Positions 1-64,000 of a DNA stretch of 64,000 bases are shown in pieces. This DNA is from Perna viridis (Eukaryota), in NCBI GenBank assembly GCA_037379345.1, contig CM074520.1, forward strand, positions 13,619,488-13,683,487, read 5' to 3'. The translations under genes and the position numbers were made by a program. Each line of letters begins with the position of its first letter. Position 1 is the stretch's first letter. The notes beneath the pieces are model-generated. The model saw nothing but the letters and a program-made list of their open reading frames with translations. It did not search any database and was not told the origin of the DNA.

Positions 1-80
1 CATCCGCCTCGCCACCGAAGACCATCCGCTTCGCCACCCAACACCATCCGCCACCAAAGACCATCCGCCACCAAAGACCA
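1..80. repeat. Degenerate C-rich short tandem repeat (core ACCATCCGCCACCAAAG), truncated by the window edge
   Basis: About 4 imperfect copies of ccatccg(c/ttc)gccacc..agac visible at the window start. Confidence 0.7.
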
Positions 81-114
81 AAAATACACGTCTAAGATTT
101 GCAAGATTACAAAA

Positions 115-185
115 AGAATTCCCATGTAACTAGGTATGAATTATTCCATAGAATTTCCATGTAACTAGGTATGAATTATTCCATA
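115..185. repeat. 35-bp direct tandem duplication
   Basis: agaatt(c/t)ccatgtaactaggtatgaattattccat occurs twice in tandem. Confidence 0.85.
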
Positions 186-569
186 ACGTAATATCTTTGT
201 TTTAGGTTACTTTTACTTGAAAGATAGTTGGGTCGTATTAAAAAATGCATCAAATATTCTTTAAAAATAATGAAAACTTGTTATGAAACTTAAAGACTAT
301 AAGAAAAATCATTAACAAAATGTGAAATTACTCAAATTTGTGGCAATTTAACAGCATAATTTTCTTAGCACATATGCAGAAAATTTACTTGTTTGGAAAT
401 TCTTTTTTTTAAATAAGTATTGCATATTTGCTGGGCATAAAAATTAAAAAAGGGATTAAACAGGCATGGCATTTAGGAAAGATTAGAAGATGTTAAAAAT
501 AGAAAATATTCCAGGATAGATATACCTATGCAACAAAGAACATGAATTAACAAAAATCACACACACGTA

Positions 570-800
570 GAAACAAAAGTTACTGAGTAATCGGATTTCA
601 CTAAAAACTTGGAATATGGATCATGTGCATCGGTAGGGTAAGCGTCCTCTGCTTTTCTGGAAACACCTACCGAGTTGCTCACAAAATATCGCCCGGGTAG
701 ACCAAAGGAAAACTATGAAATAGTGAACATATCGGTTCATGGCAAAGACGGAAACACCATATTGGTCCATGAGTTCACGGTGACACAAAAATACCAATCA
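570..800. mobile_element. Decayed fragment of a common bivalve interspersed repeat (possibly a Penelope-like element end)
   Basis: The segment cggtagggtaagcgtcctctgcttttctggaaacacc resembles, from memory, an abundant Mytilus repeat motif (ggaagggtaagcagttcctgctccactagtggcacc). Not verified by search. Confidence 0.35.
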
Positions 801-944
801 TATATATTGCAAATTTCGATATGCTTTACAGGTGTTTCAAAGAGTAACTTCTCATTTGCAGCATTAGAAATAAATATATAGGAAGATCTAAATCCAAACA
901 TTAATTGCATACAATAAGTACTTAAAACCAAAACTATCTAAATA

Positions 945-1232
945 GGAAGTCAAATCTATCACTGAGAGGTTCTACCATGAGGAAGCCAAATCTATCACTT
1001 AGAGGTCCTACAATGAGGAAGCCATATCTATCACTGAGAGGTTCTACCATGAGGAAGCCATATCTATCACTGAGAGGTTCTACCATGAGTAAGCCAAATC
1101 TATCAATGAGAGATTCTACCATGAGGAAGCCAAATCTATGACTGAGAGGTTCTACCATGAGGAAGCCAAATCTATCACTGAGAGGTTCTAACATGAGGAA
1201 GCCAAATCTATCAATGAGAGGTTCTACAATGT
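945..1232. repeat. Minisatellite, 36-bp unit x8 (ggaagccaaatctatcactgagaggttctaccatga), intronic in the INF2-like gene
   Basis: Eight consecutive copies starting at 945, 981, 1017, 1053, 1089, 1125, 1161 and 1197. Explains the repetitive ORF 934..1236. Confidence 0.95.
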
Positions 1233-2539
1233 GCAATACAATGAATGAAGCCTCAGTGCTTAAGGTATTTTGAAATTTGTAATTTAGGAAGCTCTTTGAA
1301 AAGGATATGATACGACACTCTTAGGTCAAAGAAATCAGTGTATTGTCGATCAGTTAGAGAGACAACATAATAACCCGTCGGTGGTCTAGGAATACAATTA
1401 GGTCACAGGGAGTCGCACCTACTGCAAAGAATCTAAACGACGTTTATTTAGCTAAATCGCCTAAGCTTTTAAATGTATTAATATCATTTTATTGAAACAT
1501 GTTTCGATTAATAACGAACTATGAGTTAAGATAATAACTTTTACTCGGGTTATCGACATTTCATGACAGACTGGTCACGAAGAAATTCTCTAGAGAAAGT
1601 AATACTTGATGTGTTTCATTTCAGAAACCTTTTGAATTAGATCTATCCAATCTTGACTGTTACATGCATAACAAGAAATGAAGAACTGCGTATAGTCTCC
1701 ATGAATTGGCAGAAAGGTCTACAATACATGTATTATACCGATATGAAAGTACAGACAAATTCTCAACAATATCAACCGTGAATCGAATCCTGATAATGTA
1801 ATCCAACGCTCTACAAACTGTGTACTGGAAGCACACTCGATTACTTGATTAATTGGATATGGTATATTAACTTTTAGGGGTGTTAAAGCAGTGGCTTCAG
1901 CAAAACTATATAGCTTGTATAGTACTCCTATATAAGTATCGACTTACAGTTAAAGTGAGCTATGTATATGATTCTATGATTCAATTCCCGTTTTGTTTTG
2001 ATCTTATTTGTTTAATTTTTTGACAGGGTAGTTCTCAGATGCATATTTTATGTTACTATATTTATTATAATAAATCATATTTTAAAGGAAAAAAATGTTA
2101 AAGAAAATTGTATTTAACCCCCGGGATTAAGTACGTAAAGCTTAACAAATGAAACCTCTGGAAGGTGTGTTTTGTATGTGTCGTGGCATACATTTACTAC
2201 CCATTTGATAATTTATTTTAGGAGGTTACGGTCTTTATTATCCTTGTGGATCTCCCATGACTGCTTACATATTTCTCTTGTGTGAACACATATCTTATGA
2301 CATGCTAAAAATTGATCGACCTAAATACAACGTCCATACATTGCCGGGTAGTAAGAGTTTACATATACGATGAAAGGGAGATAACAATTTTTCCGTCAAA
2401 ATAAAATATCGGCAAAAACCAAGCGATGATGCATTTTTGCAGGAAAAAGTAGCGCGTTTCTATAATAATTGCTGCAGCTTAAACTGTACTAAGCTTTATA
2501 CCGTATTTTATTATAGGATGTTGTGTACAAAAAGACCAT

Positions 2540-2805
2540 ATGGGCCGTTTGGTTCTGAGGGGGGGCCCTGCCAGTTTTGGTGGGAAGAAAATTTTTATTT
2601 TCGAAAATTTGCGAATCAGAAAATTTATTTTCAAATTCTATTCCGCTAGATTACGAGTATTTCTTTTCTTTATGCTGTACAGTGGAATATGGGTCCAGAA
2701 AATCTATCTATTTTTTTTCTAGGTAGTAGAGGCCAGAATATTTATTTCCATTTTTTACAGGCCAAGATACTGCCAATCTCCCTCTCAGAATCAAATGATC
2801 GTGCG
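2540..2805. mobile_element. MITE-like element with imperfect ~20-25 bp terminal inverted repeats
   Basis: Left ccgtttggttctgagggggg versus right ctccctctcagaatcaaatgatcg (reverse complement cgatcatttgattctgagagggag). Internal cagaaaatttattt-like repeats x3. Confidence 0.6.
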
Positions 2806-2895
2806 CTGAAGAATATTAATATTGATAATTTTGGATCTAGATGATTGAAGAAAACAAACAGAATCGTTGGGCACGAAGCACAAATGATTACTTAC

Positions 2896-3532
2896 CTTTA
2901 ATTAACTTTTTGGTATCGTTCTCTTCTCTAACCAGGTAATCCATGCCAAGTTTAGAATTGATGACATGTTTGATACAGTCAACTACTTCTAACAGCAATA
3001 AGGCATCAGCTAGCTGATATACCCGACCGCTACTGAGAGTGTCTACGCAGTCGAGTAATACAGATAGACCCTCAGCCTCCAAAAAACCTTGGATCCAGCT
3101 TTTATCACTTGTTCTTATTTTTTTGTTTATCATTCCGACAGTTTTTACAGTGGGAAGATGCAACATTTTTACACAAATTTCAGGTTCGCAGTTCTCGAAA
3201 TCTGGATTTAGCAAAGCTTCACTTATTCGGTCTTTAAGCCTAAACTTCTTTCTAGAACCTCCTGACGACTCGTCTGTTCTGCCATCACTGTCATAGCTTG
3301 CTGCGTCTTTTTCGTCTTCTTTAATCATATCTTCGTCATGCATTTTATCTGTATTATGAAGTTCTACCGTTACCTCGTTTCCCATCTGTTCTGTGGTATC
3401 ACTTAATGCAATAGCCCTCGGACTATCAACCTCGTCGCCCACCAAATCCTTCTTTTTACTACTCTTTTTCTTCTTCTTTCGATGAGATAATCGATAGACG
3501 GCATTTCTCAGAGACCTGAACAGGGTAGCCAT
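2896..3532 (-). CDS. INF2: Inverted formin-2-like protein, first coding exon (N-terminal DID/GBD-FH3 armadillo region); gene continues beyond the left edge
   Basis: Translation DFENCEPEICVKMLHLPTV...SDKSWIQGFLEAEGLSVLLDCVDTLSSGRVYQLADALLLLEVVDCIKHVINSKLGMDYLV resembles the human INF2 N-terminus (NLESADPELCIRLLQMPS...[36 protein letters not shown]). Acceptor ttctttcag precedes 3548, ATG at 3532, phase-1 donor G|gtaagt after 2896. Could be an INF2-like paralogue rather than the strict orthologue. Confidence 0.8.
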
Positions 3533-6500
3533 GTCGGTATGTTGATTTCTGAAAGAACCCAAGCATACAGTGAAATATAAATAAAGTTATTTAAATAGGG
3601 TGTAGTTTAGTTTTGAATAACTTACGACTATTATTTAGGTTTATTTAATTTCCACCTGGTTATTTATATTACAGAATATGATGATAAGATCTATAAAGGC
3701 TCCTTATAACTCTTCACCGAAATTCGGGAACTTCAAGTCATATGGGTGAAGCATAAAAGATATATGGGTTTAAACAAGTCCCTCCCTTATACCTGAAATT
3801 AAACTCCATTACTTCCGTAGCTCATATTGCTATTATTTTGCTGAAAAAATACACTTAATGTAAGTGTACGCATTTTTATAGTGTGTATACTGACCGTCTT
3901 CAAATACATATAAATATGTAAGCAAAATTACAAATAAATTAATCAGAAAAGTTCGACAATGTTTACTACATACATTTCTCTACAATTTACCTGTTCTAAA
4001 GGTAGATACAACTTTCACGTCTATTTCCGGATTGTAAGGTCAAATATTTTGTTATCTATTCAATGAAATTCCGACTGTCTGTAGAAGGCCCTTTAGGCAG
4101 TCAATACAATGATATGAACAAGGATAATTGAAGTCAAAATCTTCATTATGTATTTTCATTGAATATGTTACACAAAGAGGATGCGTTGTGATTTTTAAAG
4201 AGATTATAGTGTATCATACACATTTATAGGTATCAGATTTTTAAATTTAGTGAATTATGTGGTATATATCCGTAAAATGAATTATACAATTGCGAATTAA
4301 GGTATTTTGTTTAATCTTACATTATCATTTTTGAATCATCTACTAATGGTTGGACTGCATTATGAAGAAACTTTTAGTGACACGTTTTAAAAAGAGTTTC
4401 TCCCATCAAACCAATATTGTAAAAAAATTAAGATTTCATTACTTATTTTTCTTGCATTCACTTTCGTGGTCAAATTGGTTTTACCGTGGCCTCAACCTTA
4501 TTAAAATTATATCCATAACTTGACATGTCTTGGCAAATGTCAGATATCGCACATTTCAATCAGATTGATGTCCCTCCACCTCTCAATCAAAGATTTTTTC
4601 TTGGACTACTGGTATTTTTACGCCTCTCATCCTATGTTTCATGATTTGTCAATAATTATCGCCCATGCACAAATTACTCATAGTAGTTAACAAATAAAAG
4701 GTTCGAGTTGTACTGTACGTATAAAGGAGTGGGCAACATAGAAAGTTGTCTGGATTGGAATGTGGCGACATTGAAGTAACAGAAGATTATAAACGTTATC
4801 ACATTCAAACAAATAGTGCGTGTATCGTTGTTGACAAAAGTCTTGACAAATGAAATATGACCTGTTTTAAAGTTTGTCAATTCAGGATCATAACACTTTT
4901 AAGAGCTGTCCCATTTACTAATACGTTTTTTTTTCAATCATTTTTGCGTAAGTATCTTCAATATGTTGCATACAGTGGCATTAATTCATTTAAAAATCAA
5001 AAGATCATTTTAATCTTTTTTTATCCCACCTTTTTTTCATCTCCATTTGGCATGTTTTCATCTCCAATGATTTTTCACTGGGTTCCTTCAATTTGGATTT
5101 TCGAAAATTACATAATATGCTAACTAGTTCCTAAGCGTTGATGGACATATTGGAGCATCCTTTCTTGTACTGTTCGACATTAAATAGATTGTTACTAAAA
5201 CCATAGTCCTGTGTTTGACTTCAGGTATTTACTAAATCTGAACACTAATACTCCATTTGACATGACCCATACCCTTAGGGTATTTGAACCGTAAGCGTAC
5301 AATATATTTGTGTGGAGTGTACGCGTATGTTCGTAGCACTGTATAACATGATCTAAACATACTTTTATATATCTATAAAAAAAGAAAACAAAAAACAAAA
5401 CAAAAAAAAAAAAAAAAAAAAACAGATGGCTAAGTGCAGTTCCCCTAAATTAATACTACCTTATCATACACGAGTAGCATTTAATTTACATTCTACTTCT
5501 AGAAAGTAGTAAGTCTTTCCACGTATTCTCGTACATGTATTTTATATCACAGGATAAATACACACATTTAATGAAGTATAATTATGCAAACTGTCGAAAT
5601 TGTTATGTAATTATAACATGTACGATTTACATAATTATCAAAACACCGACCTGTTTGTTCCTGCCATCCTCCACCTGAATAATTGTACAACTCTCAAAAA
5701 AAAAAACGCAAGTACTTCGCTATAATTATTCCCAAGTTGAACAACTTGTCTATATGTGATCACCGAACTATTGATTTATGTCAGTTTGTCAGATAAAACC
5801 TTAAGATTTGTCTTATGATGTGAAAATTCTTGATTCCGTTTCAATAACTTGTCATTTTAAGTTCAGTTTGAAATATTTTGTAATACGCTATAAAAATAAC
5901 GACTACTAATATCTGTCTCGATTGGCACTTCACTGCAAGTAAATAACCATCAATCAGTCTCACAGAATATTGACGAACTAATAATATCTCCGGCGTGTCA
6001 TGTGGATAAAATATCTGATGACACTTTGCTGCGTCCAACGAATTCTACCAATGTTGATGTTATTCCATGTACATTTTTCATTACATGTACTAAATAGCGT
6101 CACCAGAGCATTGGAAAGTAACTCAACTATAAAGTATGCAAGCATCTTGGGCTAGACGAATCATAGTCATAAGAAATACTTAAGGTAATTTAAGTCCTAT
6201 GCATAAGTGTTCTATAGGAAATCATAATGAAATAAGAATGAGAGGATATAGCCCCTTTCCTCCTAACACTTTGTTTTAATGGTTTTTCATTGCTTGGTTC
6301 GATTTACAAAAAAGATGGAAATTTTCAGAAAAGATCAGGGTATTTTTAAAGATAAAGAATTAATTGAGTTGAAATTTCTAATTCAATTCTGCCAGAGGAC
6401 TAACCTGACTTACTTAGATTTTTAAAATGAGGGGGAAAAAACAGCTACGAGCCTTCAATGAATGGAAAATACCCGGACCTCCGTTAGGTCCCTGAAATAT

Positions 6501-9500
6501 TACAACGATTCAGTGAAGTATATATAACATTTTTTTAATATTGTTCCATGTGTCAAGCCGATACATCGAACAGGAAAGCTCGGGGCAATAATTGGTCGAT
6601 ATAGGCTCTAACAACTTCCGATTTAGTTGCATTGATAGAACTGCATGATAAGACAAGTAGAATAAAAACTGCTCAATTATTTGTGGTGCACTTACCTTCA
6701 TGATGATCCACATTTTTGTATTGCTTCGTGTCTGTAATGCAGCAATATATCCGTGAATACAATTGTCTTCTGTGCAAAGAAGTCCAAGGCGTGAGGATGG
6801 CTTTTCAAATATTCTCTGTATCTACCAACTTTCAGAGCCGGTACTAAGACAAAAATCTTCTTTTCTTTTCTTCACTAACTGTCTACAAAATTCGAACACG
6901 AAATATTTTAAACGTGTATCGTCTAATCTGAAGAAACACGTGTTATTATTTCGTTTTGTCAAAAAAAAATCCGTCTAATTCATAGTGATGCCCCGCCAAA
7001 AAATAATGATCCCACCTATCAGGAAGAGGGAAATGTTTACGTGCTGGTTAGGTGCACTGTAAAGAATATCCCACGTAATGAATCTTTTTATCAAAGCTAC
7101 CTACCCAGGTATTCACGTAATTATCTTGTTTATTTTAACCTGTAAATACCTTGTTCATTTTAAACTGTTTATTTAAAACTGTCTCTTTGACTTTGCTAGG
7201 TGAAAACAAAAGCTTTGCATTGCAAAAAAAAAAAGAAAACTTTTATAGTTTTAAAATTTGAAAAGACCCGTATAAGTACATGTAGCCACCTATGCTTAAG
7301 GAGAGATGAATCACCTATATTATGTATACAATAATTTACGAAAAGTGCATTTTAGATATCTTGTTTAATATTATTAATTCAAAAGCAGTTGTAAAGTGTT
7401 TTAAAGGGAAAATTTTACTTTTAGTATATAAACTACACCATTTAGGGTTTAGTCGGAAAGCATGATGTTGCTTTGCCGGCGCGCGATATGAAGTTAAATC
7501 CGGTGAAGAATTTTCTTTTAGGGTAAGATGCCGGGCGTAAGATGAAAGGATTTTAGAATACATAAATTTGAGTGGACATTTCTTGACAATTTTAAATTGA
7601 ATGAGAATATTTGTACGCAAAGTGAGTTCTAAGTAACAAACTAGCCTGCCTAAAATCATGCTGCTCCTTGTTAACCAAGTGTGATACAGAAGCGCATGGC
7701 TTCTTAAAATGGTGGAGTCAATAAGGCCTATTTCAGGCTCAACAATATGAAGTATTTTCAGTTTCAGGGGAAATGAACATTTATAAATTGTTAACTTGAT
7801 TAGGACTTGCAAGTTATCTTCAAAAACAGTGAATGTTAATCAGAAAGTTGTACTATTTTGTACATTTACAACATACACACTTTTTTGGGTTTATTGACCT
7901 TATTGACTAGACCTCTTTTTTTATTTTAGTTTATTACCTTACCGTTCATGCATCATTCCTTGTCATATTGGTATAAAATACATAGTCACGGAAGCAAGCT
8001 AAATATAATGTTCTTGTTATTTTAGGGTTAAGCCAATTTTCACCGATTTTACCGTATACATGTTCTTGTATACTGAAAAAAATAAGCTTATATGGAAACT
8101 CATGGTTTATATTCAAGTCGCTCCGCTTTGTGAAGTGTCGACCACTGATTATTTCGGCACTCCGCATGAAAAGCCATTTCAAGTTTTAGAATCGACTGAT
8201 CTATTAATGGTTGATTTAACTACATCTTGCACTTGTGGTGAACACTCTGTCAGAGGTTGAATCAAAGGCTTCTTGAACTCGTGACACATATAAGTTCAGA
8301 CTCTTACTCTTGTGTTGAACTTTCAGTTTTCGAATAGACTCCTCAGCCTTGCACTCGTAGCAATTACTCTGAGCCTCTTGAACTCTTGGCGAATGCTGTG
8401 TTTGGAGGTTGATCCCCAGAGTCTTTTGTGATCGTGGCGAATTTCCTATTTTGAGATGACCCCTTAGCCTCTTTCATTCGTGAGAGATTTCTGTCTCCAC
8501 TGTCTCTTGCACTCTTGGATAACACTATCCCAACCAGAACGGTCAATTATAGTTCATTTCGACTGACGACGGGCACGTTAAGGTATTGTCTTTTCATATC
8601 ACATATTTATTTACTAAGGTGATGAGGCTGTTGAATATTGATAGCTCAAAATTTTATCACCCATACGAATCAAATACTTCAATTCGCGCCATGATAACAA
8701 AAGATTATAATCGGTAATCCACTCAAATACTCTAGCTGTCAGATTGTGGACTTCTTGATTTTTGTTTGTTGTTATTGTGGTTATGCGTGACGTCCTTGGT
8801 CTTAGAAAATCGAGTCTTTTGTTTTGTTTTGTTTTGTTTTGTTAGTTTGTTTCATGGTTAATGTAAGAAAAGAACATACAAAAATAGTATATAAAACTGT
8901 GAACACTATCGGAGTAAAAATACTTCAAAAATTTAGTGTTGTTTTTTTTTCTAGCGGTTCGAATCATGCATGGTCGAATAAACTTCTATACTTACTCCAA
9001 TCTAACCATGACATTTGTATTTCATAATATATATATATTTTGGCAATTTTATGTAGCCATCAATCTGGCAGTATTAGTTTTGCCAAAAGTTGTTCGAACC
9101 TTGCAACCTTGCAACTCTCAAGTGTTTTATTAAGATATTGCCAGGATCGGAGGGAATTCGGACGATTACTTCCCAAAGTATTTTAAAAAAATATAACAAA
9201 AAATGGAATGAAATTCCAAATAAGATTGAAAAAGAAAATGAGTGCTCACCTAAATTAGCGTTTTATCCGAAATATCCACAAAATATGGCACATACCCGTC
9301 AACTGTGTAACCAATATACATATGAGCGTCAGTGATGGAGGCTCACTTGCTTTGACTGCAGAGTATCATGCTAGCTCTACTATCTATCTATGTCCATATG
9401 AAGTCTAATGCATATTCAATTCATGTATTCATAATTTGACAAGTTTGTCCGGATTTTATGGTGACGATTTTTTAATATATAACTTGTAAGCGAGAGAATG

Positions 9501-9843
9501 ACACTTGAAGGTGATATGGAAAAAATAACCACATGAATAATACATTTTTACACAGAACTAAACATTCAAACTTGATACATTTATAGCACTATAAAAACCG
9601 TATTTATCACTCTTATGTGATTATTTCAACAACAAACAGTTCTATCATAGGTGGTGGTAAAATGAGTGCTATACGAGAAATGGGAGAGGTTATTTTTCTC
9701 TTTTATGAATTCCTTTTTAAATGTTTCTGGACAACAAATTAATTAATGATTTCAAATGCCTGTTAAGTTATCAACGTGTGCTTTATAAATATCTACATGT
9801 ACTTGACACGTATTCATATAATGAACCTTTAAAGTACACATAC

Positions 9844-10018
9844 CAATGGCGGATCTAAGATTTCAGGTTGGGGGCATGAATAGAACTAATGGCCGAGCTA
9901 AGCGATGCAAGAACATTTTGGGGGTATAACTTTGTGAAAAACAAAGTTTTCATACAATTAATCCCCATCCAATTTTAGGTGGCGAATGCAGAGTCCGATC
10001 CCTATAAATCAGCGCCTG
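9844..10018. mobile_element. Degenerate short non-autonomous DNA transposon (ca.tggcggatc...atc.gcgcctg type)
   Basis: Ends caatggcggatct and aaatcagcgcctg are imperfect inverted repeats. No TSD retained. Confidence 0.4.
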
Positions 10019-13000
10019 TATAATTGCTTTTGTCGGTATTCAAATAGATGAAACGAAGTACGAGATTCATAGTCACAGAATGACGCAACTATCTAACAAA
10101 TAAGTCTTTCAAGTATTCTATATTTTCTGAGGGAATTGGGTAAACCTCTGGATATTTTGTTCCAAAGTTTAAGAAATGGTGGAAAAACTTTCTTCCAGCA
10201 GTTTCAATGAGCAATACACTTGATACCCAAATTCTTAGGCAGCTTCTTTACCAACATGTCTGTCTTGAAATGTTAGGGAAAAATATCGATGTAGAAATAA
10301 AAACATTTATCAGCTTACCTCGCTCATTATCGGGAAATTAAAGTGACTCCAGCAGAACATGTATCTGGTATGATATACATTGAATGTGAAATGGCTACAG
10401 GTTTGACATAGATGCTAATTTAATCTGCGATTTCTCTGTTTTCAGTATGATTACACCTAATAATGTAGTTTACATTAGGAATTATGTAGTCAACTTGCAA
10501 AAAATAGATAAATACAGTTTACATAATGTATCCGTCTAGTTTAACAACAAGCGCAGACGAGGGTGGTGCAAAGAAAATGAGTGTAAAATTTGTTGAACTT
10601 TGAAGTTAAATTACATTTGTTTTCACCAGACTATTTGTTTTACTTGTTTTTTTTTATACTGTGTATAGAATGTATGTATAATTAAGGACCGTCATCCTCT
10701 GTTCTCGTTTTATGAATGTATCATCTATTGTATTATTTTATTGTTTTCCATGCCAGCTACACTCATACTACTAGGTTGATCTGAATGGAACATTTCAAAA
10801 ACTTGTTTAAAGAATTTACTTGTTTGGAGAAAAGGATCTTAGTGTTACCCAATATTTAATTTGTCCTGCTTTTTACAGTTTGCAACATTGTGTTCAATGT
10901 TTGAAAGATTTGATTGAACATTTTTTTAGATAAGCTTGCAAAGAACAGATAGACAGACAGACAGACTAGAGAATCGCCGTATACGCCAGACTCTATAAGG
11001 AAGTAAAAGTTTTGTTACTTTCCAACAAAACTTGTTACGTTTTAAACTTTACACTGTGAATAAGTTTTATAGAAGGGCTTGTCTTCACAACATCGTCTAA
11101 ACAGATAATATTGTTTGTTAACAGTTTTTTTACGATAGGGTCATCTAAGGTTTGTGACATATTGCCCGGGTCCTTGGATCAACTGATTAATGCATGACTA
11201 ATTTGTGTGAAATGAATGTTCACAATTGTACTGGACAGTAAGCTATAATTAAAACCACAGTCTTACAACTTCTTGTTGTAAACTCAAATTTTCACATCAA
11301 AATGATGTTGGGTCTACCAGTATCATTTATTTATGCAAACCTTGCAACCAATTAAACTGTCAATGAAACCAATTAATTTCTGCAGGGGAAGCATTCCATC
11401 TGTTCGCATCCTCTGACGTTTCTTTGGAAAAAAGGGCATGATGTAGTTTAAATGTTGAATTTAAGGAAGATATAAAAACAATGATAATAGAAATAATGAG
11501 AAAAATCGGGTATGGATTCATATAGGAAATGAAATTGAACTCAACATGTTTTATTTTGCAAATAATTAACTTGCATAAATTATAAGGAAAAACAGAGCTT
11601 CACTTTGCTAAGCCATATTAAATCCTTCACAAAACTCATACCCAATTAAAACAATCTTACAAGCTTACTATTTCTGTCTGATGTGTTACAAGGGATGAAT
11701 ATATCCCTACTTTTGCATGACTTTTGTTACCAAATGAAAGTATTTTAAAATGTAAGAAGTTGGTTTTGCATCAGAATTTTTCTTCTGCATTAAATTTCAT
11801 ATTTTAAAATTATTGAAATGGAACAAAACTAAATGTGCAGGTGTAGTTATGTCTCATTATATATGTTCCTAATACAATAAAATATTACATGTACTAGTAC
11901 TTTAGTAGCACTGACTCATTCACATTGCCTAGTTTTGTTTAAAGCAACATAAATGTGGAGAACATTCTCAAAATAGCTGTTGATTTGCTGTTTAAAAGAG
12001 CCTTTATTTTTTTTTTACATAAAACTTAATAAAGTTATTAATTATTTATAGTATTCGTTAATTTTTTGTCTTTCTTGTTCTTAATGAGTACAAAGAAGGA
12101 AGAAATTTTCTTCACTTTCAATTTGCCCAGAGTTGCATGCTGTGCATGAATGTTCTGAAACATGGATCTATTTCTATCATTAAAAATGGAACTTGTCTGC
12201 ATTTTTGAAATGACAGCATGTTTGCTACTATCTTGTGTGTTCCTTAAAAAAATCTAGTTTGAAAATGGACATATTTTTTAGTTTTTACTTTGAAAATTCG
12301 TCTTTGATCTATTATTCTTCATTTTAGATTCTTCACTTCATTTTTTGACAGTGATATTTTTATGAAACATGCATGAATATCTGAGGCTATTCAGTAGGTT
12401 CCTTAGTATTTTTTTCGGAGGATTGTAGTTTTTTAGTTGCATTGTAAGTTTTATATAGTAATGTTTCCTCTGAGGAATATTTATGATCTAGAAAATTTAT
12501 AACTGGAAAATGAATCAAAGTTTTAGGAGAAGCCTATGTCTGTTCTGCATGTCACACATCATTAGATACATTGCCGTTTTCTCCCAAAATTTTAAAATTA
12601 ATTTCAAAAGTAGATTTTCAAATGGGTCACTGTCTAGTAACTGGTCATACAGCTACCTAGAAGATGGAACATCCTTTTGTGATGTGAAATTTAGGGTTTA
12701 GTTATAAGACTCCTACCAAGTATATGTTCAGGAATACACAAAAAAAGACTAACCACTGCTATTTAATATTCTTTATTGATTATTTTACTTATTTTTGAGT
12801 AGGGAAAGACCAGTTTCTATAAATAACTTATTCATATGTACACAGTTATAAAACATGTCAAAGTAATTACAAATTACACAAAAATAACATAGGACGGACA
12901 ATCTCCCAATTGTACATATAAAATATCAGTGAAATTTACACCAGATCATAGGTCAGAACAGTTTAAAAGTATCTGATTTGTTTAGTGTGCCTATATTAAA

Positions 13001-14502
13001 AAGCAACAATTTGAATCAATTAAAAGTTATGGAATGCTCACATTGAACATTGTTTACTCTTATAAAATTGACAACCTAAAACAAGCCACTAGCATAATCT
13101 CTATATTTGAAATATATAACTTTTTGCCAAAATGACTAGCATTCCTCTTAATTTTACCTATAAATATATCAAAAGATGTTTACAAAACACTTTGATTAAA
13201 TTCCTGACAACTGTAAAAAGCTGATGAGTTATACAAAAAATCCAAATCCATCCCAATGATTTGACTGTATACACTGAATTTTCCCACTGTTTAAAAATTA
13301 AATCTTGTTTTAAATATCGTTATGGACTTTGTGAAAAATATAGAACCAAATAAAATATATATGAATTGAATTTTATAAAGCCAAAAAATAAAATAATGCC
13401 TTACAACTCACACTAAATACGTAGTAGAGTGTAAATGTGTATCATTAAGTATACATGTATGTGTCAATCATTTCTATGAAAATGAAATTTATTTTTAAAG
13501 TAAAAAAAAAGTCAAATGCACTACATAACAGGTACTAAATGCAGTATTTTAGCATGATACACCAATCAATACTAATTGTAAAGCAGATGGATCTACAATA
13601 TAATTTTACAATAAACCGTGATGGTGATTCTTTTTGTCTGCACCCAAGAATTAGTTTGTCCACAAAAGTTTTAGCCTGAATTCATAATTCAAAGTGACGT
13701 CAGGTCGAAAGATGTAACTCTTTCTTATTTTCAAAATTCTAATTCCGATATTATAATTAATATTTCAAACAGGAATATATTTCTTTTGCACTATGTATAA
13801 AACATTGCAATGTGATATAGAGTATTTCAAAGATATCTTTGACTAAATTGTATTTATATTTGTGGTTTTCAGGGTTTGGTAAAATTTCCTGAAATTTCAG
13901 TGGGGTACATTTTAAGTTGATGAAACAAATTTCATGAAACAAATTATGTAGTACACAAAGAAAATTTCATAGAACCCCAAAAAATGGATAACAATATCTA
14001 TAAGATGTGTCAATGATTTCCAATAGTATAGATGGATCTTAAATTAATTCTAACAATATCTAAATAATTAGCATATGCAAATGATCTTTTAAGTACCTTC
14101 AGAAGAATCATATAAGTCTATATATAGATAAACCAGAACTACTAGTTTATATAGAAACACCTAGCTAATATTAAAACTGAAGTGAAAGTATTGCATTCAG
14201 TGCTACAAATTTTCTAAATTTTATGGTTTAGAAAATTTTAAAATGCAAACAGTTTTGATGGTCAAATGACATCTGGATTTCAAAACTCAATGAATAAATT
14301 GAAAACCAATAAAATGAGAACAATACTAACACAAAAGAGAAATGAATTTGCAATTGGAGATTTGCCAAGTTATTATGGACATGAAATATGAATGATTTGA
14401 TAATAAAAATGTAAAAATGGAGAAAAAATGTTCGTTGTTATGCTGCAAAGCTTTGCTACTGGCTAAAGTCTTATCTACTATATATTAAATTAATAAAATT
14501 CC

Positions 14503-14556
14503 TATTGGCTATTCCAGAACTAATTAACGTATTGGCTATTCCAGAACTAATTAACT
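14503..14556. repeat. 27-bp tandem duplication
   Basis: tattggctattccagaactaattaac occurs twice. Confidence 0.85.
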
Positions 14557-15395
14557 ATGAACAGTAAAACATATTTTTTTTAACAACTCAATACTTAAGG
14601 TTCTATTACTCTATTACTGAGTTTGGTTCTAATCAGTTCTGGAATAACACAATATAGCAATATACAATGTAAAACTGTAGTACTAAACAATGAGTTACAA
14701 GTAATTTACGGAGACTACATGTATAGTCCAAGCTTTCGTTATAGAAGTATGATTCCGTTTCCTTTGGGTCATTCATTGATCTATATTATAACTAAATCTG
14801 TCAAAAACAATCCATAACTAATATCAGTTATGAAAGATAAGAAAGACATAAATAACTTTTGAAGCCTTGACTTAACGATCATTAAATAAAATGCAATACA
14901 AATAGCATAATTCATTGCTAACAATAACACACACACTAAGATGCAATCAAAGATTCAAATTAGTGGGGTTAGAGGTCAAGGGACTGTCATTTGACCTTTT
15001 GATTTTGAGATAACTTTGAATATCTTGTCATTTGTTTCTATGACATTATTTAAGCTTCAATATAGTAACCTGCTTGCCCTATATACTACTACATATCATT
15101 TAGTATTTTCACCTTAACATTTCAACTTTGTAAAATGTTCAAACTTAGAACCTGTTTCATATCACGTTTTCTGATTTGGCATTTTAGTTTAGCAACACCA
15201 CATCATATAGGGTCTGAGCCTACCCTACATTGAATATGTCTTAATCCTAAGCTTAGCAAGTCCTGAATATTTACACACAACAAGCACTTATAATATCAAT
15301 ATGGAACAAGACACCACAGACAATAATATTTGGCACTTGAGAATTGTTTCAAGGAATAAAAATCATTAACATCTTTAGTACCATAAACTTCTTGT

Positions 15396-18300
15396 TCATG
15401 ATATTTTTGATGAGAATATCTTGGCAATTCTTTTTGTCTCCTCTGCAGTGGGTAGTTGTCTCCCTTTGACTGGCTGTCCATTGAATTTGGCCTTGTGCTG
15501 TAGTGACAATTTTTGTTTCAGATTGAATGCCTCCTTGCTCTTCTCTTGTACTCTGTCAGGGTCATCAGAAAGATCACAATCCTGAAGAAATAAAAATTCA
15601 TTTACCAGGTTTTTATCTTTTACGACAATCATTCAAGTGCATAAAGCTTTATTTGATTTTGTCCACTTTTAGCATTTTTTTCCAAGTCAAAATCAATTAT
15701 CAACCATGAAAATTGTGTTCATATGTGTATATACCATCCCAGATAATTTGTTTATATTGTGTATAAAATATTATGTCAACTAAAACAATTTAAAGGCTCT
15801 CAGACACTTCATTCTGTTCTGAAAATAACCTGTTCTGTTATAAGCCATTCTAATTGTTATAAATTCTAAATAAAACATAAAGCACATATCTTATTCTTTT
15901 GCTTTTCTTTGAACAAATTAAAAGCACCCTTCCCTTATCACTTTCTAGGAAATAAAATGGCAACAAGTAATGCCTTCCTCATAAGTATTCGTGAAAATTT
16001 GTCTGAAAACCAAGAAATTAAAGTCAAATGACTTTTTCAATAATATTATTATTGCACCATAAATTACACAAATTTTGTTTTATGAGCTGCTGTCCACAAA
16101 TGTTAATTTCTCAAGTTTCATTTAAAAAAAACTTATTATCACAGTGGCTTGTTTGCCATTTTGGAACTATCTCAAATAATTCAGTGGTAAAAGAGTAACC
16201 AAGCGAACCAAGGTTATAAATGAAATTAGAAAATACTAGCTAGTAACCCAGACCATATTTTTGTTTAATATTTTCTACATGTTCAACGATTAAAATTTCC
16301 CCCAAAAGTTGGGTAGCCCAGCTCAAAATCTTGTAGCCATGGGCAACTGGGCGATTGCTATTTTTTATCGCTGCATATTTAGTACTGTTATGATACAATG
16401 AGTGTTACAAGTGAAAATATCAACTTGTGCATGTTTAATACAAGTAAAAGATAAATCAACAGACCTTCTCTCCATATGCTTTGGAATGTCCTGATGTAGC
16501 TATTTCTAAAGCTTTCATAGAAGCCTCTAAGTGCTGAGAAGGAAGGAAAAAATTAGGCATCACATCTGAGTTTTTGTCACTTTTTAAACATGATTTATTT
16601 ACAGGTTTACTTTCTCTTTCTATAATCTCCTCATCATCTGAGTAGCTATTTGTAGCGCCATTTGTCATTGTATAAATAGCTCCAGTTTGTATGTCCCTTT
16701 CTGTATTTGACTCATGGTCTTTTTCACTGATCAAACTTGTTTCACTTTCATTTTGAATGCCTCTTTGACCATCTTCTGGATGGAAATACTCATCCAGTTC
16801 ATTGACAACCTTATTGTATAAAGTCCTAGGAGAATTTTGAGCAACCTTGTTTTCTAATAAGAGATCAGATCTTGATGGAACTGACCTATGACTACCAGCT
16901 GATGAGCTTGAAGACATTTGTTCCCTCTGAGTAACATTTCCTGAGTTAACAGATTCTAAGTCAACATTCTCTAACAAATGATTTTCATCCAGATGATTTT
17001 CATCAAAACTCAAATTAATTTTTTCAGTCCTATCATTTTTTATTGTCCATGATGGCTTGTAAGCTGATTTATCTGCTTCATCTTCGTTATCAGAGAACCA
17101 ACTATCTCTCTCAACAAATTGTTCTCGTAACATTTGAGTTTTTTGTGGAGTTCTAGAATTTGGAAGAGACTCAATATCAAAAAAACTATCTGCATCAACC
17201 TTGTCCCCAGAATGTATAGCACTATTACTTGCATTCTTTGACACATTCTTATAACATGATTGATCGCCTACAGATGGAATACCGCCAAATTTGCCACTAA
17301 CGTCATTCAAAGTTCGAGGCATTATAACATCCTCATCACTTCTTTCTGCATCAGAATCATCAGCCTCATTTTCCTCTTCATCAAGGATATCCCTGTAACG
17401 ATGATAATAATTAGGATCACCTTCCCCATCTGATCCTTCATATTCCGTATTTTCCTGAATAATGCTCATTTCTTTTGGATCGTGGGTGAGTGCATGTCCA
17501 TTACCATTCCCATTACCATTTCCATTTGAAGACCGAGCAGAATCTAACTTAAAAGAACCAGTGCTTCGTTGAGAATTTTCTCCGTGGTAATAAAACCCTA
17601 ATGATGATGGGTCAGAATGTTCAGTTATCTCCCTTGGTGAATAATTCTCCCTAGGTGTCACACCTAAAACTGTTGGATCACGAGGTGTAGCATTAGATGT
17701 AAAACCAGTGTTGCTGGTAGACAACAATTCATCCTCTCTTGGTGTAAATTTCATGTTTATGCCAGTATCTGAGTTATTAGACTGGTCCCTTGGAGTAGAA
17801 TCACAGGCAAAGGAACTAGTTGTCTCCGTCAGACCAACGAAGTCTCTAGGTGTAGTGCCAAAGCGGAATGTATCAAGTTTATCACTTCCATTACTCCTAT
17901 GGGAGTCTAATGCATCATTTTCCTGATATTTTTCACTGGAATGTGTTGCAGAAAAAGCACCTGAGTCAGCTCCCGTTTGGGAAGATTCTGCTTCCTGAGA
18001 ACCTGTCATCATGAGTTCTACCTCATTATGTCTTATTGTGTCCTGTTGGCTTCGAGCAAATTGTAAAGAGGACACTAATGAACTTGCAGACTGTGTTAGT
18101 GAGTTAGCTAACGGTTGTGACTGACAAGTGACTGGAATGCTTGCTCCTGATTGGCTTAAGTGCGCTGTGTCATTAGTTGTAACATACTGTGGCTGGACGT
18201 AGACTGCACTTCCTGTTGATGGACAGGAGGAGGTCACCAGTTTCTGTTTCAGTTTGTTGGTTATATCATCCAAGTCCTGCATTTGTTTTCTGGAAGGAAA

Positions 18301-21300
18301 AATATAGTTTCTTTAAAAAAACACTGGAACTACATTTTTTACATATTTATAATCATGCTCAGGTGGCATGGTACTAAGATTTAAAAAAAAATAATAATAA
18401 TTTCATTGCCTCATCAAAGGTATGCACACAATTAAAAACATTTAATAAATGTGATTCCTACAAGTTAATCAATTTTATTCTAATCAAGCTTAAGACACCC
18501 AATATACATACATATGAATTAAATATACACTTAAAACCATACAATGCAACTCGTAGTTTCTGACTTCCCTATCATCATAAACAATTGATTTGCAGAATAG
18601 TTGAGCTTCTTTATATACATATGTACTTATTTTCTGTGTAGTGTCCAGTTTTTGTTGACCTTAAAATATCCAGTTTCTGATGACTTGTGTGAATTTCAAT
18701 GATGAACCTACAAATGTACACATAGTTTTTTTTAAACATAGTTAAGCTTTTGACATACCACATCATGTAATGAACCTACCTTAAAGATGTAAAGAGGAAA
18801 GATCTAGAGGAATCTCCAACACCACTATCAACCTGTGTAGACAATGTATTTGGCACTTGACTTAGAGCTGGAGCACTGGTGGACAGACTTGTCTGTAAAG
18901 TTGGCATGGACGGTAATGTAGAAGTTTGTGTTTCTAAACTTTCCTCATGACGTTGAAGGAAAGTCCGTATATTTTCACTGAGCTGCTGCTGTAGCTGTGC
19001 ATGATGAGACTTGACCTGGTCATAATGGTAGTTAAAGTGAGGTAGATTGCTAGAGAAAGGAGCTGTAGACGTTGGTAGGGACATTGGCTGGTCCGAGAAC
19101 CAGATACCAGATGCACTGACACCTGGTGGTAGACTGGTTGGCTGTACACCATGGTCTGATACCAGATTGTTATACTGTGCTACTGATTCTGTTGGACATA
19201 TGTTCACCTGAAAAGCATCAAATAATTCTAAATGGGGGACAATGTACGAGAAACATCAATTACAAGAATTGTTTTACATCTAAGATAATGCCCTCCTTAA
19301 TTTACACAGTAGGTAACCTCTAAATCTTCTTCTAAGACATTTATTTGCTATTTTATACATGTACCTTACATCTCAATTTTCATAACTGTATCAGGGTTTT
19401 TTTTATATTAGTTTGTACAGCATTCTTGAAAGAACTATTCAGGGGTTATATTAGTTATGTGCAAACAGCGAAAACACTTATATCAAGATAGAACCAGTAA
19501 TCATATTTTAAATCAGTAAGTGATTTTTTATGTGACAAATATTTACAGGAATAATAACAACAATACAAACCATAATCTGTCCTTTACACTGTCCATTGAA
19601 GTCTGTAATATTGTACCAGCCACAGATTTGTTGTAATCCTGATGACAGTGGAGTTAAATCTACTGATACGAAACCTAACACACGATCAGCTGACTTATCT
19701 GTAATTAACAAGAGGAAAAAAAAACAAATAACAGGCAATGAAAAAAACAAACAGTATTAATAAAAAGAGAAAATAAATTCCATATAGATCTTAGAAAACT
19801 CCTACAAATTGTTTTAAACACATATGTAAGATAAAGCATGTTTTTCTCCCATGGTTACGAACTAAAAGAAAATTTGAGTCTTAAATTTTACTCAATATTT
19901 CAAAGGACTAATTAAGGAATAGATTATGGGGGTATGGTATCTTCATATGGGCTGGGTCTATATATTTGAATATTTTAAACCAAGATTTATAAAGGCTAAT
20001 CCATGTGTAAATAAGTACAACATCACACATATACTTTTTTGAAATCTTTATAGCCTTGTGGTAGATATATTGTATGGTAAATTATTTTGGCAAGTGTGAA
20101 ATTTGATGTTTTGAGGCAAAAAGGTATACAAAATATTTTGCGTTTCTAATTTTGTCGGATGCTAAATGGGGCACTAAGAACATAAGCCAAGATATAATAT
20201 TTTGTAGAATTTATTCTGCCATTTACAGACCAACTGCTATAATACCCCAGAATTAGCACCCTGCAAAAATTAACCACTTTAAAGTATCAAGAAATATATT
20301 ATTTGATGTTTACAGGACATCATATTTAAATGAGAATTATCTCATATCAATAACTACTACACTCAAGAAGAGTGGTACAAGTACATTTTACTTAGTGTTT
20401 TCAATTAGCACTTTCCTGTATACTTCTTTAGTCACCACAAAAATAGTTAATCATCCAGTTCTAGACTTACCAGGTTCTTTAGAAGCACCATGTGGTTTAT
20501 GCCATACTTTAAATACTAAGTTCTGTAAAATAAAATAACTCTATTAGAATTCTAATAATCCAGCAATTTTATCATCCAATATGTATGTGTTCATGAAGAT
20601 TTTTATTCAATCACATAGCCATTAAAAAACTAAGAGTACTTTTAGTTAAAAAGTGCACATTGAAAATCATTCACGGTTCTGAAAAGAAAAAAAAAGATTA
20701 CTCCGAAATCACTTAGGGATAAATTACTCTAAAAAAATTTAATGTTCTGATTGTACCCAAAAAGTACAGTTACTACAATCTTGTATCAAATAGATATATT
20801 ACACTACAGTAAATCTTCAAACCAACCTTATTCTCCTCATACAACATTTCAGTACTGAGTTTTGTTTCATGTTGATGGTCCCAGATTGGTGAATCAGAGT
20901 TATGGTACACAGATGTGTAGGAGGGATCTGATGACTCCCCTGTCTGGTATGACACATATGTATTAGGAAGACTTTCCTCAGTTCTGAAAGTAGGAATGCA
21001 ATTATTTTTTAATTTGTTTACACAGCTGATAGAATATATAACGAAAACCAAACGAGATAACAGTATATTAACTGAGACAAGTCTGCTGCAAATCTTTTTC
21101 AACTACAAGCCTGAATGAAATAATTCTATATATTTTCCTATAAGTTTATGTAAATCATTTCGCTGACTTTCTACTAGCTTATAACAATTTTCAAGACACT
21201 CAGGCAAAATTGTAAAGAATAAAGACACAGACCGACAAACCAAAAAATAGTTAAAAATAACCTGTCAATATATTTTCATGTATATCATCCATATCTTTCA

Positions 21301-24300
21301 ATGCAACTCCCTCCCCCATAAAAAAAACCAAAAACATATGTATTCTTCTAAATACTGCTTTATTACATTAATTCCTGAGAATATGCAAAGCTCCTTATAG
21401 TGATCTAACACTTCAAAAAGTTTCATGAGAATACATACAAAATAACTGCAGTTTTGAAGTTGAGATAGAAAATATCATAGCAATGGAAAATCGATTAAGT
21501 TGCTGATAAAAAGAAATAAGGGAGAATTGTGGACAATGTTGTGTTGAACAGATAGACTGAAACCTACAAACCCCAAAGTTTATTTTCAGAAATGTTCTAT
21601 AGGGACCAGGAAAAATTGATTAAAGAAGAATGTTTTGTTGAAATGATGATTTAACTTAAGGTTGTTAATTAAGGTTAGAGTTAAAATAAATAAATAAATA
21701 AAAATAAATATCAAAATACAGAATAGGCAACTTATTTATTTTTCCCAGGTCTGTTACTCATATACTCATACCTGGATTTATCCACGATATGAGGTAAGTG
21801 TAATGCCCTGTCTATAGATATAGCTACACTGAAGGTCGGAGGAGGAGGAGGTAGTTCCTGTACCACACTGAGATTGGATTTCTTTAATTTTTCCTTCTTT
21901 GGGCTAGACAACTGGTGGAAGCTGTCATTAGGATCATAATCAGGATCTTCCTCTATTGACTTTTCCAGTTCTTCAAGGTCATCGTCAGATTCACCCTGAA
22001 AAATGAATAAAGTATAAGAATGAATATCATAAATGAAAATCTGATTATAATGGAAACCATTCAGAAATAAATTACATTTAGAAGAGTACCATGATTTTAG
22101 TGGAAATAAAAAAAAAACAAAATAAACATGGGTACAATCTTTTAAGCACACACATTTCCATATCAGCAATCAGCATGTGTATGTGTATCATGTGTATTCA
22201 ACATGTCATCATGTATGAGTTGTGTCATCATGTTTAGATTTTCTATTATATATTGAGGTATACATAGTACATGAACTTTAAAGTTTTGCAGCAGAATAGG
22301 CTGGTTTAAAGAAAGAAACATTAATGACTTGATTCTAATATGATAAATGCAAACAAAAACAAAACACTTGGTTAATTAATGATTTAAGCGAACTACATCT
22401 TGTTCATGCTCACTTCTCCCATTTATCTTTGACAGGGAGCAGCTTTATTAATAGATTACTTAAACAATAATGTCAATATTGTTACTTTTCAAACAGAATT
22501 TACTTAACTTCTTCTTGTCATCAACTTCTAGATTAGGCCATAGACAAGACATAATATAATCATGAAGTATATCTCATTGCTTTACAAACTAAGGTTATGA
22601 AACTCACCTGTCGTACTGGACCAAACTTAGGTTTGGATGTTACATGAGCTCTGATGAAAGCACCACCAAGGCTAGAGGCACCTGGCTTGTACATAGGATA
22701 CATTCCACTGCCATAAAAATAAAAAAAACCATTTATTCATATCATTAAGTTATTAATTTTAGCTATTATTTTTCATTGTTATGAATTTATTCTTTTGAGC
22801 AAGAAATTTTCTAGTGATACTGCAACTAATCATTAGTTTAATAAGGTGCCTGTATAAAGATTTATTGCCAATAGTAGTGACACTTACATGTTATAAGTGG
22901 ATAAAAATTGTTAAAAAAGCCCATATTTTATAATCCTGAAATACATAAATACAAATCACAGCACATCATTATCATGCAATTGTTAGTCAAAACCACCTGT
23001 ATTCAGAAATAAACTGTCTTAAAGACGATGACTTTAATATCCTTATGTAGTGCATTCAATGTAAAATTAACCTGTAGATAAAGATGACCTGCCTTATGTG
23101 ACCTTGATTTTGCTCTCCTTTGGAAGGTCACTTCAGACAGGTTTCATTGAATATGATGAATGATAAACACCTCCAAGGTACCAGTTCATAGTTAATCTGT
23201 AAAACTTTGTATGGTATTTAAAGAATTACCTTATTCTATGTTGTTTTCTTCTCTGATCATTCAGTGACTCAAGATCAATGTAAATTGTTCCTATCAACTT
23301 ATCTCTGTGTTGAGGTTTGTTTTTGTTGTGTTTTCTACTGCCATAGGTCACCCATAACTGTATTTCTAACTTCTCTTCCCTGAGATACCTGTAAACAAGA
23401 AAATTAACACTCTGTAAATAATAATAATGTAGCCTTACATTTGTAGGAGTGATCATTCCACCTGTATGGAAGAATATCAACGGTTTAATAAATAATAATA
23501 ATAAAAAAAACCTTGCTAGATTGATTGAACATGACAGTAATTCAATGAAATAAAAAAGTTAAATGAGTTTTTTAAAACTAATTAAACAAACTGAACGTAA
23601 CTTAAACAATGTAATAGGCAAATTTGTGTAACCTAAGGAAAGTTTCCACTATCCTTGTTCTTCTACAGTTATTCAAATTCTGTTCTATATTAATGTTTCC
23701 ATGATGGTATCAAAATGTAACAGTATTGTCAAGTTTTTAACATTTTCCATGAAAATGATAAGTAAAATGTTCAAAAACATCTTGATTACTATAAAAGTAC
23801 TATTGTTTGTGAGGTACCAATTTTTGTGGATTTTGTGGGTAAGGTAAACCCCTAAATTTGATTCCCAACAAAAAGGATTATTTACTTTAAATAATATGAC
23901 AGGACCATTACAACCACAAAGCCAAGAATCCATTAACTTGTGCTTTTCTTCTAAACNNNNNNNNNNNNNNNNNNNNNNNNNNNNNNNNNNNNNNNNNNNN
24001 NNNNNNNNNNNNNNNNNNNNNNNNNNNNNNNNNNNNNNNNNNNNNNNNNNNNNNNNNNNNNNNNNNNNNNNNNNNNNNNNNNNNNNNNNNNNNNNNNNNN
24101 NNNNNNNNNNNNNNNNNNNNTCCTTTTTGATCAATGAGAAAACACTGATAAGCATAAAAAAAATTAATTTAAGTAGCCACACTTACCATTTGAAAGGTGA
24201 CGTGACAGGAATATTAAAACAATGGTTGTGGTTTAACAGACCAATCATATAGCCTTCGCTATTTACACTCATCTGGACTATCTTAGATACAATAGCACCT

Positions 24301-27300
24301 GTAAAATATTATAAATATTTGGACAAATTTAAAACACCTATAAATCATGGTGAGGGAAAGGATATGCTAGGAACAATTTGATGTTCTGTTTCAATACTTA
24401 TGTACTAACTAAAGTTTCATGATAATATGACAACTATACTATACAGATGTTGGTAAAGTCTCACAGTTATTGTAATGATTATTTTCTATGCTACACAGCC
24501 ATACTGATATTTAAATTCTCATTCTTTAAAAGAGACTAAAAAATTGAAATCTCTTCTTTAAAAAAAATCAATGTTACTGTAAAACATACTGTATTTTGTT
24601 TATTATTAAGTAGTGCCAATAATTATGGAATACAACATATCCAAGTTTGATGGTAATCTGATAAAAAATGAAAGCTGCATCCAGTTGACATGGTGATGAC
24701 AAACAAATGAACTGACTGAGGGATTGACCAGTCATAAGCATTCTATCCTCTCAATCTTTCATTACCTGGAGTATTTAAAAAAAAATTAAAACAAGTAACA
24801 TAAACCTACCTTTATCATAAAACTTATATCTGACATAACATCTGGCTGACTTGTCAAGACTGTTCTGTCCAGTAATTAGAGCGTTCTGTACAGGAAAACA
24901 TGCTTGGTCTACTGATACTGTAATGTTTTGGAAACGCCCACTTCCCTCATCTGAAAATAATAATGTAACTTGAGAAGTGAAACCTTGGGTTAAAAGTACT
25001 GTACAGGAACCAAAAACATCTTCAGAAAGTAAAAAAAAATATGACATAAGCATTGTTTAAGAAATAAAAAAAGGAAATACTAAGATAGAATTTGTATATG
25101 TATATAAAGCACCTAAGTCAAACACAGTGTATAAAGGCTGCATAATAAGTATGGCATGATAAGGACTTCATATTTACTACTGTATGCATATAGCTACATT
25201 CCTTCATATCTTTGCAAATTAATTTGCAAAACTTTGTGTAATGAGTTCAATATCTAGGGAGAGACATTATGAATCTAACACCATTGAGAATGCAAAAAAA
25301 GGAAATTTAATACTTCTAAGAGTGTTTCAGATTTTCTAGTCATGAATTTATTAAAATGTATCATTGTTTTATCTCACCCATAGGTAAGGCAAGGATATCT
25401 CATATGGTTAAAATTTGTATAGTGAGAAAGCTGAATTTTCAGCATATCTTATTCACTTCCCCTCTTTCATTTCTATACATGTAAATAAAAAAAGTCATGA
25501 AGTATGAAACTAATTGCAGAAAGATAGGGGAAACAATCCCAAACACCTTGATTCACATGCAAAAGGGAGATAATTACACCTTTCTTTCTATTCCATACCT
25601 TCACTCTCCCAGACTTCCTCTTCCTCTATATTGAGTTCTATAGGAGACCACCCAATGCCTCTTGCAGTATGTATTACTCTTTCTCTGTCATTGTGGTGAG
25701 CAAACTTTATTGCAAGTTCCAGGCCACCTACCACTCTTTCTAGACCTCTTTTAGAGCCATAATTCTCCTCTGAATTTGTGCTATCTTTATTCCAACCTGC
25801 TGGTGGAGAGTTTACAGGGAACCAACCATTTATACCTAAAATTTACAAGGTTAAATGGTCTCACAATATAAATCTTGACTAAACAAATCCCTGTAACAAC
25901 AGTTAGTGACTCCTATTTTTGCATAACAATCATTTCTTCATTTTTTTTCTTAGAAAATGAATTTTTGTCTTGAAGTAGTAGAAATTTCAAACTATGCCCA
26001 GAAGTGTGATAACTGCAGTAATACAATTTATATAATTTTATATGCATATTAATTATATTGAATGTCAATCCAGATGTATGTTTTCCTTACCTGTCCTTTG
26101 TACCAGCAATGATGCCAGAGACAGAGTTACAGTCCCTAACAAAACATCACTAGTTTTACCCAGTTGTCTGCCCTTGATTCCCTTCTCCACTTCCTGTAAT
26201 TGTCTGTCAAAATCTGTGTAAATAATTGTTATGTTAATCAATTACATAATAATGAACATTTATAATAGAGGACTTCAAAGAACAAAGTCAATGAGCTTCC
26301 AATTGTCACTGAGAAATAGAAAAAAATATAATTAAGAAATATATCATCATACTACCACACTATATGTAATATTAACCTGAATTGCCTATCCCCTTTTAAG
26401 ATCGAGAAAAAAACTTTCTTCGGTTATTGATAGTGAAATAAAATATATTCTTCTAATCCTATAATTAACTGTACTGATTCTGTATGAAAGATTATAGTAT
26501 TCCAATTTTCCCACCTGATGTCAATCCAGGAATTTGGTGCCATACTTCCAATGTTATTTCTCCAGATTCTAAAATTTCTGCCAGTGTCATAGCATCACTG
26601 TCTGATTCTGTCCATAATAAAGGACATGGAAAATCCATGTGGTGCGAAAACTCAGGACAGAACGATCTGGCTACAGTTCTTGTAATTCTCTCATCCTAAA
26701 AAATTGCAATGTAAAAAAAAACTGGTTTAAAGCAAAAAAAAAAAAGAAAGTTTGCACTTTAAACATTTTTATAACCTGACTACATAATACTGTCAAAAAA
26801 AAAAAAGAACTCTTTAGTTATCATTTAAAATCATTGACATTAGGAAATACTATAAAAAAAAAAATAAAAAAAAAGAAATAGAATGAATGGTATGAGCTCG
26901 AAGGTCCATAGATTTTTTTTGTGCAAAATCCAAACTCTATAACACTGTTTATGTTACTTACCTGTTTCTGAAGGAAGGAAAGTCTGACTTTCACATAAGA
27001 ATTTACACCTATTTCAGCTGGGTATTGCATTCCTGTATCAAGACGAGCTATAGCTTCAGCTGCAGCCTGTTAATATAAAAGATACACATTAATAGATTTA
27101 CGTTAAAATAATCCTATCGTATCACTAAATTGCAAAAATAATCTAAAAGCAATTTAAATACAAATACATCTTAATGCAAGATAAAATATACCCTTAAGAC
27201 TTGAAAACAGTACAATATTTTGTCAAGATGATATTTATCAAACTGATTTAGACACTTTGAATTTAGACCTGATGGGTTGAAGATATTTAATGCCTGGTTG

Positions 27301-30300
27301 AAAACAATGGTTTACAGTTGGGCTTCAGACTAGTAAATAAATCAAGTGCAATTTAATGTTGTCCATGTTGATAGAATCTATTACCTATACATCCAAAACT
27401 ATGTTTATGTCGTTTACCGGCCAATAATAAAGTACCTTGAGTCCTGATGCTCTGTTCACACTGACTGAGATACAAACTTGGCAGTCACTCATATTCTTCT
27501 GTAAAGCTGCATTCGATTCCGACTACAAAAAAAAAAATGTCTTGAGTTTTATTTTTTTTTACACGAGAAATGCATGTAATACTAACAAAATATATTTAAT
27601 TTGACATCTTACAGTCAGAAATCTTAAATAAACAGTAATGGATTAAATAAAGTTATGAACACCAGTCTTTTATGCCAAAACTTTAACACCAATAAACTAT
27701 AAAGCATCTTTAAAGACAAAATTCAGTAAGCTTGTACATTGGTAGGTGCTAGGATATTTTTCTTGAAATAAGTAAATACCTGTATAGTATTGGTCTTGTA
27801 ATGTATTGTGACATCTAACAAACCAGATTCCTTCATCTGAAACAAGTGAGTAAATATATAAATTCCTCAACTACATGTATGCTTATAATCATGTTCAATT
27901 TTAAAAATTCATCTAAAATTTATAACAATTCCAAGCTTTTTTAACCAACCATCACAATTTCTTTTTCAGTATCAAAAGCTAAGCTATTAGTAATCTTTAT
28001 TTAAAAACTTTTGATCATTAGCACATAATCTTTCAATAATTCGGACAACATCTCAAATTTTCTACACATCAAAAATGTTAAATTTTTTTTAAGTGCCTAA
28101 TCCATGTTTTATAATAAGAATATATTATTCTTTCGAACTACATAACTACATTTAACAAATTTTTTCAAGATGCTGGAATCCCATTTATACCAGTTTTAAC
28201 CTGAATAAGAAAAGCAAAGGGAGGTAAAATTTGGCTATTCATCTAATCGCAAAAGGTTTGTCCCAAGAAAAAAGTAATTACCTTAGACCGAGCTTCCTGA
28301 TCTTTCTGTTCTGTTTCAGAACCCACTTGTATCAACGGTAAGGAGAAAGTCTGTACAGATGGTTCACCTCTCTTCTGCATGGTTACCATAGCACATAACT
28401 TGGCAAGTGGCAAGTTGGTCTGTAAATATAAATTGTGATATTGTAATACATACATGTTAAAACTATGACATTTTTCCAAAGATGTATCAATTGAAATAGG
28501 AAATGCACTTCACATTAAAATTAATGAAACAATTTATGTACTTAGCACCCATATGTTAAGTGTCTGAATTGGTGAAAATTATAACCTTTATATTCTAAAT
28601 TTCATACATGTGTTAACCAGGGAAAAGGGCTCAGCTTGAAATAATGTCTTTGGAAAATAGTAACATTTTATTTTTACATACTCATTCAAAGAATTCTACA
28701 ACTGTGAAAGAGTCAAAAAAGAAAGACCTAAAACTAGAATTAAAATGGCTATGGTGAATATGTCAGAGACAAAAACCCCACTGAATGAAAAATGTCAGCT
28801 CAAGGCCACCCATGGGTCTTCAAATAATGACAAGGACACCCTCCCACAACAGGGCCGACTGCAACTGGCCCAAAAATGGACCTTTTAGTTTTGATTTCAA
28901 AATGTAATACGTTGTTTTTACCTATGTACAGATAACATTGATGATATCAAAGGTCAAAATTTGCTACATGTAACCTTGACAACCCAATGTTAATGTTACC
29001 TTAGCAACACACTGGTCCCTGACATTAGGATGATAATATCTACACCAAACTTCATACGGTAAACCACCACCTCCGCTGTCGGCACATGCTGCAAGAAAAA
29101 ATAAATTGCTGCTAAAATCTGAATTTAAAAAACATGATTAATCAATGAGGACTCACATCCTTCACATTACTAGTAGGCTTCAAATATCTGACAAAATCTG
29201 ATTTACAATTTTTTTGTGTGCAATATTTACTCATGTTCTAATTATAGTTACAGGTCTGGTTCAATGATTTCTATTTGGGTGCACAGATTCCAATCATTTT
29301 TTTTTTAATATTTTTTTCAGAAAAACACAGATCTAATACAGGAAAGATATTTTTTCTAAGCAGAGTGCCTACCTTTCATATTTGGAAAACCTAATTAATG
29401 ATTATATCTAATATATCTAGGAATATATACCTGTAAGTAGTTCCCTCTGTACTGGGGTACCTAATGGGAGAATTAATCTGTGTCTTGTTACATCATTAAA
29501 GGTTGGATCAGGAATACACAATGTAGTGGCACTCCTGTAAGACTTCATACCAGGTACTGCTGTAATTTGTAAAACAATCTTGGTACCAGTAAATTAATAG
29601 TATTTATAGTATCATGATTTCTGTTAGAATGGTGTGGTTGGTTTAATTTTCAATTTTCATGTTTTAAATCATTTTCGAACTTAATGGTAGCTATGCTTTT
29701 TTTTTATTTGAAATTAAAGGGATTGAGTTGTTATATGTTTTTAATCTTGAATTAGATTTGGCACTTATTAAACATAGTTTCTTTGGTAAATACCATCGTA
29801 ATTTTCAAATTCCTCCTCTGTAGTTAAAGTCACAAACAATAAATAACTTACCATGTTTGAAAACTGGTCCACCCTGGATCTGATTGTTGGCTTGAGCTGG
29901 GAAATGATACTGTACAAAACAATCAGCTTCACCCCATATCATGTTCTCAAAGGCATTCAACCCTCTCAGGCCCTCAATTACTACCTCAAATATATGCTCC
30001 ACTGAAAGGAAATTTTTAAAATTAACACTTTTTACATTTGATCCCTAATCATACTAGGCTTTAAAATTTTGAACTTCTTCAAATGTGAGTGTGCTACCAA
30101 CAAAACATGGCATTTTTCATATTCAATCCCATACATTACAAATAACAGCCCTCTTAAAGAATATCATACTTAATATCTATATAACAAGTCTATTCTAAAG
30201 TGAATATTTGTTACTGAAGGGCATCAATTTTCGTTACTTTGCAAAATGTCATTGTTGTTTTTGGTGTGTTGAATTCAGCCACTTACATTCTCAAAGGAAC

Positions 30301-33300
30301 TCTTTCATAACATTTGTGACTGAATTCATGTTTTAATCAACCAAGAAATGGGTACCCCACTAACGTGCAACTTCCACCATACAGGCAAGACAAAGATTAA
30401 AACTTACCAACAGATTCTGTACCTATATGGGGCTGACTTATGGGTCCATCCTGGTGATGCATGTCTTTTCTACAATCATAAATATACACATTCAATATAC
30501 AGTGCAAGGAAAATCAAGGGAACCAGCATTTGGATGATATTCATAAGAATATAATAAAAGGATTACAACTAGACAGGAAAATTGACATACACAATATGAA
30601 ACAAGAAATGCTGTGGGCAAGCCCACAAAGAGAATACTCCAACTTCAAATGGACCTAAATGTAAAACCCTTGTTGGATTTATCTCCCTTTGGAGTCATCC
30701 AACAGTAATTATATTCCTTAATATAGAGGAAAACTATGACATAGTGAATAATTTTGTTCTCAATGTGCAGATAGATATACAATAAAGATCCACAAGTTCA
30801 TGATGATGACTTGAATCTTGTAGCAACATAAACCTGTGTCAAAACCAAGGATTTTTATGGTACAAAATTTTAGTAGTTTTTTTTATAACCAATTATATTA
30901 AATTGCAGCAATTGCAATTTAAGTTCTCAATTAGGAATTTTCCCCATTATAATGTGGACTTTTTTACAGTTTACAGAAGTTTTAATCTGACTTAGCTCTT
31001 AAGAACAAATTTTGCAGAGCAGTTGCCCAGCGTGAGAGACTTTGGTACTTGTACTGGTAGAACACAACAAGTATGTAGACCTACAATTTTTACAGGTATT
31101 TGAAAAGTACATGAATATTTAAGGTCAACTCATTCACACAAAGTTTCTTCATACAGGTATAAATTTACCTTTCCAGATAATGTTGTGGTCTGTCAGGTAA
31201 ATGGTTGGCAGATAAACCATCTACTTTAATTCTCTGTAGGGCAGCAACCTGACAAATAAATAAATAAAATTATTTCTTACTGACAATAAGATCATGTAAT
31301 TGTCATCTTACAAGGGCATTTACATAACCTCAATGATTTGACTTTAGCACACAACTAGGTTTTATTTTTCAGCATAGAATTTTTAATATTCATGTACATG
31401 CATTGAACAATGAAGCAGACTAAAAAAGCAACATGAGTGTTCCCTTCAAATTCGAAAGTATGTGACAATACAATACCTGTTCTGCAGATCCCATGGCTAG
31501 ACAGATCTGTAACTGACCAAACTGTGAACCATTCAAAGGATTTACAATAGGGAGGTAGTTATCTACAGCTATTACAGGGAACTATAAGTATAAAAAAGAC
31601 CTTGTGTTAAACATACTGATAAAAACACTGCAATGGTAGTAATTTACACTCAAAAGCAAACAAAGAAATAATTAATGGCAGTCTTGAAGATGTACCCAAC
31701 TTGCACACAGGTAAAGCATAGGCACACGATGGTTGATACATGTAATTGCTTTTAACACTAAATGGTTGTAAATCCTCCTCAATTTTACCTATCTTACATT
31801 CCCTCCATTAGATGACAGACCTAATGACTATTTCAAGTTAAGTTTTACCTTTTCATTAGACAAGGTTTTTACAAATAAAAGCATTATAATTTGAATATCA
31901 ATTAGTCTTACTATTTTTGATTTTGTCAAGATAATCATCAATTCATTTGACCTTAAAGACCTTAAAATTAAGAATAAGATATAGGACTAACTTGTGACTT
32001 TAGTAGAGTATTTGCTATCTTCTTATCCCTGAATGACATGTAAAACTGGTGTAAACTGATCTTTACAATACCAATCAGCTGAAACATACAGACAGACAGA
32101 TATAAAACATGTTCTAGTTTTATTGTCATTATAAAATTTATGTGGAATATCAGTCACGTGTCTACTTCAATTTATAAAACATTATACTGTATGAGATGCT
32201 ATCATATAAATTTTACATATTTTTATACCATTACATTGATGTAAGTATTGAACTCCTAACTTCATTTAACACTTATAAATTAAGTGTTTGGATAAATAAA
32301 TTCTTCAATCAATCATTTCATATACAACAAATATTTAATCCGTGGACATTAAATATTGCATCTTGTTACCATCTACTATTCAACAACATTAAAGCATTTA
32401 CCTACAACCAAAAATACAAGTATAACTGCATGAAATACATGTATGTTGTATTTGACAGGCATTACTTATGATAAATACTACAGCTAATACCAACCTGATC
32501 ATTTTCTGCAGAGGTCTTTTTATCCCAGACCTCTATAACCATAAAATTATTCTTCATCCTCTCCAGTAATGCTGTTGACATCAGCATTGGAGCAACCTAT
32601 AATATTCCAACATGACAATTTACACCCTCATGTAAATACAAAATATTTATGAGCCACTTGGCTGGTATTTCTAGAAAAGAAGAGGACACCTATCCTTCAA
32701 GTCCATGCTGTAAGTTTTTTTTGTGAAGCCCAGGTTTCTCATTTACCTTTGTTTCTTTGGATGCATTTTTTTTTGTTCTTTCATATTCTTTGATGTGTGT
32801 TTCTACTTTCATTGTCTGGTCTTTGTCTCTGAATTGCGTTTTTTTTTTAATCAATGTACTAATCAAGGTATTACCATGGGCAATATTTTTAGTAAAGTTA
32901 AAATTTAAAAAAATATGCCACACATCTTGTCAAATTATTGGGTTTGGTTATTCAGTATCACAGATGTAAAGATAGATGTACAATTCTACAAAGTTATATC
33001 AAAAATATGACTTCATCAGCAGTCTATTAGAGTGTTTGCACCTTAAGAAAATTTAAACCATCCACCAATGTTCCATAGTTCTAAACAAATTTTCCACTGC
33101 CTCTAACATGTTACAAAATTTCAATACTAATTAAATAAAAGAACAGCGTTCCAATGTCCCCTGCGAAAAAAAAAGTGCGGAAAATGTGGAAGGATGGACG
33201 GGCGCCCAGCATTTCCATGTCCCCTCGTGACACGCCCAAGCAAGGGACAATAATGCCTATCAAAGCTTATATGCTGACATTATAAACAAACCTGTGAGAA

Positions 33301-36300
33301 GTTGAAGAGTGGATCAAATGTTCCCCAGCATACATTGGAATGAACAGAGTCATCACACCAAAACATTCTACATGCAAGGTATGTATTTCTTACACTCATA
33401 TCCCTGGCCTTAACACCTACAATTATCAATGAACACTTATTAAAATCTAATATATCATATGATATAATAACATAATGCACCATGATTAAAAATTACATTT
33501 GTCATAATTATAGACTTTTTGGTAAACCCGGACTTTTAATGATTTCTGTGGATGGTAACAGCCATAATACACCTGTATATGATTAATCTGAAATATTTTC
33601 ATTGCTTTAGTCCTGACATTGAAGAGATCTATTTAACACTGCATTCTATGGCATTTGTTATATTTCAAATATTCACATACTCAAAAATATTTAGCCATTA
33701 AAATGTGTTGATCCTGACCTCTGACCTTGTTGAACTGGAATAGCCCAAATATATACCAGTTTTGCTAAGTAAAATGGTAACAATGGAGCTTGATATCTGT
33801 GATCATTTAAATATACAGAGGCAATATCTGTAAAAGTGCATTTACTTTAAAATTTACCTGGTGGAGATAAGGCATTGGGTTGGGGTGGAAATACTGGATG
33901 CCTTTTCATTGATACTAGTGATGGTATGCCCTGCGTTGAAATGTTTCTACCCTCAGATACCAGTAACAATGTGTGTAAAGTGACATGCTGGAAGAAATGA
34001 ATCGATTCAAATATTATATTGAAAGTCTCAGTTGTAATAATTATTTATGCAAAAAATCTATGAACATTTATGTTCCATATTTTTTAAAACCAATTAATTG
34101 ATATGTGGAAATGTGTTCACTTGAAAGAATCTTTTAAAAATTAATTGGTTTACAGTAGTCTCTGATACAACTAAAACATACAATACCTCATAATCTGTGT
34201 ATTGGGGTTGATAACTGATTTCTTTTGGCACTTGTTGAACACCTTGTGTCATGGGAGTGTTAGATATTACTGGTGGAGCTGTACCTGCATGCATATAAAT
34301 ATGTTTCATGTATCAAGCAGGATTGCCTAATGATATGTGTTCAGAAAATTAATTCACAAAAATAGCCATTAGTATTGATGTCAAGTTCTTTACCTATTCA
34401 AAAATTGTTTTCAAATAAAAAAAATTGCAGTACACATGATGACATTATCTAACATTTACAAAAAATAATAAACTGTAATCTACCAACAAGTTAAATACCC
34501 AGAAGAGTGTCAGAATAACAAGGCATTATTACCATAAATTTAGAGATCAGAGCATTGACTCATTGATCAGATTTGTCAACAAACTGCAAATGTAGTACAT
34601 CAAAATAACAGCTGAATTAGTTGCAGCATTAAAAACACCTCAATAATACCTTAATATTCAAAAGGTTTTTTATACTTACTAGTTTGTATATTAGGTTGTG
34701 CTGTTAAATGCTTTGGTTCTGGCTGTGTGTGAATTACGTTTTGTGAGGGTGCTGGTGGTGGACGAGGCTTTGAGGGAGCTGGGGCAGGAATTGGCACAAT
34801 CTTGGTTTTCCCTGACATCTCTGCAAGTTTGGTCCTTGCAAGGTGTGTTGAGAAGTCTTTACTATCAGATGCTAATTCAATAGACACCTGTAATGGAAGA
34901 ATTTCAGACACGTAATCATACCACAATGTACTTATCAAGGTGTCAAAAGGTCAAAACCACATACATTATCATATATATAGACCAGAGAAATTTTATCATA
35001 AAATGAAATTCAATACTATGAAGCAACTTTTCTCATGGACACATTTTTGAAAATTTTTAAAGAAAACTACAATTTCCAAGAATACTAAATTTTACCACTA
35101 ATAAAAATGTAGGTGTGTGAAAAGAATTAAATACATCAAGGATTCAGGACAAATATTTCCAGCAAAATTTTTGCAATCTCAATTTTATTGCATTTAAAGT
35201 GATTAATAGTAACACTTAACATACCTTTAAATTGCCATACAGGCCATCCATGTCACTTTTATGGACTGACGAGTTGATGGAAGAGTTTTTGTTGGTAGAT
35301 TCTCTGACCTCTAGTTCTTTGTCAACAAACAGTGATTCTGATTTTAACACAGACTTCATTGGAATACCACAACTTCCAATCAATGAGGGCTGAAAAAATC
35401 ATGAGTTTAATTAACAAAGGAAACCATCTCCTTAATTCATGTACATACATTAAATATATTTAAAACATATAAGCATGCAATACAAGTAAATAGTTCTGCT
35501 AACATTTATATGTGTTCCCTTTTTTTAATCATCAAAGATCTGATAATATATCTTATAAAAAGTCATTTAAATCCTTTTATTGTATTTTTCAATTTTATTA
35601 TGATTTTTGGAGAAATAGACAAATAGAGGTACATTTTCATCAAAGAAGAGATTAGATTAAAAAAAATTAAGATTTTCATCTCATTTGAGACATAGTTAAA
35701 ACATTAATGAGAGTAGATAAATGAACAGCTTCTTACCACTTTCTGTCCTGCAGATCTGGCATACACTTTGAATACCAAAGCTGACTTCCACCAATTGTCT
35801 ATAGCATTACCATCAAACATGATAGGGAAGACAGAGCGATGGTTAAACTGTACCACTGGGAAGTATGAAGTATTGAACAATTATTACACTGGGAAGTATG
35901 ACGTATTGAACAATTATTACACTGGGAAGTATGACGAATACAACAATTATTACAGTGGGAAGTATGACGTATACAACAATTATTACACTGGGAAGTATGA
36001 CGTATTGAACAATTATTACACTGGGAAGTATGACGTATTGAACAATTATTACACTGGGAAGTATGACGTATTGAACAATTATTACACTGGGAAGTATGAC
36101 GTATACAACAATTATTACACTGGGAAGTATGACGTATACAACAATTATTACACTGGGAAGTATGACGTATTGAACAATTATTACACTGGAAAGTATGACG
36201 TATAGAACAATTATTACACTGGGAAGTATGAAGTATAGAACAATTATTACACTGGGAAGTATGACGTATACAACAATTATTACACTGGGAAGTATGACGT

Positions 36301-39300
36301 ATTGAACAATTATTAAGTCAATCTGTATAAAAGGGGAGTAATCACATTTGCATATGTGTATGTGTGTGTGTGTGTGTGTGCTTATGTTTTTATTTCTGTT
36401 TGAATTTTTAAGTATGGTTCTGCCTAAAAACCAGGCAGGGTGTGATTCATCATATGTCAAGATAATCAAATTTTCAAATACATTTGAGAGATCCTGAAAA
36501 CAACTCTTCCTATGTTTTTTTTCCTTGGATCTGCTACATGTGGTGAAATATTTTTTGACTGGTTAAAGTGTAAAAATTCTGGCAGGAAATTTTCCCATAC
36601 TTTTATGTAGTAGAGCGTAACAAAATTTTAGTGTTAACATCTAAGGGTGGGCAACTTTCATCTGTAATTTTATTTTCAGGTACAGTTTCTATGAGAACTA
36701 CTGAAGGATTTCCAATCAAAAATATTTGGGATGAACTATATGAATCAGTCATGGCGAAATTCATCGGACTGTCGGACATGACCGGTACTTTTAGCTTCCG
36801 ATCCGGTAAAATTTGTGTGATTTCCGGACCAGATGTCCGGTAAGTTTTTTTTATTAGACAAGCTTCAACCAGAACTTCTGGTTTAAAGATGGCGTCTGAA
36901 TCGCGGAAAATTTTTAATTTTTTTTGGTCCGGCAGATAATTGTTCGGTCCAGTAGATTTTGTTAAGTTGCCTGACCAAATGTCCAACAGGTTGGAAAATG
37001 ATTTCGCCAGGTCTTATGAATTACTAATCATATGCTTCTGTCTGGTTTTAAGACAGAGCTACCCTTAAAAGGTGAACATCAGTATTTCTCTTTACTTAAA
37101 AAATACGCAAACAATAAGAAAATATTGATGGCCAGAATGTGTCCTTTTCAACACTATTATCCATAGACACATTCAATCTAACATATTTTCAACAGAAAAA
37201 TTTCACTTCAGAATAACTTTTGAAAAAAGAATATTCCTGTTTATGCTGTATTTTCTGCACTTTAATCTAAAATTTACATTGTCATTTAAAACAAGGTAAT
37301 TAAAAAATCATCAACTTACATCCATTATTTACATTCTTTGATGCTACCCTCATAACTTCTGTAGCCAGAGCATTTGGAGAATATTTGTCCCTAGATGTTG
37401 CTACAACAGGAAACTGGTATTCGATAAAGAATGTCCTGAAAAACAAAGATCATAACATTACACTTACCTAGATGAACTCTTTGAAGGACACATTAAAATG
37501 GATGAATAAAAAGTCAAATATAAGAGTACACCCACAATTTGGATTAGAACTCATGTTTGTAAGGCCACCTACTATTTGTACATTTGTGCAGTTTTCTTTT
37601 TTTTTTTTGAAAGTTGGACTTCTTTTACCCTGATTTTTTCTCTATATACTTAGAAAATGATATCCGTAAATCTGCATATAAATGAACACACATTTTTTGC
37701 ATATTTTCTGTAATAAAAGTCTAGAAAGAACTCACATAGACTTTTTGCCTTTTGGAGAGGGTTTTGGTGGCTTGCCTACAGTTTTAAATTTGAAGCCTCT
37801 TTTTGAGGATGATGATGTGTTCAGCTCCTGTCCAGTCAAGTGTAAGACATCTATTGAAACTCTTGCCACATGAACTCTACCAAGCAATGTCAGTCTTTCC
37901 ACACTTAAACCATCTACCTTCTTTTTCTTTGATTGCTCATCTGAAGTGCACAAACAATTCAAAATAGCATTTTAACAATACTGTTTGATGGAAATTAACT
38001 TATAATACTTCAAAATGCTACAAAATAATTTTAAAAACCCCACCTTATTTTGCTAAATGAATTAACGTCGAACACTACAAAGAGAAATTTTAACATTTTT
38101 TCCTTTAGTTTTGGCAGCATTGACCAAACAGTTTTCCATAGTGTTGGCAAAATCTTTGCTTTCACTCTCCTTTTACCTACCATATTCAGGCTCATCGAGA
38201 TCTGAGGCAGGTAAATCAAATGACACTTGTGAAATCTCAGATCGTGGTGTACATGCTCTTTCACTGTCACTGTACTCGCTAGCACTACTACGAGCACTGC
38301 TTCTTGACCGTCTACGTTTTTTACTTCCTGTTCTCTTCATTTTCAATCTTGCTTTTCTCTTTGGTGTCTTTGGTCGTTTCTTTGATTTGTTTTCCTTTTC
38401 TTCGACTTCTTCACTAGGTGGAATGTTCATACTGGATATGGACGATCTTCTTGAGGGAGGTCGCTGAAAATGAAAAAGTGTCAGATTAGGAAAGATATGT
38501 TAACTTTCATCAATTTGAAAGTTTATTTGAACAAACTACAAATAAAATTTTTAAAAATCATATTTGTTTAAATTTTCATGGTTTGTGGAATCTTTGTTCA
38601 CAAAAGGTAAAACATGGATCGGCCTTTGATATTAACTGACCTGATTAGCTGGATCCTCTATAGATGCCATACTGGTGTTACTTTTGCTAGATTTGGACTT
38701 CTTCAAATCAATCTCATCACCACTCAGACCACTAAGTTCGCTTGTCTCTGACTCCTATAAATAACATTCAATATATTGGTAATGTTTTTTTTTCTCCATA
38801 ATATTACGAGAATTTCTGAGAACATTTTGGTTTTTGGATCTTCTATACCAGAGAATACTGAATCTATGAAAACCTAAGGACACATTTCATTCACATTTTA
38901 AAATCACCATTTGTAGATGAAACATGGTGTTCAAACAAGTATCATAGGTAGAAAATAAATACATGCTCAGTTAAAGGACACAATAATTATACCAATATAA
39001 AAACACAGATTCCAGGACACTCTGTACAAATATTTTCTTCAGGGCTTACTTTCTGTATACTCTTTCAAGATATAACAGTCAAATTTTCTTATTTTTATAT
39101 TCTTCACTTACTGGATTTCTATAGAACAATTCCTGAAGAATAGATTCACTGTGTATTGGATCTCCTGGATCACTGATCAGATCTATATCTCCAGATATAC
39201 TTGATCCAGGACTGCCATTCATCATCATCTGGTAATACATAATATAAAAAATTAGATTTAAATGATTTTATATTAAGTATTGATATACCTCATAAAAAAA

Positions 39301-42300
39301 GTATAATCCAACATATATTATTAACTCAAGACATTTTGAAAAAAATATCAATGGTGGTTTCCATGGAAATTAACACTGTCATGAATTGTCTCCCTTAGTC
39401 AATTAACCATGATTTTGAAACAACAATACTGAGAATTTTATAACAAAATTAGAACTGTTATAACACTTCCATGAAAATGGAAAAGCAACAACCAAGTTGT
39501 AAAATATAGATAGAAATTATTACTGTTTTAATTGTAAGACTTACATTGTAATCAAAGCCACCAGTACCACCAAACAACAAATCCACAGCTCTAGAGTCTA
39601 AAGCTGATAGGTCAACTTCTTTCTCCTGGTCCTTCTTCAATATCTCTCTGAACAGGCTACCAGTTGATCCTCGCCTAAAATAACATGTACAAACATTATG
39701 ACATTATAAGTAATTTAAAAACTATGAAATTATAATAAAAATATATTTTTGATCAAATTTTCTTAAGGATATTAATGTCAATTAATTCCTTTCACATATA
39801 CTGGTTATATAGTACAGTGGTAAATAACAAAAGTAACAACTTATTTTACTGAATACTGTATTTTCATGAGTGGTTTTGAAATAACTGCAAAAATATTCTA
39901 AGCACTTTATTTTTACCTTTCAGATAACCCAGATACATCAACTCCATTCATACTGACATCAGGACCATTTATTACTTTAGGAACTGTCTCCTTATCTTCA
40001 ATACTTGATATAACCATCTGGTCTCTAAGTTTGTTACCCCTCTCCAATAGAACCGATAATAAGTTCCTGTCTTTCCCAGGCTTTGATGGACTACCTCCTA
40101 AACGTTCAAAATAAAGTTGGTTTCAGACAAAGAAAACAATGTATTCTTCTTGTTTGGCTGTGGTAAGCTCCATAATAAAATATGTGATTATTCTTCATGC
40201 ACTTGAATCAATTCAGGTGAGATTCATTGTTATAACAAATAATTCAACATGAAAGGGGACTTAATAATTGTGTGCACTGATAAGTTATGGAACTTTGAGA
40301 ACAAGATTAGTCATCATATACTGCCATTAACCTACCTTTTTGTTTTGGCTTTTTATTCTTTGAATTCTGATCCAGAAAGCTAAGGTCAGTCGTAACAACA
40401 TCACCATTGGTTGTTATGGCAACAGTGCTACCTGACTTGACTGGTGGTAAGTTATTGCTAGGTAATTCATTAATGCTGTAGTTAAGTTTCTGTCGTAGGT
40501 CAGAGGCATAGTCTGTAAATCCATTAGCCATACCATTTTCATTCTATGGAAAACAATAACAAAATTAATACCATGGCTTATCCTCATCTCTGTAGTCTTT
40601 CACTAGTTCAAAAGAACTCAGGTATGTTGAAGAAGCACAATCATTATTCAACATAGAGTTTGGTCACAATAAGTTTTTTTTTAATTGTGAAGATAATGTC
40701 ATTTTTTTAACCTTTTCATTCTTGTTATTGTGTATAACAAAAAAGGCCATTTCAAACTATACAAAACAGATAAAAAACATGATTTTTTTTTATCCATATT
40801 TAAAATCAGCAAGAAAACAAAATGGCAGTAAAAGAGTGAGAACAACACTAGAAACTAATATCTAAAAGTTGGTAGATACTTTATTTTGTGTTTCAGATTG
40901 TTTTTCAACTAAGGCAACTTATTTCTGCTATGAACTAGTGAACAAGTGTGAAATTATTGAGGGACATTTTGTATTTTCAGATCTTTCAACAATTCTTATT
41001 TTAAGATTATGTTAAATTACAAAAATAAATATCAACCATAAACTAAGTAGGTAGTAATCTCATATGTGCTAATTAGTACCTGATGTGAAGCTGGAGATAT
41101 AAAAGGGTCATCAACTGGTTTCTGTGGAGCCTGAGAATGGGGGACTGGTTGATGTCTTTGTGGATACATTGATTCCTGAGTGGCTTGAGTCTCAAAACTG
41201 ATATCAGTTGTTGGAACAGAACCATTGCTATCATATGATGCTGAAAAATACAAAGAAACATGAAACAGGAAGTTGATCAACCAAAATCGCTTACAGCAAA
41301 TGCCCCATCTATATATATACCCACATTCCAAATTAAGAATCAATCCACCAAATGGTGGACAAAATTCAGATGCATAAACAAAATGATGAGAAGGACAAGG
41401 CCTGTCCTTCCTATTCCATCCACTAGTTGACTGAGGATATAATGGGTTTTGGACAACTTGCATGTCAATGTTAACAACATATAGATTTCAAGCCAGTAAA
41501 ATAATTGGCTATTGTTTTAAGTACAGTCTATATGCACTGCCTGTAGTTAAGTGAGTAGAAAAATCCTCAGAACAAACGATGCTTTTATGATCTACATATC
41601 TTATATTTTTACGTGACATTATTCCTTTCTGTATTTGGGTCTGTACTATTAGTTTGAGAAAACTACACTAATTTCCCACTAAAATCTAACATATTCAAGA
41701 ATGATAACTCTTGCAAGATGCTAATTTCATGTACAATTTATATACATTTCATCTCAAAACTCAAAATCCAAATGAAAAACTAAGACTGGTTATGCAGTCT
41801 ACAGCTGTTTCTAAACAAGAAATGAAATAAAAGTGATTTGGTGGATCATGAATACAGTAAATAAAGAGTAACAAACCATAATATTAAATTGGGAACAAGC
41901 TGTCAATAAATATGGACCACTAGTCTATAAAACATACTATTATCATACATGTATATTACATAAGCATATTTCATGATTTTGGTAAAAAATGTTAATCTTT
42001 GTCAGTAACACATCAATTCACTTATATAAAATATTACCCATCAGAGATTCTAACACCAGAGCTACTTGTATTTCTGCTATCTTCTCGTCTTGATCTGTGA
42101 ATACTGGGAAAAACCTGAATCAAAACAAAAAATCCAGGAATGACATCACTTAAGATTAATACCAGATGTAAATCTCTCTTAATCTGAAGGTTTGCTGTCA
42201 CCATAATACTTGAGGCATACAAGACTAGTTCTAGCTATGAGTGTTGTTATGATCTAATAACCACATTCATCAGGTGGAGCAGTTAACAATAAGAAACATA

Positions 42301-45300
42301 TTGAATGAGTCAAAGTCAAAGACTTTTTCTGAATTCCATACAAAATAATTTGTTTTAGCATGGATTTTTATAGTAAATATAGAAATTTTACCAAAAATAA
42401 ATCGAGCTTAATTCCCATTTATGAGTTTATTAACCAACAATTACAAATTACATTTACTTGAAAATATGAGGGATGAGTATGAATAAATCTCGCCATGCAA
42501 AATTCAATGAGAAGGTGTGAGATTCCAATTCTGTCAACTATAAAAAGCCTTGGTTTTAGAAATAACTGTCAGACTGACATGCTACAAATAAAACCTGAAC
42601 TAAACAATATCAGATGGCATCATTTACAGGCACCAGCCATGGACATGGAGTAGCGGTCACAAATAACATCATACATGTTAGCATTTGTATTTAGTTTTCT
42701 ATGACTTTGCATGAAAACTGAAGAATAAATTCTTTAAATTTAGAGGTCAATAGTTGTATTTGATACACAAAGTCTTCAACTGCAATGAGCTGGTTTATGT
42801 ACTTGTAAAAATGTTCATTTTTAACACATCTGACTATACAAATGCCAACACTGGTAGTCATAAAATACATTAAAAACAAAGTTTAAAAATCCATCATACC
42901 CATTAACAGGACGGCTAGGTGACAATTGTCCAATTTGGGTAACTTCTGCATAGCCGACAGGAATCAATAATGGACCATTCAATACTTCTAGTATTATACT
43001 GCCCATATCACTAAGATATGAGGCAAACTGTTTAGGACCAGATCTAATTGGGTAACGGGCAACTGTTTTACACTGTGATTTATCATTTTTCTTCACATCA
43101 AGTGGTCTGTAAACAGAAAGTTTTATTTTTCAAATTAATATTTAGACACTTTTTATGACCATGCAGGTGAATGAAAAAAAATCCATGTAGAATGTCTTAC
43201 TGTTGTATCTTTTGTATCAAACTATAACAGTAATGTAGTAGGATTCAGTTTTCCTTTCTTAATGTTTTGAAAAGAATGTTTCTGTATTTGCTCAATTAAA
43301 AAAAAATGATGATATTCTGTCAGTGTGTCCTGCAATAAACTTTCATCTGCCTTAGGTTAACTTAAATACCTCTCATTAGAAGTCAATAACTTGATTGTTG
43401 AAACATGTTTGACTTTAACTTGAATATCTGACCTACCAATGAACCATTATTTTGTAGACATATTTGTATGTTTTACCTAAACAATGCCCCATCACTATCT
43501 TCTCCCCACCATTTTACTCGGACATGGGTAACTTCTGGTGGACTTGGAGAAATCCACACAATCTGTTGTATTGATAATCTCAGGAAGCATCTCAATTGTC
43601 CTTCAACCTGGGGAGGTAACCCTGTATGAACTTGTACATCCTCTTTCTGCCATTGTTCACCTTAAAAGCATATATTCATACATATAAATAATTCCATTAC
43701 AATTAACCACGCTAACACAGTTTAGATTAGAAAGAAGAAAGTTTCAAACTCAAAAAAAATATAAAATTGTCATAAATGTTAAAAAGAAAACAGAGAAATA
43801 TAGTATTTTGAGAAAAAAGTTGTTGCCAAGAGACTACAGGTTTATTTTCATGACAGGACAACACAAAATGTCTAATCCTACATTGAATGTGAAAAAAAAA
43901 ATTGTACTAACTAAACAATTGTAAAAAAGTTCTACAGTTTGGGCCAAATGGGGGATTTACAACAAAACTTCATTTTGAATTGGTTAACACAATTTTTGTA
44001 CTTATTAATGTATTAAAATTTAAGATGATAACTATATCACCATGGGTGATAAGAAGGTTACATTATGATGGTTAAGGAATGAAATTTAACAACTGACCTT
44101 TAAATCAGTGAGTCTAATTTCAGCCTTGCAAAAAGTAAATAATTCCTGTACATATGCAGCAGTAAGATGACCCACATCACAAGACAGATAACCTTGTGCA
44201 TGATGATCAGAAAGAATAGTAGAGACCAAATATCCAGTAATGATTAGGATAGTGAGGATACCATAGCTATGATTTGATCTTTATTTAAGTCAGAATACTT
44301 TAGTTCATGAATTGTTTTTGAAAAAAAATCATTTGAAAAAAGTGCTGTATATTCTTAATCAGCCCCTGAATTTATTCTTTTCCAGCTGGTCTACAGTCAA
44401 GTACCTAAGATTAACTGAAGTAATGCCTAGGATAAGGTAGACAGGGACTGCTCTAGCCTAAACAGTTCTAATACTAGCAAGACATATCAAGATCCTAATA
44501 GATAATGTCTTCATCATATTAATCCTAACTAATTCAACCTATGACCTATGAATCATTGAGAGCTTGATTTCAATCAGAGAAGATAGAAAAAAAATTCTGT
44601 GCATAATCAGGAATGAATTTGAAAAATCACAAAACTAGACTGAATACCTTATGAATTGGCTATGTCAGCTAGTGGTACTATAGTCAAAAACAAAGTTCCT
44701 GTGCCAGGGTATGACGCTAACTTTTCTTGCTACGTGTACATAGCCTTTAGGAATTTCTTATAAATAAATTAGGTAGTCCTCAAAATTATTTGGAGATCCT
44801 ATCTTTAGGACTCATAAAATTTTAAGAATTAATTCCTTTGGACTACCAATTAAGGTTTTAAGGTAATATTCTCTCAAAATTGAGTAGGCACAGGACTACC
44901 GCAGCAGTGGTAGTTGAACCCTGAGCACAGTGCTGGATAGGTGTTCGTGATGATAAGACTTTCATACCAAATATAATAGTGTTACAGTTAAATGATTTCA
45001 AATTCAAAATGATGTGATGATAAGTCCTTCATACCAAATATAATAGTGTTACAGTTAAAGGATTTCATATTCAAAATGCAATATTAAAGTTGATGAACGT
45101 TACTTTTATGTGCTATGAAACAGTGATGATAGTTTTTTTATTGTTTACTAAACCCTGGTTCATGACCTCACTTTGTCAACCTGAGAGATATCTGATGACT
45201 GTGCATGCTCCAATAAATTGTATGCAGGTGTAAATAAAATAATTATTTCATTTGTTTATTTTTTTCAAATTAAATATCAATGTACTTTGAGTATTTTCAC

Positions 45301-46065
45301 AATAATTTTGTCTTTGAATTGAGCATAGGCCAAGCAGACATCAGTACCATGATTGTTATCATGATACTTTATTATATATATTTAGTGTATGACCACTAAT
45401 GACATTGGGTCAATGTAAAAGAGTTGCTATAAAAAATGATGGCCAGAATCCTCGAAAAAGGCATTCCCTCCTAAATAAAAATTCGAATTCCTTTCAAAAC
45501 CTAAAATATCATCATAAAATTTGTTTTAATTTGATAAAAAATTATAAGAGGGTGTATATAAGGATGTTTCTAGCTGTAGTTTTCCCTGCTATCATTTTAT
45601 CAATGTTTTATACGAGCTAATTTTCACTGCAATAGCACTACAGGCAGCAAGTAGCTGTGGCTAGTATTCCAAAATCTCAACACAAGATATTACAATCAAT
45701 TGCGAGATGCGAATCCTTCTGTATTTAAACTCCTTTACCTATCAATGGAATAAACTTATTGAGTTGCGGGTTCAGAGAAAAATTCACCATATATACTGCC
45801 CATACTAGCTAAGGATACTCTCAAACGGTGAACCAATCAACGTATGGACAAGCATCCTGTTTAATAAACTAATTTTTTTATCTACTAATCAAAATTAACA
45901 AGCTGTTAAGTTCGCGTGAGCAATGTTGGCACATTTTTACATCTTGCCGCCAACAAGACCGTTTTAGAACATGTTGATACATGGTCAAAATGTAAACAAA
46001 CCATCTTTTCCCACAATACCTTTTTTATTTGATGTCTTATGGACTTTTGCTTTCTTTTTGACCAT
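15396..46065 (-). CDS. C2CD3: C2 domain-containing protein 3 (centriole distal-end/ciliogenesis protein), 45 coding exons, about 2705 aa
   Basis: Exons (5'->3', minus strand): 46065-46020, 43660-43477, 43106-42900, 42114-42038, 41240-41080, 40543-40336, 40097-39917, 39674-39545, 39228-39112, 38754-38641, 38463-38181, 37940-37736, 37435-37320, 35855-35737, 35389-35225, 34887-34680, 34284-34187, 33987-33858, 33416-33292, 32596-32495, 32078-31992, 31581-31477, 31248-31169, 30469-30408, 30001-29852, 29559-29431, 29088-29000, 28419-28282, 27836-27780, 27522-27436, 27066-26962, 26695-26515, 26213-26091, 25835-25599, 24950-24810, 24298-24187, 23388-23230, 22707-22608, 21995-21772, 20983-20827, 20522-20471, 19698-19571, 19207-18780, 18289-16465, 15581-15396. 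All introns are GT-AG with compatible phases; total 8118 nt. Motifs matching human C2CD3 in order: [137 protein letters not shown]. Exon 1 is the least certain. Confidence 0.95.
16182..16373. mobile_element. Degenerate MITE (CAG...CTG ends) in the last C2CD3 intron
   Basis: Left cagtggtaaaagagtaac versus right gctattttttatcgctg, an imperfect inverted repeat. Internal gtagccca/gtagcca repeats. No clear TSD. Confidence 0.35.
16465..18289 (-). CDS. C2CD3: C2CD3 exon 44, 1825-nt Ser/Asp/Glu-rich low-complexity exon
   Basis: Corresponds to ORF 16456..18282. Acceptor ccttccag before 18289, donor AAG|gtctgt after 16465. Carries the [14 protein letters not shown] motif. Confidence 0.9.
23957..24120. 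other. Assembly gap (164 N) in C2CD3 intron 36
   Basis: Run of N. Flanking exons join in phase (TG|G = Trp), so no exon need be missing. Confidence 0.98.
28738..28875. mobile_element. Decayed copy of a common Mytilus-type interspersed repeat
   Basis: aaggccacccatgggtcttcaa...actggccc resembles, from memory, an abundant mussel repeat (gaaggccaccaatgggtcttcaa...cagctggcccc). Not verified by search. Confidence 0.4.
35855..36315. repeat. Minisatellite, 33-bp unit x14, built from the C2CD3 exon-14 splice acceptor
   Basis: Unit actgggaagtatgacgtattgaacaattattac repeats every 33 bp from 35855 to 36284. The first copy on the + strand is the real acceptor (tacttcccag|TG on the minus strand). Confidence 0.95.
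36361..36380. repeat. (TG)10 microsatellite
   Basis: tgtgtgtgtgtgtgtgtgtg directly visible. Confidence 0.9.
36746..37015. mobile_element. 270-bp MITE with imperfect 15-bp TIRs and 6-bp TSD (ATGAAT)
   Basis: Left cagtcatggcgaaat and right atttcgccaggtctt. atgaat lies at both 36740-36745 and 37016-37021. Many internal tccgg/ccgg/tcgg subterminal motifs; GC-richer than the flanks. Confidence 0.75.
44699..44930. mobile_element. Degenerate MITE-like element in C2CD3 intron 1
   Basis: Inverted ends ctgtgccagggt and accctgagcacag. Internal ggtagtcct/ggactacc motifs in both orientations. Confidence 0.4.
44947..45078. repeat. 67-bp-period tandem duplication
   Basis: gtgatgataag..ttcataccaaatataatagtgttacagttaaa.gatttca.attcaaaatg occurs at 44947 and again at 45014. 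Confidence 0.9.
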
Positions 46066-46373
46066 TTCTGTGATGCATATGATTTATTTCATCATAATAT
46101 AATCCTTGTAGCAGGAATGGGGGAGATGCATTTTGTAAAAACAGTTCTGTTACCATCCAAACATTCCTTTCGTTCTGTCCGCCATTCTGAATCTCGTATC
46201 TCGAGATTTCGAAAAAAAAAATGATTTGTTTTCAATTCAACTACTTTAAATATACTTTCATGCAAAATTAAAAATAATAATGAAAAAAAAATGAAAGATT
46301 TACCCCTTTCCCTATCATTTATTAAAGAAAAAAGAAGGATCGGGCACCTGCAGCTTTGAGATTACGGAAAAAG
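46066..46373. promoter_or_regulatory. Putative bidirectional promoter plus 5' UTRs shared by C2CD3 and PPME1
   Basis: 308 bp between divergent start codons (46065 minus, 46374 plus). Local CpG cluster at about 46171-46212, including the palindrome ATCTCGAGAT. Confidence 0.7.
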
Positions 46374-49300
46374 ATGTCTGCTCTCGAGAGACAAGCATTG
46401 AAAAGTAAACTTGGTGGGTTACCACCTATGCCCCCACCCGGCATTGGGTAAATAATTTAAGAATGAAATTTGGATTAAATTACAAAATTAAACATACTTA
46501 AGTCCAGTATTTTTATTGTTTACATAAGCCTTATTGCCCGATTTAAAGATCAAAATATCAAGTTATCCCCCTTGAACTTTGTTTTTTTTTAGCTCTGTGA
46601 ATACATTGCAAGTAAAATAAATTCCTGATCAATTGAATATTAGAAAGATTTGATTTTAAATGCAAAATAGTTCAGCTCACTTCAGACATTCATATTAGCT
46701 AATTATAATTAGCAAATTTGAAAATTTCGAATAGTTCATTTAACTGCTTAAATACTAAAACAGCAAGTGTACATGTAAATTTCTGATGGGCTGATCAAAA
46801 AAGATTCCAATATTGCCTTCTGATTTTTAGGCGGCAGCCTACAACAGTGTTCTAGGATTACCATTTCCCGTTACCCGTGGAAAGTACTTTTTAGGGTCGG
46901 GAAAGTTTAAAAGAGATGCTAGCTGTCCATGGGCAAGTAAAATTTGCCTGAAGTTTATTTTCATTTGGACTTAAATCGCTCCGATTTATCATGATTATAT
47001 CCCGAATTCTGTTTTAAGAAAGTTTCGCTAAAGAATTTGTGTTTCTTACTCATGATTTTCGACAACATGACATTTTTCATAGATGTTATTTTGGCACTTG
47101 TAATGAAGTGTCTGAACGATAGCGATCATTATCATTATCATTGTAATAAGAAATCGTAAATGGAATCAACAACCTGGATTTGTATTTTCACGTGTATGGT
47201 TGCATTTAATTCACGCTTGGTAAGTAAGAACAAATTATTGTCTTTATATATTGAACAATATTTAACCTAAAATACTTCAATGTATATTTTTTCATGGAAG
47301 TTTTTTTTTCAACTCTGGAATCATTGACAGAATTTGAAGGTGTTGTTACCGCAAATGAGTCTTTTTTTTTTATAATAAAAGTATATTTGGTGGGAAAATT
47401 CAAATGTGAAATGAATTTGGAAAAATTTGGATTTAAATCCTCAAAAGGGGACCCCAAGCCTCCACCTGAAAAGAAAGTTAAAATTGACAAACAAAAAAAA
47501 AAAAAAAAAAGGGATAAAGGGTATAATGAAGAGAAAAGAAGCAGGTAATTTCTGCCCTCCTGGAAATTAACTTACCCATAGCTAGAATATAAGGAGGAGG
47601 ATAAGAAAATGTTTTGTTTGTACTGCAAAGAATATCCAACCCTAGCAGGACATAATAGTTTTGTGTCTGGTTCTACCACCTATCACCTTACCAACAAGGT
47701 CACATGATAGTAGCAAAGGTCATATTCAATGTATATCACGGTACAACACAGACCATTCTGCCACTGATTCCAACAAGCTTGGTGCAATAAAAATGCCTAC
47801 TGATGAGTGCAACGGTAATGTGACAATTGACAAGGCTTTCAGTCAACTTGGTGAAACTGAAAAAAAACAGGATGGCCAATTTGTTCAGAATAGCTTATTT
47901 TCTGGGCAAAGAAGGCAAAACACTAAGTGATATGGAAAAGCAATGTACTCTTGCTAAGTCACTTGGTGTTGATGTTGGCTTTAATTACCACAATGCTCTA
48001 TCTGCAAAGCAGTTTATATTTGCTCAAAACACAAACAAAAGCACTAACCTTAAAAGTATCAGGGAAAGTTAGTATATTGACTGGGAAAGTAGATTTTTAG
48101 TAATGACTTTTCCTTGGAAAGTTGACCAAAAAATCCTAGAACACTGTACAAACCACTAAATCAGATTTCCATTACTTTATTTGTTAGTTTACCCATTTTC
48201 CAAAAATCCTCAATAGTTAACCTAGTGTTTAATCTCGCATATATATATGTTAATGATAAATTTAAATTTATGCGTTCAAAATTTCCCGTCTGCATTATTA
48301 CTTCTGTCATGTCAATTGACCTGTATGCTGTTAGCATTTGGTATAATAATAAATAGAATATAATTAAAATTTATATCATACGAAACCTACACATGTGTTG
48401 TTACTTCTTTCAAACTTTCATTGTTTATTATCTGTTAGTAAAGCAGTGACACTTGAAACTCACTCACCCCTGATTACATCCTGAAAAATCCTGAAACTAA
48501 TAATTCTTTATTTAGACAATCTTTACTATGATCACCATTAAAATTGTTTATTTATGTCCAAAGCAGGATACTTTAAGTTCAGATTTATCAGAGTAAATTT
48601 TTCTTACAAAAAATGTACCATTTATTTTAAACTACAAGAAGATATTTTTTTCAGCAAGTCGTCGGCATTGACTTATCTTCCACTTCGACTTATGTAAAGA
48701 TCTTAAAAAAATGTTAATCTACAAGACATTTTTTAAGATTAGTAGTGTCTTCATCAGGTTTTACAGATACACAGAATTGTTTTTTTAATAAAAATTTCTT
48801 TCAATCAAGTTAATTACTTATGGACCAACATTCTTATGTAGACCTTTGATTATTTATGGACCAGCACTGTTTTGTAGTCGCTTGGTCTTCCAAACCTATT
48901 GTTTTCCCAATCTTATTTTCAGCCCTTACATTGTGAAACAATTTGATTACTTTTGTTGCTAAATAAATGCTGGAAATTCAATATTAGAATAGTCAGGTTT
49001 TGATTTGTAAATAAGGGTGTGTAGCTCAGAATTTACAAAATTTGATTGCATCTTGTGTTTTCAGAATTAAAAAAAAATTTTTCAATTTAAAGTGGGCTCA
49101 GGATAAATAGAGGAAGTAGAAATTTTGTAATTAATGATTTTACTAGACTCAAAAATGGTTGAGAACAAATTATATATTGGTCCTGAGTTACCTGGTACTG
49201 ATTAGAATACATTTAAAGTTTTGAGGATCAAAATTTACCTGGTTTTCTCATGCATATGAAAACCCTGTTTCATCAAACAGATTCTTTACAAACTGCAACC

Positions 49301-52300
49301 AAAAAACTATTATTATTATTTCTATCATACAGTTCTCTATACATGGTGTAATCTAGACACCAATGACAAGAAGTTTTAGCAAATTCTGTTTTATCTGTCA
49401 CAAAAACTTCTCCCTGTCAAAGACAAATTACTCCATTCTACCACTAGATTATGCCCTCTTCCTACATAATTTGTACAAAATAGTCAACATTTTGGAATGC
49501 TTATTTTTCATTATCTATTTCTTAAAAAAGGCAACCCTGATCTTAATGTCAATAACAAGAAAAAATCTGCTAAGTTCTCCATAAACCATATAGTTTAGTG
49601 TTGTTGATTTCAAGTTTAGGAATAACTTACAGAATCTTAGAAGATATTAAATTTTCCATAGCCATATTGCACATATGTAAATAATTATTGGCTTAACCAT
49701 TTTTTCAAACAGGTCTAATTGAATTTTAATTGGTACAGATTTCTGATTAAGAACTAATTAATCACCTTTTGATATTGATTTTAAATCTTTTTTATTTGTT
49801 TATCATTGTCAGGATTTTATATTGCACAGTCCATACATTATGATCTGTTCAGGATTTATTGGGTATATGATATATCCAATGAAAATACGGCTACAAAACT
49901 ATATTTTTTCTACAAAATTCACATTTTAATTAAATACAATAAATTTTACACAATTAAAATACATAAATCATTTACACACATTTACATACTTTTAGATGTA
50001 GAACACAAAATGACTAGAATTGATTTTCCTCGGATTATTTTATATTTACAAAACTAGTACATGACAAAAGGAAAACATTCATTGATAAGTAAATATTTCC
50101 TTAAAAAAAAACCATTGAAATGGGAGTCAAATATTTCAAAGAAAAGTCTATTGATAATTCAAGGTTCAATTACTTTTTGAAAAAAAATTACCCAAGTTTC
50201 ATTTTTGTTGTAGATAGAATTGAAATACAGTGTATCCACTGCTAAAGGCACTTTTTTCCAACATGTAGTGTGATATCAAATTTATGCAGAGGGAAATGTA
50301 CTTCTAGCCCTTAATTTTACTCTTCATATCACCTGCTGATGGTGATATACTGTTCAGTTTACATTTATCTTCAATTAACCAACAAAAATATACTCTTTTA
50401 ATCATAAGCATGAGATGCACAAACTTGATATGTTTCCCATCATAAAAAACAACTTCTATATTTTCAGTGGTCATGGTAAAAGAGCTTTAGGAAGGAAGAG
50501 AGATTATACCCCTATTTATTGGGATCACTACTTTGAACACAAACATGATGTCCAGGTCAAAGAAAATGTATCCTTCTTAATTAAAATGAAAGAAAAAGTT
50601 CTACCATGTCATTTTCTTGGAAACTACCAAGTATGAGTTGCAGTTACGTTCAAATTAACATATTTGCATTTACATATATATTTACATGAACATTTTTTTT
50701 CAATTTTTCATATTTTAAGCTCCTGAAGACATTGAACTAAAAGGATCACATTGGTAGCTCCTATTTGATAAAATAGTTATATAGTGGACTTAAGGGATCT
50801 AAATTCAACTGCAATATCTTAAAACTTATGGTTTTCTTTCTTGGAAATCCAAAAGGCATTCCAATTATAGAACGGACACAAATAGCAGTCATTTGGACCA
50901 GGGGTGCCCAAATTAAAATTTTTCCACAATTTCTTTTCACTTAGAAAGAGGCTTACTAGCTGATAACTAGTCAATAGTCACTTGGTGATTTAAGTGCATG
51001 TATTTCCTTAACCAGCATGAAGACATTCAGGGTATATGAATGTGGCAATGAAGGCCATGTGCTGTTGTTTTTACATGGAGGTGGATTTTCTGCCCTGTCA
51101 TGGGCTCTAGTGTCTGTAAGTACTTGTATATTCACTAGTCTGAATTAATGTAAATTATTTCAAGTTTGAACTATTTTAAATCCAATGACAACTGTAACTT
51201 ATTAGACAGTTTCTTGATGATTATGGTTTTTGCTCTACTTTGTATCATTTCATTTGTAAGAGACAAATAAGTGATGATACATGATGATATATGTAATCAT
51301 TTAATGAGAGCCACCATTAAAAAGACAAGCACAAATTTAAAAGAAAAACCACTGTATTCAAGACTTTGAATGAAACTTTGACATGTACATTTTGCATAGA
51401 TGCTAACATATTCTGTTTATTACAACATTGATAAAACGGCTACTTACTTATTTATTTTAGGTATATTTGATTTGCACTATTTAAGAAAATCTTCAATTCA
51501 TGCATTTTAAAACATTTTTTACATTAAAAGATAATACTAATAATTATAATTATGGTTTTTAAATACCAAACTTGTCTTCATTGTGACTACATGCATTTCC
51601 TTTTAAGTTGTCTTTAGAAAAAAAACTAATAAGATGAGAAAATAACCTTAATTTCAGAAAAACATATCCCATTTAGTAAAATGCAGATGTGCTGCTATAG
51701 ACCTCAGGGGACATGGTATGTATTTAGGGATTTTTACTCTATATATTTTATAATTATATTCATAATATGTCAGAAACTAATGCTGTTTTAAATACTTAAA
51801 CATGATGCAAAAAAAATGTGATCTATCAATGATAATTTTAGTCCATAATTACCTCTACTGTTCACTTGAACACTTGTATCATATGTACACATTTAGCTTG
51901 AGTCATATCACACCAGTAACTTCTTTTGGATTAACTTATAAATCCTTAATTTATGAGTTTTTAATTTTGAACAGAAAGAACTGCTAAATGAAGTCCAGCT
52001 TTTCTCTGATTACAGGAGACTCAGTGACTACTAATGACACAGATTTGAGTTCTGATACCATGTCTAGGTAAACTGTTTCAAACCTATCCTCTTTGTGCCC
52101 ACTATCACAAAAGGTCCCAGTAACTTTCTTAGGTAGTAGTTGGGAAGGTTTTACAATAAAAATAATTAAGTATCTCTCCGTCTATGAATCAGGCAAAATG
52201 TGTATAAGTTGTGGCACATGAAGAAAAAAAAAGCTGAGATTTTATTGCATTAACCAAGTATTTATACCTGATAACCATCAAAGTGTAAGTTTTGCCTTTT

Positions 52301-55300
52301 TAAGATATTGATAGGTGAAGTTTAGTTTAAATGCACCAGGGAAAAATGGTGGGAAAATTTCCCCTCACTTTTTCCTTATATAAGGAAATTAGATATATAA
52401 CTTTTTCTCATTTACATGTTAAATAGTAGGTTGGGAAGTAAACTAAGTTTCAATAAAATAACCCCTGGTAGAAATAATTCATATTGGCAATAACAACAAT
52501 GGGACAATTGTAATAAGTAAAAATCCAAATACATAACCCGAATGTGAAAACAAAAAAATTGAATGAAATTGATATTTGATTTTCTATAATATAACATTGC
52601 CATTTTTAACATTAATGACCCTGCTTCTTTTGAAGTTTTATCAGCATAACATTTGTAATTTCAGTGATATTGGTAATGTTGTGAAGGCCTTATATGGAGA
52701 TGACCCTCCTCCAATTGTACTGATTGGTCACAGGTTTGTATCCATTAAGAAATGTGTTAAATTATCTTGTTTGCTTATGTAGGTCTCATAATGTCAGCAA
52801 GAACCATACTTTTTATTAGGGCTATGCCACTATGTGGCGGATGCCCTCCGGTAAAATCAGTCTGTCTGTTTGTCCTTAACAAATCGTGCCCGGGCTGTAA
52901 CTTTGCTGTCTTTTCTTGTATGCTCTTGATATTTGGCATGTGGGTTGATCAGCTCAAGGTGATGTGTCATATACCATGGTTGATGACTTTTGACCTTGAA
53001 ATTTCAAACATGATTTTGCAATACAAAATCATATCCAGGCTGTAACTTGGTTTTTTTTAGTTAAAGGCTTTTGATATTTGGCATCAGGGTAGACAAGCTC
53101 AAGATAGTATGTGGCATACCATTGTTGATAAACTTTGACTTTGAACTTTGAATCAATGATTTTACAGATTCATGCCCAGGCTGTTAATTTGTCTTTTCTG
53201 TAAGCATTTGGTATTTTGCATTAGGGTAGATCAGCTTAAATTTCTGTTTAATTTTGATCCTCCCAAATATTCATAATGATGTTAATTCGTGATCTAATAA
53301 ATGTAACTTATGACAATGATATCCTTTAATCATTTATGCTGTCTTTTTCAGTATGGGTGGAGCCTTAGCTGTACACACAACAATTAGAAATCTCATACCG
53401 TCCTTAGAAGGTCTTGTTGTGATAGATGTTGTAGAAGGTAAAGCCATTCAAAATTATCCTTTTTTAGTTCTCTGGTCATTTTTTATTTGCCTAAGTTTCC
53501 GATTTTGGCACTTTTATAGATATAATTGGAGATGTTTGATTGATTAACACAAAGCAAGTTGTAATCCCCTACCAAGATATTTTTACACTTTCCCAGTGCT
53601 GAATTGCATTGATTTTTACTTTTAAGTTTTCTGCTTTTTTAGCCTTACAAAAACAGCACAAAATTACAACAGCAGTGAAACAATACTTGCAATTAATGTA
53701 TTTACACATGAACAAGTTTTATAAAGATTTTGTGTAGACGGTAAAACCTATCTAAAACTGAATAACCTAAACCATATACTTTCAATCAATTTTGATTTGT
53801 TTTAAACCTGGGTAAACCAAACACCTCTCTAAACCAGATCAATTTTAAAGTCCAAAAAGGGGTTCGCTTTAGGCAGTTTAGGCACCATATACATGTACAG
53901 ATACATGTTTATCAAACTGATTTTGAAACATCCATATATCATTGCTTTTAAAAAGTGGAAGGTTTTTTTTTTTGCAAAGTTGCATTGAGGAAGATGTTTT
54001 AAAGAATCTCTTCATGAAAAATGTTATCTTAATTTATAATACAAATGCATGTACATAAGCGGATGTTAAATAGAAATGTATGATCTTTTTCTATTAATAG
54101 TAATTTAAAAAAAACATCTATCATTGCAGGCACTGCACTTGAGGCATTGACTAGTATGCAAACTTTCCTCAGGGGAAGACCTACAGTATTTAAATCTCTA
54201 GAGCATGCTATTGAGTGGAGGTACATGGTTTATTTGAAGAATTGTTACAGTCCTCAAAGTATTTAAGTTAAAAGCCATTATGCACTGAAGTTGATATAAG
54301 GCTTGTGAAGAAAATTGTTTTAAAATGTTAGTTACCTGTACAAGCTGGTTATATAAAACAGAAAAAAGTCATTATTTTACCCTTGTAAGTTAATCATGTA
54401 AACTTTCTGAATGTGTAATCTGACTCCAAAAAAGGCTGTTACTGCAAAATCTTAAGTTATTCTGAAACATTTGGCTCAAGTTTTTGATTGTTTACAAGTA
54501 CTTGTATATATAAAGGTATTAAGGTTTACTCAATATTGCACAGACTATTGAATTGACATTTTAGTCCAAATTTTATAACAAAATTGCTGCAAAAGTGCAT
54601 ACGAAATATTTAATTTTAAGGCACACTGTTATAATTTATTATTGTTTATTAATCAATTTCTATTTTGCCCACTATCTTTTTGATTCGTAATATTCTACCA
54701 GTGATCAAATTTAAAGGGAAATAGGTGCTAAATGTAAGTTAAATATCTATTTTGATAGTAGAAATTATTGCCCCTTACTAAAATTTGCTTGCACAATTCT
54801 GTATGTATTAAGTTTTGTTATGTAATAACCCAAGAAAATTTAAGTTAGCAAGTGTATATTTTCAGTAATTGCTAAATTTAGTTAGTGGAAAAGTTTGTTA
54901 AATTCAGTACCTTTATTTTTCTGTAGTGTTCGAGCTGGACAGATAAGAAATGTTGAGTCAGCTAGAATATCAATGGTTGGACAATTAAAGAGGTTAGTAG
55001 TGTTCTGCTAAAGTTTTCTCCTGAGATGATGAAAAGGTACTTGTTTTTAGTTATTTATAACATCAAAGTGTCTTTTAAATATATATATATAGGTTAAACA
55101 AGAAAATCAATTACACTGAAGTATCAGATGTTATAATTTGATAGAGTAGGAATTTTGTAATCCTTTTTTTACCCTATCACACAAAGTGGCAAGGTATTCT
55201 GTGATACCCTCCAAAAAGTTGCGTGTCTGCCTGTCTGTCTGTTCCACAACAGTTTCCAGATGATAACATGAGAATGGATCAAAGAATGTATTTGAAACTT

Positions 55301-58300
55301 TGCAAAGTTCCTTTGTTCCTTTGTTTAGTACCATAAAATACAGGTTAACAATAGTTTTTGAGTAAGGCCATTTTGAACATTTTGTCATCCCCCTTTTTTC
55401 ACCATTACATGGGCGCGGGATCATTTAATGTTCCATTAATGCTCTGTCTTTGTATGCTTTTTCACAGTATTGCTTGTTAAAGAATTTAACTTGTCAATAA
55501 TAATAACTTTTCTCTTAAAAATGTGTTGGTTTTTCATCTAACAAATTTGTGACAATGAGTTGTGAGGGTATCCCCCAAAAATGTACGTATGAAACAACAC
55601 TGTGCACAATACTCTCCTTTTGGATCTGTATATTCATGAAAAATACATTAAGATAATTTGGGTCACAATTAGTATGTGGGTAATTTAACTGTCATTATGT
55701 CAAAACATGTATAATACAATGTTTGCTGTTAAAAGCAACTTAAGTGGTACAAATGTATCATCTGTATATGTGATACAAGATACACTGAGGTAAAAACAAT
55801 TTTTTTTAAAATGTGACTAATTCCCCAATGTGTGAAATCTGATAACACATTAGTGTGACATTTAAGACTACTTGCTTTAGTGTAAATTATTAAATGTTTT
55901 TATTGATTTGCATTTTGTGAATATATTATTTAAGATAAATGTTTTACATAGACATTTAGTATAGAAAAAACATTATGGCATGATATAATAAGTTGTCCCA
56001 TCAGAAAATGTATTTATTGTGTTAGTATCTCTTGACCAGGTTGGATACAGCTGAAACAGCCACATCAATGTTAGACCACCAACATGAAATGGAGGTCGTC
56101 ACCTCCACCACAGATACTATAATGGAGGAGGCTGAGGATGAGGGCCATGGATCTGGCAAAAATAATGACAATATAGAAAACAGATTACATGGGAGTGAAC
56201 AAAGCTCAAATGATACTCCAAATTCCTCATCCAATAGACAACAGAGTTCTGAAAGTCCTCCATCATCTGAAATTTCTGTATGTATAGTTACTTACATTAG
56301 GTTTCTGTAAATCTGTTATTTTTGTGTATGTAGTGTTCTGTATGTTAAAGTCAGATTTAAACATCTTTATTTTTTTTTTAATTAAAGAATTAACATTTCT
56401 TGACATAATGTAAATAGTTAATAAATGTGGTAAAAGAGAGACAATTCTAAAATATTTTGTTAAATTATGTTCAGTGAATAGAAATTCTCTATTGAGCATT
56501 TATATCTTCTCAGTGATGATAGTTTATTAAGCCTACATTAGAAATTTGAATACCTCATATTGTAATGATAAGGATGTATTTCATAATAGAAGTAGGTTTT
56601 AATGTTGTCTCATATTTTGTTAATACATGTATTTGTGTTTAAATAAATGTTTTCAGTAGTTCAACAGTATAACAGTCACCATGAGCCTTTTATCATGATT
56701 CAGCAGCTTATTTGAAATATTCTTCTTTTAATTATGTAGACAAAATACACATGGAGAATAGACCTTGGTAAAACAGAGCCATATTGGAAAGGTAAGTAAT
56801 TAAAGAATTAAGCTTTGATCCTGAATAAGGTAAAACTGTAGTTTACCCAATGAAAATTCTCCCAGAATGAGATTCTGTACCCGAAAAATTTCACAAAAAC
56901 CAATCACATTATATTTGAAAAAAACAAAATAGAACTGGGTAAAAATGGAGGTCTTGTTTTGAAAAATCTGACACATAATTTAAATTGCAAAAATGTGGCA
57001 GTTCTGTTGATTTTTCTATCTAAATGGAATAGTTGGACAATATTCATGTTCATGGTAGGAGATGATTATGTTAATGACTGATAATGGTAAAATGTAACCC
57101 TGAAGAGAAAAAAGACAACCATACCATCTAGCCATTGTCAGATTAATTGAAAATTAGATAATGAAATTTATAAATCTGTGGAGTAATTGTTGTAATAAAT
57201 AAAATGAAGTTTTTGATACTTCAGGAACAAAATACTTTATGTCATTGGTCCATCACTGGTGATTTCCTACTATTCCTGAACACTACACAAAAATATAGTC
57301 CAAACGTAATTCCTTTTATCACTCAATACCTCTTTTATAACGAGTAAATATGTTTCTTGCAATTTATCAGCTCCATAATATTCTATTATTTATGCAGATA
57401 AAATTAAGATCTAGTCTTCATATCAACTCCTTTTTGGCCTAATTGAAAGATATTTAGTAATAAATTTACATTTAGGGAATTTATTTCCTGCAGTTATGTG
57501 TCTGGAAGGATAATATGTGTTTAATATTTTCATTTAAACACATTTACAAGTCAAATTATCCATTCTATCATTAATATTTTACCATGTATAAACAGCAAGT
57601 GAAGAGCAGTGATTTTAACCAAGTAAAATTGGCTTCAAAATTCAAATTGATAAAAGTGTTTAGTTTTGAAAATCTTGTGTTAAGGAAATCATTTTCTTAA
57701 GCTGATAATGGTTTTATTTTTAAATATTTAAAAATATTATTGTATGTAGGATAAATACTCTGTTAATATAGCTTTTGAATGTAAATGTAGCACATTCACT
57801 TTTGGATAGATTTAAAATTAGGGTAAAAGGTGAAATGGACCAAAATTTTGTCAATATGGGTGAAGTTGGATCAGTAGTATAGATTGACTTTAAATTTATA
57901 CACTCCCAAAGGGAGCCTAAATGGTTGTATTATCAACTGAATCCTGCATACTTATGGGCAGAGACAGTATCAATATCCGGTTTGAGTTATGTAAAATCAG
58001 GAGCTTTAAAATAGTATAATTGCAGCTTCATTTTCGTATACTTGGTAAATGCGGTTGAGGACCACATCAGTTCAGTGAAACATAAAATAGCTTTGATGGT
58101 TAAACGCAAATTGAATCTGAGCTTTTTCTAAAATAGGGATGGTCAAAACATAGCACATGAATGTTTACAAAAATTACGTTATTGATACCGGACAATTCAA
58201 CCAAAGAACTTTTTGGACCATGACAACCTACAGTTCCTTACCAAAGCTGGACACTTCAGTCCGTACATATTTCAGACCATGACAATAGGAGAATGTAAAT

Positions 58301-61043
58301 GGCAATAAAAACTGTATATCATTGCACATTTTACCAATTACAAAAACTATGACAGGATTTAGGTATTTGAATTCATGGTTTTTTTGTTTTTTTTTTCGGG
58401 AGCGTTTTTCAAGGTTTCACCTTCCTCATATTACATAATAAAATGGACGTTTCTTAATAGTATTTAAAATGAAATGTACGATCATTTTTTTTTACATCAT
58501 ATAATCTTTGAAATTTTGTTCATGCTACAGTTTTCACAAGAATAAGAAACCGCCTGTGCTTTCAGCACTTTGATTTTGAATGCTCATGGCTTTATTTCAG
58601 GCTGGTTTCAAGGTTTATCACAAAAGTTTTTATCCTGTGAAGTTCCTAAAATGCTTTTGTTAGCAGGTAAATCCCTTACCCTGTTGCTTACTTCTTTGTT
58701 TACTTTTACCTATTGCACTTAATATTGAAGATATCACAGACCCTACTTGGTGTCCAGTTTAATAAGTAAAATATTTTAACTGCCTTGTAAGTGCTTGTAA
58801 TACAGTGCTAATTGATAGATTTTCTCTGCTAAAAACAGGATATAATGCATTATTTGCAAGTTCTATTTATATTTTATGTTTATTTAAGACAACAATAAAG
58901 AAAATAAAATTGTCATAGTCAAAAAGCATTGTGTGTTGTTTCATTTTTATTGTACTATGAATAACACACTCTATGAACTCATACAAGGGAGAGCACCAAT
59001 GGTATCACTATGAAACTACAACTTAACATTGAATGAAACTGTTGTTTTAGTTGTAAAATTGCTAATTCTAGCCAGACTCTATAATACTGGTGGGTTAGGC
59101 ATCATATGTACAAGTGCATTATAGTAGATATCACTGAAGAGGATAATATCTAATATTAATTAACATAAAGCCATATTGAATTGGAGAGTAGTCTTTTTTT
59201 TTTGTGTGCCTTTGCTAAAAAGTTACTTTATACCATAGTCAAATGAAAGTAATGATAAATATAAAGGTTGTTTACAATACACTGGTGTTAATTCCAGGTG
59301 TTGACAGATTAGATAAAGATTTAACTATAGGACAAATGCAAGGTTTGTAGTTTAATTATTAATCTCAGCATCCAATTGATGGCCATACATTGTAAGCAAT
59401 CTATCCGATATTAATGGTGGTATACCTAGCACTACAATGCATGCATAGAACTTCATGTTCATTTTTTTTCAATCATTTCAGTCAATATAAGTTTCCTGGA
59501 GGTAACTATTTACTAGGGAGGTGCCTTTAATCCAGATCTCTGAATTAATTATATTTATTTTATACCTTTCTCTATCAGTAATTTATTATGTTGAACTCAA
59601 ATGAATTAAAATCCTTGAGTGTACATTAGGAATTGGTTATCTCATTTTTTGAGCTGTGCTGACAGTAAATGAATTTTGAATCAAGATTTTCTGTGTATTT
59701 TATGTTTTCATGTTTTAAGCAATTTGTGACTTGAATTGGAAAAATAAAAGCACAAAAATATTGAAGTATCCTTATTGGGCTATATTTTGCTCTACTTAAA
59801 AAAAAGATACTTAGTGAAGTTCTGAATATTATAAAATACAATATTTGTTTCGGTTTTTGAGAACATTTTTCAGTCATATTGTCTTCCTTTTATATTAAAG
59901 GTAAATTCCAGATGCAGGTTTTACCACAGTGTGGTCATGCAGTACATGAGGACAGCCCTGACAAGGTACATCCTTTTTACATTTTGTTCCTTAGAATTCT
60001 TCTGATACGCATGTTATTATAGTAGATGTGTATTGGTATGTTGCATCAGGTATCTGTCTGTCCATCCATCTGTTTGTCTGATGATTCAAGCACGCATCAT
60101 AAAATTATTTAAAAAAACTTCGTGAAATTTTATATTGAAAATTTATGTTGCCAAAATTCTCTCGATCAAAACACCACATTACCCTGACAAAATAAAATTT
60201 TATCATTTATTTTTCTATTTTAAATTTATATTTCTGTATGTTTTCATTGAATGATATCTGTTATATATGTTTGATACTGTGATGGATTTTGCTTGGTGAA
60301 TGTAACATTTTGTTGGGTTGATAAATCTTGATAGCAACTCATATCAAGGTATGAATAATGATGTACTGATATTTGTCATATATTACTATGCAGTGGCAAT
60401 TGTAGTATTTTTTTAAAAAATTTAATATATTTTGAATTTAAAGATAACAGCATCTAAGTTTGTAATGCAAAGTAACATTTCATTGGAAATTTGAATTGTG
60501 AATTTAAAGAATGAGGAAAACCGCAAAACGTGCCTCCCGAAAATGGTACTTCTATAGTTAAAGTACAATTTATGTTAATCTTACAGGTAGCTGATGTCTT
60601 AGCCACATTCCTGGTCAGACATAAGGTTGCGGAAGCTACAGATAATTTCCATAGGTAATTCGTTTTCTTACAAAGGATGCAAGAAAAAGTATTGACTTAC
60701 AACAAATGAATTTGTCCACCTTTTATTCTAATACTTCTTAGATTTGATGACAGAAGGATCCACTCTGAGTGCCAACATGACGATTTATGTACACTTTTAA
60801 TCTCTAAATGCATTTTATTTCTTATTCCTATTTCTTAATTATTTCTTCATCAAAGCCATTCTAAAGTCAAAAAGGCCTTTTTACAGAGTATAGCTCAAAA
60901 TTGTTTCAATTAATACCTACAGGAGTTTTCATGAAATGATATTTTTACTTAGTAAAAACTTTAAAACTACACATTTTTCTATTTTAAAACAGCATATTCA
61001 ATTTATAATTATTCTTTATTTCAGGACATTTCCTGCTTGTTGA
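46374..61043 (+). CDS. PPME1: Protein phosphatase methylesterase 1 (PME-1, alpha/beta-hydrolase), 16 coding exons, about 413 aa
   Basis: Exons: 46374-46447, 50468-50567, 51023-51115, 51658-51715, 52016-52067, 52665-52733, 53352-53437, 54130-54220, 54927-54992, 56040-56277, 56740-56791, 58601-58666, 59298-59342, 59901-59965, 60587-60654, 61025-61043. Phases are consistent; total 1242 nt. Motifs: MSALE start, GRKRDY, LHGGG, DLRGHG, GHSMGG (nucleophile Ser), IDVVEG (Asp), YTWRI, AGVDRLDKDLTIGQMQGKFQMQVLPQCGHAVHED (His), FPAC* end (human FPGC). Confidence 0.97.
46845..48146 (+). mobile_element. Internally deleted hAT-superfamily transposon (ZNF862/TTF-finger type), 15-bp TIR, 5-bp TSD, in PPME1 intron 1
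   Basis: Perfect TIR CAGTGTTCTAGGATT at 46845-46859 and AATCCTAGAACACTG at 48132-48146. TACAA on both flanks. ggaaagt subterminal repeats. Broken transposase N-terminus: FLPSWKLTYP*LEY..MFCLYC..SHDSSKGH and LFRIAYFLGKEGKTLSD..GVDVGFNYHN. Confidence 0.88.
50568..51022 (+). other. U12-type (minor spliceosome) GT-AG intron, PPME1 intron 2
   Basis: Donor GTATCCTT at 50568, branch site TTTCCTTAAC at 51003-51012, AG at 51021-51022, no polypyrimidine tract. The phase-0 join gives KEN|TFRVY. Confidence 0.9.
52810..53240. mobile_element. HINE/pearl-like non-autonomous element with ~145-bp internal tandem subrepeats
   Basis: T-rich start, tctgtctgtttgtc microsatellite, then three degenerate copies (at about 52890, 53035 and 53176) of cc.ggctgtaact..gatatttggcat..gggt.ga..agctcaag. 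This architecture is typical of bivalve Helentron-associated repeats. Confidence 0.55.
53740..53880. mobile_element. Degenerate Tc1/mariner (Tigger-like) MITE
   Basis: gtaaaacctatctaaa..taaacc repeats at the left and inverted tttaggcagttt at the right. A similar relic lies at about 22985-23150. Confidence 0.35.
55155..55450. mobile_element. HINE/pearl-like repeat fragment
   Basis: tttttaccc start followed by a gtctgcctgtctgtctg microsatellite, the same architecture as 52810-53240. Confidence 0.4.
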
Positions 61044-61242
61044 TTTTACAGACATCATGCTACCAATTTTCTCTTGAAGTTTTATATTTATGAAAGCACA
61101 GAACAAAAAAGTAGTGAAAGAAACTTTGCAGGAAACTATACTACATACCAGGGATTGTTTCTTGATGCTACATGTACATGTGGTTTTCCATCTGTGTTTG
61201 ACATACAATAATTTATTTCCTGTACTTTGGATATTTGTTTGT

Positions 61243-61248
61243 AATAAA
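61243..61248 (+). terminator. Candidate PPME1 polyadenylation signal AATAAA
   Basis: First AATAAA about 200 nt after the stop codon. The AT-rich context makes this weak. Confidence 0.4.
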
Positions 61249-61964
61249 TGCAAATAGAAGAGATAATTATTTTATAGAATATATAATTTTAACATTTGCC
61301 AATTTTTTTTATTGTTTTTTTTTTAAGTTTTGACCAAGTAATGTGATATAACCAACTTAGGGACAGTTTATGCTTCATTTACTGGAAAGTTGTTATGAAC
61401 AAAACTAAAATAATAGAAAAAAAAGAAGGCATAACAAATGCACCAGTGTATAACCTAAATAAAAAATAGTAAATTATTTTAAGTAATTCTCTGAAAGGCC
61501 CTTACAACAAAAGTAGTAAAATCCATGGTAACAGAATGATGGATTTTCTAAAAAAAAAATGTAGTGGTAGTGTTAATTTTATAAGGCCTTGACCGTCCAC
61601 CTTTAATTCATGTTTTTTTCTTTAATTTATTATTACTTTAAACACAGTCAAATTGGTCTCATTACAGTTTCTTATCCTGTTTTGATACAGATACATGTAC
61701 TATAATTTCATGATATTACATTTGCATAACAAGAGGGAGCAAAATTAATGTCAATTATATATACTGCATTGGCACCCAGTGTGATGCCTGTTTTCTGTTG
61801 ACATACTTGCCTTCCAAACTTCCAAATAACTTTAAAAATCATTAAAGTGCTTCATGACAGTATCCTTGTATGGATGACAATTATTTTTTTATGCAAATTT
61901 AAACTGTAATATGGTTAGTATTACCGTTTTTTCATCATTAAAAGGTATAATTTTAAAATAAAAA

Positions 61965-63100
61965 AATGTCTTGTTTGTCGTAGCGTTTCGTACTGCGATG
62001 ACTACTGTCCCTAAATTCGAGGTGAAGGTCTAAAGTGGTGCGAAGGAAGCTATGTCATAAGTCTCTTTAATTTCTAGTTCTGGTGGATAAATAAAAAATG
62101 GAAGTCATTCTCCGTAGGATTATTAATGGAGAGATTATCGTCAATTTAGTGATATTTGAAATTAAAGAATCCAATCTCTTTAACCTCCTTGTCTTTCACA
62201 AGATTTTGAAGGCAATCTGATTCATATGAATTAAGAAACATATCAGCCTGGAGAGAGGCACAATTAGCAACCTTTGGAATGCTGATATTTTGTTGAAGAA
62301 GTGTCCCTCCAAAAGGACTAATACATTGTCAAGGAAAAACTCAAGCATATTGATAGCCTTTCAGTGTACCAACTTCCGTCTTTTTGTTCTTTAGTGATAA
62401 AATATGTAGAATCGTAGCATAAAACATCACATTAGTAAGATGCGATTTATGAAGCTGAATGACATGTGAATGATTTTATTTAGACGATGGAGCAAGATTT
62501 AAGATTATCTGAGATAGTAGAGCTTTTTTACAATCTATGTATGATTAATACAACTACGCGCATTTCACATTATTTTTGTCGTTAGACACTGCGAACAAAA
62601 TCTTGGGAGTCGTACAGACAGCTCTTTGGTTGAACAAGTAGCTATGTACTTCTGCTTGTTTGGAAGTTTTTGTACTTTGGGAATCCAATGAAAATAGGTC
62701 TCCAGACTTCTCACTTAAAGAAATATGCATCAAGGCAAATAAGGACGTATGGTTAGCTAGGATTTCATTCTTGTTGAACGTACTGAGTTTGTACGAAGGA
62801 TTCCCCGAATTATCTATTACTTCTATAGCTCTTTTATTCAGTACTTGCAGTTGCCCTTTACGTACCAAAACAATGTTAAAAGCGTTGTCCGCAGAGACAA
62901 CAACATATTTCTAATGAAGACAGGATGGACATTCTGCAGCGTGCATGCATATCTTGGAATTCTGATTAAGGTCGATCATTCATGCAGTGTTTGAGGTTGC
63001 AAATGCGACGTTGTACCAAACACCTTATTGATTTTACCCAGTCTAACAGTGAGCCAAGTTCGGGTTCTTGGATGAAACTTGCATCGTAAAGCAGAGACTT
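61965..63100 (-). mobile_element. Decayed Penelope-like retroelement, reverse-transcriptase remnant
   Basis: Minus-strand translation across frameshifts and stops: KYVVVSADNAFNIVLV, WIPKVQKLPNKQKYIA, INMLEFFLDNV, FGGTLLQQNISIPKVANCASLQADMFLNSYE, FNFKYH*IDDNLSINNP, IYPPELEIKET, LDLHLE, YDKQD. These are the ordered motifs of PLE RTs (GIPMGTNCAPLLADLFL; RYIDD). Confidence 0.85.
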
Positions 63101-64000
63101 AAGAAATTCATGATTGTTTTAATTTTTTCCACTCTGTTCTTCATTGGGCTGCATGAATACTTCACATTTCAACATGAATTCCAAAGGTTCCATAAATATG
63201 AAACGGAAAGGATTACGATAAAGGAATTCTGAACCTGAAAGCTGATAAAGAAATTTTAAGAAGATCAAATGACTAAAACGGTCGATACTGGAAACAATTA
63301 TGAACTTAAATAAAATTGAAACGAGTTGAACGATGAAGTGTAAAAAAAAACTAGAGAACAAAGTGGATCAGAAATGATAAAAACGTTAGACGAAAAGCAA
63401 ACTTCGCTTTCATTAAACCAATGAAAAACGCATTGTTAGATATAAGAAACAACACTTGAACCTAAATTCAAGATCAGAACTGTTTCCTTGTTCGTTAACA
63501 AATAAACCCCACATAAACCGGTTAGTTAATACCAAAACCCAATGTTGAAAACTGTAAAACTGATGATAGCTGCTATTCAGGTAGGAATTAATACACAGAA
63601 ATAACTTGGTCACTTTTATTGTTCTCAGATATTCAACACATCTAGAAAAATCTCTTTACACACAAAAAAAAAGTTTTGAGCTAATGGTAATTTAAATGGT
63701 TATGAGAAAAAAAAACCTTTTGTACATGAAACTCGATCGAACTAATTTTCATTGTTATATGCAAGTCCATGAATTACATAACGTTTTTTTTCTCTAGATA
63801 TTCTAAAATAACAACGCTAAACCATACTTTCATGTCGAATTACATACAGAAATATTAACACACTTATAAATCAATAAATAAATATATATATTATATTTTA
63901 TATATTACTGAGATCATATTATGTACATCTACAGTCAATTATAAAATTATGACTAGGATTGTACATAAAGATTTACATTGTATAATACAAGATTACAAAT

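What the first reader, a model, noticed from the sequence alone, without database searches (positions are those of the whole stretch)
43477..46447. C2CD3 and PPME1 are head-to-head about 310 bp apart, apparently the same pairing as in human
Seen: the C2CD3 first coding exon ([16 protein letters not shown], 46065-46020, phase-1 donor matching exon 2) diverges from the PPME1 ATG at 46374. The spacer shows no recognisable insertion, although both first introns carry transposons. Known (from memory): human C2CD3 and PPME1 are adjacent and divergently transcribed at 11q13.4. Inference: this is a bidirectional-promoter gene pair kept since the bilaterian ancestor, coupling a centriole-elongation/ciliogenesis factor to the PP2A demethylase. 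That suggests either a shared cis-regulatory constraint or a functional PP2A-methylation/centriole link that I do not know to be described.
Basis: partly seen in the sequence, partly recalled or inferred. Interest (0 to 1): 0.75.

Follow-up and report, generated by a model that had tools for sequence, protein, structure and literature searches.

The report
Ancient head-to-head C2CD3–PPME1 gene pair
In this mussel-like bivalve the centriole gene C2CD3 and the phosphatase-regulating gene PPME1 start back to back, 308 bases apart, as they do in humans and other tetrapods; this is likely an old pairing held by a shared promoter, one of several hundred of its kind, and probably not a functional partnership, since another animal group puts a different gene beside C2CD3.

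Summary
Observation confirmed. C2CD3 (minus, ATG 46065) and PPME1 (plus, ATG 46374) diverge across 308 bp, and both exon 1-exon 2 joints appear in 4 of 4 runs laid. The human pair is head-to-head (303-420 bp) and already catalogued as shared with mouse, chicken and Xenopus. Record numbering puts the genes side by side in 6 of 10 molluscs where both could be looked up, so a bilaterian-old origin is likely, though shown for two lineages only. The pair is not unbreakable: it is split in teleosts, lies on different scaffolds in Lymnaea, and none of 40 animal metagenome loci showed a PPME1 exon upstream (only 8 reach 400 bp past the C2CD3 start). In 5 loci (3 related lineages) C2CD3 is instead head-to-head with MRPS21, 221-1302 bp away. 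Best reading: an ordinary ancient divergent pair on a shared housekeeping-type promoter whose partner can be exchanged. A PP2A-methylation/centriole link has no direct support. I found no paper noting the invertebrate pairing, but could not read the main catalogue's list.

The parts
15399..46200 (-). C2CD3 gene (about 42 coding exons)
   Evidence: 41 tblastn segments cover 95% of M. edulis C2CD3, all on the minus strand and in order; 5' extent from contig X2 record 14
46020..46065 (-). C2CD3 first coding exon part, phase-1 donor
   Evidence: joint to exon 2 in 4 of 4 runs
46066..46200 (-). C2CD3 5' leader, continuous with exon 1; holds 7 upstream ATGs
   Evidence: spliced contigs run unbroken to 46177, 46179 and 46200 in 3 of 4 runs; ATG count
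43477..43660 (-). C2CD3 exon 2 (start of N-terminal C2 domain)
   Evidence: PF25339 E 4.8e-18; joints; boundaries
42898..43106 (-). C2CD3 exon 3 region (rest of N-terminal C2 domain)
   Evidence: PF25339 E 8.9e-19; joint to exon 2 in 3 of 4 runs
46066..46373 (.). 308-bp stretch between the two start codons; inferred shared promoter region plus both leaders
   Evidence: length, 31% GC, 7 CpG; promoter activity itself not tested
46179..46188 (-). YY1-like core-promoter motif (one mismatch to the published AANATGGN(C/G)), 120 nt before the C2CD3 ATG
   Evidence: consensus from PMC3491394 passages; binding not tested, motif chosen after seeing the data
46374..46447 (+). PPME1 first coding exon, phase-2 donor
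   Evidence: N-terminal profile scores 34 bits; joint to 50468 in 4 of 4 runs
46370..61043 (+). PPME1 gene (about 16 coding exons)
   Evidence: 14 tblastn segments of M. edulis PPME1 in order; PDB PME-1 match; last exon and stop seen
46845..48146 (.). Degenerate DNA transposon in PPME1 intron 1 (perfect inverted ends, 5-bp flanking direct repeat, broken frames)
   Evidence: many high-depth contigs end at its borders; weak zinc-finger hit PF25431 E 0.048; hAT-like by recall only
44705..44923 (.). Possible miniature inverted-repeat element in C2CD3 intron 1
   Evidence: 6-bp inverted ends and internal inverted 8-mers, loose ends at 44764 in 2 of 4 runs; weak

Best explanation
C2CD3 and PPME1 are two intact, spliced genes that start back to back 308 bp apart, an arrangement likely inherited from the bilaterian ancestor and likely kept because both would start from one short housekeeping-type promoter region, not because the proteins work together. 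Mechanism: both start sites fall in the same few hundred bases (inferred from contig extents), so a rearrangement can separate the genes only by breaking inside a very small target that carries promoter elements for both (inferred). The pair dissolves when that cost is removed: after genome duplication each copy can lose one gene (teleosts, published), or another broadly expressed gene takes the free side (MRPS21 in one invertebrate group, shown at DNA level). Any co-expression would be a by-product of the shared promoter (untested).
For: Gene models, 308-bp gap and joints in 4 of 4 runs. Human pair divergent at 303-420 bp, shared with mouse, chicken, Xenopus, GO similarity score 0. Consecutive tags or accessions on one sequence in Tegillarca, Sinanodonta, Potamilus and M. 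trossulus, within 7 numbers in M. edulis and M. galloprovincialis: 6 of 10 molluscs, three bivalve orders. Partner exchange: MRPS21 exon 1 faces away from C2CD3 at 221, 224, 380, 380 and 1302 bp in L016, L015, L018, L019, L010. Teleost split by reciprocal loss, the route Irimia 2012 describe for co-regulated pairs. About 600 such unrelated ancient pairs are known, 54.8% head-to-head in human. YY1-like heptamer within 200 nt before the C2CD3 ATG in the window and 3 of 12 loci, against 0.007 expected per 200 nt (chosen post hoc).
Against: Linkage is shown in only two lineages (tetrapods, bivalves); no annelid, brachiopod, echinoderm, amphioxus or cnidarian case was obtained. Numbering gives neither orientation nor distance, and 3 of 10 molluscs (M. 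californianus, Pinctada, Mya) are on one chromosome with distant numbers. Start sites were not mapped, and neither two-way promoter activity nor co-expression was measured. The spacer is no CpG or GC island (31% GC). The pair is absent from a list of 52 highly co-expressed ancient head-to-head pairs.
Confidence: 0.62

Rival explanations
1. The pair is old but survives passively: two independent core promoters sit back to back, and a 300-bp gap is simply rarely hit by rearrangements in slowly evolving genomes; there is no shared regulation.
For: Repeated losses (teleosts, probably Lymnaea, the MRPS21 group); not among the 52 most co-expressed ancient pairs; GO similarity 0; no spacer conservation could be shown.
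Against: The gap stayed under 500 bp in both bivalve and human although one and probably both first introns took up mobile elements, and C2CD3 stays head-to-head within 221-380 bp even with a new partner in 4 of 5 loci, which points to a two-way promoter rather than to accident.
Confidence: 0.2
2. The bivalve and tetrapod pairs arose independently; two broadly expressed genes were brought head-to-head twice.
For: No lineage between bivalves and tetrapods was shown to have the pair; new tight head-to-head pairs do arise (EIF2S1-ATP6V1D in vertebrates; C2CD3-MRPS21).
Against: Same two single-family genes, same orientation and a gap under 0.5 kb in both lineages is very unlikely by chance for a given pair (inference; no genome-wide null could be computed here).
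Confidence: 0.08
3. The pairing is kept because PME-1 output must track C2CD3: PP2A demethylation would tune PP2A holoenzymes at the distal centriole where C2CD3 works.
For: A PP2A subunit, PPP2R3C, sits at the distal centriole (PMC11014585 passages). A precedent of a centriole C2 protein in an ancient head-to-head pair with a signalling enzyme exists, CEP120=CSNK1G3.
Against: That paper's text never names C2CD3, PPME1, PME-1 or methylation. Eleven papers hold both gene names and none by title or abstract treats a functional link. Ciliated animals do without the linkage (teleosts; the MRPS21 group). Human divergent pairs do not tend to share function (PMC3815023 passages).
Confidence: 0.07

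Closest known systems
Human C2CD3-PPME1 divergent pair at 11q13.4 (PMC2871058 Table S5 row 494; PMC3815023 Table S1)
   Same: Same two genes, head-to-head, gap under 0.5 kb
   Different: Published range is human, mouse, chicken, Xenopus; that survey held no mollusc, annelid, echinoderm or amphioxus genome. This window extends it to a bivalve.
Conserved ancestral microsyntenic pairs (CAMPs), 5'-5' class, Irimia et al. 2012 (PMC3514665), e.g. HSPD1-HSPE1, INTS7-DTL, CEP120-CSNK1G3
   Same: Unrelated neighbours, divergent orientation conserved, short gap, separable by reciprocal loss after genome duplication
   Different: Four-lineage criterion not shown here (two lineages); co-expression untested; whether the pair is already in their 595-pair list is unknown because the supplement could not be read
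Bidirectional promoters (divergent genes with start sites under 1 kb apart, about 10% of human genes; PMC3815023)
   Same: Geometry, both genes transcribed and spliced, YY1-like motif near the inferred start
   Different: AT-rich, no CpG island; two-way activity not assayed
Genomic regulatory blocks (developmental regulator plus bystander)
   Same: Ancient linkage of unrelated genes
   Different: Neither gene is a developmental transcription factor; head-to-head short gap rather than enhancers in long bystander introns

Membership tests
C2CD3 orthologues | N-terminal C2 domain PF25339 and colinear full-length match | tested here: met
   (95% of M. edulis C2CD3 covered)
PPME1 / PME-1 | Colinear match to PME-1 with alpha/beta hydrolase motifs | tested here: met
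   the segments bearing the catalytic Ser, Asp and His (positions recalled) are present; activity not tested
Bidirectional-promoter gene pair | [quoted passage not shown] | tested here: met
   ATGs 308 bp apart; spliced contigs cover C2CD3 to 46200 and PPME1 from 46370; true start sites not mapped
Bidirectional-promoter gene pair | One fragment drives transcription in both directions | not testable with these tools
   needs reporter assay or stranded 5'-end data
CAMP (Irimia 2012) | The two genes are not paralogues | tested here: met
   C2 domain protein versus alpha/beta hydrolase
CAMP (Irimia 2012) | [quoted passage not shown] | tested here: inconclusive
   two lineages shown (tetrapods, bivalves); no PPME1 record obtained for Owenia, Lingula, Anneissia or Liolophura
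CAMP, co-regulated class | 5'-5' orientation conserved across species | tested here: met
   window plus human, mouse, chicken, Xenopus; orientation in other bivalves not seen
CAMP, co-regulated class | Co-expression above matched neighbour pairs | not testable with these tools
   only contigs available; absent from a 52-pair high co-expression list
Genomic regulatory block | One member is a developmental transcription factor | tested here: not met
   domain content

The most novel reading that the evidence does not exclude
The C2CD3 promoter is an obligately two-way promoter across bilaterians, and its oldest partner, PPME1, was kept from bivalves to humans because PP2A demethylation must be matched to C2CD3 dose at the distal centriole, an undescribed control of centriole length.
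Probability: 0.07. Interest if true: 0.7.

Novelty: new member of a known kind. Interest (0 to 1): 0.3.

Why it matters
If ancestral, it pushes a pair catalogued only for tetrapods back to the bilaterian ancestor and adds one case to several hundred ancient divergent pairs. The more useful point is the partner swap: C2CD3 keeps a close divergent neighbour while the neighbour changes (PPME1 or MRPS21), a small natural test suggesting that promoter geometry, not shared function, holds such pairs. In practice, edits or variants in the C2CD3 promoter (a ciliopathy gene) would be expected to affect PPME1 too.

Tried and rejected
No whole genome is held for this window, so synteny rests on record numbering, metagenome contigs and papers. 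No listed holder is on record as RNA. Depth arithmetic leaves no contig cover between 46201 and 46369 in 3 of 4 runs; no DNA run was laid and an A-rich repeat at 46262-46294 was skipped, so this gap is not used as evidence of start sites. A search of 50% representatives for non-mollusc PPME1 records gave only Lamellibrachia, Ephydatia and Mya as named hits, and only Mya had a C2CD3 record in hand. In an older M. galloprovincialis draft the genes lie on different scaffolds but those PPME1 models lack the N-terminus: uninformative, and a caution for Lymnaea, where both N-termini are present. The taxon of the MRPS21 group could not be fixed: a 99%-supported clade outside molluscs and deuterostomes in a weak 131-column tree. 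An upstream frame in L013 matched nothing. The hairpin over the C2CD3 start codon (z -3.9) is matched by about 4 of 1326 tiles and was picked post hoc: rejected as evidence. Seven upstream ATGs: 3% of 948 window tiles reach this, dinucleotide shuffle P 0.16, and relatives have 1-5: not established. No CpG island. Supplement searches of PMC6292497 (no positive control) and PMC13508932 (pair table apparently not held) found neither gene: uninformative. No complex prediction was run, as binding is not claimed.
Full report
Observation. The window is from a bivalve close to Mytilus: M. edulis PPME1 and C2CD3 are the best or near-best matches, and C2CD3 exons 1-3 are 84% identical to M. edulis. C2CD3 lies on the minus strand from about 46200 to 15399; 41 tblastn segments cover 95% of the M. 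edulis protein in order, and exons 2 and 3 hit PF25339. Coding exon 1 is 46065-46020 with a phase-1 GT donor, and its peptide matches the N-termini of Tegillarca, Mytilus and Owenia C2CD3. PPME1 lies on the plus strand from ATG 46374 to about 61043. The start codons are 308 bp apart.

Transcription. Contigs of four runs from four studies were laid on 42800-51200 (RNA status is the tool's guess). The C2CD3 exon 1-2 joint is in 4 of 4 runs, exon 2-3 in 3 of 4; PPME1 exon 1-2 and 2-3 joints are in 4 of 4. Spliced C2CD3 contigs run unbroken past the ATG to 46177, 46179 and 46200; PPME1 contigs reach back to 46370-46396. Both genes are thus expressed from first exons that face away from each other within a few hundred bases. 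Contigs cannot show true start sites, strand or level.

Human and tetrapods. Two supplements list the human pair as divergent: gap 420 bp, shared with mouse, chicken and Xenopus, GO similarity 0 (PMC2871058 Table S5 row 494), and start-site distance 303 bp (PMC3815023 Table S1). The first survey also held five teleosts, Ciona, two nematodes, three insects, Daphnia, Nematostella and Trichoplax, none listed for this pair, and held no mollusc, annelid, echinoderm or amphioxus. PMC3428666 describes C2CD3 next to PPME1 in tetrapods and on a separate duplicated segment in teleosts.

Molluscs. For 10 species both genes had a tag or accession. Consecutive: Tegillarca (KUTeg_024555/024556), Sinanodonta (ACJMK2_030527/030528), Potamilus (KAK3584372/373), M. 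trossulus (XP_063416182/183, the neighbour being a 320-residue partial model; a full-length model has a distant number on the same chromosome). Within seven numbers: M. edulis and M. galloprovincialis. Same chromosome length but distant numbers, uninformative: M. californianus, Pinctada, Mya. Different scaffolds with both N-termini present: Lymnaea. So 6 of 10 support adjacency, across Arcida, Unionida and Mytilida; numbering shows neither orientation nor gap. No PPME1 record was obtained for Owenia, Lingula, Anneissia or Liolophura.

Other animals. A scan of metagenome contigs with a C2CD3 exon-2 alignment gave 41 loci. tblastn with 15 PPME1 proteins found nothing credible in 41 of 41. A profile of PPME1 N-termini found nothing upstream in 40 of 40 (L041, a weak GC-rich hit, left out; best 6 bits), while the window control scored 34 and 56 bits. 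Most loci are short: C2CD3 exon 1 was located in 13, and only 8 have 400 bp or more beyond it. In 5 loci a different gene faces away from C2CD3: an exon matching mammalian MRPS21 at 7e-6 in the PDB (Pfam Ribosomal_S21 weak, E 0.03), with ATG gaps of 221 (L016), 224 (L015), 380 (L018, L019) and 1302 bp (L010); exon-2 identities of 80-86% make these three related lineages. They fall in one well-supported clade outside molluscs and deuterostomes whose phylum I could not fix. The vertebrate-clade locus L035 has 3.3 kb upstream without PPME1, in line with the teleost split if it is a teleost (inferred).

How it most likely works. Shown: geometry, splicing, tetrapod and bivalve linkage, losses and a partner swap. 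Inferred: both start sites lie in the same short region; that region is a small and costly target for breakpoints; the pair can dissolve after duplication, the route described for co-regulated ancient pairs, or by replacement of one partner. A YY1-like heptamer lies 120 nt before the C2CD3 ATG and 64-133 nt before it in 3 of 12 loci, against 0.007 expected per 200 nt; it was picked after seeing the data and is a general core-promoter motif, so it supports only 'ordinary promoter'. Co-expression and two-way activity are untested.

Functional link. [quoted passage not shown] Searches for both names (11 papers), PPME1 with bidirectional promoter (none), C2CD3 with synteny and amphioxus (none), PME-1 with centriole terms, C2CD3 with PP2A, C2CD3 with uORF and the locus with promoter or deletion showed no paper on a link or on an invertebrate pairing, judged from listings. 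The swap to MRPS21 and the teleost split argue against an obligate link.

Comparison with what is known. About 600 unrelated ancient pairs are described, over half head-to-head. This pair works like one; membership by the four-lineage rule is not shown. It is absent by name from the supplement of PMC7530604, whose Table S2 lists 52 highly co-expressed ancient head-to-head pairs by gene symbol (28 of 52 rows read; my control term HSPE1 also had no hit). The full 595-pair list could not be read, so the pairing may already be catalogued for invertebrates; this bears directly on the novelty claim.

What I saw of each paper. Passages: PMC3428666, PMC3514665, PMC11014585, PMC4773876, PMC3491394. Passages plus supplement rows: PMC2871058 (and its Table S1 whole), PMC3815023, PMC7530604 (parts 1 and 6 of 80), PMC13508932 (search of 2 files). 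Supplement search only: PMC6292497. Others as search listings. Recalled, from no call: the roles of C2CD3 in centriole elongation and of PME-1 as PP2A demethylase beyond their record names, PME-1 catalytic positions, and the hAT-like label for the intron element.

Verdict. Real and correctly described; likely an ancient divergent pair of a well-known kind, with the invertebrate extension and the partner swap as modest additions. Interest 0.3.

Noticed in passing
L010:409-498, L015:3-50, L016:124-210, L018:1632-1721, L019:312-401 (minus strand): C2CD3 is head-to-head with MRPS21 instead of PPME1 in an unnamed invertebrate group (three related lineages): a partner swap that keeps the geometry.
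   Followed up: yes
window 46066-46200 (-): The C2CD3 leader holds 7 upstream ATGs, one starting an 11-codon frame inside the YY1-like motif and two out-of-frame ones overlapping the main start; could damp C2CD3 protein output, but the excess is marginal and not seen in relatives.
   Followed up: partly
window 45981-46000 and 46046-46065: A 20-nt inverted repeat pairs the C2CD3 start-codon region with intron 1 and encloses the first donor (z -3.9); similar scores occur in about 4 of 1326 tiles.
   Followed up: partly
window 46199-46206 and 46382-46389: The palindrome TCTCGAGA occurs only twice in 64 kb, once at the end of the longest C2CD3 contig and once in PPME1 codons 3-6.
   Followed up: no
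window 46845-48146: Degenerate DNA transposon with perfect 15-16 bp inverted ends and a 5-bp flanking direct repeat; its ends are abundant in the laid runs.
   Followed up: partly
L013:860-905: Upstream of C2CD3 this locus has E-box-, NRF1- and YY1-like motifs (labels recalled) and an unidentified divergent open frame at 691-545.
   Followed up: partly
window 2891-3586 (-): Exon of a formin-type gene (Drf_GBD, E 5.5e-10) downstream of C2CD3 on the same strand.
   Followed up: no
window 944-1231 and 35854-36315: Minisatellites: 36 bp x 8 and 33 bp x 14 (the second in a C2CD3 intron); a 164-N gap lies near 23960-24125.
   Followed up: no
P0082/P0083 (M. trossulus) and partial models in other Mytilus records: Mytilus records hold extra, 5'-truncated PPME1 models, some on separate scaffolds; duplicated 3' halves or assembly artefacts.
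   Followed up: no
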